Both the position numbers and the translations under genes were made by a program. The notes under the pieces are model-generated. The model made no database searches and was not told the DNA's origin. It saw only the letters and a list, made by a program, of their open reading frames with translations. From Schizochytrium sp. TIO01 (Eukaryota > Protista > Bigyra: Labyrinthulomycetes): a stretch of 64,000 bases of DNA. The stretch covers positions 3,410,001 through 3,474,000 of the forward strand of contig SMSO01000034.1 of NCBI GenBank assembly GCA_004764695.1. Direction: 5' to 3'. Below, one piece after another: positions 1-64,000 of this stretch (positions within the stretch are counted from its first letter, which is position 1; the number at the start of each line of letters is the position of its first letter).

Positions 1-2109
1 GGAGACACGGATCTGCGAAGATTTTTTCCTCACGAACGGATTGCAAGTATTTGGGGAGCCTCTGATAGTGATGTGCCACTCTTTACCTGGTCAAACCCTA
101 TGGGGCCTCCTGCAAATCCTGATGATGACCGAAATCTTATCGCTTCGCTTTTAGGTGGCTTCGAGGAGGACCGCACACGAGATAAGTTTACCCAAACAGA
201 GGTTGAAGGGGTTTCCGATCCTTTTTTTGCAACAGAGGAGCATGACTATGGATGGGATGAAGCTTTCGATGCAGGTTTAACCTTAGAAGGCCTATCTAGG
301 GGTGCTGAGAGTGGGTCTGAGAATGGAGATCCTTATTTTATCTCTGCTGCACGCTTACGCTCAACTGAAAGCAGAAAACAGGTGAGTCAAATTCTTCATT
401 CGGAAGCAGAAGCTCACAGTTTGCTTGTTAATGGTATTCGTGAAGAAGAAGCGGAAGAGGCGGAAGAAGACGAGGAAGAGGATGAAAGAATCAATGCAGT
501 GGGTTCAAGTGATGATGAACATCGTCAGAGTTCACGCGATAGCAGATCTGTAACTTATCCGAAACCTCGACGGCATAGTGATAGCGTAGTGACAGACGTT
601 GATCGTGACCACCAGGATGATTCATCTGATGATGAATCTTCCTCTCTATCTTCAGAACAGCACGCTGTAGCTTGGGCTTTGCGAGAGAGGTTTCGAGACA
701 TTGCTCACGAAACCAGCGTCCAGCCTCGTGGCCGCCGAAGAACTAAGACATTCGCAACTTCCAAATCTAAGGGTCAAGAAAGTCACAATGCAAAAGATCA
801 CATTCACTTTGCATTATCAACTGATATTAAGGACGGAAGCCACAGTGATGATGGAGAATGGACAACTATTTCCAAGCGCTGTCGACGCAGACCATTTTCT
901 GCTGATGGACATCGCCGCAACTCCACCACTTCCGCCAAGGAATCAAATACAAAACCACACAAAACTTCACAAACCAACAATAAAGCTGCTAAACGTAGAA
1001 ATGCATCACATCGCTCAGCTTCGTCTGCGCAAGAGTCTACACTATACACCAACGAGCCAAAACAGATGCATACAACTCGATTTGTTCGATCAAACTCGTC
1101 TCAAAGTGCCCTCTCGATCAATTCAATGCTCAATGATGCTAGTATTGACACGAATATTCGAACTATGCCTCTGGAGAACGCTGAGGAACAAATTTTACAA
1201 CACAACTTTCCTAAACATTCATTGCAGGAATTGACAACTTGTAGTTTCGAAAACTGTCAAGGTTGTCGTAATCGGGAGCGAGAGTTGGAAAGGTATCGCC
1301 AAGCGGACCTGGAGTGGCGAAAGTCAATCGAAACGAAACTGGACAAACTTGCCGAGAAATTGGATAGCCTTTTTGCATCTTCTAGCCTCAAGGTCGCCCC
1401 ATCAACAGTTATTGCTCAAGCTCAAGCTCGAAATCATGCCGCTGGACATCACGATGGCTCCAGCTCCTCAGGGAGCCCCAATAATCACTCCTGGAAAAGC
1501 AGAGTCATCATCCTATGCTGCAGCGGCAGCGTCTGGAACCCCTTCTGCGCCTGGTAAATCTCTGAGCAATGCTCTACCCTCGAGAACTCTGAGTACTACG
1601 TCTCAAGCAAGCCCTGGAGCAAATACCGTAGCACGAGCAAATTCTAGCTCATTAAGTGCTGCTTCAATTTCAAATTTACCTCGGGGCCGAGCAACAGCGG
1701 CTGGTTCGGTGACGAGCCCATCATCGGGTGCTTTAGTAGGTGAACGGTCACCACATGGTCTGCGTAGTGCTCCTCAGACCCCTTTGGCACGGCCAAGGCA
1801 ACTATCGCAGATAGAAAGCCATCTGACTCCGTCTGACTTTTATCCGCATGGAACCCAGTTTAGTCCACCAATGATGGACTTCCTCCCAACGCAACAATAT
1901 GCTATGTATTATAACACCACGGCAGCTGGTGTTTTGTTTACAGATCCTTGGTATTATCCTTTTCCTATGGATGCTGCGCATGGGCCTATGGTTCATCGAC
2001 GGCGCCAAGGGGTTCCCTTTCCCCACGAATGGCATGGTCAAACTTCACAAGAGTCTCATCATCTTTTTCAACACCAACATCTGCAGCATGAACTCCTACA
2101 GCAGCAACA

Positions 2110-2140
<31 letters not shown>

Positions 2141-3529
2141 CAACAAACTGAGCAACGGCAACAGACTCAATCGTCAGCTCAACAGCAAACACAGTCTCAA
2201 CCAGCTCAGATACCTGCAACCATGCCTGGACAGCAAATGTTCCGAACAAATAGTGCAGGTGCATTCTGGCAGAATCCAAGTGCAATTTCTATTGAAGGCA
2301 TTCACAGGCTGGATTTAGAAATTGCAGGCTTTATGGAGGCTTGTCAGTCTCATCGAAAACAACGTATTCCTGCAGAAGGGATGATTGTTGAACGCGTAAC
2401 AGGTGTTGTCCGACATCTTTGGCCACGCGCAACTGTAAAAAAATATGGCTCATGCGCGACAGGACTTAGCTTACCTGATGGTGATCTTGATCTCGTTATT
2501 TGCCTTCCAAAGGTTATGCAAGATGATATTGCAGATGAGCCTGGTCCGTTAGAAGGACGCAATGCGATCAAAATGACCTGGCAGCAGAATCTTGCTGAGG
2601 CTCTTCGTTTTGCAGAATGGATCGACGGTGACACAGTGAAAACGATCCATACACCAATGCCAATCATCAAGCTATCTACTCTTGACCCAATGCATCTACA
2701 ACTTGACATATCATTTAAGACAGAACAGCACAACGGTTTGGCAACAAACAAATTAGTTGCTGCTTTGCGTAAACAGCACCTCGCTCTGACCCCACTTTTA
2801 CTCATCCTGAAAAAATTCCTTGCTGATCGTGGATTAGGATATAGCTATTCGGGAGGGCTCTCGTCCTATGGGCTGTTACTTCTTGTTGTTGTATACCTCC
2901 AGAACGGCAACCCTGCCCCGGCTCCTCCGCCGCGTCAACATGGCACGCGACTTCGAAGCAGTAGTCATGGTCAATTTACACCTGATTATACCATCAGTGC
3001 GCATCTAGGATATCTATTGTTAGGATTTCTGAATTTCTACGGTCGTCACTTTGATCCAGCGGCCATGGGAGTTTCTTTAGCGAAAGGAATTTTTCCACGA
3101 AAGTCAGAGAATTATCTAAGCTTTGCTTCAGCGGATACTGAAAGCCTTCCAGGCCGCACAAGTTCATTTCACGTACGTGAAAGCCGTCTCGGAAGCCATT
3201 TATCAATGCGAGGGCAAGCAGAAGCTGCGTCATCGTCTGTAGATTCGCACAGATTTGATCCTATTTTCATAGATGATCCACTATGCCCAGGCAACAACGT
3301 TGGCCGCAATTGCTTCCGCATTGCACCTATTCAACGTGCCTTTACAGATGCTGCGGATATTTTGCGCCGTGCTTTATTTGGACATATTGGCCAACCTACC
3401 TCAAGTCCCTTGTTGCAAAAAATTGTTCGCTGGCCCTCAACACCGGTTCCCTTGCAAACATCTTCTGTACAACAACCAGCTGTATCTGCTGCCACAGCAG
3501 CTGTATCTGAATCCCCTGACATTGAATAA
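1..3529 (+). CDS. Non-canonical poly(A) polymerase / terminal nucleotidyltransferase (TRF4/PAPD5-like) with long disordered N-terminus; 5'-partial, one +1 frameshift between ~1349 and 1557
   Basis: Frame 1 is open from base 1 to 1557 and frame 2 from 1349 to 3529. The C-terminal half has the Pol-beta NTase motif YGSCATGLSLPDGDLDLVI, LQLDISF, the GGLSSYGLLLL helix and the PAP-associated motifs LGYLLLGFLNFYG and IDDPLCPGNNVGRNCFRI. Confidence 0.85.
2099..2146 (+). repeat. CAG/CAA trinucleotide tract encoding poly-Gln
   Basis: cagcagcaacagcagcagcagcagcagcagcagcaacaacaacaacaa, in frame within the TRF4-like CDS. Confidence 0.95.
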
Positions 3530-4290
3530 TACTTATGTATATAGTGGGCAATGAGTCTGACCCAGGTATCTAGAGTACGTACTACCTAATACCATTAAAA
3601 AAATTGATGAATCCCCTTTGGCCAAATCTTTCTATGTAACTTCTAGCTCGGAAGTTCCATTCGCTATCTCTCTACTCACGAGCCTTGCTTGCCATCCAAG
3701 GCGCAGTGTTTACTTGCCGTGACTTGGTGCTGCAATCGTTCAACCAGCTGCAACCAAGAAACTTTTGGGTAATATCCCAATCTAAGAAAATGAACAATCC
3801 ATTCTGCACGTGCCACATATAATGAATGACTCTGGTACATACCACAACAGAGTGTGTATTAATAGTCATTACTATTTCCCCTAGCCTCGCATTAAAAAAG
3901 TCATATCTGCACAAAGCGGCGCCCCTCGTTAGAATGCTTTACTAAGAACACAACGCAGACACGCAAAGCTGTATTCTGTTGCTTCGTTGCTTTTACTGTC
4001 GCGAGGCAGCAAACGGCTGAAGGAGTGTGCGTATGCAGGTCTCTCCCTCCATATAATAAGTTTTTGGTCTGTAGGCTGTTAAGGCGTGGCTCTGAAACAC
4101 AGTCCCAAAACCGACTCGGGAATCTGGAGAATCAGGAGGCAGCACGTGTCACTACACAACAAGACCAGAAGCTAGCACTCTATTTTTTGAGGCAAGAGAG
4201 GAAGAAAAATTGCTACAAAAAGATAACCAGACTACATTACACAGGAGTCAATTGTATAATTTAGCCCTATTTGGCAGTGTGACTGTCAAG

Positions 4291-5310
4291 ATGAAGGAGA
4301 TGCTCGTGAATTTCAGAAAGTTAAAGTGCCTGGGCGAAAAAGACCCTGAAAAAGACTCTATCATGGATAATAAAATCATCGTTTTGGGACTAGTCGCAGT
4401 TGGTGTGCTCTTGTATGGCTTGCTGGGAGCCTTAATCTTTCGATATATCAATCCTGATTTTGGTAGCACAGGATACACAGATACATATAACACAACATTC
4501 AATGATGCGTTCTATTTTGCTGTAGTAACGCTTACAACCGTGGGCTATGGAGATGTTGTACCTACCACTGACGGCGCCAAAATCTTTGTATCAATATACA
4601 TCCTTGTGAGCCTTGTTTTGATCGGTGCTGCACTTGAAATGTCTGATTTTTTATTTTCAATCGACTCAGAAGAAATCGACGAGGATAACTTGGAAAAGAC
4701 CAAAGAGTACATGAGAAAAGCACGCTGGCGTATGTACTTCAATTTCTCAATCGTAGTCGGTCTCATGGTCATTTCTGTGATTTTTTTTGTTTGTTCAGAG
4801 GATTATACATTCGTGAATGCCTTTTACTTTACTGTATCAACGCTGTCGACAGTTGGATATGGAGATCTATCACCACGCAGTTTCAGTGGTCGTTTGTTTT
4901 CAATATTTTGGGTTACACTAAGCTTCTTCACTTTGTTTCGACTCATTGGAAGCATTATGGATGTTATTCTTCAACGCCGGAAGATTGCGTGGCGTAAAGC
5001 TCAAGAGAGGCGACGCCAGGAAATCAGGGACCATCTATCAGCGAATCCTGGGATCAAGAATATCCGACATCTTCTGAAAACTGCAGTGCTCCAGCGCTAT
5101 AGCCAAAAACATCTTCTTGATGTCCTCTCCAAGACGGAATTTATTTTGTTTCGCTTGGAACAGGAAGGCAGAGCAACTCACGAAGACTACAGTCGGCTTG
5201 ATAAGGAGTTTGAGGAGCTTTCGACGGACGTTCCTCACAACTCAGACGGAGAATTATCTCCTCAATCAGCTAAGGTCTTCGATTCCATCATTGATGAACA
5301 CGGGCCATGA
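4291..5310 (+). CDS. Two-pore-domain (4TM/2P) potassium channel, plant TPK-like
   Basis: Two selectivity filters (TLTTVGYGD, TLSTVGYGD), each flanked by hydrophobic helices. The C-terminal LSKTEFILFRL...EFEELSTD..NSDGELS resembles the TPK EF-hand region. Start ATG uncertain (4291 or 4363). Confidence 0.9.
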   Translation: MKEMLVNFRKLKCLGEKDPEKDSIMDNKIIVLGLVAVGVLLYGLLGALIFRYINPDFGSTGYTDTYNTTFNDAFYFAVVTLTTVGYGDVVPTTDGAKIFVSIYILVSLVLIGAALEMSDFLFSIDSEEIDEDNLEKTKEYMRKARWRMYFNFSIVVGLMVISVIFFVCSEDYTFVNAFYFTVSTLSTVGYGDLSPRSFSGRLFSIFWVTLSFFTLFRLIGSIMDVILQRRKIAWRKAQERRRQEIRDHLSANPGIKNIRHLLKTAVLQRYSQKHLLDVLSKTEFILFRLEQEGRATHEDYSRLDKEFEELSTDVPHNSDGELSPQSAKVFDSIIDEHGP

Positions 5311-8071
5311 TCCTTGGAATTCAGATTAATAGCATTGCGGTTTCGCTTTCTTTCAAATAAGTTTCTAGCTTTTCACAGCTAACAATGACGAATTTACCCC
5401 CCCCCCCCGGGGGAGGGGAGGTATGTTTTTTCTTTACCCTAACTCCCCTTGTTAATTGCGTTCTCAAGAGGAATAGTTCGAGATACGGAATATTGCTTAA
5501 GAGAGTTTTTTTGCTGTTTCAAATGGAATTTGACAATACAAATTCAAGCCATCCAATCCCTTATATGATACCTCACAAGAATCTTGACTACCACAACTTT
5601 CTGACTTTAGAAAGGCAAACAGCGAGCGATACTAATGCCTCCCAAATTGCAGCGGCAGAAGTTTGGAAATGGGAGAGGACATCAACAATTCGACAAAGAG
5701 ATCTTGGCAACATGCGCCCAGTGCACGTGTACTCGCTTAGAATATTGATTTCATCTCAAACGTGTTGCATATATCGTGGTTTGATCTTCTTTTTGCATTG
5801 ATTAGCTGGTTTCAAAACTATCCTTTGGGAGATTTCCAAACATAAATCAACAGAATCAAGAGCAACCTATCTTTACAAGCTATATTTCTATAGTTTCGCT
5901 TAGTCCGCATATCTTCATAGCTAAATAGCTGACTTGATTCTGTTTCTAGCTTGATTGATTTCCATATGCTTAAAAATCTCAGTATTAAACGATAATAGTA
6001 TGGATTTCTTTGATTCCACTTAGTTGGCTTTTATGAGAATCATCTTTGCGAGGCTTAGATTTGGTGCTATGGGAAAAAATCATTTTTTAAAAAACAAATA
6101 ATCATTTCCTTCGAAAGAGATAATAAGTTTTAAATGTGCTAGCCCTTATTTTTATAACTATGGAAACCGCAAGAAAAAAATCAAAATACAAAGATGCGCC
6201 TTGTCTAAAGGTAGCTCAATTTTCATGAATATGCTGCACAAGCTAGTATGCTATTGGCTCCTTACCCTGTATGTTGTTGTAGATAAAGAAGTATATGTTC
6301 AATTTAAATTTGTGGGTCTTTTATGCACAGGGCTGTGAGGAGTAGGACTTTGTTGCCCCCTTGGATAGTATCTTGCGTTTTTTGCACGGATCAATACCAA
6401 ATTAGAGCTCCGAAAGGTTACAGTAATACCGGTTTATCATTGAAATCGACGCCTATAAGAGCAGCGATAGAAGTTCCTGCCAAAATAGCACTTGTAGGAT
6501 GGAAAAAACCATCTTAAAGACGTACTTAGGAAAGCCAAAATACTGTAATTTATCCTTTGGCTACTGCAATTTAATTCATAAGCGAAAAAATGTGACATTT
6601 TTATTATCCTCAGGGTCTTATTTGTCTGCTTTACCACCATTCATGAAATGGCATTAAATTCGTCCTTCCTAGGAATCACTATTACAGTCAAGCAAAATGG
6701 CTTGAGGTGTTAAAATAAGGATAAGTAATTCTCTTTGTGATCTAAGCAACCGTATACAGCTATCTTTGAAGCGCTCCTGCAACTGAACATACTCCTTTAG
6801 TGTAAAGTAATATCTCCACGTTTTCTCATACTTGATTGAAACCTTCCCCCCGCATCGTAAAACTAAGTATTTCTATGGAGTTTGTAGTAGGTATACGGTC
6901 TAACAGATATATATCATGAGCACAGCAAAGGTTTTCTGTTTCAAAATAAACATACCATCCTTTTCTTGTTTTATGGCACATGAAAATACGTACTAACAAG
7001 AAGTTTAGAGCGTCGCAAGTGACTTTGAAGACGAAAACAGCTGGCTTTCCTGCAATATATATAAATCGTTTTCTAAAGTTTTAAATTAGTCATATATCAC
7101 TTTGAAGCTGAATATATTATAATTAAAGCCACTCAATAACTGTTGTCATCTGTGCCGACTTTGCTAGCAAGAGCTTATGCTTCATATCATACATTGCTGT
7201 TTACATTCGTTTGGTGTGTGATTAGTCTCTTCAGGAGGATAAAGCATATAAATGGCTTTAGATATCACTTACGGCTATTGATCTTGTTCCGATTAAAGGC
7301 TTTTAATGTTACCTGAATGGCAGAGTAGGTTGAGGCTGGCGTATTATTTCTTAGAGCAGCTCAGCTCCATTTACAAAGTCAGAGGTTTGTTGTGCTGAAA
7401 AGAAAGCATCATACCAAACTCCTAACAAACATGGACTGTTCCAAATGTCTTCTATACAATCAGAAACTGCATTTGAGAGGCTCAAGAATTGTACAGATGC
7501 AGAACCGTGAGTGATGATTCTGCAAAATTTTGTTACACCATATGCTGCATTAGAATAGCTAGTAAGATCTGTAAATCTCATATTTCTTACCAAAAGACTT
7601 ATTTGAATCTTCGGTCCCCACTATGATCCAACTGCTGATGATTCGAGTAGTTTTGACTCAAATCTATCCGGATCGATGTGATGATCAAGCTTGATATTTT
7701 CGTTTCATTGTCCTTTTTAATTTGTGTAGTTGATGTCGTACATTCAAACATCAAGTTGCTAAGAAAAGAAATCACATTCCCTGCTTGACCGGCTTCTCCT
7801 TTTTATTCTCTGCAAGTTTCTATGCGTTGCACTCCGCTTGTTTCAATGTCCTCCTTGTCTTTCTTGTACATATACTTTGTATTATAGTCTCCCCAACCCC
7901 AAGGCTAGGACTACTACTATACTTTAGCGTATGGCGCCTTAAGCCATTCCTACTAGTGAAGGGCCAAGGGAGAAATATTGGTTGGTCTTCAAACACCATT
8001 CTGCTCAAGTGCAGCAGCAGCCTCAACTTGCTTGCAGGGTTTGAGAATTAGGCAAAAGGCCGTCTGTGAGG

Positions 8072-8957
8072 ATGCTGTACATCATTGGACTTGGTCTCGG
8101 CGATGAGACTGACATCACTGTGAAGGGCCTTGAGGCTGTAAAGAGCTGCGAGCGTGTCTTCTTGGAGCATTACACATCGATTCTGGGCGTGGACGCCAAG
8201 AAACTCGAGGCTTTCTACGGAAGACCCGTTCGCTTGGCAGATCGCGAACTTGTTGAGACTGGATCTGATGAGATTTTGGAAGGCGCTGAAGAGGTCGATG
8301 TGGCCTTTGCTTGTGGTTGGTGACCCCTTTGGAGCAACCACACACACAGACATGTACTTGCGTGCTGTGCAGAAGGGCATCAAGGTGCAGGTCATCCACA
8401 ACGCATCCATTATGAACGCCATTGGAAGCTGTGGTCTTCAACTGTACAACTTTGGCCAAACTGTATCTATCCCTCTTTTCCAAGGCAACTGGAAGCCGGA
8501 CAGTTTCTACGACAAGATTGAGGTCAATGCCAAGGCCAAGCTCCACACGCTCTGCTTGCTTGACATCAAGGTTAAGGAGCCCAACATTGAGAAGCTCGAG
8601 ACCACCGGAAAGTTTGTCTATGACCCTCCTCGTTACATGACTGTGCGTGAGGCTTTGCAGCAGCTCCTCTACATTGAAGAAGAGGTTCGCAAGGCTGGTG
8701 TTCTTTCCCGCCAGACTCGCTGCGTTGGTGTGGCTCGTGTTGGCCAGGCCACTCAGCGTATTGTGGCTGGAACTATGGAGGAGCTTCTCGATGTTGACTT
8801 TGGTTCTCCTCTCCACTCCTTGGTCATTGTTGGTGAGACCCATGTTATTGAGGAGGAAATGCTCGCCCTTTACCAGGTCAAACCCGAAGATATTGTTAAG
8901 TACGAAGAGGAGGTAGATGATGCCGCCTCGGATGCTTCTAGCCCCGATATCGAGTAA
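8072..8957 (+). CDS. DPH5: Diphthine methyl ester synthase; one extra T at 8306-8308 splits the frame
   Basis: [24 protein letters not shown]...LEHYTSIL in one frame, continuing as [15 protein letters not shown]...[25 protein letters not shown]...[13 protein letters not shown]...[11 protein letters not shown] in the next. Confidence 0.97.
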
Positions 8958-11498
8958 TTTTACCAAATAAACCTACTGTTTTCAAGATAGTGACCGCCAG
9001 TGAAGTAATCCAAATCTTTTGTTATGATAATTCGAAAAAAGAATCTCATTCCATTGTGTCCGGCTCACACATATCCTCCTTTTAAATTAAACATATTATC
9101 GTCTAAATATGTAGCTAACACTTGCGACATGCTTCAATCCTATCACACCTAGAATTATTTTATGCCACTTCTACGAGCGGGGACGAAAATAAATCTTAAC
9201 ACCATTCAAGATGTACTACAGAACGTTGAAAACAAAGTAAGATGTTGCAACTTTGTTAGAAAATAAACTAAAATACATTTCGTCCTATGTTGGGGCCTAC
9301 CCTAGCCTTTGTAGGATTGTATCCTATGAGTTCAAGTCAATCCCTTGTGTAGCTCATACTGACCTTATTTCTGGAGAACAGTATCGTTATTATTCCACTA
9401 CCACGAGTCAGAGGTTATCAATCCTTTGACTCGGGTAAAACTTACACCAAAACATTTATCCCTCATTGTTGTATACATTGCCGGTTTTACTTCTGAGTCA
9501 ATAACTTTTACAATTTCATTCAACAAGTAAAAAGAAACAGTACTCGAAACTACGGCAGGGTTCCTGTCACGCATCAAGCAGAATAATTACTTTTTCTCTA
9601 GCTAGTGATATTTCGGGCTCATTTTCATCGGCCTCCTTCCAGTTCTAATGAGCTGAGAGGAAGCATCTATAGTTTAGGATAGAAGGTACTGTAAAGGGTT
9701 TCTGAAATTTTAAGCTTCGACCTCCATGCGAAACCTTTGTAGTTTAAACTATAGGTCCACATTTTTCATATCAAAGATCGATCAAGCCATAGCGGTATCA
9801 TCACGATCAGCCAGGTCTTTTGTTCCATGAGAATGGACGTCTTGCGACTTGGATGCTCATCACAGCGGAGCCACCTGCTTCTCTTGTGCTCAATTTGAGG
9901 TTATCTCAGATTCCGTCAATCAAGCTTTTCGTGAACACCACAAGTTTATGGAAGGCATTTCCGATTATTGTACTTCGGAACCACCCCACTAGAACCCTAC
10001 CAGTAAATACTTGGATGAGGTGATGAACTTCTTCCCCACTAGAGAGTGGATATCTACAACCATTTATAGCGAGGAGGTGGGCCCCTCTCATATCCTGAAG
10101 ATTGCATATTCATGAGGCTTCGTGTAGTTAGTTCTCTTGATTGGCCTTGCTCTTTTCGTTTCTTCACAATTGTTTATTTTATTTAGAATCGTGGACTCAT
10201 TGCAAAATCGATTAATAATTACTCCTACCTACTAGTTAGTTCCCGCTGAAAAATAATGTTTGGAAACGACGCAGAAAATCTCCAACATAGTCCAATTTTA
10301 TAAACGGCAAGCTTGTTGCTGGCAAAGCCGCTTATTCTTAATCTTAAGTACTCCAAGCCACCAGACAAGCGTGCATGTGCGCTCAAAACGTTTAGCACGT
10401 GCATACTAGGTGCCAACCTATCCAGTATTAATAGCCAACCAGGGTCTTTCAAAGCGGTTGATTCACATTACGTTTAACTTCTTTTTTACAGAAAAAACAA
10501 AAACCAAAGTGCAACCACTTTCATGGAAATCTAATATCGAGCCCTGAATCAGAAACTTCCTTCGTGGATAACACGCACCAGTGGAGCCATCTAAAGTAAA
10601 TATTAATCTGTGCTTTCGCAATGATCAGTTGGCCTGTCACTGCCTTCGAAGTGCTCTCGCAATGTTGGCGAGGGTAGAGGAAATCAAGAATCGAGGAGGG
10701 GCTGTAGAAGAGGCCAGAAAAAGCACCTCCTGTGGGTCTGAATTGAATGACACCTACATAGGTAAGGGTATCTGGTGATGAAGCTATATATAATCCTAGT
10801 CGCTGTTTTTTGTTCATCACTTTCTCTTTCCCATTCTCTTAAATAAATAAAAGTTAAAACAGAATAAAGGAAATCAAATCACAGAATACCTATCCTCTCA
10901 TATATTGTATATGGTAGTACTTGCATGAAAAAGAGGATGTCGTTTTCATCGTCAGTTGATCGTTGTAAGTCTGTTTAATACTCGTCATCATCGTCAACAA
11001 CGACGTCAGCGCCATAGACTTCGAAGGGCACGAGCGATGGCCAGGGCAGTCTTGAGCAGCAAGCTGATAATATGCAATCTCAAGTTGGGTCTGTGGGTTA
11101 CTTGTTAGAATTGGGTTACTTGTTAGAGTTGCCTGAATGATGAAATTTGTGGAAAGTGCAAGCAATGAAAAACTTCTTCAATTTTCACGGAGCAGACTCC
11201 CACGTATTTATTTCGCGAAATCAAAGCAACTCTCGGTCAATAGGCCATGACGAGTAGCTCCTGGCCTCGCACAGCATTGAAGCAATATCATCAAGAGCCG
11301 TCACAGTTGCTATCTTCTTTGTGGCTGTTGCCCTGTTGAAGAACACATGGACAAGATTTTGAGTTAAAGAGATTTAATTTTTTAATATTAAAAAGAAAAA
11401 GAAAAAAAGGGTTTATTTGCCTCGATTCCAAGACCATCTACCTATGTCAATCGAGCAATTCCGCAACAATTGGGCTGGCAAAGTTCGAGGCACCCGTC

Positions 11499-13490
11499 AT
11501 GGGCAAGGCCTTTGATCGCGGCCCTATGCCACGGCACACGGCAAGGTGCAGACAAGTTATGGTGGTTTTACTGGTCTCCTTACTGAGCATATTGGTGACA
11601 AGATCCATCGAGCCGTACCTAAGGGGAGGCTTGACGGAATGGTTTGAGGTGGAGTCCATTACTGGAGACCTGGGGCCAGACGACAAACCTTGCAGGGAGA
11701 GTTGGGCTTGTGGCCGAGGTGAAAGCACGAGTAGCGAGACTGAGCCCTTGCATAAAGTCGATGTGGAAGTGCGCGAGGTAGACCCTAGCAACACGAGCAT
11801 GGAAGCTTGGAAGCCTGATCGTAACTATGGAGAAACGGCTACTAAGAAACTCAATGACGGTGGTGATTCTGAACATCAATATGGCCAAATACAAGAACGA
11901 GCTAAGGAGTCAGTATTTGTTAAGACTACTAATGTTAGCTCCTTTGTAAGTAAAAACGCTTCGAAAAAGATATCGGGGACCGAAGATTCAGAAGTAGACA
12001 ATGTGTTGACTTTGGCATTAGCTTCTGACGATCTCGAGAGTGACATTGGAGAATCTCATTTGTCGAACGACACAGATTACCCTAGCATTTCTGCTAATTC
12101 AACAACAGAAAATATAGGCAAGGAGTCAACGGAATTTGTATTGAGAGAAGCGGTGGGATCAGTAGCGACTGCAGAGATGGGTGATGAAAACAACTATTCA
12201 AGTGAGGGCTCGGAGAACAAAACGAGCTCGATTGCATCAAGGAGAGATGAATCTGCAAAACTAGCTTCACCTCTGTTGTCGAATTCTCAAGGACCCAGTA
12301 ATAAATCTCTAATAGATTCACACGGAGTCAGCATTGCTGAAGATGATAATGCTACCGTTTCGCTATCTACAGAAATCAAGAACAGCGCGAACACGACTCG
12401 TGAAGTGGAAGGTTTAGAGGGCACAAAAGAGCCAACCGGTGTTCGTTTTGAACTTAACACTGGAGAAAGTAAACTGACAACGAACAAAGTTCTTTCACCT
12501 CTCCAGGTCGTCACCGATCTGTTAGAGAAAAATAGTACATACGGGGCAGAGAAAGCTCTTCAAGCACCAGTCTTAGTCGAGCAAATTGCACCTCTCAAAT
12601 TGTATAATGTTCCTAAACGCAATTACTCATTCATACCAGAGTCAGTCAAAGAAAGTATGAAAAAATTTGAGTCTCCTGCGTGCCGCGCTATTCGTTACGG
12701 TCCAAGTGGTTCAGCTTCAGAGGGAACAGTAGGAATCTCGTCTCGAGCAAAATGCTCATCAAGCATGGAAGGTACTGAAGAGGCACTTGTCGAACGGGGG
12801 AGCCAGATCCTGATTTCCGAAGCGTATAAACTCATTTATGTGTCGAACATGAAAGCTGCTTCACAAACACTTTCTATAGTTATGCGCGAGCGATTGAAAG
12901 CCATCACAATTGGAAGTCATAAAATCAATACGTATATTGAACAAAGGCGCGCTGTTGAACCATTTGTCAAGCTGGAGGACTACTTTGTGTTCACCTTTGT
13001 TCGAGATCCATTATCAATGTTCTACAGCGCATACGCTGAAATAGATCGACGAATGGATAGGTTTCTTAAAAAACGCACCTCTTTTCAATTGATCAATCGG
13101 ACAATGAAGAATGAGCCAAATCGTATTCTCAATTGTCTTGATATGGTCCGCACTGGAAGTCACCTGCGGAGTGATTTGACACCAGCACATATGTATTCAC
13201 AAGTTTGGAAAACCCAGCGATGCCCGGATGGGGTCGGGAATTTTCTTGAGTTTGACTTTATCGGCAAACTTGAAAATATTAGAGAAGACTATTATGCATT
13301 GGAGTCTATCATTGGTGCCAAACATAGGCCTCTGCGTATTTTTAATGGCAACAAACAGTCCATGTACAAGAAGCATCTATATAATTTACGCACTGCAGCC
13401 TTCGAGAACCTTGAGAAGAAGGCCTGTGCGTACAGTGAAGCGGATTATACGTGCTTCACATATCAGAAGCCTACCACCTGCCAGGCTTGA
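11499..13490 (+). CDS. Type II membrane sulfotransferase (Sulfotransfer_2 / CHST-like) with long Ser/Glu-rich stem
   Basis: N-terminal TM (VMVVLLVSLLSILV). PAPS-binding motifs LIYVSNMKAASQTL and FTFVRDPLSMFYSAY, plus FDFIGKLENIREDY. Confidence 0.85.
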   Translation: MGKAFDRGPMPRHTARCRQVMVVLLVSLLSILVTRSIEPYLRGGLTEWFEVESITGDLGPDDKPCRESWACGRGESTSSETEPLHKVDVEVREVDPSNTSMEAWKPDRNYGETATKKLNDGGDSEHQYGQIQERAKESVFVKTTNVSSFVSKNASKKISGTEDSEVDNVLTLALASDDLESDIGESHLSNDTDYPSISANSTTENIGKESTEFVLREAVGSVATAEMGDENNYSSEGSENKTSSIASRRDESAKLASPLLSNSQGPSNKSLIDSHGVSIAEDDNATVSLSTEIKNSANTTREVEGLEGTKEPTGVRFELNTGESKLTTNKVLSPLQVVTDLLEKNSTYGAEKALQAPVLVEQIAPLKLYNVPKRNYSFIPESVKESMKKFESPACRAIRYGPSGSASEGTVGISSRAKCSSSMEGTEEALVERGSQILISEAYKLIYVSNMKAASQTLSIVMRERLKAITIGSHKINTYIEQRRAVEPFVKLEDYFVFTFVRDPLSMFYSAYAEIDRRMDRFLKKRTSFQLINRTMKNEPNRILNCLDMVRTGSHLRSDLTPAHMYSQVWKTQRCPDGVGNFLEFDFIGKLENIREDYYALESIIGAKHRPLRIFNGNKQSMYKKHLYNLRTAAFENLEKKACAYSEADYTCFTYQKPTTCQA

Positions 13491-13888
13491 TCTCTTGCTC
13501 TTGCTTGCAAATATTCTTGAATTCTATTTGTTCATTGCTCTCAAATTTATGTTCCTTATCAATAGATTTACCCTGACATCACATGCGGGTGGTTTTATAA
13601 TGTATAAGCTAATTTCATTACTTTAGCGGCATTTCTTGATTTCTACTTTAGAAGTTTGCTTGAGCCCGCCCTAAGTCGACCACCTGAGGTTAGAGCAGGC
13701 TATTCAGTATGAACCGTGATTAAGTTTATACTTTTATAGATATGCTTGAAGACAGACCAAAGTTGGCAGGAGTTCATGGTTTCAATCTCACAGGGGACGT
13801 TAACTAGTTAATAATTCATATTATGAAAGAAAGAAAAGAGAATATAATGAACAATCTATGAAAGGCAGATAGATGACATCAAAAAGAG

Positions 13889-14974
13889 CTATTTCGCAGC
13901 TGTGGCCTTCTCCCGCTCACTTATCCGGAGGATCTTTTGGGCAACCGCAGCTGCGCCAAATCCGTTATCGATATTGACAACTGAAATACCAGGTGCACAG
14001 CCATTCAGCATCGCTAGAAGAGGCACTAAACCATCAAATGACGCACCATACCCAACACTTGTTGGCACAGCAATGACAGGGCAGTCTACAAGACCTGCAA
14101 CTACACTAGGCAGAGCTCCCTCCATACCAGCAACTGCAATAATGACTTTTGATTTTCGCAGAACCTCTGTTTGCCTTAACAAGCGATCAATCCCGGCAAC
14201 ACCTACATCATAAACTCTACGGGGTGCAATTTGGTTCAGTTCAAGCGTCATTGCTGCTTCTTCGGCCACATTGAGATCAGCAGTGCCTCCTGTCAGAATG
14301 CTAATTTGAAAGTCATCATCGGCCACAGGTGTGGCACGCTTCGTGTTGATAGAGGCAATACGGGCTTGGGGAAAGTACTCGATACCTTCAACCTTCAACG
14401 CGAGTAGGTCTGCAATTTCAGGCTCAATTCGTGTTCCGAAGAGTGGCATCTTCCGCTCCAAAGCTCGCTCAAAAATGGAAACTACGTGTTCTGGGCGCTT
14501 GCCTTGACCAAAGACAACTTCAGGAAAACCAGTGCGAATCTCTCGTGCGGCATCAAGCTTAGCGAAGCTCTCTACAGCATCGATTGCAAGAGAATTTGCA
14601 ATGTCTGCTTCTGCTTGTGCTACTGTCCTCTGTTTTCATAAACATTGCACGTCAGTATTGCCGGATCTTTCTTCCATCACAAAGATTGTTACCTGCTTCA
14701 CGAAACGTAGAAACACTCTACTGTGTAGATAAAGAGAACTTTAGATTCTTGCCATGTCCTCGTAATGCAAAAAAATCACCTCTATAGGCACTTGCTTGTC
14801 TTTGAGTTCACAGCTCCAGCTTTTCGGTATCTGGGGTAACCAAGACACCCAGCATCGCCAGCCAGATATCGAGATGCTCTTTTCTTCGATTCTCAACTTG
14901 GTTTACAAGCTAGAACTTACCTGTCCAGATGCTACTGCAGCAAGCACGCGTCGCAAGGCATCCCGCGCTGCCAT
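13889..14974 (-). CDS. larB: LarB, pyridinium-3,5-biscarboxylic acid mononucleotide synthase (PurE-like fold); join(14921..14974, 13889..14629), ~264 aa
   Basis: Exon 1 MAARDALRRVLAAVASGQ, then a GTAAGT...TACTGAC...CAG intron (14630-14920), then RTVAQAEADI...FAKLDAAREIRTGFPEVVFGQGK...TGGTADLNVAEEA...DVGVAGIDRL...AGMEGALPSVVAGLVDCPVIAVPTSVGYGA...MLNGCAPGISVVNIDNGFGAA. These are all canonical LarB motifs. Confidence 0.93.
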
Positions 14975-15988
14975 GGTGTCCTATAGTTTTTAGTTTTCCA
15001 GGAGTACACGATTCTGATTTGGTATTGCTGTGGAGGTGTTGGTTCTACTTATCCACGGCGGCCATAACTGTTAAAAAGGAAATCAGCCTCAATCCATGCT
15101 CTTGTTATGAATACCTACCTACCTACCTTGGTAAAGTAGGATCAAGTAGAGCACCCCTACACGATCCTCTGGTGATGGATTCAACAATTAATTCTCTGCA
15201 TTGTCGGCGTTTTCAGAGATTAAGGATACGACTGAGGCAAAACAGTCTGTTCTTGCAGGGCTTTTGGAACGCAATTGCCGTCTGTGACTGCCTGATCAGT
15301 ATACTATTATTCCCAGCTTGTGCTCAAAAGTGAGCAAATTGTAGTCGGAATGCATCGAACTCCACCGAAGCGGTGCCAAAATAGCCACCCACGGCGAGAG
15401 GAGGCGGATGGATCGTGCTAGCTTAGCCCTTCTTTGCGCAGGTATCGTAGAGCGCAAGCGAGTCAAACATGCAAATCACAATCTTACCAGCGCTGCGATT
15501 CGCAATTTCTCATGTATAATGACTAGGAAAGAACAAGTAAGTATCAATTCTCATTCAGTCACCACTGAAGTACCAATGCGTTTCTCTGGTGGGCCATTGG
15601 CTGACCTGACGCCTGTGGTATTAGTTACGTGTGGAAATCTTCGAGCTCTTGTTGGCAGCCCAAGCGTGCTCGCTCTGAGTCTCAAATCTGCGAACTTCGT
15701 GAAGCTGGTTGATACCATTATTATGGTACACCGCTCCAAAGGTCACTGCAGACCCTACGAGACCACATGTATGTATGTATGCATGTTATATTAGGCTGTT
15801 ACGTGGCAGTGAATACAAGACATGGGCGCTTCCCTCGTCCGAAAGAAAGAGAGCGAACTTCATGAACTTGAAGGAGAGCAATGCCTGCGATTGAGCAGAC
15901 GCCAGTTCGTGATCGTTGCTGAGATCCGTTGCAGCTTCGTGCAAATGCTGGGTCGCCCTTCGAACAAGCACGCAGACTGATGTGCAGA

Positions 15989-16017
15989 CATTCATTCATT
16001 CATTCATTCATTCATTC
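15989..16017. repeat. (CATT)n microsatellite
   Basis: Direct tandem repeat, ~7 units. Confidence 0.9.
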
Positions 16018-16344
16018 CTCAAGAAAAGGCACGAGTCTCGAAAGGCGAAGAAAGAAAAGGGGGACAGATAGTGGCACAGTGGACAATGTGGGTCTACTAT
16101 AGAACAAATTGTGGCGAAGTAGTAGAAAGTTAAACCGCAAGTGCGTTATACGCAGAGGTACATACATAGCAATGGCGAAGCAGAAAAAGAGAAGGAGGAT
16201 CAATTGTAATGCGGTGTGCAATGATGGATCAGTGCAGATAGGCAACAGGTTGTAGCAAGCACTACACTCGCTGCGTGGCGACCAAAGTTAGGTGGACACT
16301 GGGCTTACGGTGTCGTCGACGACGTTAAAGAGCTTTCTCACATC

Positions 16345-17811
16345 ATGGCGGAGATGACGAGAGCACTGGCGAAGATCCAGTTCGAGGCAGGTCGCGGTGT
16401 ACGCACGGCGGTGTGGCGTGAAAAGCTGGATATCATCGACGAATGCAGGTCGCTTATTCGACAGCTGGAGGGCGAACCGAAGATTGCCTTTGGCGGAGAG
16501 GATGAAAGCAGTGAGCTCGACGAAGAGGTTCGCATGGACGCGTTTAGAAATTGGCTTGTAAAGAACGGCGTTGAGCTTTCCTGTGTGGACTTTAAGTACA
16601 TTAAGGAGCTCGGATGCAATGGTGTCGTGTGCACAGATGCCCTTGAGGAAGGCAAAACTGCATTCACAGTGCCTCGAAAGCTCATGATTACGGTGGAGGC
16701 TGTGGCAAGGTCTCAATCGAAGCGCAATATTGTTGGTGAGATCCTCCGTACGGATGGTCTGGTGCGCAGGGTGCCAAGTATGGCTCTGGCGCTTGCACTT
16801 CTGGTCGAGGTAGCACGTGGAGACAAGTCTTTCTTTAAGCCCTACCTTGATATTCTTCCACGCTCGTTCGAGAACATGCCAATGAACTGGACCACCGAAC
16901 AGCTGAACGGTGTTGAGAACACTGAGGTGGGCCGCCAGGCATCGCAGCGCGCCTTGAACTCTTTCATGTATTACTGTCATGTGGAGCCGCGTCTCCGCGC
17001 TAGCATGCCAAAACTCAACTATGCTACCTTTGCTTGGGCTTTGCAAATTGCCATGACTCGTCAGAACCCGGTGCCCTTGGAGGGCAACCCTGCACAGCAC
17101 GGTCTTGCGTTAATTCCAGTCTTTGATATGTGCAACCACGATGAGGGCAAAAACGATGCCACCTTTGACATGGCAACGGATACACTGCAATCCAAGTCAA
17201 TGCGCAACTTTGCCAAGGATGAAGAGTACCGCATTTTTTACGGACCTCGCCCCAACGACACCCTCTTAGTTTATGCTGGTTTCTGTATGGCTCCTGGAGC
17301 AAATAAGCATGACGTCGTGATTGACGAAATTGGTCTCCGCTCAGAGGACCCCCTCTTGATGCTCAAGCTCAAATTCACTGAGCAGTGCCGACTCGATGGT
17401 TCTTTGCCTTTCATGCTCGATGAGAAGAGCAAATCTATGCAGATTGCTCGTCTTGCAGTCGCCGATAAGTCGCAGGTTACTCAGCTTCTGCGTGCCCAGC
17501 AAACCCACCCGAAGGATGCTCCCGAGCCTTTTATTATTTCAACAATTTCTGAAGAGAATGAGGCACAAGCCTATGCTTACTTAGTTGAGCGGGCTTCAGA
17601 AACGCTCAATCGTGTGGAGTCTCAGCTGAAGAATGCGGTGCTTGAGTCTGACCTGGAGGCCAAGTCATCAGGTGCTGAAGCAAGCCAAGACTCTGAAGAG
17701 AGTGAAACAAAGCCCAAGGTCCTCAACCCTCTCTCCAAGGTGTACTTGGAGAGTCAAATTGCCACCCTGAAGTCTTTCATTGAACAGGCTAAGGAAAAGG
17801 TTTCAAAGTAA
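16345..17811 (+). CDS. SET-domain methyltransferase with Rubisco-LSMT substrate-binding domain (SETD3-like)
   Basis: FRNWLVKNG, FTVPRKLMIT, SFFKPYLDILP, MTRQNPVP, ALIPVFDMCNH and IFYGPRPNDTLLVYAGF match the SETD3/LSMT family. MTRQN and IFYG are SETD3-type. Confidence 0.85.
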   Translation: MAEMTRALAKIQFEAGRGVRTAVWREKLDIIDECRSLIRQLEGEPKIAFGGEDESSELDEEVRMDAFRNWLVKNGVELSCVDFKYIKELGCNGVVCTDALEEGKTAFTVPRKLMITVEAVARSQSKRNIVGEILRTDGLVRRVPSMALALALLVEVARGDKSFFKPYLDILPRSFENMPMNWTTEQLNGVENTEVGRQASQRALNSFMYYCHVEPRLRASMPKLNYATFAWALQIAMTRQNPVPLEGNPAQHGLALIPVFDMCNHDEGKNDATFDMATDTLQSKSMRNFAKDEEYRIFYGPRPNDTLLVYAGFCMAPGANKHDVVIDEIGLRSEDPLLMLKLKFTEQCRLDGSLPFMLDEKSKSMQIARLAVADKSQVTQLLRAQQTHPKDAPEPFIISTISEENEAQAYAYLVERASETLNRVESQLKNAVLESDLEAKSSGAEASQDSEESETKPKVLNPLSKVYLESQIATLKSFIEQAKEKVSK

Positions 17812-18512
17812 CTAGCTATTTCATATTGCAAGACATAGATGATTCATTATCTGGGAGATTTCCTCAATAATCATGATATATCCTATCTTGTTTACTTAAA
17901 ATAACGATAACAAACACTGATACTTGTTATGTAGCATCTTTCTCTTGGTTCACAATTGCAGAAGATAACCTCAAGGGTTGATTGGATGTTCTTATATATA
18001 TGACATGGGATTCGAGACTACAGTTGAAAAGGATAGTGGAGATTTTAAAACATACATGTTTTGATTTCAACGCGTGGACAATGCCAATCTAAACTAGGAT
18101 AGGTAGCTCCGAACAGAATATCCCCCCTTCCCCCCAAAAAAAGATTTAAAAAAAAATATGGTACAACTTGAACTTAATGCTACTTTAGTGTCCAAGTAGA
18201 TCTCAGTTGTTTGGACAAGTCTACTATTCCAATTCAAATGAGCTGAATTCTATGAAAATAAGTCCTCTTGCAGATATGAGACAAGTGGTTTAGCATCTGA
18301 CAGAGGTAGACCTATTACAGCAGCTTTCTATATAAATCTGTGGGCGATGAAAGTATTGTGAAAACGTGTGTCACCTTCTCCTATCATGATCTAAAAGCTA
18401 TCAATATTTCTTGAGTCAACCATTAGATGCCTGAGTGACATGTTGCTGTATGCGTCTTTCTAAATACCTTTTCTTTGTCAGATATTAAAAAGCAAGAAGA
18501 AGCAATATCTGT

Positions 18513-19193
18513 TCATGGCGCCCCAATGCCGAAGTTATAGAGCTTGTGCTCTTTTATATACTCAATGACAGATAAGGGAAGATATTTGGCCATCGTAGCT
18601 TCATCTCCGGCTGCACAGGCATCTCGAGCTCCAGTGGAAGACACACCCTCAGAGGTTGCACCCATTTCGTAGATCATAGCCTTAATATTTAATGACGGGT
18701 CAATTTGAACCATAGGATATCCTTCTCTATGGATAATGGCGATCTCAGTGGTGGAAAGAAGCTCAGGACCATTTCTCCATTTACCTGAGCATAGATCATT
18801 GAAGGTATCAGTACCCAGAATGAGGACGAAGTCAGTATCAGCATTTTCTGGGAGGCTTCGCAAGTACGTGAGAACCTGGTACGTGCCTAGGCGTTGTTCT
18901 GCCCCCAGCTTTTTAGTAAGGTCACGTTCAACAGTAGAAACAACAACGTCTTCTCCAGCTTCTATAAGGGGTGCGAAGCAGAGCCTCGCCATGGCCACGC
19001 GATGCTCAAATGGCTCAAGCGAGTTTCTCTTAGAATCAAAGACGTGCGCGTACACTGGAAGTACCATGACCTGATCAAAGAGTTTGGCAAAGTGATCCAC
19101 CACGGACTGGTGTCCACAGAGTCCAGTTGGTGGATTCAGGCTGCTGCCAAAGATTGCAACGCGTCGTCGTGTGCTTTTAGACACGCTCATCAT
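18513..19193 (-). CDS. Nicotinate/nicotinamide-nucleotide adenylyltransferase (NadD-like, HIGH-class nucleotidyltransferase)
   Basis: VAIFGSSLNPPTGLCGH (HxGH variant), FEHRVAMARL, VSTVE, LILGTDTF..L...W, VSSTGAR, LPLSVIEYIKEHKLY. The start may extend upstream. Confidence 0.85.
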   Translation of the reverse strand: MMSVSKSTRRRVAIFGSSLNPPTGLCGHQSVVDHFAKLFDQVMVLPVYAHVFDSKRNSLEPFEHRVAMARLCFAPLIEAGEDVVVSTVERDLTKKLGAEQRLGTYQVLTYLRSLPENADTDFVLILGTDTFNDLCSGKWRNGPELLSTTEIAIIHREGYPMVQIDPSLNIKAMIYEMGATSEGVSSTGARDACAAGDEATMAKYLPLSVIEYIKEHKLYNFGIGAP

Positions 19194-20139
19194 AGCTATC
19201 TCCTCAGAAGGTAGCGCGGCTAACGAAGGCAGCACAGAACTTCTCGTTTGCGATTTGCCACCGGTCTATTTTGTCTTCAAGTCGTAGTAGTTGTGCTTCT
19301 GCTTTTCTTCTTTTCTTGGGGTTCGTGAGAGACTCTAGTCTAGGTATCTTATGAGTTTGGCGTATGTATGGGCTATACGTTGTAGTCATGTGGCGTACGG
19401 CAGGAACTGGCCAGCACTTAAAGGTAACAGTTTTGATACCTTCAAGTTTCAGCCGCGTGCATTTGTTCACTAGCATAGAACGATGTTTTTGCTTCTTCTT
19501 CGTTTCCTAGGATCAAATGAAGGTATTATCTCTCACCCGAATAGCATTATTTGAAACACACAGTGGTCGCACCAAAAGTAACCAATCTTCAAAGCAACTT
19601 TATATTTCTTGCATCGCTTCCAACTAAAAAAGGTTCTTAAACAACAAGCGATCAATCAGATTTCACAAGTCCATCAAGCTCGCCCAAGCTTCACAGTTCG
19701 CTCAAGCTAAACTAAGCAGGTCCTGATTGTCGGCAATCATGCATGATAACTATCAATCCATGCACATCAAATTGATGTTAGTATCTAGGTAGCAGGTTGG
19801 AACCTATCATCCCACGCTCGTTCTGGCACCTGTTCGCATTACAGAATTTGATTGATATTTTCGAACGAATTTACGTGGGCTAAGCCCAGTTACTAGACAC
19901 TACCCTGGGTACTACCTATTCTTAATCTACGTTCATGACCTCAGCTCTTAGCATATCTCATCAAAGCGAGAACATCCTCGACAACATCAACAACATCAAC
20001 ACTTGCGCTTGATCTCCTCTCCTGGGAGGAAACTTCGGGCACCTGTGCGCCACCCCGTAGCTCTCCTCTGTGGAGGCGTTCTACTCCACCCTTCTAGTCA
20101 GCAGCTGTAGCACAGCAGACTTCGTACCCGCACTCAACC

Positions 20140-23116
20140 ATGGAGCGACCCACCTTGGTCATCATGGGCATGCGCGGCGCCGGCAAGTCGACGCTGGGCC
20201 GCATCGGTGCCTCCGCTCTCGGATACGTCTTTGTGGACATGGATGAGGTCCTCGAGTCGGAGCAGGGTCGTCCTTGCGGCGAGATCGTCGCTTCCGAGGG
20301 TTGGGATGGTTTTCGGGCTCTCGAGCTCCTTGCCTTTCGCAACACTCTTCTTAAGCATCCTGAGGGTGCTGTCATTTCTTGCGGTGGAGGTATCGTCGAG
20401 ACTCAAGAAGCCCGCGATCTCCTTAAGACCCTTTCTAATGTCATTTTTGTAGATCGCCACATCCAGGACATTTGCATCGACCTCGAGGCGAATCAGGCTC
20501 GCGAGGCCGCCTCCAAATCTGCAACACCATCACCATCACCAATAGTATCAGCATCAACAGACGAGGCAGAGGATGCCACAGAAGATGGGGCCTCTACTGG
20601 CGTCGCTGCATCGGATTCCTTGGCTCGCCGTCCTCAGTATGATGCCGGCGTGTTAGAGGTGTACGAGCGCCGTCTGCCGTGGTTCTTGGAATGTCTCTCT
20701 CATCGCTTTCCCATTCTGCTTGGTGATCGCAACTGGGCGCGCGTGTCCTGCGAGTTTGAATCTTTTGCAACTGCCATTTTCGCTGAGCCTGCTCCCTCAC
20801 CACTCCTACCAAACGCACGTATTCACCTTGCCTCCTCTGCCACAGAGGTTGGCCAGCTTGCAGCTGCTGGTGCAGACGCGGTCTGGCTCGCTGGTGCTGA
20901 ACCCCTCGACCAGTGGCCCGCGAAGGTGGCAATGACACGCCGCCGTACGGTGCTGCCTGTAGTAGTTGATGCAGGCGGGGATGTACAACTTGCGGCACTC
21001 GCGATGCAGCTCGGTGCGGAGTGCGTCGCTGCGGATTGTGTCGAGGTTGTCGAGCAGTCACTGCAAGCTGTGCTCCCTCGTTGGGCCGGGTCCACAGTAT
21101 TCGCGCTCCGTGTTGCTGCCAAAGACCTCTCTAGCGAAGACGCTATTATCGCTGCCGTGAGCAAGTACACGGGAACTGCTCTGTCGGAGGCTGCTTCGAG
21201 AATCGCCATGCTCGTAGTGACTGCGCCGAAGATTGCCGACGCCATGGAGGCTGTCAGGCTCGTGGCCGCACTGGACAGGATCATCAACGGAAAGGTTTCA
21301 GGTATTACCTTGCCCAAGGTTGCCGCCTTCATGCTCGATGTCGCTGGTGCAGAGGGAGATGGAGTTCCACTGGCGCAGGCACTTGTCTCTGGAAGGTGTG
21401 GACCCTCAATCCTCCCGCTCACGCCAGCGGCGGCTGTGCGGCTACGGGAGGACCTTCCAGTAAATCCAGAGCAGCACTATTGCTTGATCGGAGGAGCTAT
21501 TCGTTCGTCTCCGTCACCCGTTATGCACAATGCAGGCTTCAAGGCACTCGGGAATGGCATCGAGGTACACGCTATGCGAGACGAAGGATGCAGAACGCAT
21601 ACAGACTGTAATTGGGGCCGAGAGGTTTAGGGGAGCAAGCGTCACCATGCCACACAAGGAGCTTGTGCGAGCTTACATGGACACTGTTTCGAATGCTGCA
21701 GAGCGCATTGGAGCCATCAACACCGTCGTGAAGAATGAGAAGGATGAGCTTCACGGAGACAACACAGACTGGTATGGACTTTATCAACTCGCCAAGAATG
21801 GCATTGAGGCTCGCAGCGAGAAGGGTCTCGCCACGTCTGGAGCAGCGCTTCTTCTTGGAGCTGGCGGCACTGCACTTGCGGCAGCTTACTGTGTGGAACA
21901 GCTCGGTCTCCGTCTCTTTGTGTGGAACAGGTCGCGGGAGCGGGCGGAGAAGCTCACTCAGGCGTTCCCTGGCACTGTCGTGGATGACCTCGATGCCTTT
22001 GACGAGCCTGTGGACCTCATTATTGGGCTTGTGCCAGCCTCATCTGCATTGTGCATGCCACATGAGGCGTTCTTGCGTAAGCACGAGCCGGTGGTTGTGG
22101 ACGTGGCCTACAGACCACGACAAACCGCACTGCTGAAGCAAGCCGCGAGCTGCGGGTGCATCACCTACGAGGGCATTGATATGCTCGTTGAACAGGGCCT
22201 CATGCAAATGTCACTCTGGTCTGGAATCCCTGTCGAGCACGTGCCACGCCGTGAGATGGAGTGTGCTGCGCGGAACTTTTATGCGGATACAGACCCTGCG
22301 TGCGAACGGTACTATCTATTTGGACATCCAATTGGAGCGTCTCCGTCTCCAACTTTCCACAATCAGGGTTTTCAGGATCTTAGGATGACACGTTACTACT
22401 CCTTGTGTGAGAGTCTTGACATTAAGGTCGTGGAAAACAAAGTGAAGGAGCCGAGCTTCCGCGGTGCATCGGTAACTATTCCGCACAAGGAGTCTGTGGC
22501 ACCCTTCTTGGACGAACTTTCCCCAGCAGCAGAGAGCATCGGCGCGGTAAATACAATTGCTCGCCGCCAAGACGGTACCCTCTTTGGAGATAACACTGAC
22601 TGGCAAGGCATTCGTGCGCTCTTGGAAAGCTCGCCTCGACTTTCAAGTATCAAGAATGACGGGGCTGGCCCCGCGGTTTTACTTGTGATCGGTGCAGGAG
22701 GCACCGCATTAGCAGCAAGCTACTGTGCAATTCAGATGGGTTTGCAGTTGATCGTGTACAACCGCACATATGAAAAGGCCGCTGCTGTGGCAGACCGCTT
22801 CGGAGGATCAGCAGTACGTTCACTTGAGGAAATTCCTGCCGTGGATTGTATTGTGGGTACTGTGCCAAGTGGCGCCGGATTTACTGCTCCTGAGCACCTT
22901 CTTGCGTCCAAACCTGTGGTGCTGGATGCTGCTTATCGTCCGCGTCGCACAAAGCTGTTGCAGCAGGCTGCACAGCATGGGTGTGAAACTTTTGAGGGCA
23001 TCCAAATGCTTATTGAGCAGGGTATTGCTCAGTTTAAGTTGTGGACAGGATGCGAGCCACCTCGTACCAGAATGGAGGAGGCGGTATATGCGTTCTATGT
23101 ACAGGGTGAAATTTAA
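20140..23116 (+). CDS. Shikimate kinase + degenerate type I dehydroquinase + two shikimate dehydrogenase domains (~990 aa); extra G at 21550-21552 splits the frame
   Basis: SK: GMRGAGKST, VDMD, GWDGFRALE, SCGGGIVE. SDH1: SSPSPVMHN, GASVTMPHK, IGAINT, GDNTDW, GAGGTA, NRS, GIDMLVEQG. SDH2: ASPSPTFHN, GASVTIPHK, IGAVNT, GDNTDW, GAGGTA, NRT, GIQMLIEQG. Confidence 0.9.
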
Positions 23117-24774
23117 AGAAGGCATCATGTCCATCTCGACTGCTGTCTTATCCCACTCATACTCCTCGATGCTCTCTCCTTCTCATCTTACAGGTTCCCT
23201 CCGAAGTTGAACTTTTTGATGCAATTTGAGTGCGCAGAAAACCATAGCGTTTCAACAAAGGGCCTCTGCTCCACCTTCTTATAACATTGTATAGTAGGCA
23301 TTTAGCTTACTTTGAAGTGAGAAACCCATTCGCAGCAAGAACAATAGACTTTTGTTGCTTTTGCATTGCTTGGGATCCCACTTATCTATTCAATATTTCG
23401 CCTCGAATTGGCTGGGGAAAAGTCCAAGTCACTCGAACGGTATGATAGTTTCCTTTTAGAAAATGACCATTTCTACACTATATCTTTTTCTGTTGAACTT
23501 GCAAAGAAGTATTTTTTCTTGCTATACCAAATATGCCATGAACTATTATTATCCATACTCTCAAAACTTATAGGGGTTGATTAGGAGGGTACTAGCGGCC
23601 ACTCTTAATACTTTAAACATCAACCGACCTCTTATCCCCGGCAACGATCCGAGCATAGTTTGTAAGTCAACTTGTCATTCTAGGGCTTACAGTGATGCCT
23701 TGATCAAATACATTATTGTGTCTAGCAGTTATTTAGCATGTACTACTACAGGCCGTTTGTCCATGGCGAACTTTGAATTACTGGTGACCGTGAAAAAAAA
23801 CTATAATCGTTTGTACGTAGGCAGGTACTAGGCCACTTTTAAAGCTTGGAAATATATATAATTAAATGTTGCTATCATTTTTTATGCTCAATCTATGATA
23901 AGACAATAAGGGTAGCTTTTATGCATTTAAAAAATATGAAAAAACATTAGAGAAGGGCTTTCGGTTACTTAGTTGACTTTGAATTTGCATACGCAGCACA
24001 AACAACTAAATTCTCGACTACGATTGAAATGACCATATTCTACCTTGAGCTGGCGCACTATCGTATTTACTTCTGGTATGTCTTTAGTTAAAAAAAAGTG
24101 ACAATTCAGGTCAGAATTGACATGGGTTCCCAGGTTACAAGTTATCAAGTATGCTACCATATATATATATTCCTAGTAGGTGCTAATTTTACTTTCTTGA
24201 AAACAAGAAAAGAAAATACCGTGAGCAAGCAGACAAGAGACTGTTAGCAATATTCAGAGGATAAAGACGTGGGTGAAGGATGAAAATTGCGATAAACACG
24301 ATGATCCAAATAAAATTACTATACGTAAGGACTTGAGAAGAAGAAATGAAGTCTGCAGTTGTTGGTTTTGTGTGTGTTGTGGGCTACATGGGGAGGTAAA
24401 CACTCCTGTTACGAGCTTTTTTTGCATTCGTAATGATGTATGCATACCTTTTAACCCATGCGCTCAGGAGCGAAGAAGAGGTTTTCATCATGACACAGGA
24501 CATTCTTAGACCGCGGTTAACCACACTGGCAGCCACGTATCATTAATCCGTCCGTATTATGATATGTGAGTTTTTAAAGAAAAAGGTTTTTCCTGTCACT
24601 GTTGGGTCTTTCATTAGTGAGAATGTGCGTTTGTAACAAATGAAAGATTGGACAGAAGTGATTTAAAGAAGAGTTCACAGCCAGAAGCTGCTTGTACAAA
24701 TCGTACATACAGCACAATGTCAGAGAACATGTGAGGGGTTACACATGCACGCATGTTCGCTGGCGTACAGTAAT

Positions 24775-25815
24775 TTACTCCTTCATGTTGTCATCATCAT
24801 CGACGACATCGTCGTCATCACCGTCAATGTAGTTGCTGACGGTACCGGTGGAGGTAAAGCGAGCAGCAGCAGAGAGGGCGTGGCGGTCCTCGTTGAGTCC
24901 GAAGAGGTCGCGGTACATCGCGGTGATCTGCTCCACAGAGAGGAGAATGATCATAGCATGAGGTGCGCAGCGACCGTAGTAGGCGACAAAGCCAGTCCAG
25001 AACGCAAAGAACCCTTCGTTACGCAAGACCTTGGAAGCACAATCCATGACACCACGGTACGGCATCTTGCCAGTGGCCGGGTCAATACGCATGTTCTGGA
25101 GGCGGGACTTGATGAGATCAAAGGGAAGAGAGAGGAAGGCACAGCAGAAACCGGCGACGGCAGAAGAGGCCATGCGGGTGGTCATGGAGTCCGGGTCGTG
25201 GGTAACCTTTACGATGGCTTGCTTGGCCTCATCGTAGCAGGCAAGCATACCGACGTTCATGCTCATACCACGGAGAATGTTGGGCAAGAGACCGCTCCAG
25301 AGACCGGCAACACCCTCAGACTTGGAGATGCGAACAAGGGCGTCAAAGACGTTCTTGTAGCCACGACGCTGCTCGATGGGCTTGGTGCCGTCGCTCTGCA
25401 TGCGAACAAGGGCCACGTCGAATGGAGTACCGATGCAGACAGCGATGGCACCACTGCAGAGACCGCTGACAGTCTTTTGCCAGAAAGGAATGTCTGCTCC
25501 GCCGTTGAGTTCCTGCAGCTTGTTGCTGAAGGAGCGGTGGAGACCAATGCGGGCAGTTCCGTAAGTAGCCTGGCGGGTTAGAGAGGCAGAGAGACCAGAG
25601 TAGAGACCCTTGATGCCATCGGCCTTGACGGCATCGCGCACAATTTGCATAGAGCTGGGCTTGGCCTGACCGGGGGCGAGGCCCTCACCAGCGAGCTGGA
25701 GACGAACCTTGGTCAAATCGATGGGGTGGATACAAGACGAGGCAAAGCATGCAGCCATGCCACCGCACACGAACGGCTGCAGGGTCTCTGCTACGGAGCT
25801 CTGTTGCTGAGGCAT
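24775..25815 (-). CDS. Mitochondrial carrier, 2-oxoglutarate/malate (SLC25A11/DTC-like)
   Basis: Three PxDxxKxR-type repeats (PIDLTKVRLQ, PFDVALVRMQ, PFDLIKSRLQ), plus RQATYGTARIG, RRGYKNVFDAL and YGRCAPH. Confidence 0.93.
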   Translation of the reverse strand: MPQQQSSVAETLQPFVCGGMAACFASSCIHPIDLTKVRLQLAGEGLAPGQAKPSSMQIVRDAVKADGIKGLYSGLSASLTRQATYGTARIGLHRSFSNKLQELNGGADIPFWQKTVSGLCSGAIAVCIGTPFDVALVRMQSDGTKPIEQRRGYKNVFDALVRISKSEGVAGLWSGLLPNILRGMSMNVGMLACYDEAKQAIVKVTHDPDSMTTRMASSAVAGFCCAFLSLPFDLIKSRLQNMRIDPATGKMPYRGVMDCASKVLRNEGFFAFWTGFVAYYGRCAPHAMIILLSVEQITAMYRDLFGLNEDRHALSAAARFTSTGTVSNYIDGDDDDVVDDDDNMKE

Positions 25816-26061
25816 GGTCGGTCTTAAGGTTTACAAGCTCACGCACGCACGTACGGGTTGAAAGATATGTAGATAGCCTGACGCTCCTCAGTGGCTTCCG
25901 CTTCGGCTTCTTAGTTTGGTTTGGGTTTGGGTTTTGCCGCTTCTTCAGTTCAGGCTCTCTCTCTGCCTGCTTGAGGATTTGCCAAGGTTTACCTGTTGGC
26001 AGAAGGTTTGCTTGAAGCGTTGTAGCTTGGACTGCACTCTTTCCCTTTCTGTTTCTTACTC

Positions 26062-26183
26062 TTGTTTGTTTGTTTGTTTGTTTGTTTGTTTGTTTGTTTG
26101 TTTGTTTGTTGGTTTGTTTGTTTGTTTGTTTGTTTGTTTGTTTGTTTGTTTGTTTGTTTGTTTGTTTGTTTGTTTGTTTGTTT
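26062..26183. repeat. (TTTG)n microsatellite, ~30 units with one interruption
   Basis: Direct tandem repeat. It explains the spurious FVCL/NKQT ORFs. Confidence 0.97.
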
Positions 26184-26498
26184 ATTTTTGTTTTCTTTTG
26201 CCACGCGTTGGAACTGGTTCCAGTGAGGGCAAGAGCAAAAGGAATGAGTTAATGAATGGGTTGAAAACAACACGAAAGAGCCTTCGTACTAAGCGCCACG
26301 CTTCAAGAGCAGTTGCCAGTTTGCCGATAGCGAAAGACCTCAAGGGCAGAACAGAAAACAGCAAGCACCTCAGCAAGTCTCCTAGCTTGCTCTCCCTCCA
26401 AGGCACCCGCAGCCTGAGCGCTTAAGCGCGAGATCTCTGTCGGCACTTGGACAGTTAAAAGCAATCCATTCATAACAATATATCATAAAAACAGGTGC

Positions 26499-26530
<32 letters not shown>
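26499..26530. repeat. (CAT)n microsatellite
   Basis: Direct tandem repeat, ~10 units. Confidence 0.9.
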
Positions 26531-27679
26531 TTTGAACAAACAAACAAAATAAAATAAAAACATTATGATCTATGATTTATACGTGAATAGTTCTATTCGG
26601 TAGTAGGAGGAGGACGGGCATCTCGGGGATTAAAAAGTGCAAACGATAAAACCCCTTGCTTTGAGAAAGTGCCTAAGCCTCCTCGTTTCCGCTCACTTCT
26701 TTGGTATTGTCGCTGGTTTATTACTTCTTCTTCTTCTTCTTGGTTATGCGAGCTTGAGGGTGGTAGGGACCTCTCCTTCGATTTCTGATTTTTCGCTCCA
26801 AGTTTGATGATGATGTTTTTCTTGAGTGATTTTTCTTCATGTTTTTGGCTTCTTTTCCTTCGAGTTCTTTCCTAGCTAGCTAGCTAGCTTTCTTCCTTCC
26901 TGCTGGGCCCGCTCGGCGCCCGATAGACGAGCGTCTCAGACCGAGAGGGTTCGGGCCGGGGCAAATCGCTGTCTGTCTGAGGCCTCTGGTAGTCTTGGCG
27001 AGCTAGTTTGCTTCGCTTGTGGCTATTCCTTTGTCAGTTTCCACGCAAAATTGACTTCTTCGCTAGGAGTTCATCCATCCATTCATGATATTTATTCATT
27101 TATCTATTTCCAAAGTTATTTGTTCGTTGTTTATTTCTTTGGATTTCTTTGATTAAAAATAAAATAAATAAAAGAGGAATGAATAAATATTTCTTCTCCG
27201 GTGCGGTTGGCTTGGATATTGATCAATCAGTCGCTGGCGACGATAGACCCTGCCTCAATCGGCTGATTGAGCCGCGTTTGTTTGTTGCCATTCACATCCT
27301 TCTGCAGCGACCATCCACTTTCATCCTGATCGCCCATCTCCCTTAGTTATTCCCTGAAGGCCAGAAACAGGAAACTCTGACACTCGAAGACGATCTTCAT
27401 GAATTGTGCTGCTCCACCGATGTCCGATGTTCACCTATCAAACGATTCAATTGAATACGTAGATACTTAGATCCCCATCCAATCTCTCTGTGGCGCATCG
27501 AGTGTAAAACAGCCAAAGCCGATCAGCTCGTACGCTGCTCATGGCCTTCTTTCGTACAGTGCCACCACGAGATCGACCATTGAGCCGCTGCCAGCATCCA
27601 CTACACGCCTCGGGAAGTGGCTGGCAGCTGGCATGGTGGCGAGCGAGATCCTGCCGACACAGATACCACTACACTAAGT

Positions 27680-27729
27680 CTCACTCACTCACTCACTCAC
27701 TCACTCACTCACTCACTCACTCACTCACT
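27680..27729. repeat. (TCAC)n microsatellite
   Basis: Direct tandem repeat, ~12 units. Confidence 0.95.
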
Positions 27730-27939
27730 GTCGGATACAGCGCGCGACTCCGATGATGCGCCGGAGGCCGCCACAAAAACAGGCCTCCAGGCGGGAAGAA
27801 GGCAACACAGAGAGCAACTCCACTCGCTCACACACAAGGCAAGCACCGCCTTCTACGTGTCGAAAGGAGGCGGCGACTCAGCGCTTCACGGAACTTGCTC
27901 GTGTATTGGAACTGCTTAAACATAGGAACTCGAATTCGC

Positions 27940-28020
27940 TCAAATTCGAAAATTCGAAAATTTGAAATTTGAAATTTCAAATTCAAATTCAAATTCAAAT
28001 TCAAATTCAAATTCAAATCC
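27940..28020. repeat. (AAATTC)n hexamer repeat preceded by inverted TTTGAAA/TTCGAAA units
   Basis: aaattcgaaaattcgaaaatttgaaatttgaaatttcaaattcaaattc... Confidence 0.9.
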
Positions 28021-28142
28021 AAACGCTCAGAAATTCAAATCCTCCCAAGGTGGCATTTAAACCTTCAAATTCGAATCGAAGGCGGAGAATCCTCAAGATC
28101 AGTCGCATCATCATCGTCTGCTTAAGAGAGAGGAGAGGGGGG

Positions 28143-28178
<36 letters not shown>
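28143..28178. repeat. (GA)n microsatellite
   Basis: Direct tandem repeat. Confidence 0.9.
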
Positions 28179-28179
<1 letters not shown>

Positions 28180-30988
28180 GAACATACGCAGGAAGGAAGG
28201 AAGGACTGGAAGAAGAAGAAGGGTAAAAAGTTAAGAAAGGATAAAAGAAATTAAGAATTATAAAACATTCTTTTTAAGTTTAAAAGCACTTTTTTTGTTA
28301 TTGCAGAAACTAGAAAATACGAAGCGAACTTGGATCGCAATGCATCCTTTAGGTTTTAGGATTCATGAAAAGGACAAATAATAAGAGGTCCTCCTCCCAG
28401 CTTGGCTTCAAACTTGAGCGTGCTTCCCGTCAACAAGCGAAGAAATGGCTTGCCATGGCTTATACTTTCCAATGGTTCATCACAAGCGCCGTCATTCCTT
28501 TTCAAGGTGATGATGAGCCAACCTGATTCAGTTCAGGAAGGAAAGTCACAAGAGTGCATGGGGGGATACTTGATTATCGACCCGGTGCACTCAATCGAGG
28601 GGATCCCATAAAATATGAGGGAGCGCAGTGAGGGGGGATAAGAATGGAGGAATACGCGGGGCCTGTATTAGACTCACAGAGCTTTTCCGCGGGCTTTCTT
28701 GGGGAGATAGGAAGATTGCAAGTGCGAAGCGTTGTGTTTGTCGGTCTGTTTCCAAACGTTTGTGCGTCAGCTCGGACTGTTGTCTCTGCCTTGATTGCAT
28801 CTCAAGTTTTCAAGGCCCTTCAGAGCTTGCCCGATTCTTGTGTCGCTCCTTGCGTAGTAAGCATCGGCAGTGCAGAGAGGTCTCAGCCAAGCGCTCCAGC
28901 CGCTGATATTGGGCCAGGGCTCGCCAGCCTCCGTGGGAACTGCTGTAAGGAGGGAGCAAACTAGTTCTCTTCCATCTTAATGCGGCCACCGTTCCTAATT
29001 TATAAAAGAAATACACAAAAGGGATGATGAAAACAGAATTAGCGGGTGCGCCATCATTTCATGGAGATGGGATGTTGAGGAAGGACCTGCAATTATGATT
29101 GCACCATCACTCTGCATCCCTTGCCGCCGCCAACAAAGTCGGACCGTCTAGCGCATCATGCGTCATCATGCTCCCGAGAAACACCAGCAGAGAAGGGTTG
29201 AGCATGCCAGGATTCTTGTTCTACGTCATGCCTTTCTTCTTCTTTTCCTCTCATAACTAACTCTTCAGGTCTCATTTTATCATTAAATTTAGAAATCTTT
29301 AAAAGAAAAATTTAAAGATTTCTCTAAGAAGGCTTCACAAGTCCCCTGAGATACCTATGATAACCATATTACTTACGTTAAGTATACTGAGATAATAATA
29401 TTCTTTCTGTCCCTAGTACCTTGTAAAGGTTAACTTCATTTTGAACAAGCTTAAATAGAGGGACAGATAGAAGTTATCAACAACGATACAATTGTCTCGA
29501 AGCGTTTGGTTGTAGCGACATTTTCAGCTTCAGAGCGTGTCTGTTTCAAATTGCGATTTCGCCAGATGTAGCTCTTCTTTCTCAGGATTTTTCGTTTGAG
29601 CGAGTGTCAGCAGATTCAAATAGCGTATTGCTAGAAGCATATTTTGCATGTGGAGGTCCGGAACGATGTCTGAGAGAGCACCTTTTCTGAATGACTTAAT
29701 CTAGAGGAGGAATAACCTCGCTCACAATCCTACAATAAATGAAATTGTACAACTGCTACCTGAGAGGGTGAAACAATGCAAATGTGTGCAAGAGGAAACC
29801 GTGTAGGCGTTGTAGTGTTATACTATGAAAATGACGCTTCGTTGTAAATCCTTTCGCCAGTTCTGTTGAGACTCCTGTTCGAGACTTTTCCTTCGAAATT
29901 GTAATGAGGTATATCAGAGGAAGACAAGACTTTGAAAAGTAAAATACATTTCCTCATGCGCACAAGTCCTCCAGAGCCAGCACTAATTACCACCATGTTT
30001 TAACGTTTTTCTGGCTCAGGATTCGACCACTGTGCAGGCTTGCAGAGATCTAGGAGTCGAATATTGTGCTCGTCAAGAGGTTCAATGGGAAGATCATCTT
30101 CAGCAAAGCCAATTTCATCTCCAACAGGACGTCCTCAGAGCTGCCCAACTTGCTCGAGCAAAGGTTGAAGCACACAATCAAATAGGTGCCACATTACTCG
30201 AAATTTCGCCTGCTAGATTTACACAAGTCCATAGAACCCCTATAAGGGCATCCTATCTTGAAACTCTTGATCGCTACCTAATGTAAGAATTGCATATACC
30301 AAATTATATCATGCTCTTTAGTTCTTTCAAGATCGCCAGCCACTAAACTTTGATACCGAGTCCAGGCCCTGCCAGCAGTCCTTTGCCAATCAACACGCGC
30401 GTTTTGTCTCAAGCGGCTTCACTACGGTTATTGTCGCCCTCCCTGATGGTTTATCTGTGAGAAGTAAAAACCAGCCCTACCAGCAGAACTTTAATATCTC
30501 GCAATCTAAAATAACAAAACTTATATTATTTTCATAAAAATCGGCGAGTCATCTCCGCAGAGATCGAGCTCATAAATTATCCCCCGAAATTTCCCCGCTC
30601 CCCTCAAAAATACCCCTAGTGGCCCACCGTCCTTCTTTCCACCAATCTTCGGCGCGTCAGTCTCCTTCTCGCGTCTAAGGACTCCTCACTGTAGTCCCTC
30701 ACCCATATTGGTCCTTTTGACTAAGTTAGTCCCACTTTAGTGCTGGGGTCCTTCAAGCTTCTCCAGGCACCCCGCGGTCTGTCAGCATGGGGTACTCTGG
30801 TTACCAACCACATCTGCACAACTCATTTTATGCGATCATAATTCCCTAGATTCCCTAGATTCCCTATGTTACCCAAATTTTTTTCTAAGAACAGAACGCC
30901 AACAGTTTTGAACACACTGCTTGTCCAGAACAGCAAAGCAGAACAGTAGAACAGAGCGAGGCAGCAACCTCCAGAACCTTTGGAACCT

Positions 30989-31012
30989 AAACTAGGGTTG
31001 AAACCCTAGTTT
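30989..31012. promoter_or_regulatory. Inverted repeat of a telo-box-like motif (AAACTAGGGTT-GA-AACCCTAGTTT) upstream of RPL11
   Basis: Perfect 11-bp arms ~320 bp upstream of the RPL11 ATG, with further CCCTAG copies at ~30840-30865 and ~31017. The regulatory role is inferred. Confidence 0.45.
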
Positions 31013-31330
31013 TGATCCTAGTGTTTACGGCATCAAAGTTCTAACACAAAATCAAGGTAACACAGGGAACTCCGGCGCACCACTCCTTTGGCAAGCAGGG
31101 GTAACGCGGGGAATATTCTTTCCTGGAGGAGGCGAGAAGGGATCGGTGGCGGAGGGGGTAGGGCATCGTGGTGCGCGGCGGGCTTTTACAAGTAATGAGG
31201 CAATAGGGGGGCATAATAGGAAAGTGGGGAGAGGCGTGGAAGGCGACGAGAGGAGAGAGGAGCAGAGCACAGACAGACTCGGACGGAGCGCAACAGCGGC
31301 AGGAGCTAGTTGCTTTCTTTCTTAGGCACC

Positions 31331-32699
31331 ATGGTACGTGCGCGAAGGCGCAGGAGAGGACGCGGAGGACCCACGTCAGGATTTGGATACGCACGCTGCG
31401 AAGCCTTGCTCCAGGCGGCACCGGTGTTGCATTTGAAGATGTGGCATGATGGCCTTTGCTCGACATGAACGAAAGGCTGTGGATAGCGAACGCGAGACAA
31501 GCACCTTGGATATCAAGGACTTGGGGCGATGTAGCTATGCGATTATGGACGAGACCGGCGTAATCGTAGCCACAGTGATTGCTAGCCTGTTTGGTCGGGC
31601 ATCTTCAATGTGTGGTGGTGCCACAACCTTGGAAGCACGACGGGGCTGAGGTTTATCTCTTCTCACTCGATGGCTATTAATTTCGAGCAAGACGCTGCCT
31701 GCACGGCTGGTGCTATGATCCCTGAGAACTCTGCCTGCAAATGAAAAGTGATGATTCACCGTCATGGTCACTTGCTTCAGAGCTTTCATATCGTCGTACT
31801 ATTGGGCTATAGGTGGTAACGAGTGACGGAATGGTGGTTGCCATCGTGCGATGAACCAATGTATAGGATGAAACTTACAAACTTAGTCAGATTGCCTGTG
31901 GATGGTGGCGATAACTTGTCTGCTCTCTAGCCTTCACATGACTGCTAGGGAGTAAATCTGGCTATGGATAGTATAGTTCTTCGTACCTTGCGCGGTTCTC
32001 GTTGATTGAGACAGCATGCAAAGCTCATAGTGTAGTTGATGAGCTAGAATGCTTGAGAGATTGCAAATTATTGACGGTCCTTATGCGGTTGCAAAAAAGA
32101 TATGGAGAGCAAGTGTTTGACTAACATTAGTTGTGTTGATTGTGTTATTTTGTTGCTATGTTTGACAGGCCGAGACTCAGGAGAAGAAGGGCTTGAACAA
32201 CCCTATGCGCGAGCTCCGCGTTGAGAAGCTCGTGCTCAACATCTCTGTTGGTGAGAGCGGTGATCGCTTGACCCGTGCCAGCAAGGTGCTCGAGCAGCTC
32301 TCTGAGCAGAAGGTGTGCCAGTCTAAGGCCAAGTACACCCTCCGTGGCTTCGGTATCCGCCGTAACGAGAAGATCTCTTGCCACGTGACCGTCCGCGGCG
32401 ACAAGGCCATGGAGATCTTGGAGCGTGGCCTCAAGGTCAAGGAGTACGAGCTCGAGAAGGGCAACTTCTCCGACTCCGGCAACTTCGGTTTCGGTATTAC
32501 TGAGCACATTGATCTCGGTCTCAAGTACGACCCCAACACCGGTATCTACGGTATGGACTTCTACGTTGTTATGGGCCGCAAGGGCTGGCGCGTGTCCAAG
32601 CGCAAGAAGTGCCGTTCCCGGATCGGTGCTTCCCACAAGGTGACAAAGGGCGAGACCCAGGCTTGGTTCCAGAAGAAGTTCGAGGGTATTCTCGTTTAA
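31331..32699 (+). CDS. RPL11: 60S ribosomal protein L11 (uL5); join(31331..31333, 32169..32699)
   Basis: ATG followed directly by a GTACGT donor. Branch point GACTAAC at ~32120 and acceptor GACAG at 32168. Exon 2 reads [44 protein letters not shown]...[29 protein letters not shown]. Confidence 0.98.
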
Positions 32700-33021
32700 A
32701 CTTTATAACATCACATCAACCTGACTTGTCGCCGTCTGCGTGCCTTCGGTCTCGTTTTTTTTTCGTTGTTCTTCGTTGATCTTATAGGTCTATTGAAGTC
32801 CCATCCTTTCCCTCTTTATATCTTTTTCCCCTTTTCTCGAGGCTTGTTTGTCTCTTCACCCGCACGTCAGAGCACGGCGACCGTCCATCTCCCTTCACTT
32901 CGCAAGAGAAACTTGTATGACCTTGTTCCAATCGGAGATAAACCTTATCGGGCAACGCAAGAAAACTCTTGCTGTATTGATTGTTAGTCATGAAGTACAG
33001 TTTGGGGCCTTGATTTAATTC

Positions 33022-34706
33022 TCATCTTTTCATAAAGCCAATTATTTGTTTTGCCCAAGATATTTTGTTTGACTTTATTATTCTACGAATTGGTTGTGGA
33101 TGTTCATGATTTGAATTCCGAGTTATTTCTTTTAGATCTGGCTTAAAGGATTCCCTGCGTAGCCAAAACTTACCCAATGTAACTTTGAGGATCTTTTGTA
33201 TTTCATTGGATAAGTGTTGAGTATCAAAACAACACTGAAGGCCGTCCTTGGTGAATTCAGGTTGCCTCAGATACCTCTCTTGTTTTGACAAAGATAACAG
33301 ACAAAAATTTAGAAAACACAGGAGCTTCAAATCCACATGGAGCAGACATGATTTGCATATTGAGGCAGATACCATTACAATCTGCTTCAGGCTTTGTCTT
33401 CTGTTTTTGCGAAGATCTTAATTAAAAAAAACTTATAATTTATCTAGTGTCACATCCATTATGGCTACTCCTATCAAACTAAATAAAGCATACTGTTATG
33501 ATATATTTAATCTGTGCATTGAAACGTGTTTGGTAAACCCGAGTTGAGAGGATAGTGGCTTTTGTTCTTGGCAAGAATTGGCAAGAATTCTGTTCAATAC
33601 GTATTAGGTTTGAGACTCAATGAAATGTTTCCCCTTTATTCTCCAAAGTCCTGTCTTAGAGTTGTTTCAGATTGAGTTCAGTACTTTTGAAAGTTTGACA
33701 AATTGTACAAAGCGTGCACATGATCTTTAGAAGAGATGTTGTTCAAGTTGAAGTTGCCAATTTAGCTTTTCTGAAGAAATTGTAAACCTACACTATTGAG
33801 ACAACAAGAGAACCTGCGATAATTCTTCCTGATAAAGTCGCTCAAGAAGTAGAACAATCACGCAAATGAGAAAATAGATAGTGGGCTAGACAAGTACGGG
33901 GAGCGAAGCATCTTTTTAAAATACGATTAAACTTTCTTGCTCGACTTATCTCTGCTCTTAAATGGACCGGGTCACATCAAATAGATGCACATGTGTATAA
34001 TGTTTAGAAATTGTTGCTGGGTCTTCCTTGAGGAATGTGGTGTCGAATATGGCTGGCTGATTTAGTCTTGCTCTCAAATCATTTGTAGCATATTCACACT
34101 TCACGCCTCTAATTGTAGCAACAAAGGGAGGGAATATTTTTCGCGCCATAAAAAAATCCTGTATTGAGATTGAGTAATCAACCAAAGGCACATGTATTAT
34201 GACTTTGGATTGTAATAATAAGAACTACATGTTATAAGACATAGATCAAGCTCTGAACTATCTAGTGTGCAAGCTTATCTCGTGTGCACGCTTGTAGAGC
34301 AGTGCAGGCAATTCATGCATGAACATTTTATTTCCCTTCTACAGCTCCAGTCCAGCATGGTTTCGCATTTGTTAGACTTAGCCATATGCAGAAACAAAAT
34401 GTGTCTGGAGCAAGGCTACCGTCTCAACGTCTCGTTTAAATGTACTCATCTTCATGCCTGCTTCCAGACCTTCAAAGCATCGACCCATTTTTGTGCAATT
34501 GATAATTGTTCAGTGCTCACCTGCGAATCGCCGTCAGTCACGATTGAAGACATAGCAATCAAAAGTAAGAGTACTGGAGACAAATCATCATAAGTTAACG
34601 CCGGCGTTGCAGTAGTGCTGGTCGCATCCGTGGTAGCTTCCACCGTTGTCGTGGGTTCGTAAGTTGTAGTTGTAGCTTCACTTGTTTGAGCAGCAGTCGT
34701 GGACAT
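33022..34706. pseudogene. Cluster of short or disrupted AT-rich coding-like fragments at the left edge of the gene-dense island
   Basis: ORFs 33022-33375(-), 33958-34191(-) and Thr-rich 34452-34706(-), plus a stop-interrupted stretch at ~33460-33870(+). The Thr-rich N-terminus resembles the island mucin-like proteins. No family recognised. Confidence 0.35.
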
Positions 34707-34822
34707 TGAAGTAGGATCTCTTTGTCAACCATACACTCCCAAACTAAAAAAAATACTCACTTTTCGGTAAAAAAAGATTAAAATTGGTTTGTTTAAATCA
34801 TAGTAAGAAGCGAGGTGCGTAC

Positions 34823-35559
34823 TTACTCGTCCTCCTCCTCTGAATCAGCATAGTCATCGCTCTCATCACCATTTTCTGGGGGCGGAGCAAGTGATTCCAC
34901 AGGAGTAGTAGTAGTAGTAGCCGCAGTCGCGCTAGAAAGGGAAGGAGTCCCACCTTTCTTATTGCGAATCTTCGAGCGACGCAAAACAACAACCTCATTA
35001 CTGCCAAGGTGCTCCTGGATATAGGCAAACGTCTCGTCGCCACTCAGTCCTTCTGCAGGGCCATCAGGACCAAAAAGCTCGCCGATGACAGGCTTCAGGC
35101 GAGTCTTGTTCATCGGCACTGCGCGAGTGGAACGAAGCAGTTCAGAAGCTTGAGGCCAGCGCGACTTGTAGCCGCCAGCGTGGGCAGCGTGAACTTACCC
35201 TGAGGGAAAAAGGCCTTTCGAACAATGTGAATAATAATGATAAGCATTCCGGCGCAGCAGCAGGAAAGAGAGGTCAAAAGCAATTCAGGCAAGCGCTCCA
35301 TGTGCTTTTCAGGGACCGCATACCCCAGTGGATAGATTGTGGTCACACTAGGCATTTCTTCGCGCATCAAAAAGGCAAAAATGAACAGAACTGCCGCAGT
35401 AGCAAAGAAAACGGTGATAGCGCGCCGAATGTAGTGCTCGTTCTGATCAACTAAACTAACAGCAAGTGCAATGGTCAGAGCAGCACAAATGTTTCCAATT
35501 AAATAACGCCCCGCTCGTTTCTCTCTCTGAGCTAAGTATTCTTCAGGTGTTAGAGTCAT
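34823..35559 (-). CDS. Hypothetical 3-TM membrane protein with acidic C-terminal tail; join(35199..35559, 34823..35118), ~218 aa
   Basis: An 80-nt GTAAGT...CGCAG intron (35119-35198) joins two listed ORFs in frame (FFPQ-V-PMNKTRLK). There are three hydrophobic segments. Confidence 0.7.
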
Positions 35560-35602
35560 TGTATTTCCTTTGTTTGCATTTAGTCTTTAAAGGGGAGAAA
35601 AT

Positions 35603-36481
35603 TTAAACCCAAAATGGAAAGGTTTGAAGCTCGGTCCATCGGTCTGCGCTTCCCTGTGCTCGACGGTTCAACTTTTCGAGCTTTTCGGGCGTATAAGGAC
35701 CTCGCAGCAGAAATGATTTAATGACTTCGACATTCGAAGATTTTGCACACGCATGAGTAAGTGCATTCCACACTGATGCTTCAACAGATGTCTCGTTCAC
35801 ACCGTACAGTTGCATAAGGTTGGTGCAATCCTTCTCGGACAGAAAAAACGAGGATAAATCTCCATCGTCAAAGGGTCTTATCTTTTTTATACCGTCTGTG
35901 AGAGTGCAGGCTTTTGAGTAATGCGGAAGCGAGCTCACTACAAAAATGACCAATCCATCGATGTTCACCAACTCGCGCAGCAAAGACTGTATCGGTGTCT
36001 CTTTTGAACCAATCTTGGACTGAGGAAGGACCTCAGAAGGGGGCAGGCACTCCACATGATCTAAAACCACAACAAAGGGAGACTCCTGACGTGCTTTTGA
36101 ATCTACAAGCTTCTCAAAAACCTTTTCGGCAGGGTAGTCACTGAAAGAGCTAATGAAACAATGTTTCACCCCAAGGGACTTTACAAAGGACTTGTCAAAC
36201 GAGGCGAAATCCACATAATGAGCACCGGGTAAAGCCCGCTGAAGAGCGGTCGTCTTTCCACACCCTTTGACTCCAGACAAAATGTAAGCACGGCTCGAAG
36301 CCAAGTGTTTGCGATACGCGTGTCGCTTCAACTGCTGCTCTAAAGGATGAACGAAAAAATCACCCTTATCGGACTGCAAGGGAGGGAGGTTGCTCTTCTG
36401 ACAATTTCTGTAAAGACACGCCAAAGAGAGTCCACTACCTAAAACAAATGCCGGTTTTAAAACACCAAAACTCTTCATCAT
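35603..36481 (-). CDS. P-loop NTPase (AAA+/STAND-like) with N-terminal hydrophobic segment
   Basis: Walker A YILSGVKGCGKTT, Walker B VVVLDHVE and sensor strand VIFVVSS. Confidence 0.75.
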   Translation of the reverse strand: MMKSFGVLKPAFVLGSGLSLACLYRNCQKSNLPPLQSDKGDFFVHPLEQQLKRHAYRKHLASSRAYILSGVKGCGKTTALQRALPGAHYVDFASFDKSFVKSLGVKHCFISSFSDYPAEKVFEKLVDSKARQESPFVVVLDHVECLPPSEVLPQSKIGSKETPIQSLLRELVNIDGLVIFVVSSLPHYSKACTLTDGIKKIRPFDDGDLSSFFLSEKDCTNLMQLYGVNETSVEASVWNALTHACAKSSNVEVIKSFLLRGPYTPEKLEKLNRRAQGSADRWTELQTFPFWV

Positions 36482-36769
36482 TATTACCTTTTCTTTCTCT
36501 GGTCTCAAATAGCAAAAACATATTATTTGAAGGGTCTTTTTTACTCACCGCTCTTGGTAGCGATAAGTATAAAGAACAGATGTCATAGCTCCGGTGACCA
36601 GCAAACACAACACAAGGTAAATGTTTCTGAATTGATTTATCTTAGGTGGCGGCATCCTCTTTCTTGGTTTGTTTTGTTTTGTTTTTCACTTTGAAAAAGG
36701 GAGCACAAATTTATTTTGTCTTACAGAAGTTAGAGTTACTCTAAACCATACTTATTGGATCTCATTATC

Positions 36770-39678
36770 ATGGTTTCTACTACAGAAAAGTCTCAAGTAT
36801 TTCAAAATGCTTTAAAAACAGCGACAACAAACATGGGTAAAGACAAGGCTGGAAGAGGATGCAACAAAAGTCTCGCAGCAGGTCGCCTGGGAGTGAAAGT
36901 TGACTGTCCTGACATGGCTCGTTTCGCACCAAGCGACGGGTCCAGCAGGTACACTCCTTTGCATGTAGATCGTCGCTTCGAATTTGCTGATGCAGAGAGT
37001 TTCGACTGGGGTACAGTGAACATGAGCAACGAAAAAACCATCAACCACCCTGCAGTTGATGAGGAGCACCCCTTTCTCACCCAAGAAATGTTCATGGAGG
37101 ACCGCGATTCCTGGCTCACCGAAAACGTCGTGAAGAATGGAAAGCTACCTAAGGGCATGCGATACGCAGTTGACTGGCGCTACATTGGTGGCATCCCGCC
37201 AACTGCAAACGGACAGTTCAAGGAACGCTCTATTCGACGCTGGGTGCGGCCTGTTCAGACCAGCCAGTGCGGCAGTATCTGCACGCTCACAGGCATGCGC
37301 CAAGAAATGAGTTTGCATCGCTGTGCGCAGCTCGGTGAGATGAGTCGCCACCGCAAGATTGCTAACGTACCCTACCTCTACACCAATCACTATAAGCACC
37401 AGTTCTACTACGCCAATTCTTACCACACCCAGCTAGCAAAGGACAATTTTGTGCGCGTAGGAAACGAGATTGTCAACGAAGATGACCCGCTAGAGACCTG
37501 GGTTGAAGTTAAGACAGACGAAGAAACAGGCGAGCTTATCAATTATGACTACGCTCTCGACACCGAAGGCCAGAAGGCAGAGCGCAAGCTTGTGCAGTCA
37601 GTGGACAACGTTCTCAGCAAGGAAGAATTTAAGTGGCCATCGAAGCGCGACGACCCCAAGGCGCAAGCTTCCCAGGTCTACACCAGTAATAAGGTCGATC
37701 CTTACTTTACTAAATTCGTAGACGAAGACTACAAGGTCCCTGATGGCCTGCAAATTGGCTCGGAAAAGGTTGACATCGAGGACTGGGTCCACCTTGCTCC
37801 TTACAACCCAGTGGGCAACTGTTCTGACCCTTCCTGGAACCGCTACCGCAAGAGCCTGAAGAACTGGGGCGCAGCGACGGAAAGAATAAGTGGGGAGGCG
37901 GCAAGAATAAGAAGGGTGTCACACCTATTGAACTTCTGGCTTACAAGGGTGATGGCAAGTGGGAGCGCCACTTCCAGTCTAATAAGAAGGTTCGGAAGCG
38001 AGCACCTTTCAAGTCAGCTAAAGAGTTCGGAGGCGCAGTCGGTGCTACAAGTATGACTCGCAACTACAATTGGTCGTGGAGCACAAATGGTCGCACGCGC
38101 GAAAACCAGTACTCTATCCATTCTCCACTCTACGTCTGTAAGAACCAGGGAACCTTTTTGACAGGAGAAATGGCAGAAGCTTCACCAGCTATCTTCCTTG
38201 CCTGGGTACTCGATAACTACGGACCCGTGGTGCATTCGTTTGCTAATAGCACTTCTGGTGATAACTTTGCTGAGCACTGGCGTCTTTCTGGAGGCACCAT
38301 CAAGGAACTTGGCAAGATCCTGTACCCAGAGCTTATGCTCACTGGTTATAATGATGCAGTCGATCGCGCAGTCCGCGCCTCTCTCGACGGCTACACTACA
38401 GCAAACTACCTGAAGGGCGACGACATGCGCGCCGGCACTAACAGCGGGCACACCTGTGTTTGTGTTGGTTATTACTTCTTGCCAGACGCCAAATCTTATG
38501 TCACCGATGAGGAGTCAGGAGAAACCGTGCTGCGCGATGATCCTCAAATGGTATTTATTTACATGAATTCACACTTTAACGCAGGAACTTTCCAGGGCAT
38601 GCGTGGCTTTATCGTGCGCACAATGAGCCTCACGCACGGTGTGCTGGGCATCAACGAACTTCGCACAGGAATTCATCTCTGGAACCCAGAGGGGCGCCCC
38701 ATCAAGTACTTCTATGACGGCACTGCTTATGTCCCTGACTCGCTGCCACAGCATGCTGGTGGCTCTAACGAAGTCCGTGGTCTCTCGCCCTATGATTGGC
38801 GCCAGACAATCGACTACGATCAGTCTGGTCGCACGCGAGAGTTCGTCAAGGAAATGCGCCCTGAAGCTAGCTCAGAAGACACTAAGATGGACCGCGAAAT
38901 CTTCGAACCGCCCAAGTTCACTGCACGAGTTTCGTCAGAGTATGACGGGTTCTTCGTATCGCCAAACACACAGTGTGAAGGAAGCAAAGCCACCAAGACT
39001 TACCGCAGCACTGCAAATCTCGATAAAAAGATCAAAAACTGCAAGGGTAAGTGCAAGTTTGTAGAAGTTGACGAAACAGCCAACACAGTTAAGTTCTACC
39101 AATCCTGCGCACTTGCAAATGACGACACAGGCACCACCGTTTATGTAAACAACGACGTCAAAGACGCTCGCTCTCAGAACGGACTGCAGCGCACTATTGT
39201 TGACCAATATTATAACAACTTTCGCAGCATCTGCCGCTTCCAGCGAGGACCCTTCCCGGAGCACATCGAAGGATACCACACCGCAAATGGCCAGGGAGTC
39301 GAAGAAGTTATCAAGGAGGTCAGTGCTAGCACTGCAGAGAATTGCGCAACGAAGTGCAACGAGGACGAAAAGTGCACTCACTTCACCTGGGATGCAAGCT
39401 CGCGCATGTGCGAATTCGGAACCGGACTCTATGCAGCCACGCGCCGATCCTCTGTAAACCGCCCCACTTACGTAAAGTTCTCAGAGGATACCCCTATGAC
39501 CAGTCCTCCTGTAGTGACAGGACCTCCCGAGGAGGAAGTCGAGGAAGAACCGGAAAGCGAAGACGAAGAGGTGAACGAACCTTGGATCGACGAGCTCAAG
39601 GAAGAGGTTGAACAAGGCGTCTGCGACCAAGAAGATATCGACGAGGAGGACGAGGAAGAGGAGGAGCCAGAAACCTGA
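36770..39678 (+). CDS. Large (~970 aa) divergent papain-like (clan CA, C1-like) protease with C-terminal PAN/Apple domain and acidic tail; one G missing at 37866-37869
   Basis: LPKGMRYAVDWR, RPVQTSQCGSIC, NYGPVV, NSGHTCVCVGY and VFIYMNSHF appear in papain order. STAENCATKCNEDEKCTHFTWDASSRMC is PAN-like. The frame of ORF 38053 is open back to ~37870. Possible 5'-UTR intron at 36617-36726. Confidence 0.7.
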
Positions 39679-39720
39679 AGAACTACTATTTTTTGTTAAT
39701 ACTTCTTGAACACCCAGACT

Positions 39721-40836
39721 ATGATTAAAGCACAAGTCATCTTACTCGCGCTCAGTATCTTCATACTTCTTACTGGAGCTGGACTTCTCATAGCCGGACA
39801 AAACGTTGCTAGCAGCAGGTCACTTGCAAGCGAAACAAGCGACACTACCACCAGTGACACTAGCACAACCAGCAGTTCTACAGAAGCATCTACTACTGCT
39901 GCTGCTACGACAACTGCTGCTGCCGCCACAACCACTGCTGCTGCTACGACCACTGCTGCTGCCACAACCACTGCTGCTGCTACGACCACTGCTGCTGCCA
40001 CAACCACTGCTGCTGCTACGACCACTACCGCCCCAGTAGCAAGTGTCTGCAAAGTGATTGACGCAAGTCTAACACTCTGTGCTGGCGACGTCTATAAAAT
40101 TAAAGACACTCAATTGGCTTCAAATGGACAGCAGCGGTACATGGAATATTCCAGTGACTGGAATGCAGGCTTACAAGGGAGCTGGCGTTATATCACTCTT
40201 TCAAGTGCAACAAACCCCCAAGAGGACATGCAAGAAGTGACAATTAATATTACTGATTACGGAGTGCACTTTCTTGCTCCAAGCCTGGGCTATTTTATTG
40301 ATGCGTCAATTGCTTATATTTATCAACTAGCAATTCTGAGAAACGTAGATGCCATAGAGACCAACGCTTTCAACGTTAGTTCTAACAACGGCGCTTACAG
40401 CATCAAGAGTTCCACCAGAAATAATTGGATACAACGCTACTACTCAAATAACAACATCGGATACGGCTCCGCGGGCAGCGATGCCTCTCTAGCAAACAGA
40501 CGATGGACCTTTGAGCCAGTCACTCTCATGAGTCGCCAAGGAGCAAGGTTTGTTACTGACTCTAGCGAAGCAAATGATGAAGAAAATAAACAAAAGCTCA
40601 GAAGTACCTTCCTTATTTCAGGAGGTGTAATCGCTGGACTAGGAGCCCTCTCTCTTATTGGCTCAATCGCGTGGATCATGATCACAGAAGACAAAACGCG
40701 ACCACCACAGGAACAGCCACAACAGCCCAAACAGCCCAAACAGCCTGAACAACCCAAACAAGGAACCCAGAGCGGGTACATTGCGGCCCAAAAATCCTCG
40801 GCGCAAACATCTTTGCCAGGCGTAAGAATGTTTTAG
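39721..40836 (+). CDS. 2-TM surface protein: N-terminal signal/anchor, Thr/Ala mucin stalk, beta-rich (possibly beta-trefoil) domain, C-terminal TM, QPK repeats
   Basis: Hydrophobic VILLALSIFILLTGAGLLIAG, (TTTAAA)n stalk, Cys pair VCKV..LTLCAGD, RWTFEPVTL, TM FLISGGVIAGLGALSLIGSIAWIMI. Confidence 0.75.
   Translation: MIKAQVILLALSIFILLTGAGLLIAGQNVASSRSLASETSDTTTSDTSTTSSSTEASTTAAATTTAAAATTTAAATTTAAATTTAAATTTAAATTTAAATTTTAPVASVCKVIDASLTLCAGDVYKIKDTQLASNGQQRYMEYSSDWNAGLQGSWRYITLSSATNPQEDMQEVTINITDYGVHFLAPSLGYFIDASIAYIYQLAILRNVDAIETNAFNVSSNNGAYSIKSSTRNNWIQRYYSNNNIGYGSAGSDASLANRRWTFEPVTLMSRQGARFVTDSSEANDEENKQKLRSTFLISGGVIAGLGALSLIGSIAWIMITEDKTRPPQEQPQQPKQPKQPEQPKQGTQSGYIAAQKSSAQTSLPGVRMF
39890..40030 (+). 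repeat. Coding minisatellite, 18-bp units alternating ACCACTGCTGCTGCTACG / ACCACTGCTGCTGCCACA (TTTAAA peptide)
   Basis: Direct tandem repeat with a 36-bp higher-order period. Confidence 0.92.
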
Positions 40837-40872
40837 TAAAAATCATTATCATCAGATAGACACGAACACAGA

Positions 40873-41814
40873 ATGGACGAAACACCCCTAGATAAACCGC
40901 CTCATTCAAAGTTAAAACTTATCTCTATCTCGCTCCTGGCCAGCGGAACTATTGCCACTCTAACTGGAGCCATTGTCATCGGAGTTGGTCAAACGCAACA
41001 AAGCCGGAGCACGATAGAGGATGTCACAATCCCAATTACCACGGAAACAATTACAACAGCAGCTGCGACGACAACTCCCGCTGTTACAACAACTAGCACC
41101 ACCGAAACAACAACTGCTGCAGTCGTGACCATAGGACCAACGGCTCCCATCAGTAGCGACTGTTTTCAAGTCAGCAAGTTTACAACCTTCTGCTCCGGAG
41201 ATACATTTAAGCTACACCATTACCTCTGGACAGAAAGAAATGGAGTCCAAAGCTTTCTTCAAGCCGCAGAACCCAAAGAATTAGATGGTTTCGGAGAAAT
41301 CCAAACCCTGGAAATCGGAACCGCCCAATCCGACTCAGATAATAGACAACTGCTTCGACTCGAAGCCCGATCAGAAACACCAGTTGATCTCACCTGGAAC
41401 CTATATATTAGCAACGGATTCCTCGCCGAATCCTCAGATTATTTAAACAAAATCTCGCCATTTGTAGTGCTGGACAAAGATAGAAACGATCCCATTCCTA
41501 TTAAACTGGACTTTAAATCAGATGGGTCCGTGGATATCGTGCACGGAAACACGGGCCAAGCCCTTGAACTCGATACTCTGTTCGGCACTTGGTTGCCCCA
41601 TTTCATAGATAAAACTACCGACACTGGCTTGTGGTATCTGATTCCACAAACTCTCGTTCCGAGGGCTGGCACAGTGCAAAACGCCAGTAGTTCAAACAAG
41701 GCACCAATCATTGTCGGGGCTATCTTATGCGGACTCGGAATTACAGCTCTAATTATAGGAGCAATTCTACTCAAAAAATCAAATACACAAGTGCCTCAAG
41801 AAAACGGTAACTAG
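40873..41814 (+). CDS. Paralog of the upstream 2-TM mucin-stalk protein
   Basis: Same architecture and aligned motifs: LTGAIVIGVGQ vs LTGAGLLIAGQ, DCFQV..FTTFCSGDTFKL vs VCKV..LTLCAGDVYKI, WYLIPQTLVPRAG vs WTFEPVTLMSRQG, GAILCGLGITALIIG vs GGVIAGLGALSLIG. Confidence 0.78.
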   Translation: MDETPLDKPPHSKLKLISISLLASGTIATLTGAIVIGVGQTQQSRSTIEDVTIPITTETITTAAATTTPAVTTTSTTETTTAAVVTIGPTAPISSDCFQVSKFTTFCSGDTFKLHHYLWTERNGVQSFLQAAEPKELDGFGEIQTLEIGTAQSDSDNRQLLRLEARSETPVDLTWNLYISNGFLAESSDYLNKISPFVVLDKDRNDPIPIKLDFKSDGSVDIVHGNTGQALELDTLFGTWLPHFIDKTTDTGLWYLIPQTLVPRAGTVQNASSSNKAPIIVGAILCGLGITALIIGAILLKKSNTQVPQENGN

Positions 41815-41829
41815 ATACAATCAATCTGT

Positions 41830-42207
41830 TTATAGTGTAATTGTAAAGTCGAACTTTCTAAAGTCCTCTAGACTTGGAACTCTCTCCCCCCAACTTATTC
41901 TAAAGGAATTAAACCCCAGAGGAGATATAACAAAACCAAGTTCTTCTAAACGCCCCACTATCCTTTTCGAGCATTGTAAAACTAGTTTCTCTAGAATTTC
42001 GTTCCCAGCATCGTCCAATTTTTCGGAATAACGAATCAATTTAATACGGGTGTTCATCCCACCCCGTTGGGCAACATTTGTTATCAATTCTTCAATCGAA
42101 CACAGTTTCCACCGCAAATAATTTTTCAGTTCCTCGAGAATCAGAGCATTCACCTCGGCATCGCTCACTTTCAATGCCGCGTCCATACAATCCTTGGCAG
42201 TAAACAT
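41830..42207 (-). CDS. Hypothetical protein (125 aa)
   Basis: ATG-initiated ORF with protein-like composition, tightly packed and convergent with the previous gene. No motif recognised. Confidence 0.55.
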   Translation of the reverse strand: MFTAKDCMDAALKVSDAEVNALILEELKNYLRWKLCSIEELITNVAQRGGMNTRIKLIRYSEKLDDAGNEILEKLVLQCSKRIVGRLEELGFVISPLGFNSFRISWGERVPSLEDFRKFDFTITL

Positions 42208-42646
42208 CGTTTCACTACAGATAGATTCTTACTTTCTCTTCTTTCTCAGCAAATAGAAAATAAAAAGATCGCCTTTTTGCATTGAACTATTTGCCAACTT
42301 TCCTTTTCACCATCTTTTAGTTCCTACTCTCTTTCTTCCTTAGCAAATAGGACCGAAAACCTTTGAAAATTTTTAATCTTTTATCTATTAATAGTTTCGC
42401 AAAATAGAAAAAAAACTAACACTATGAAAATCTCCAGTGTTTTATTTTAATTCTAAATAAAACCCAAAATGTTTTTAATTGGTTATTTGGCTTTACACAC
42501 CCTTTCTTTATAAAGTGTGTAAAGCAGAACTTTCTAGGAACAAGTTTCCCTCTTTCAATCCCCTGAAAAGTCAATGGGTGCAAGCTAGCAAGCAAATCCC
42601 TAACTCAGAGCGCCTAGGAATACACAGGACGAGCAAACTCGCAAGG

Positions 42647-45556
42647 ATGGCGGATGGCGCAGCAAGCCAGGCGTGGCCTTCTCCACTTCACGATGTCCTC
42701 GCCAGGTATAAGAATGCGGAAAGCACCGTGAAAGAGCTAACCAAAGATGTCAACGATTTTTTGAAGATACTGAGAAGCGATGAGAAACTCAGCAAGCGAC
42801 GAATTAAGATGTATGAAGAATCTTTGGAACTGACACAGCTACAGTTGAAAGATGCACGAGATGAGGAGTTTTTTTATGCGGTGCTGTCACCGGTCTCTGA
42901 GACCCTGGATGAAACATATCGGCACATCAGAGACAACCCTGCACTATTCCTCGAACCCGTGCCAGTTTTCACGCCCGAAGGGAAGTTCGCGAAGCTTTTT
43001 CACCCCAAAGTCGAAATTCCGCTAAATCTCGCCTCCGGTAGCCCAGCCCCCGATTTCCTCACTCATGATCTTTTGGGGCGTTTTAACGAGAATTTTGAAA
43101 ACTTTGACGAAATTGTTTCAGGTGATCACCAAACACTCATGAGCTTTTACGGCACCTCGGGCGCTGGAAAGACGAGATTGATTTTTGAGATTTTTGCTCG
43201 AAGCTACGGACTGTACTTCGTTGCTGCTGACAGCCGTACACTCAACCCAGGCAGCTACGATATCGCAAGTCTTTACTTCGAGTTGGGGCGCTTTGCCAAA
43301 GAATCCACGCCACTTGAAAATGGTGAGCTTGCAAACTTCTACACAATCGCTCTGATATTCTGTAGACTGCTGGTTTTCTGTGCACTCAAGCACGCCCTCG
43401 GCACACATGGAAAGGTGCCTTCCGAGGAGCTTTGGCTTCGCGTACAGCTCGCACCACGGCACTACTTCGCTGAGGATGTGTTTAACGCACTGTTCTCTAC
43501 ACTTATTTCTGGCTTTAACGAGGATTTGAGTATCTCAAACGCTGCAGAAGAACCTCGCCGTATACTGAAGAAATTAAAACCCATCTGGCGAAACATCCGT
43601 GACTTAGTTGAAGGTATCAAGTTTAATGTAGCCTTTGACGAAACACAAGTACTAGCCAAGAAATTTGTGGGTTTTTTTCACTCCTCTGAAGACCAAGATG
43701 AGAGGCGAAGTTTGCTCTCTCCGGTCTCCAAAATACTCACGTCCATAGTAGATACTCACAAACTCATTAATCACCCCATTTTCTCCGGAACGGGTTTTTC
43801 TATGGTCCACATTACAACGCAACTGTCCAGTGCGTCTGCAAAAGATACCAAGAACCCATCTTTGCATTACAAATTTCCCTCACTAGGCACAGCTAGCGTT
43901 GAACAATATATTGGGACTATTCTGGACTTAGACCAATTGGATGAACATGTTGTTCAGTACACATGCAAATGGCTTACAGGAAGACCCAGGTGGACAGTTG
44001 CATTTTTAGATATTCTACTGGGGAGAGAACTTCAATCGAGTGACCCAGAAGACCTCAACGCGAGCTTCATTCAAGAGATACGTCGCTTCGTCGAAATCAT
44101 GACACACCCGAACGCTTTTGATACTATACCAGAGAATCAGCGCGAATCAAGAGCATCCTGGCGTTATAAAGCAAACTCCACCGCACTGACTGCAATCAAA
44201 CGGATCGATGAGAACAAAAAAGAAATCCAAGATTTCCAAGATTTCCTAGATGCGCTCGTAACGCATCTCTTTACAGACGAACCCGTTTGTTTAAAGAATA
44301 AATCTGCACAGAAACTGGTTGACGACGGAGTCTGTCAAGTCAGTTCGGTAACGGTCCAGGCAACACGAAGAGGCTATGTCCCAGATGGATTCTTTGTCAA
44401 ACTTGATGAACCTCTGGTGCTTGAAGCAGCACTACAGAACTTTCTTAAGGAGGGAACCCTCCTCGAGTTTGTTGTCAGCAAGATTAGGGAGACGGGTTCG
44501 CAAGACTATATGGAGTACTATACCATGCTATGTGCTTTGAAACACATGAATTCTACACTAGATGTGGCGAAGGAAATTATTATTCAGGACCATTCTGATC
44601 GCCGCGAAATGTTGTTTGATCATCTTGAAATGCCCAAAAGATCGTCATTCGGAAAATTGGTGCGCAATTGTAGCAGAGACCAACAGGAAACGCTGGATTG
44701 GTTATCGGAAATGAACGGGTATGCCTCGGAGGGCTTGATGGATTGGGTCGAACCCTTTTGTTACCCATTCGATGATTTCGGGGCAGATGTGATAACGATG
44801 ATGCGTCGCACAACGGTACCGGATCTAACTAGCGATGAAGCGTTCGTCCCAGTCTTGATGCAAGTAAAATATCCAAATCGCGGAGAAAGCGAAAAGATCA
44901 GAAGGGGACAAAATACAAAAGCACTACTAAGTGTATTTCCGGATCTGGCTTTCAGGGCGAAAAAAGCCAAGGTTGAGATCTACAACGGGAAGCGGTTTCC
45001 CATGTTTCACTGGACCAACCACAATAAAAAGAAATTTCCTGAAATCCTTTCCGTGTGCAAGGATTTCTTCCGCGTTGAGGAGCTGAACTATGACAAGGCC
45101 ACCCCGCAGCGAAGGGCCGAAGCTGATGCAGAATGTTTATACATCCATGAGATTAGACAAAAACAGAAGGAACAGGCAAAAAAAGAACGAGAACAAGACA
45201 TGAATGAGTTATTCAAACGGGATTTGGATTGGAGAACACGCAGTCGTCCTGTGATCATGATGGTTTGCCAGACAGAAGAGGCGAGTGATTTTCTGACCTC
45301 CTTCTTGAGTCACCCAGGAGAAATAGATGGCCCGAGGCTTATTGCGGAATCAGATTCGCATGAACTTAGCCAAACAATCACAGATCTCCACTGTCAAGAG
45401 CGGAACTGTAGACATGAAATCCACGACATTGTTTTGTCCATTGATGCTCGTGCTGATAATGATGTTGCACATGCTTTCTTCTCGAACAGCAATTTTATCA
45501 CAATTGCACAAAACGCGGTCGTAGAGCACAGAGGGCGCCGAACGGACCAGCGATAA
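42647..45556 (+). CDS. Crinkler/RHS-type NTPase + PD-(D/E)xK restriction-endonuclease-fold protein (~970 aa)
   Basis: Walker A FYGTSGAGKTRL followed by YGLYF, Walker B VAFDETQ, IFSGTGFS, WLTGRPRWT, LDEPLVL and C-terminal FCYPFDDFGADVI...VLMQVKY. This motif series is typical of CR-NTPase/CR-REase pairs. Confidence 0.75.
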   Translation: MADGAASQAWPSPLHDVLARYKNAESTVKELTKDVNDFLKILRSDEKLSKRRIKMYEESLELTQLQLKDARDEEFFYAVLSPVSETLDETYRHIRDNPALFLEPVPVFTPEGKFAKLFHPKVEIPLNLASGSPAPDFLTHDLLGRFNENFENFDEIVSGDHQTLMSFYGTSGAGKTRLIFEIFARSYGLYFVAADSRTLNPGSYDIASLYFELGRFAKESTPLENGELANFYTIALIFCRLLVFCALKHALGTHGKVPSEELWLRVQLAPRHYFAEDVFNALFSTLISGFNEDLSISNAAEEPRRILKKLKPIWRNIRDLVEGIKFNVAFDETQVLAKKFVGFFHSSEDQDERRSLLSPVSKILTSIVDTHKLINHPIFSGTGFSMVHITTQLSSASAKDTKNPSLHYKFPSLGTASVEQYIGTILDLDQLDEHVVQYTCKWLTGRPRWTVAFLDILLGRELQSSDPEDLNASFIQEIRRFVEIMTHPNAFDTIPENQRESRASWRYKANSTALTAIKRIDENKKEIQDFQDFLDALVTHLFTDEPVCLKNKSAQKLVDDGVCQVSSVTVQATRRGYVPDGFFVKLDEPLVLEAALQNFLKEGTLLEFVVSKIRETGSQDYMEYYTMLCALKHMNSTLDVAKEIIIQDHSDRREMLFDHLEMPKRSSFGKLVRNCSRDQQETLDWLSEMNGYASEGLMDWVEPFCYPFDDFGADVITMMRRTTVPDLTSDEAFVPVLMQVKYPNRGESEKIRRGQNTKALLSVFPDLAFRAKKAKVEIYNGKRFPMFHWTNHNKKKFPEILSVCKDFFRVEELNYDKATPQRRAEADAECLYIHEIRQKQKEQAKKEREQDMNELFKRDLDWRTRSRPVIMMVCQTEEASDFLTSFLSHPGEIDGPRLIAESDSHELSQTITDLHCQERNCRHEIHDIVLSIDARADNDVAHAFFSNSNFITIAQNAVVEHRGRRTDQR

Positions 45557-45596
45557 AAATTGTTGCTGTTTCTACCTAATAAAGTAAAAAATCTCA

Positions 45597-46685
45597 TTAT
45601 TTTCGTTTGGGTTTATAAAATCCACTCAAGTCCCAGACCGAGGTGTAATCCAAAATGTGCCCATAAGGCAAGGCAAGGTCAAACAAGTAACAGGCTCTCT
45701 TACGTAGACGCCGGAGTTTCGCACCCACTCTGTTCTTTTTTTCACCAGGACCAAGAAGTTCAAGCATCTCCAAATCTGACTCCACGCCTTCTTCTAGAAA
45801 ACCCAAAGACCACCTGTTGGGGTCTCTGGAAGGAGTCACAGGAAACTTGCATTCGTGCAGGGCGGATACGAGTCGTATTAGTTTCTCAATTTTAACCAGA
45901 TTTCGCCTGACTCTTTGCCAAATTCTGTTTACGACAGGAAAATGAAACTCCGTCTTATCAGGCGTGCGGATGCGAAAGCCCACTGTGTTGAAGTTCGTAG
46001 ACTGGTCGTCAATAAATTTCTGGATGACGGCTCCGGTACGGGGGTTTTCACCCAATAATTTATTAATGCGTATGCGCAGGGTTCGGAAGTTGACTAGAAC
46101 AGGAGAAAGATGGTGCTCGAGGAAATATAAATACTTGTCAATATCTATATCATCCCAATAATAATATTTCATCCTAAGTCGTGATTTTGAGTCTTTGGGC
46201 ACCAAAGGCAGGATCACCGAAAAAAACTCATCCAGTGACTTTGTTTCAACTTCGACGTGGCAAAGCTTGGGGAAAAAACTAAAGTATCCATGTTCGATTG
46301 TTTTTTCACCCCACTTGAAATCGTTGAGAATAAGTTTCTCGAGGGAGTATTGGGACTTTTCACGAAGCACCTCCAAAACATCAAAGGGGTCGGGGCGTTC
46401 AGGCGAATCCATCTCAAAATGTTTCAATTTTCCACAGCGCCGGATCAACGTTAAAAAAAGCCTTGGGTTGTTCTCGAATCGAATTTTTATATCATACTCA
46501 TTCGTGCATGGGCAAATTCTCAGATAAGTCACACTATCCAGTACCAAATCAGAATTCACGATTACATCGAGACCGACGTAAGTAAGTATAACAAGGGAAC
46601 TTGTGTCCGACGCCAGCTCAACTGTCACGCGGTGCAGTGCAAATTCCCTCCACGGGAGATGGTAAAACTCCTCAAGGACGCTCAT
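45597..46685 (-). CDS. Hypothetical protein, possible LRR/F-box-associated repeat fold (~362 aa)
   Basis: Long ORF with LxxLxL-like segments (CGKLKHFEM, SLEKLILN, FPKLCHVEV, FRTLRIR). Confidence 0.55.
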   Translation of the reverse strand: MSVLEEFYHLPWREFALHRVTVELASDTSSLVILTYVGLDVIVNSDLVLDSVTYLRICPCTNEYDIKIRFENNPRLFLTLIRRCGKLKHFEMDSPERPDPFDVLEVLREKSQYSLEKLILNDFKWGEKTIEHGYFSFFPKLCHVEVETKSLDEFFSVILPLVPKDSKSRLRMKYYYWDDIDIDKYLYFLEHHLSPVLVNFRTLRIRINKLLGENPRTGAVIQKFIDDQSTNFNTVGFRIRTPDKTEFHFPVVNRIWQRVRRNLVKIEKLIRLVSALHECKFPVTPSRDPNRWSLGFLEEGVESDLEMLELLGPGEKKNRVGAKLRRLRKRACYLFDLALPYGHILDYTSVWDLSGFYKPKRK

Positions 46686-46981
46686 CAAGGACGCTCATCA
46701 AAGCCAGAATGCTCAGATCAAAACAGCAGGCCTATTTTGGGTTTTGCTTAATAAAACTTTCCTTCTGCTTCTGCTTTAATTTTCTTAAAGAATAAAATCA
46801 ACTTAAAAAAATTAAAAAATTCGAAAAAGGTCTCCTCAATTTTTCTCTCTACCAGACGGTAAGGCAAAAGTCGGGAGCCCTTTGTCCTTTTTTTCTTTTA
46901 AGCAATTTAAAAATTTGCAAGAAAGGAAGCTAGGAAACAAAGACAGAGTAAAAAGAAAAGAATAGTACGGGTCTACTTTCC

Positions 46982-47446
46982 ATGATAGAAAAACTGCTTG
47001 ATGATAAACAGATTAAAAATCTGGATACCTTGTGTCTGGTCTATGAAAAGTATGGAAATCTCTCTGCGGCCCAACGTGCAATGGTTCTCAACGATCCCAG
47101 GGTGAAAAATGCCCCACGCCGTTTACTAGGGATCTGGCACTACACGAATCGCCACTATGGAATGACTGGGCATGTATACTATATAACCCGAGTAGCTAGA
47201 ATGCTAGGGGTCGACGAGGAAATATTTTTTGAAGATTGGGTGGAGAAGTATGGTAAAAGGGGGGTGGATTGGAGCTTTAATAGGCCGAAGGAAAAACCCA
47301 GCGAAGTGCATACTATGCTAAGCGAAGAGTTCGTTCGTCGATTGTTTCTAATTCACGAAAGGGAAACAAAAAAGACAGAATGTACTGGGTTCTTGCTTAT
47401 GATGAATGGCGTTATTGAAAAATACGCAAAGTCAAGCAGTACTTAA
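46982..47446 (+). CDS. Hypothetical protein, tandem paralog copy 1
   Basis: Shares VY.KYGNLS.AQR..VLN.P.VKNAP.R...WH.TN..(Y/F)G.T..VY with the next ORF. Confidence 0.7.
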   Translation: MIEKLLDDKQIKNLDTLCLVYEKYGNLSAAQRAMVLNDPRVKNAPRRLLGIWHYTNRHYGMTGHVYYITRVARMLGVDEEIFFEDWVEKYGKRGVDWSFNRPKEKPSEVHTMLSEEFVRRLFLIHERETKKTECTGFLLMMNGVIEKYAKSSST

Positions 47447-47630
47447 AAAAATAACTTTATCTAAACATTTCAAGTTTGTTAAAAAAAACTTCTCAATTAT
47501 TCTCTCCTCCTGATGACAAGTGAAAAATCAGGGCCGCTTCTTGTTTTTTTAATTTTGGTTTCCTTTAAGCATTTCATTCATAGTGAAAGGGAATCCAGAA
47601 AAGAAAGACAGAGTGAAAAAAAGAAATAGC

Positions 47631-48053
47631 ATGGAGTTACTTTCCGCGATAGAAAACGTGGTTAGAAAGGGCAAACTTTACGATTATGAGAAGCTGCTGG
47701 AGGTCTATACAAAGTATGGAAACCTATCCACAGCTCAACGCATATACGTTCTCAACAATCCCGACGTGAAAAACGCACCTGCTCGCGTGCAGGACCTCTG
47801 GCACCTCACAAATAGCAATTTTGGAGTGACCGATTTTGTCTATCATTTAGAACACGTAGCTGCCATTCTGGAGGTTGAAGATTTGTTCAAATTTAGAGAG
47901 GAATGGATGAAAAAGCACGGTGAGGTGAGCAACGCATACCTTTGCTCTTCAATGAAGTTCCATTTGTTCTCCTTAAAGAGGAATAAACACAAACGATCAA
48001 AACGTGCAAACCAGCAAGGCAGCGTTCAGGTTGTTCAAGGCAATACCTTCTGA
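47631..48053 (+). CDS. Hypothetical protein, tandem paralog copy 2 (3' end diverged, truncated or spliced after ~47925)
   Basis: Homology with copy 1 runs to EEWMKKHG and is then lost at a GTGAGC (donor-like) site. Confidence 0.6.
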   Translation: MELLSAIENVVRKGKLYDYEKLLEVYTKYGNLSTAQRIYVLNNPDVKNAPARVQDLWHLTNSNFGVTDFVYHLEHVAAILEVEDLFKFREEWMKKHGEVSNAYLCSSMKFHLFSLKRNKHKRSKRANQQGSVQVVQGNTF

Positions 48054-50866
48054 AGAGGTACTGTGCTTGAGATGTGCGTTCAACATTCTGCACCACTCTG
48101 CGTTAAATATTATATCATATGCTCGTTGGTCAGTGGTGCGCTACTTCGTGGCTTCTTACCTCAAGTTCTTTGGCGCTGCTTAATTTTGATAATCGTTTCG
48201 AAGTACATAAGCTGGTGTTCTTTAAGCTTGCCTTGTAGTTCGGGTTCTTGAAAGTTAGCAGTACTAGCACCTAATTATTCTTCTTTTTCTTTTCCCCGCT
48301 TTTTTCCATTTTCCCCGCAGTTCTTCCCAGATCTTGTAACTTATTATCATGCACAACCATATAAGAGATTTCGAGCGATTCAAAACTTCTTCTTCTCGTC
48401 ATCATCAAAATCTGTGGTGTAATTGATGTTTCGCAAAAGGCAGTCCTGTACAAGCGATCACTAAGGTTTGCGGCCGAGGTGCTTTAGTCAATCGGCTTTT
48501 CTTTAAAAAGAATAGGGTAATAGCTTGTTTTTATCGCTATCAGCCTGCTGGCCTCTTCTTATTCTGCGATCAAGTTTAGTAGATCTATATCTCTTCTTCT
48601 ATTCTTCATTCTCTCTAAAGTTACACAAACATTGCACGCACTATCATATGCGTACGAATGGCTAACGAAGTATACACGGCCGAGGTTCACCAGCAGCTCC
48701 AACGTAACACATTGAGTCCATGTTTCTTCGTCCTCTATGGCCGGGGTCTTCTTAAATACTGCACATCACGGCCAACGGAGATGGGTGCAGCCACTGCATT
48801 CATCGCAAGTAGCTGGGCACCACAACGATCGAGCGGCGGGAAGCGGTTTAAGGGGAGATTGACTACATACAAGCAACCGCTCTTCGTTATCTGGAGCACT
48901 GCAATGAAAGGGGGAAAGAAACGGAAAGAAAAGACATTCATTCATTCATTCATTCATTCGCTCCTCTCCTTCTCCTTCTTCTGCTTCGAGACATCTAAAA
49001 GCAGATTCTGAGTGACAATCATGATTGATTGATGGCATAAAGAGCAAGAGAAAAGAAAGAGCGCGGCAAGTTGGATCTGATAGCCAGCCAGAGAGCCAGG
49101 AAAAGAACAAGAAGCTATATTCCCTGCACTTAATTCGAAGGAAGAACAGAACGCTTCTCACGGCCACCGCTGAAAGAACGTTTCTTCTCCTGGACTCCAT
49201 CCTTCTTTAAAATGAAACAGCGCTAGACTGACTGGTATTAGGTACCCACTTCTTTTAAACTAAAAAACAAAAACACACGGAGAACAAAATGTTTTATTTT
49301 CAATCTTTACTTTTAACTGAAAACAATTGTTTTTAAATTTATTAAATGAACAAAAAGAACAACGTATAAGCAGGCCTATACTTAAAACTTATTTTCATGA
49401 CTAAAATCGCATCAATTCAAGTTCTTTTCAAGATGGACAGCCATCCAGGCCCCAAGCCCCTCCGTGGTGGCGGCCGCAGTGCGTTTCGTGGCTGGTGGTT
49501 TCCGTCCACAGATATCTCCGCGCCAGATCCGTGGGCGTCAACCTCGTGCTCTCGTCTGCCTTTCAATCATCCATCCATCAATCCATCCACCCATCGCTGT
49601 CGAGGTTTTGCCCCTCTCCAAAGAAGGCGACGGTCTTAGCTTTGCAATTTGCATCACATTTATGCATTACATTACATTACATTTCCTTTTGATTTGTAAA
49701 CCCAAATTCGACGCCTCCAGAGCTCTAAGCACAGCCATTCGCTTGAACTTGCGCGACCTGACGTTCCCTTCGGGCTTGCGATGCGTTTACCCACGTACAC
49801 TCCTGGCCTCGAGCTCTTTTGGCGTCTGTAGGTCTTCGGATTTCAATCCATCGCTTGCGAGCGATGGTGCTCATTTCCAGACCAGTCAGGGTTTAGCCAT
49901 ATAGCTAGCTGCTCAATAGGCTACTCCTATGGGCATCTACTAGCTAGCTAGCTCTCGAGGTGCGCACTTCGGAAACGGAGACGAACAGAATAAGTGGAGC
50001 TCCGAGCAGCCGCAGAAGAACTCGAGGCCTCGAACGAAGCAGCCGCGGAATACCAGGATATTCTCGCTAGCAGCCATGGCCAAGGTCTTTCCCCAGCCTC
50101 TGTGCTCGTCTTCAGGTTTGCCAGAGCGTACAGATCTGTGGTTTGCAAAGTTATGGCGTTCAGAAACGTAGTTCAATGGTGATCTCTATATATAGTATAC
50201 CCATGTGGCATTATGTGCAGAGAAAGAGAGAGGTCCTCGTTCTAGGTCCTACCTCCAAAGGCTCTTCATAACTCAGGTTCGAGCATTGCCCGTGGATCTG
50301 GCTCTGGCTTGGAGCAAGCAAACGCATACAGTTGGCTTGGGGTTACGAAGGAGCACGCGAAGGGTCCTCGAAGGCTGGAGTGCAGATGCAGTGGACGTCA
50401 CAGCAATCGAAATGGCAGCAGCCGCTTGGCTTTTTTGCATTTTGGCATCCACGGGATCACTTATTTCAAGGCAAATTACGTCGAAACCAATAGTCGCAGA
50501 ATATTCTTTGGGCGTCCTTCCTTTTCTTTCATGGACTTAGAAAGGATTGACGACTGTAATTGCAGTTGGTTCTTCCTTTGGGCCATGTTTAACGAAGGCG
50601 CGGCGGATTCGGCGCGTTACATTCAAGCTCTCTTTGAGGCACGGCGACTGGAAGATACTAGATATAGTTACTTTTAACTTTAAAAAGGACAGCAAATAAA
50701 ATAGAATAAGCATACGTCAGCTCAGATAGCCCAGTCAGTGGCTATACATATCTACACCCACACGCGAAGTAAATAAATGGTGCAAGTCAATTCGCTCTGC
50801 TTTCTCACAGTTCGTGAAACTGCACGAATGAAGAATTGAGAGAACAGAACGAAAGAAAAAAAGCCA

Positions 50867-50918
50867 CATACACACATACATACACATACATACACATACA
50901 TACATACATTCATACATA
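50867..50918. repeat. (CATA/CACATA)n microsatellite
   Basis: Imperfect tandem repeat. Confidence 0.85.
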
Positions 50919-51214
50919 GAGGTAGTAGATAACTAAATACCTCTCAACCACTACCTACTCTGCGCTTAGAACTGGAAAAGACTACCTTGATAGGTATGTG
51001 TGGTGGTGCAATGAGCAGTAGGTACGCGCAGGTAAATCTTGATTGATCAATTCGTTGAAACCAAGCTTTCAATTCTGTAGAAAATAATCGTAAGCTTTCA
51101 AAGCAAAAAATAATTAAATAGAAACATTTATTTTGTAGATTTCCTCTTTGAAAACAAATAAAATTAGATGGTGCATAATTTTATTTATATAATTGTTTAT
51201 TATTTTTAATTTTA

Positions 51215-51240
51215 AATAATAATAATAATAATAATAATAA
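51215..51240. repeat. (AAT)n microsatellite
   Basis: Direct tandem repeat. Confidence 0.85.
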
Positions 51241-51614
51241 GATAATAAAAATGGGGGAAAAAGAAGTTGGAAATGGCAGGCAAACTGTGGTGTTCTCCTG
51301 CTCCCTTCTTCGTACCCACCTATTTTAAAAATACAGTCCAGCCAGTCGCTGCCTGAGAATAATAACTGGTAGCTAGCAGGGATTGATTGATTGGTTCACT
51401 CAGAATCATCATCTTTGCGACGCAAGTCTCACTCGTCCTTTTGCTGCCCAACCAGCAGACGGTTGGATGATCCGAAAGCGGCGTCACCAAACAGAGACCT
51501 TCAATAATCTTGACACCCTTACATCAACCATCATCAGCAACAATGATGAGATGAGGCATGACCTTTCTTTTTTGTTTGTAGAATCTTTGCTTCCTCTTGA
51601 AACATACATACATC

Positions 51615-51659
51615 ATACATACATACATACATACATACATACATACATACATACATACA
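51615..51659. repeat. (CATA)n microsatellite
   Basis: Direct tandem repeat, ~11 units. Confidence 0.93.
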
Positions 51660-54600
51660 CACAAACGTAGGTACGTAGATACATATATTATAATAGCTCT
51701 CTTGGTCTCCTCCTTCCGCCCGCTCAAAGTGAAATTGACCAGGTTCAAGTTGGGCAGATTTTCATGGTCCAAGTACGCAGCGTCGCCGGTCTTCACCCGT
51801 GGAGACAGAGCTGCTCGCAGAGCTTTTGCACCAGTCGGTCGCAATGTGCGGGTATCGGTGTGGAGGACTCACGACTTCATTTCGCATGAAGCAAGGATTG
51901 AATCAAATGCAGCTCAAGAGCTTGCTTCGTTCGAAGGCAACCACGAATGTCAAAACGAAGCAATTCTTCTCCAATTTCACAGGACTGTTTCCTCTGTGAT
52001 GCAGCAAAGATGAGGTCTCTCTCCACTGAGAACTACGACTTTGATTGACAATTATACCTCAATCAGATGCGAAGAAGAAAGACACGCGAGTGAACGAAAG
52101 AAATTGTAGAGCATCCATGATACATCAGTAGTAGTAGTAGTAGAGGTAGTAGTATTGCGTGTTCTTGTGTTCTTGTAGTTTGGTAATTATCATCGTTCCT
52201 GATTGTGATGCCAAGTTGGACTCCGCAGGTCAAAGAGTCGCCTCAGGAATTAAGTACTCGTGACTTGTCAAGAACTAGATCTGCAAAGACTCAGACTTGG
52301 CTTCAAGATGAAGTCAATGCAGGTCTGCCCAGTGAAAGCTAAGGAGTTTCAGGCAGGCTGGTTCGAAGTTGAACGGTTGACCAATCTTGAATGGCTGAAA
52401 GAATAAAGGTATGATACTCTAGAAATGCAGCCGTGCGTACCAGTTTTTGCCGGACGCTTTCAGTTAACTACTACTAAAAAAATCATTTCCTGTTCCAAAT
52501 TTTCAAGTTCTCTCTCATTTAAAGAAAAGAAAGAAAAAAGTTTTGCCGTGAAGAGAGAATTGGAATGGCCAAGAGAAAAGAACACACCAAAAGAACGGTT
52601 TAGCCCTAAAACCTTTCAATGCATAATTTTACTTTTTACTTCAAAAATTAATATGTATAAATGAAAGAACAGAAAGAACGGTGTTTTGTTCTGTTTTGTT
52701 TTTAGTCGCAAGCATCGAAGGACTCGCTCATTCGAACAACCATTCAATGATGGCGAATGAGGGAGGGATTCTTCTCTATAGCTGCCGCAACAAAAACAAA
52801 AATCCAAGGTGCAGGCAGGCTTTATTATGCGCTCAGAGGGTTATCTTTACTTCCGCCAGCCTCGAAAGACGTGATATCCGATCTCTACGCACTTAATATC
52901 GGGTACAATAAACACAATACAGCGACGAATACTAACTACAAAAGGCAGCAAAATATCTTTTTCCACTCTCTTCGTTTTTCACGGCCAAAGGCCAAACTGA
53001 AAACGATGTCACTCACAGCTGTTTGATACAGGCGCTGTTTGAGCCACCTCTCAAGCTGCTCTCTGGAAGGCCTGAGCAAGCAGGTCTTCAATCGAGGAGG
53101 ATGCGTGTGCCCTTTCTTCGAGCTAGTTTATCGATTTCGCTCGGTGGCTCTGGCCAGCCTGGAGTAGGTCTTTGGCATCCTTTCTCCTCCTTCTCGCGTC
53201 AGTTGAGGCTGAGGCGATGCGCAAGCACAAGAGGAAGGGGCAGAGGGTGCTAGCCTTTCAGGTAGGAGGGGTACTAGCTAGCTAGCCGAGTAATCTGAAT
53301 GGCGTCAGCTAATTGATAGATTGATTGATGGTTGGCTTTCTGAAAGAGATAAATTGCAGAAGTCAAGCTCTCAATAATGTGGCCTGTTCAGTGGCCGTGC
53401 AAAACCCTGTTCTTCAGATCTCCGCGGCGTTGGACAATCGATTTATTTTGCTTCGGCGAGTTCTCTTCCAGGAAAGAAGAGGAGCGAGAAAAGAGATAGC
53501 TAATTTGAGAAAGATGATTTTATCCAAAACATCTTTTCTTTCATTGGTTGAAAACATGATGTTCTCGTTTAGAGTATGATTTTATAATTTTGAAAATCAC
53601 AGTGTTCTCTGAGGAACGAGGCTTTTGCTCACTTACACAACAACATGAACGCATGGTTCCCTCGCTCGCTCGCTCGGCGAGTTGGTGAAGGCAATGGACA
53701 GCTGATTGAGCGCTCTGGGCTGCTTGTATTGTGCAAAATAATGAGCCAATGTGTCGGTTGTGCGGGATTGATTAAGTGGTATATTGTCCGGGTAGTCCGG
53801 TGATGGTTGGCTTTTGTAAACTGCTCTTCTTATGAAGCATTCCAAAGAGGGACTGGTCTCCTATCTTATATAAACAAAGCTGGTAGCAGATTTTGACGAA
53901 GGACTAGTAATAATCGGCGAGAGAGAGGAAAAGTAATGAGCATTGCCAAGCTTATTTGGAGTTCGCTCGTTTGTACACTATGAGTCACTGGCCATCATTG
54001 CCAAATCAATGCCATGAATGCGGTGGTGTCAAACTTGAATGGATTACCTTTGTTAAATTCTGGTCGGGTCATGTAGTTCTCACCACATAGTCAGGTTTCT
54101 CAAACCTTGGATTTACTGACTAATTAACCTGACGATCGCCAGCATTTATGTAGACCACCAATCTTAGTTACTAGCACTAGCACTGCGTCTCCTAAACTAG
54201 TAGTTATCCAAATGAAGGGAGCATCAACTGTCCCCACTTTACTTTTTAAAATTAAAAGTAAATACTGTTTTGCTACCAAGAACGAAGAACGAGTGAGTCT
54301 GCGGAGCCCACAAGTGACAAGACTAGGTAGGTAGGTAGCTGCTGTTAATTATAGACTATTTAGCAGTGACTTTTCTTCTACCTCGCCGGTAACGGATGGG
54401 CTTGCATGCTACAGCTGTGAAATTTAGCCAAAGTACAATAAGTACAAAATATTTTCTTATATGGCAGCCTCTGATAAGGAGGGCGCTTGAGGAGACCAAA
54501 TTGAAGCTTATGCACAACGCTGTGCAGCCACAGGTACCATCCATTCAGTTGGATGTGCCACTTTCGCCAATGGCGGAAGGTGCTTTTCAGGTGCCAGTAA

Positions 54601-57600
54601 CCACCATACATTTTAAAAATGCCACGTGTGCACAAAACATTAAAAAAAAAAACATTAAAAAAACATTGAGAATCGTCATATTTTCTATATTCATTCATCC
54701 ATCCATCCATTCGATTCTCTTGTGGTGCGGCAAATCTTGTGGCAGCAGCAACATCATTCAACTTAATGCCTTAATTAAGATTGTCATAGATGGCGACGAG
54801 AGTCTGTCTTATTGTCAATCTTACTATTCATGAAGACGGTAGGTACAACGGGAGTCATCCAGAGGCGAATTTGCTGAAGACATTTCACGTGTCATTTCCT
54901 CCTCACCTAACACATTAGAAGGACAAGGCTGCTGCGTGATTTATACAGGCAGGCGGACGTTACACCCTTCATAAATCCTCACGGAAAAGAAAAAAAAAAA
55001 GAACTCAGGCTTAGGCAGTCTCTGATTCTTTGTTCAAATTGTGCTGTCAACGAACTGAAGCTGAATATGCAAACTAGTCCTAACTGCGAGGTTAGAAATC
55101 AACAACTTGAATGTAGGAATCCAAAAATCACATTTTCCTAGTTTATCTAGTTGGAAACAACTTGCAGGATTGAAAAAAAAGATACTGGTATCAAACAAAA
55201 TAAGGCGAAGAAACTTCTGCTTCTTCTGACTTGGAGAACTTTCAAGCTGAGAAAATTATATAACGCTAGAAGCCCAGGACTGAGATCTTTTTATTTGGCA
55301 CAGGATCCCAATCTTCTCTCGTGGCCCTGTACGATCGTTCGCAAAGTGCGTCAACGGGTTAGTTCATCTTGTGCAAGAGGGCGGATAAAGTACGATGAGA
55401 TTAAAGCAAATCACGCTCACAAGAGTCATAGCATCAACGGCTGACAAACTTGTGCCTCGCAAGATTACTGCCATCAAGCAGGCAACGAATGGCCGTGGAC
55501 TCCACCGCCACCGATTCCGCGCACACGAGGGTGCGCGGTACGGGGACCCTTCGTACGTGCCAATGATTCCTCTTTTTCACTGGTACGGACGGGGCCTAAT
55601 ACTGTTCTTTTTACTTCTTTTTCTTTTAAAAAGATGAATTAAAACTTCTTCTTTCTGCTGTAAGTTGTCGGCGGTATGTAACTTAGCAAACTTCAAGCCA
55701 CAGTTCCAGTTTGGCTTCGGCTACTCCAAATTGATTGGCGACGAACTTGGAGGTGCTGGAGAGAATCTCAAAGTATTGAGATCAACGGTTTGTTGCTCGT
55801 ACACCAAGACATTTCACGGCGCCCGGAGATACTGCTTTCTCTCTGGGTGCAGTACGAAGATGGGAAAAGAACACGAGACACTAACTATTCCTCCGTAACT
55901 ATTTTACTTTTATCATTATTCTTAGTACTAATTTTATAAATAGAAAAAATATATGTTGAACTTGAAAAAGAGGGAAAGAATAAAGAGAGCACTGCCACAT
56001 TATAATTAAAAAAAAGAAAAGAAAAAAAAAAAAGAGTCCCGACGAGCGTTCTTGCTTGTTTTTAATTTCCATTTTTAATTTGATTTAATTTATTTTAAAT
56101 AAAGAATAGAAATCACACATCATCATTGGGTGTATATCATATCTCTATCTATCGACATTTATCAAACAAAAGAGACCCACGAAAACAAAAAACAGCATCT
56201 ATCAGCAAACGAGTCAATATTCACGCTCCACCAACCAATCTTGGCCAAAACATCACATTAGATAGCCCTTTATCTCAAGCAAGTAGGCTAAACAAACAAA
56301 CATCAAGCAAGTGTTGCTTGCTTGACACAGAATGCAGAAATGTCCAGGAAATCTCTGTCCTGCACGAAGAGAAGCCTAAGAAATTTACCAAGCTCTCAAG
56401 CTTGAATGCTTGAATGGAGTGAGGGTTGTTTTCTCGCTGAAGCCTTTCTTCTTCACCTTTCGTAGGGAATCGACGAGTGAGTCGCTCTTGTTTCCTTGCT
56501 TTCCTTAGGTACTAGAACGTAGACTGTACAGCTATTTGCTTTATATATCCAGCCGCTGAGACAATCACGAATTGAATACCGACAACGTTTAAGAACGGGA
56601 ACGTCATATAGAACACTTATACGTACTATCTGCCGCTAAAGAGATAGAACCTATCAAAACTACTACTGTTCAAAGCGTTCTCGGTGTCCTCGAGTAGGAA
56701 AAGGTATAGTATGTGCACTGAGCAAGATAATTTTCTCCTTTTTTTTTCTCTTTCTTTAAATAAAAATAAAATTGCTATTCTTTTTCTACGAAGGCAGCAC
56801 TACATTTTTGCTTGAAGTAGAACCCACCTTAATAGGTCCACCACCAATGCGTACCTTTAAAGCGCAGGGACGGGATACTCTTTTTGCGACAATCGTCACT
56901 TCTTCAAGAGTAGAAGAACACTGAAAGCCAACCACACCAATCGATGAGATTGCTCTCCATCTCAAGTTGATGGTTCTCTTTTTTTCAAAATGTACTTCTG
57001 GGCAGGATTGCGCATAAACAGGCCGTTAGTAGCTAGACCTTTTAAAAGAGGGAAAGGGAGAGCTCCCTCTGCTCTGAATCTGTGGTGGATATATTTATTT
57101 ATCCATCTACCAAAGAAGAAACACTTTTACCTCTTCGCTCACTCGGCTTACCTATCGACCGACCGACCGGCCGATTGACTGATTGGTGCTCGTGAGATCA
57201 CTGCGCTCTGCGGACCAATAACCAGCTGAAGACCTCCTGAAAGCAGCGAATCTCACAATCGTAACCGATGATCACGGTTATGATGATTCTCTGGCGGAGT
57301 CAGTGGTTGGGGTGCACACCCTGCGTGTCAACTTACAACTTTAAAGATCATTTGCTTATTTATTGATTTATTTATTTATTGATTTATTGATTTATCAAAG
57401 GAAGCAATAGACAGAAAGTATTCAATTCAACATCCGTATGATTTGCGGAGACCATCGACCACACTGGTTTCTCTCTTCGTTCCGCAATTGCACCTGATAA
57501 GAGGATGAATGCAGGCAACAAACTTCGTCTCAGAGCTTATTAGAGTGGGAGGCGGTCGGCACTCATCAGCGTTGGTCAGGGACGAAGGAATAAAAGGAAA

Positions 57601-58776
57601 AAGTACCACCGAGCAGAAAATGCAGCAGAAGAATACACAATTGAGCTTTCTTCAAGTCCTCAGGAGTCAATTAGCAACAATGCGAGTTTGCGATCGATAT
57701 TGAATGGTCCCTGCTTATTACCTACTGCTGCTCTCAGTGTGTTCTACTTTTTTCGGTTCTACTTAAATAGGATTTCAGAAGGTTTGATGACCAAAGATTC
57801 TTCTTATTTATTAAACTAAAACATCATGTTCTGTTTTGCTTTCAAAACAGAAAAGACAGAGGGGAAAAGGGTGAAGGGAGGAAAAGAGAAAAGAGAAAAG
57901 AACAGAAGCAAAAAGTATTTTTATCTTAAAAAACGATGTTTTCAACTTGAAAGGTGGGTGGTGAGGAAATTGCCTCGGCGTCCAGTTATTCCTACAAGGA
58001 AGCGCGAAGCAAGCGGGAAAAAAGCTGTCTTAGAAATGGTTATTTGGAGTCATGATAAAGACGAATACAACAACCAATCTCCGAAAATTGCAGCATCCAT
58101 TCAAGGCACGGCCTCTTCCGGAGAGGACCTTCTTCCTTTGAACAAGATTTGTTCGAATAGTCCAACTTCTGAAGAGAGTGGAAGTGCTTAGCACGTATGG
58201 TGCATTATTGATATTATATCATATTATAATATATTATACCTTTTCTGCAAAAAGGGTATCTACTTCGTTGAAGGATGGTTGGTTTCCTGGCCCCTCTCTC
58301 TGTTGCTGCGAAGAAGCAAAAGGGGGAATGTAATTAAATGCCATTGTATCGTTGATTTGGTCTCGTATTACTTTAGGGAACTTCCCGCTGGCCAGCAGGA
58401 ATACCTAAGCTTATGCCCCTTTATGAGTTGCTGTAGACTTCCTTTCCCGCTGTTCGATTCTTTCGAAGGAGCTCTCGCTTCCATACTACAAAATGACAGC
58501 TGAGTGTAGGTAACTTACAGCGCCGTCTCACTCAGCATCATTGTAATTGGCCGCACTCCACGCACGAGACACTGTATGGCATGGCGAATAAGAGGACGAA
58601 TCACAGCTGATGATGCAGGAGGCTCCGGGAGAACCTGACAAGCTTATGACGTATCGATTGTCATCGACTCTGTGTGTGAAGGCTCCGAATATGGTGCATG
58701 TCACGCATGGTTTGTAAATTGTCATTAGCTCAACTGCACAGTTCGTTAATTCTTATTTGATTTATTCGTTTCAAGA

Positions 58777-58805
58777 GAAGAAGAAGAAGAAGAAGAAGAA
58801 GAAGA
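58777..58805. repeat. (GAA)n microsatellite
   Basis: Direct tandem repeat. Confidence 0.88.
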
Positions 58806-58913
58806 CAACATCATGTTGCATTAGTATAAAAATATAATTAATAGGATATACATAGAAGCAGGAGGTGCAACGTGTGAAAAGAAATCATTTGCACTCACTG
58901 AGGGCGTCCGCGT

Positions 58914-58951
58914 GAAAAGAAAGAAAAGAAAAGAAAAGAAAAGAAAAGAAA
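58914..58951. repeat. (GAAAA)n microsatellite
   Basis: Direct tandem repeat, ~7 units. Confidence 0.88.
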
Positions 58952-60035
58952 TTGATCCAAAGCATTGAGTGGTGGCGTGATACATGAAAACACTACAGAG
59001 AAAGTGACCCTTTGTTTGTTGGAAACGGGTAAGAAAACAAAATGAGTGCTAGGAAAACAAACATACTTTGGCACTTTCTTTCCGCCTCGTGTCGAGTGGT
59101 CGATCGCTTCGAGTTTCGATCTCAGGCTCTTTCCTTCGGAATTATTTGTTTGAGAATGCGGATTAGAAAGACAGGCAGGAAGAGAAGAAATCTCCCCACA
59201 GGCCGTGAAGGGTCCATCATGTCATACTTGTATTCTGCTGTGAGTGCGTGCAAAGCACATCGCAGAAATTGATACAAGTATAAAAAGCGCACAACAAATT
59301 GCCGAGAAAAGTGCCACAAGAGTATGTCGCCTGAACTGAGGAGAAGCAGCCGGCTGCCATTGGTTCCCAGCAGAAGCAAAGGCCCGGGTAATCTTGTAGA
59401 AATTCTGGGCAGGAATCGAGGCAGCAAGCGTGTGGCCTACAATTGGTAGGCGGTTCTGCTGGTTTGGGGAATGCTTCGGCACCTCAGCCAATGGCGCTTC
59501 GAGTGTCGTTCATGGCAGCAGCTTTACGCATGAGCGAGTCCAGCTTCACGCAATGAGAGCCTTCTGATTCCCAACTTAAGCAAACCTGCAGAGCTTAAGT
59601 TGAAACGGCTGGTGCGGTTCCTCTTCGACTTCGACTCGCATTCAGTGGTGGGCAGGGCTTTCCGTCTTCCTCACATATACATACATTCCTCGCTAGCTAG
59701 ACACGTGCCTAGTAGCAAATCTAAGGCTCCTTCGTTCATTGGCCTCTCGCTCCAAACTTTCAGTTCTCTGGAAAAGAACAATTTGGTGGCCATTGGAACG
59801 ACCGAGGTAAGCACCGTACTAAGGGGATAGGCGTTCCGTTCTTTCTCTGGGAGCAGCCAGTCGCTCACGTAATTGAAGTAAGTACCTAGTAGTACTTTTT
59901 CTTTTCCTTTTCTTTTCTTTTCTTTTCTTGTTGCAAAGAGTATGAAATGAAAGGTCATGGCGATATACCAAAGGAGTAAAAAAGAACAAAAACTTGAGTA
60001 GAAAGCAGTGGAATGAACTATGTCCCCTCTGAATT

Positions 60036-60212
<177 letters not shown>

Positions 60213-63200
60213 CGTTCTTTTCCAAAGGAGCCGCTTTGCTCGTGTCATGCGCGAGGCCCTTTTAGTTTCCTGCCTCCACTGGTTCTCAAGGACCTGGATC
60301 TATCTAAGCGCTGATTGGGTGGAGGAGGCATCGACTGCCCCGGTGGCGACCCTTTCAAGACAGGAATTGCGGGCCGTTGGATTGGCCAACCGAATGATGA
60401 GTTGATCGGCGGTCCGTCGATCCATTCATTCGTTGGATAATCGAGTGATTGGAGCCTTTCCTTTGAGCTGCGAGCACAGACTTCGCATCCCTCAATCTAG
60501 ATTTAGTAGGTACTACAAATTCTAAAGGACAGGCCTATATATTGAACATTGAAAAGAACACCCAAAGAACATTGTTATAGATATATATATGTAATATACT
60601 TGCACGTGTAAAGGGACTCGAAGAGAGAAAGAGAAACGGCGTTCCGATAGAAAGGAACATAAGAAGGAGTGGAGACGAAGAGAAGGGGCAAAGTGGGAAG
60701 AAAGAAAAGAAAGAGAGGAAGAAAAGTATTTGGTGGTTTGCAGCAGACAGACCATCTCAACAGCTTGGAGGGAGAAGTATATATGTACCATCCCTATGCT
60801 CAAAGCAAAAGCATGCATCATATCCCAATACCCATAATTTTACTCCACAGGTTTGTGCATAATCAAACAAACTGGGCATACACCGAAAAGAAAAGCTCAT
60901 CATTGCAGGTTAAAGCGATTCTACAAGCCTGAGATTCCAGGAGTGCTTGTTTTTTATTATTAATTCAATATACTTCATTCAGCCTATCTACAAAATAGAA
61001 TGGATAGAGATCAGCGTACGGTGAGACATGACGAAAAACGATCGTGTGTCATGAGCGCTATAAGCCAAGTGTTTCTGAAAATCAAATGTCGAGACCCGGC
61101 TACAGTTTGATTGTCAGCAGTTGCACTGACGTGGAGATCATCCCGACAGATATATGTATACCTCTTCCTGGCTTCAAAGGAGACTCTCAGATCAAACTGC
61201 ATGAATTTAGTATGACTCGCCACCAATCGCAAAGGGTTTTTATATTTTGCTTCAAGACTCGGAGGAAGACTTTTTACTTTAATTTTACTTAATATATATT
61301 TTTATGTTCATTCTTTCATTACGAGACAAGTTTTCCGGTAACCAACCAAAGAAAGGAATCCGTCGCGGATTTTTGTTTAAATTAAATTTGTTTTTAACAA
61401 AGAAACAGAACGACCTTGCGCCGGAAGGGTGACTACAAGTTCGAATTGCATGATGCGAAAGAGAACAGAGGAGCGAAGTGAATGGTCGAGTGAAAGTAAG
61501 CGAGGTAAAGGTTTGTGTTGACGTAAAAAGAAAACTATCGAGGCCTTGTTGTGCGTTGAAACTGAAAGAAAGACAAGGAAGGCGAGGTTTTCCTCTGTCT
61601 AATCAGTGGCTTTCATTTCTAAAGGATTCAAGGATTCCCTCGCTCTGGTAAGGAAATAAAACAAGTCAAGTGAGTGGAAAGGAAGGAAAGGGTTCACACG
61701 GTCCTTTTCTCTGCTGCTTCATTAAAAGGCTAATCCCGCTGTTCTTTTCCCCTTCCTCCTCTTTTCTTTTCTTTTCTTTTCCTTCCTTCTGTTATGTTTG
61801 TTTTAGCAGATTTGAAATAATAATAAAAAGTGAAAGAAGAGCCTTGAAAAGGAAGAGAACGGAAATTAAAGGCAGCGCTTCTTCCGAAAGCCCTTTTTGA
61901 TTTTCTCTCGCTGGTTCTTCCGCTCACCCATTCGTTGCTATTCTTTTGGCGTTGATTGATACATGCGTACCAAGGGACACATGCGAATACACCGCGGCGC
62001 TTATAATGGTTGGTATAAATGGCATCACCTATGCACCCCTCGTGGACTCTTCACCGTTCCACCAATTGAGAGCCCTTGCATTATTAAAAGTTAAAGCAAA
62101 GCAAAGTAAAACTAATATGCCCAAAAAAGAATGTGCTTTCCATCAAGAGTTCAGGAAAAGAGAAAATACTTACTTTCTGCTACTTAGGCGCCTCTAATGA
62201 TACCTACTACTTGATGGAATTGAAATGGCTAATTGGTGAGAAGTGGAAAAGTAAAAATTACGATAAGTAAAGAAAGAAGCGATTCGTTCTTTTTCCTTGT
62301 TTTCTTTTCTTTTTCTTGTGGTTTCTCTTTCTTTCCCTCCTTTCTGTTTAAAGCAGGTAGTCGTAGCAGTAGTAGAAGTAGTTATTGTTTTTGTTTATAT
62401 TTCCTCTTTCATTCAATCGTTCATTCATCATCATCATCATTCCTCGTTCTTGGAGCTCCCGGCCGTCGAGCCCGTGAGCTATCAAACAAACTGCCTAGGC
62501 GGCGCCTCTGCCGGTTGCAGACACGCGCGCCAACCAGAACACAACCACACCTCCTAAACCCGAGAACGCAGCTACTCGCTGGTCTTTGGTTTATTCTTCA
62601 ACTCATTTGCACATCCATCGTCAGGCGCCAGACCTCGACCTGCTTGTCTGCTTGCTTACTTGCTCACGCAGGCAGTTCAATAACTCTTGCTTCTAGTTCT
62701 CTTGGAGACGAAGCACTCAACAGACAACCAAGAAGGCATTGTGTTGTGCAGTACGAGTAGCAGTCTTTGTTGCCACTAGACGACAGCGAGAGGAGGCAGC
62801 AAGCCCGAGGTCTCGGTTTTCTTTGTTGTCTCTTTGTGTCTGTCTCTTCTCTATCTATCTCTCTTTCTTTGTCTTTTCTTCAATCTCTTTGCTTGTACTC
62901 GTGGTCCCTCTCCTACTACTGCGGCTACTCGTGCTGGTGCCAGTGGCCATCTGCTGTTGCATGCGCTTAAACTCGAGACCCCAAGGCCCCATAACACCTT
63001 GACTCAGGCTGCTCGCAATCCGTGCTTGCTAATTTCGCAGGTGAGCAGGACCCAGACCGTCCTGTGAAGTAAGAGACAAATACAGAAAGCAATAGTAATA
63101 GACAAATATCAGAAAGCCACGAGCGCGTACGTGGGCTTCTCCAGATTTAAAAGCACTCATCGGAAGCGATCACAAGATTCCAAGGGCGTCGGCCGCGTCT

Positions 63201-63519
63201 ATCAAGAGCTCAGTGAGAGGTGAGCGTTTACGGGACAGGTATTGTGAGCTGACGCACCACACGCAAGTAGCGACTCTTGTTATACATTGCCTTGCTGGAG
63301 TTCCTCGCTTTATCAGACTCTGTACTACCTGCCTAGTTTCTTGAGGGGACTACAAAGACTAGCAAACTGTGTCGCCCAGAGCGTGTTAGAGGTTTTGACA
63401 AAATTAGGCCTGCAAAGACGCGCGTGAAAATCTTTCCTTCCAGTCGCAGTATACAAGGCAGCGGGGACACCCCCCGCACACGCCTTAAGGTACCTGCACT
63501 TCGTAAACACTCGAGCACG

Positions 63520-64000
63520 ATGCTCCGCAATGAACTCGAGGAGGTGGAGGATAAGTTCGAGCAAGTCTCATTAAGGAAACGATCAAGACATGTTTCTTTC
63601 GTCAGCACAAGTCGAAGGCATTGTGCTCCAAAGCTCAGTGCCGGGGCTGCTCGGTCACCAGGCACGCTCCTCCCTCATAAGGCAGTCAGCTTTAGTCTCA
63701 CCGATCGTGGTGCACTTGATATGCGCAAAAAGCGTTTTGATGATGAAGCAGACGAAGTTGAAGGACTCCTGGAGTGTCTTCCGACTGCTCGATTTGGGAC
63801 GCTTGAGCTCACTCCCCTCATGATTGCGGCACGTGCCGGAGACCTTGGCACTGTCGAAGCCCTTCTAGAACGTGGCGCCAATCCAATGGATAGTGACTGC
63901 AGAGGCTTTGATGCGCTCATGTATGCCGTGCGCGATGGACATGCTATTGTCGCACATTTACTCCTCAAGGCTATTAAACGAGCTGTCAGCCGTTCAGGAG
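63520..64000 (+). CDS. Ankyrin-repeat protein, 3'-partial (frame open from 63337; upstream exons possible)
   Basis: Manual translation gives ...LTPLMIAARAGDLGTVEALLERGANPMDSDCRGFDALMYAVRDGHAIVAHLLL, two ankyrin repeats. The frame runs off the window end and so is missing from the ORF track. Confidence 0.88.
   Translation, partial: MLRNELEEVEDKFEQVSLRKRSRHVSFVSTSRRHCAPKLSAGAARSPGTLLPHKAVSFSLTDRGALDMRKKRFDDEADEVEGLLECLPTARFGTLELTPLMIAARAGDLGTVEALLERGANPMDSDCRGFDALMYAVRDGHAIVAHLLLKAIKRAVSRSG

What the first reader, a model, noticed from the sequence alone, without database searches (positions are those of the whole stretch)
33000..48053. ~15 kb gene-dense island of orphan-like genes: candidate endogenous large-DNA-virus fragment or effector island
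Seen: directly after RPL11 the architecture changes. About ten genes are packed with several gaps of only ~15-45 bp (35559/35603, 39678/39721, 40836/40873, 41814/41830, 45556/45597), the spacers are AT-rich and the long microsatellites typical of the flanks are absent. There are two internal tandem duplications, a decayed left edge and a truncated-looking right edge. The content (divergent protease, paired mucin-stalk membrane proteins, ATPase, NTPase-nuclease, LRR-like and small orphans) includes no recognisable housekeeping gene. Known: thraustochytrids harbour integrated and episomal mirusvirus-like elements, and large DNA viruses have such compact orphan-rich genomes. Inference: an integrated viral segment or a mobile effector/defence island. 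No capsid, terminase, PolB, integrase or terminal repeats are visible, so a viral origin is unproven.
Basis: partly seen in the sequence, partly recalled or inferred. Interest (0 to 1): 0.78.

Follow-up and report, generated by a model that had tools for sequence, protein, structure and literature searches.

The report
Duplicated, decaying virus-like gene island
A tightly packed block of about a dozen unfamiliar genes sits in the chromosome of a marine single-celled decomposer, with a second, differently broken copy elsewhere in several strains; it is likely a leftover piece of a large DNA virus that is now decaying, but no virus marker gene proves this.

Summary
The island is real. From 34452 to 48053 it is 89% coding, with a median gap of 80 bp; the host flank is 42% coding with a median gap of 1,589 bp. 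Contigs from independent runs bridge both edges, so it is not a misassembly. The host is a thraustochytrid.
New here: (1) A second version leaves the window sequence at 35170 (5 of 7 runs laid), and a version lacks 35549-40223 (5 of 7). (2) The two protease ORFs are one gene of about 968 aa, a papain-like protease with PAN domain(s). It is frameshifted here and in one other run and intact in two. Its only full-length relatives are unnamed environmental proteins, one on a 169-kb contig. (3) The 969-aa NTPase-nuclease has diverged paralogs, so it looks like a resident multi-copy family.
No capsid, terminase, A32, PolB, integrase or terminal repeat was found, nor any match in IMG/VR or to AurliV-1/-2 motifs. 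Composition is host-like.
Best reading (0.5): a decaying accessory-gene fragment of a large DNA virus. Rivals: a host duplicated cluster (0.25) or a cargo-carrying mobile element (0.2).

The parts
32168..32699 (+). Host RPL11, second exon (left flank; not part of the island)
   Evidence: 90% cluster with Hondaea fermentalgiana RPL11; run X1 shows a GT..AG joint 31332->32168
33000..34450 (.). AT-rich, CpG-poor stretch without recognisable genes; membership of the island unproven
   Evidence: GC 0.37; CpG o/e 0.54 in 33001-34000; no Pfam match in 23 frames; depth like the flanks in 3 DNA-type runs
34452..34706 (-). Short Thr-rich ORF (84 aa), possible remnant of a stalked protein
   Evidence: no family
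34823..35167 (-). Open frame with acidic tail running up to the 35170 breakpoint; likely the 3' remnant of a truncated gene
   Evidence: frame is open across the breakpoint; breakpoint
35169..35170 (.). Breakpoint where a second version of the island continues into at least 5.6 kb of other sequence
   Evidence: same loose end in X7 and X8, X17, X18, X19; only 93 of the 5,695 nt of X17 record 3 fit the stretch laid; the window form is bridged by contigs in X2, X7, X8, X17 and X19
35110..35559 (-). Small protein with three hydrophobic segments; its 3' end differs between the two versions
   Evidence: hydropathy; loose end read by eye gives a stop five codons after the breakpoint in the other version
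35603..36481 (-). AAA-type P-loop ATPase, 292 aa; not shown to be an A32 packaging ATPase
   Evidence: Pfam AAA 21.7 bits, just over the cut-off of 21.2; AAA_16 E 4e-5
36770..39678 (+). Predicted papain-like cysteine protease with PAN/apple domain(s), about 968 aa when intact; frameshifted at the G-run 37866-37869 in this assembly
   Evidence: both halves align end to end with single 1,024-1,081-aa proteins; Q166 and C171 invariant; His and Asn motifs; PAN_1 E 2.4e-7; X17 and X19 lack 2 nt at 37866, X8 has the window form
39721..40836 (+). Membrane protein 1: N-terminal and C-terminal hydrophobic segments, Thr/Ala stalk, predicted beta-trefoil (lectin-like) domain
   Evidence: hydropathy; Atlas feature score 0.90 to ricin-B-type clusters, lead only; a second version lacks its 5' half (joint 35548->40224)
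40873..41814 (+). Membrane protein 2, tandem paralog of protein 1
   Evidence: 31% identity; hydropathy
41830..42207 (-). 125-aa orphan, alpha/beta; only weak fold likeness to small viral proteins
   Evidence: model pLDDT 54; best BFVD E 0.02; best PDB Z 5.6
42647..45556 (+). 969-aa P-loop NTPase with a predicted restriction-endonuclease-like C-terminal domain (CR-NTPase+REase-like layout); member of a diverged multi-copy family
   Evidence: Walker A, Walker B, SGTG, GRPRW and D..QxK motifs shared with P0001 (53%) and P0002 (25%); P0001 cluster includes an MMETSP transcript; many divergent contigs and loose ends here in 3 DNA-type runs
45597..46685 (-). 362-aa orphan; LRR-like only by eye
   Evidence: no match in Pfam, PHROGs, PADLOC, NCBIfam or PDB
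46982..47446 (+). 154-aa orphan, first of a tandem pair
   Evidence: duplicated unit 46824-47166 vs 47481-47830 is 66% identical in DNA
47631..48053 (+). 140-aa orphan, second of the pair; similarity stops after about 98 aa
   Evidence: right edge bridged by contigs in X1, X2, X7 and X8

Best explanation
The block from 35170 to about 47800 is likely a fragment of accessory genes from a large DNA virus of thraustochytrids (mirusvirus- or skiavirus-type, donor unidentified) that was likely captured in the chromosome next to RPL11; it exists in at least two differently broken versions, and its protease gene is frameshifted in some strains. Shown: compact packing, chromosomal linkage to RPL11, a second version with a different left continuation, a version with a 4.7-kb internal deletion, and the polymorphic frameshift. 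Inferred: entry by chance DNA repair rather than by an own integrase, since these viruses are reported to use the host nucleus and no integrase or terminal repeat is present. Inferred: later segmental duplication and deletion. Inferred: the NTPase-nuclease gene comes from a resident multi-copy family and is a passenger. Inferred original job: a cell-surface or envelope module, in which the stalked beta-trefoil proteins and the PAN domains would bind glycans or proteins and the papain-like domain would cleave surface proteins during entry or exit, or to block superinfection. Today the block is likely near-neutral, though contigs of RNA-like runs cover most of it.
For: Gene packing matches AurliV-2. 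In the 8 consecutive AurliV-2 ORFs I read, the gaps are -4, 342, 221, 2, 39, 76 and 58 bp (median 58, counted by hand), and they include a tandem pair of PAN-domain membrane proteins 39 bp apart. The island median is 80 bp and the host median 1,589 bp. No GT..AG joint inside the island was listed, while RPL11's intron was (one search listed 15 of 19 joints; one search listed one), and X17 and X19 run colinear across the protease gene. The protease's relatives among 1.84 billion representatives are 7 unnamed Logan/ENA/JGI proteins plus one unrelated PAS-repeat hit, and one more came. The five full-length representatives are single ORFs of 1,024-1,081 aa on contigs of up to 169 kb and 45 kb, with amino-acid composition suggesting AT-rich DNA (GARP/FYMINK 0.59-0.70). 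PAN/apple proteins occur in many giant viruses and in AurliV-1 and -2. Decay is visible: the frameshift, a gene cut at 35170 and the deletion version. Host-like GC is no obstacle, since AurliV-1 has the same 45% GC as its host (PMC12606086). Virus-to-host gene transfer is reported in thraustochytrids (bioRxiv 10.64898/2026.07.28.741200). Hallmark-poor islands of viral and orphan genes are reported in Acanthamoeba (PMC12210455).
Against: No capsid, triplex, portal, terminase, A32, VLTF3, PolB or integrase match among 14 ORFs (9 island ORFs). No relative in IMG/VR in 8 of 8 scans, in JGI metagenomes, in GTDB genomes or in phage records. Of 12 motifs searched in the AurliV-1/-2 ORF tables, only one four-letter motif hit, by chance, in an unrelated TFIIB-like ORF (cells are cut at 400 letters). 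The contigs that carry the protease relatives could not be read, so their viral nature is a guess; two host proteins score as low on the composition index (0.68, 0.84). PAN domains, mucin stalks and beta-trefoils are common in cells too. The largest gene has paralogs among what look like host transcripts, and its layout is that of widespread eukaryotic CR effectors. Codon use and tetranucleotides are host-like. No empty site was seen: all three DNA-type runs carry the island next to RPL11.
Confidence: 0.5

Rival explanations
1. A host cluster of fast-evolving surface and conflict genes (CR-like NTPase-nuclease, AAA ATPase, stalked lectins, protease) built and reshuffled by segmental duplication, with no viral history.
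For: Host-like GC, codons and tetranucleotides. NTPase paralogs at 53% share the same N-terminus and include an MMETSP transcript. The island is present in 22 of 23 listed runs from 10 studies. It is covered by contigs of X1, which shows a spliced RPL11. NTPase+REase genes are widespread in eukaryotes (PMC5289972).
Against: Co-directional gaps of 36-43 bp leave little room for a eukaryotic 3' end plus promoter, and no host gap in the window is under 398 bp. The protease has no named relative in any sequenced eukaryote. Gene-breaking junctions and a frameshift point to relaxed selection.
Confidence: 0.25
2. A partial copy of a large cargo-carrying mobile element (Polinton-like virus, Helitron or another giant transposon) whose mobility genes lie in the part missing here, possibly in the 5.6 kb or more that continues from 35170 in the second version.
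For: At least two versions with a sharp shared breakpoint. The deletion form has about the depth of the flanks in X2, X7 and X8 (75.1, 371.7 and 21.9 against 71.3, 372.4 and 20.5), a hint that it is chromosomal. Depth over the protease differs between runs (about 0.65, 1.0 and 1.7 times the flanks). NTPase+REase genes are linked to mobile elements such as Medea1 (PMC11342252).
Against: No terminal inverted or direct repeat in 30000-52000. No integrase, transposase, pPolB or capsid match. The same insertion site in all DNA-type runs laid. Contig depth is not a copy number.
Confidence: 0.2
3. An assembly artefact: free viral or contaminant DNA joined wrongly to the chromosome.
For: Abrupt change of architecture; thraustochytrid cultures carry episomal viruses. 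No single contig spans the whole island.
Against: Single contigs run from RPL11 through the breakpoint to 35262 in X2 and X8, and from 47311 to 48922 in X8; X1, X2 and X7 also bridge 48053. X17 and X19 bridge the window form of 35170.
Confidence: 0.03

Closest known systems
AurliV-2 (LE-Chr15), integrated Soporavirales mirusvirus of Aurantiochytrium limacinum (bioRxiv 10.1101/2023.06.15.545109; PMC12606086)
   Same: Thraustochytrid host; chromosomal; compact, ORFan-rich genes with gaps of tens of bases; tandem PAN-domain membrane proteins
   Different: AurliV-2 is about 270 kb, lies between rRNA arrays and has the full virion module. This block is about 13 kb, lies beside RPL11, has no hallmark gene, and its motifs were not found in the AurliV-1/-2 ORF tables.
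Skiaviruses / 'Ariadnavirales' (SmDNAV relatives; bioRxiv 10.64898/2026.07.28.741200 and 10.64898/2026.08.29.747986)
   Same: Thraustochytrid viruses, inferred to depend on the nucleus, with large orphan pangenomes, several proteases and gene exchange with the host
   Different: Reported as circular stand-alone genomes with MCP, A32 and VLTF3, none of which was found here. Their proteomes could not be searched.
Degraded giant-virus islands of Acanthamoeba (PMC12210455)
   Same: Clusters of intron-poor orphan genes, incomplete hallmark sets, pseudogenes, no terminal repeats, strain differences
   Different: There many genes have clear virus hits and are described as silenced. Here no gene has a named viral hit, and contigs of RNA-like runs cover the block.
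CR (Crinkler-RHS) NTPase+REase proteins and Medea1-like elements (Zhang et al. 2016, seen only through PMC5289972 and PMC11342252)
   Same: P-loop NTPase followed by a predicted PD-(D/E)xK-type nuclease; multi-copy and diverged
   Different: No ubiquitin-like header or LXLFLAK motif by eye; no profile test was available; host is a free-living decomposer.
Papain-family (clan CA) cysteine proteases
   Same: Conserved Gln, Cys, His and Asn in papain order with the typical DWR, H..xVGY and NS motifs (motif names recalled)
   Different: Gln-Cys spacing is 5 rather than 6 (papain numbering recalled), an insert of about 300 aa lies between Cys and His, and PAN domains follow. Pfam Peptidase_C1 is not hit.

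Membership tests
Endogenous mirusvirus (Mirusviricota, Soporavirales) | HK97-type major capsid protein, triplexes, portal, terminase | tested here: inconclusive
   No match in Pfam, PHROGs or NCBIfam, but no mirusvirus-specific profiles were available and a fragment need not keep these genes
Endogenous mirusvirus (Mirusviricota, Soporavirales) | Close homologs among AurliV-1/AurliV-2 proteins | tested here: not met
   12 exact motifs searched in the ORF tables of PMC12606086; one chance four-letter hit. Only the first 400 residues of each ORF are searchable, so distant homologs are not excluded
Endogenous mirusvirus (Mirusviricota, Soporavirales) | Compact, intron-poor, ORFan-rich architecture | tested here: met
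   89% coding, median gap 80 bp; AurliV-2 sample median 58 bp. Not specific to mirusviruses
Nucleocytoviricota / skiavirus fragment | Double-jelly-roll capsid, A32 ATPase, VLTF3 | tested here: not met
   None among 14 ORFs; the ATPase scores as generic AAA, not A32
Nucleocytoviricota / skiavirus fragment | Homologs among skiavirus or SmDNAV accessory genes | not testable with these tools
   bioRxiv supplements are closed and the genome index gave no answer in 6 tries
Polinton / Polinton-like virus | Terminal inverted repeats, integrase or tyrosine recombinase, pPolB, capsid, packaging ATPase (features recalled) | tested here: not met
   No terminal repeat; no such gene. Holds for this copy only; the second version's extra sequence was not readable
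Endogenous viral element in general | Joined to host chromosomal DNA | tested here: met
   Contigs bridge both edges in several runs
Endogenous viral element in general | Empty site in related strains or species | tested here: inconclusive
   All 3 DNA-type runs laid carry it next to RPL11; other species could not be compared
Papain-like cysteine protease (clan CA) | Catalytic Cys, His, Asn and oxyanion Gln in papain order | tested here: met
   Q166 and C171 invariant in 6 of 6. His in all 9 rows that cover it; Asn in 8 of 9, P0006 has Asp
Papain-like cysteine protease (clan CA) | Papain fold or profile match | tested here: inconclusive
   No Pfam Peptidase_C1 hit; Atlas rows with Peptidase_C1 at 0.83-0.85, lead only; model of P0004 has pLDDT 30; PDB profile search finds only PAN domains
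CR-NTPase+REase effector | N-terminal P-loop NTPase followed by a REase-fold nuclease | tested here: inconclusive
   Motifs conserved in 3 of 3 aligned proteins; P0002 hits AAA_16 at E 0.004; no nuclease profile or fold match
CR-NTPase+REase effector | Secretion/translocation header (ubiquitin-like with LXLFLAK, or helical header) | tested here: inconclusive
   No LXLFLAK by eye; the N-terminal 90 aa look helical; header profiles were not available
Beta-trefoil lectin domain (stalked membrane pair) | Beta-trefoil fold | tested here: inconclusive
   Atlas 0.90, with all ten best named hits in one clan; no Pfam or PDB match; not folded
Anti-phage-type defence island | Matches to known defence proteins | tested here: not met
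   1 of 9 proteins with a weak PADLOC hit, E 0.001 to an ATPase model

The most novel reading that the evidence does not exclude
The block is a piece of an unrecognised integrating element of thraustochytrids, a further virus lineage or a giant cargo transposon, distinct from the known mirusviruses and skiaviruses. It spreads as multiple chromosomal copies, carries a new family of papain-PAN surface proteases, and uses its NTPase-nuclease as a mobilising enzyme or as a Medea-like selfish module that keeps it in the genome.
Probability: 0.1. Interest if true: 0.75.

Novelty: new member of a known kind. Interest (0 to 1): 0.42.

Why it matters
Hallmark-based scans miss viral fragments that keep only accessory genes. 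If this block is viral, it adds an interstitial, RNA-covered and still-changing viral footprint to a genus where the papers I read describe one large subtelomeric integrant, episomes and one decayed viral polymerase. It gives a handle, the papain-PAN protease family, for finding the donor. Strains with intact and broken alleles allow a direct test of whether such captured genes do anything for the host. If it is a host cluster or the usual viral debris, it is of modest interest.

Tried and rejected
No whole genome was held. The genome index did not answer, so synteny, the empty site and the second copy's sequence stay open.
Searches that found nothing: IMG/VR for both protease halves, two protease alignments, the NTPase, the 125-aa orphan, the tandem pair and a junction pattern; JGI metagenomes (47, 65); GTDB (109, 112); phage records (97, 98). 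These scans need short exact peptide patterns, and one search missed P0009, which is a JGI protein, so the blanks are weak. The first protease search was blank because its length window excluded the 1,024-1,081-aa relatives.
Exact look-ups: none of the island sequences tried is in the 15-billion collection, while 4 of 7 host look-ups (4 of 6 genes) were. This depends on start choice and is not used as evidence.
Structure: P0004 model pLDDT 30; the 125-aa orphan pLDDT 54, with only weak fold likeness to small viral proteins such as ASFV B125R at E 0.16. Neither is used as support for origin.
No Rfam family or tRNA in the window. No RNA holder is on record; X1 was judged RNA from its spliced RPL11 joint, and X17-X19 are the tool's guesses. 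Depth was not used to rank genes.
Rejected: microsatellite absence as evidence; composition as evidence either way; a homopolymer assembly error as cause of the frameshift (X8 carries the same form); programmed frameshifting (intact alleles exist); introns at the GTAAGT sites near 35203 and 34827 (X17 and X19 contigs cross 35203 unspliced); terminal repeats; P0008 as a relative (PAS-repeat kinase).
Literature: no paper held 'giant virus' + 'papain-like' + 'PAN domain'. Motif searches in supplements of PMC12768974 and PMC12221091 were blank. Zhang et al. 2016 is not held. Earlier-finding look-ups by relatives, sequence and words were blank.


Full report
Observation. Between 34452 and 48053 the DNA is 89% coding, against 42% in 1-32700. 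Five of ten island gaps are 15-43 bp and none of nine host gaps is under 398 bp; the medians are 79.5 and 1,589 bp, p=2e-4 (one overlap omitted, host ends taken from ORFs). Spacers are 25-35% GC. The lack of microsatellites follows from the lack of non-coding DNA (expected 1.3, P(0)=0.27). GC, codon use and tetranucleotide profile do not separate island from host. No terminal repeats were found.

Host and linkage. RPL11 falls in a 90% cluster with Hondaea fermentalgiana RPL11, so the host is a thraustochytrid. Earlier scan notes on other pieces of this genome report an AurliV-2-type mirusvirus and a dead Fanzor2 element (unchecked). The stretch 36700-46699 is held by 22 of 23 listed runs from 10 studies. 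I laid seven runs, all as contigs. Single contigs reach from RPL11 to 35262 in X2 and X8, and from 47311 to 48922 in X8; X1, X2 and X7 also bridge the right edge. No single contig spans the whole block, but a misassembly is unlikely. No empty site was seen in the three DNA-type runs.

A second version exists. The same loose end lies before 35170 in X7 and in X8, X17, X18 and X19. In X17 it belongs to a 5,695-nt contig of which only the last 93 nt fit the stretch laid. Read by eye, that version closes the three-helix gene five codons after the breakpoint, whereas the window joins it to the interior of another open frame (34823-35167). The window copy is therefore likely the rearranged one at this point. 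A joint from 35548 to 40224 appears in X2, X7, X8, X17 and X19; the shorter side is only 29-30 letters, but X17 record 4 maps cleanly to both sides and further records start at 40224. That version lacks the ATPase, the protease and half of membrane protein 1. Its depth is close to that of the flanks in three DNA-type runs, a hint that it is chromosomal; contig depth is not a copy number. Depth is raised over most of 35170-47175 in X7 and over parts of it in X2 and X8, and returns to flank level outside, so the shared unit is about 35170 to 47200-47800. The stretch 33000-34450 is AT-rich and CpG-poor but has no recognisable gene, and its link to the island is unproven.

The protease. ORFs 36770-38056 and 38053-39678 are one gene. 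Both halves align in order to single proteins of 1,024-1,081 aa at 27-32% identity. X17 and X19 lack two bases at 37866, which gives one frame of about 968 aa; X8 has the window form and X18 does not cover the site. The frameshift is thus a real difference between strains or copies. Gln166 and Cys171 are invariant in six sequences. The His motif is kept in all nine rows that cover it and the Asn in eight. A PAN domain follows (E 2.4e-7). A papain fold was not shown: there is no Peptidase_C1 hit, Atlas leads score only 0.83-0.85, and the model is unusable. The relatives are unnamed Logan, ENA and JGI proteins, on contigs of up to 169 kb and 45 kb. By eye they end in a hydrophobic anchor, while the window protein ends in an acidic tail with no hydrophobic segment. 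I could not read those contigs.

Other genes. The two stalked proteins have hydrophobic segments at both ends and a globular part that the Atlas places with ricin-B-type beta-trefoils at 0.90 (lead only). The 292-aa ATPase is a generic AAA. The 969-aa protein has Walker A and B, SGTG, GRPRW and D..QxK motifs shared with P0001 (53%) and P0002 (25%). This is the NTPase-then-nuclease layout described for CR effectors and Medea1-like elements (PMC5289972 and PMC11342252, passages; the primary paper was not held), but no profile confirmed the nuclease. P0001's cluster includes an MMETSP transcript and shares the N-terminus, and many divergent contigs pile up over this gene, so it looks like a resident multi-copy family. 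The 125-, 362-, 154- and 140-aa proteins stay orphans. X1, which shows the spliced RPL11 joint, has contigs over most island genes. X17 and X19 are RNA only by the tool's guess; they stop near 34740-34790 where X8 goes on, a weak hint of transcription.

How it most likely works. Thraustochytrids carry persistent mirusviruses and skiaviruses that use or are inferred to use the nucleus and exchange genes with the host (PMC12606086, passages and supplements; bioRxiv 10.64898/2026.07.28.741200, abstract, two of three Results parts and passages; bioRxiv 10.64898/2026.08.29.747986, abstract and one section; bioRxiv 10.1101/2023.06.15.545109, passages and one section; PMC12768974, passages). Eight consecutive AurliV-2 ORFs have a median gap of 58 bp and include tandem PAN-domain membrane proteins 39 bp apart, much like this block, and AurliV-1 has host GC. 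I infer that a piece of such a genome, holding a surface module of glycan-binding and proteolytic proteins, was captured by repair beside RPL11, was partly duplicated, carries a member of the NTPase-nuclease family, and is now decaying. Capture by repair, the donor and the original function are inferred; linkage, packing, the second version and the frameshift are shown. Confidence 0.5.

Against it. No hallmark gene was found. No relative appeared in eight IMG/VR scans, two metagenome scans, two GTDB scans or two phage searches, though these need short exact matches. Twelve motifs were absent from the AurliV-1/-2 tables bar one chance hit. The domains present are common in cells. A host cluster built by segmental duplication (0.25) and a partial copy of a cargo-carrying mobile element (0.2) remain open. 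The genome index did not answer, so synteny, the empty site and the second copy's flank are untested, and the closed bioRxiv supplements on skiaviruses may bear on the donor.

Comparison and verdict. The block works like the hallmark-poor viral islands described in Acanthamoeba (PMC12210455, passages), but it cannot be filed under Mirusviricota, Nucleocytoviricota or Polintons on present tests. I found no paper on this locus or on a viral papain-PAN protease in the searches run, which cover only the open library. It is a new member of a known kind, with one apparently undescribed protein family. Interest 0.42. The bold reading, an unrecognised integrating element with its own nuclease, has probability about 0.1 and would merit 0.75.

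Noticed in passing
window 48054-63330: About 15 kb without a convincing gene (4% coding in 48054-64000) and rich in microsatellites, directly right of the island. No Pfam match above cut-off in 61 of its 67 frames of 75 aa or more (six frames over microsatellites were left out), and no Rfam or tRNA hit.
   Followed up: partly
window 20098-23116: Shikimate kinase followed by two shikimate-dehydrogenase-like domains, split over two overlapping frames near 21490-21630. Possibly a frameshift or intron in one fusion gene; names by eye.
   Followed up: no
window 13889-14635 (-): LarB/PurE-like protein of bacterial look in the host flank; name by eye.
   Followed up: no
window 42507-45841: In run X1 (spliced RPL11, so RNA) contigs over the NTPase-nuclease gene carry very high depth values, one differing from the window at only 2 of 1,062 bases. 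Contig depth cannot rank genes, so raw reads are needed.
   Followed up: no
window 35548/40224: The deletion version puts the three-helix gene (minus strand, start lost) back to back with the 3' half of membrane protein 1, yet RNA-like runs X17 and X19 have contigs across this joint, which hints at a long read-through RNA.
   Followed up: no
window 42530-42590: Paralogous copies of the NTPase-nuclease gene share sequence from about 100 bases upstream of the start codon and then diverge (loose ends and joint in X2, X7, X8), as if the gene moves as its own unit.
   Followed up: no
window 36504-39838: Depth over the protease gene is about 0.65, 1.0 and 1.7 times the flanks in three DNA-type runs, a hint of copy-number or ploidy differences between strains.
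   Followed up: partly
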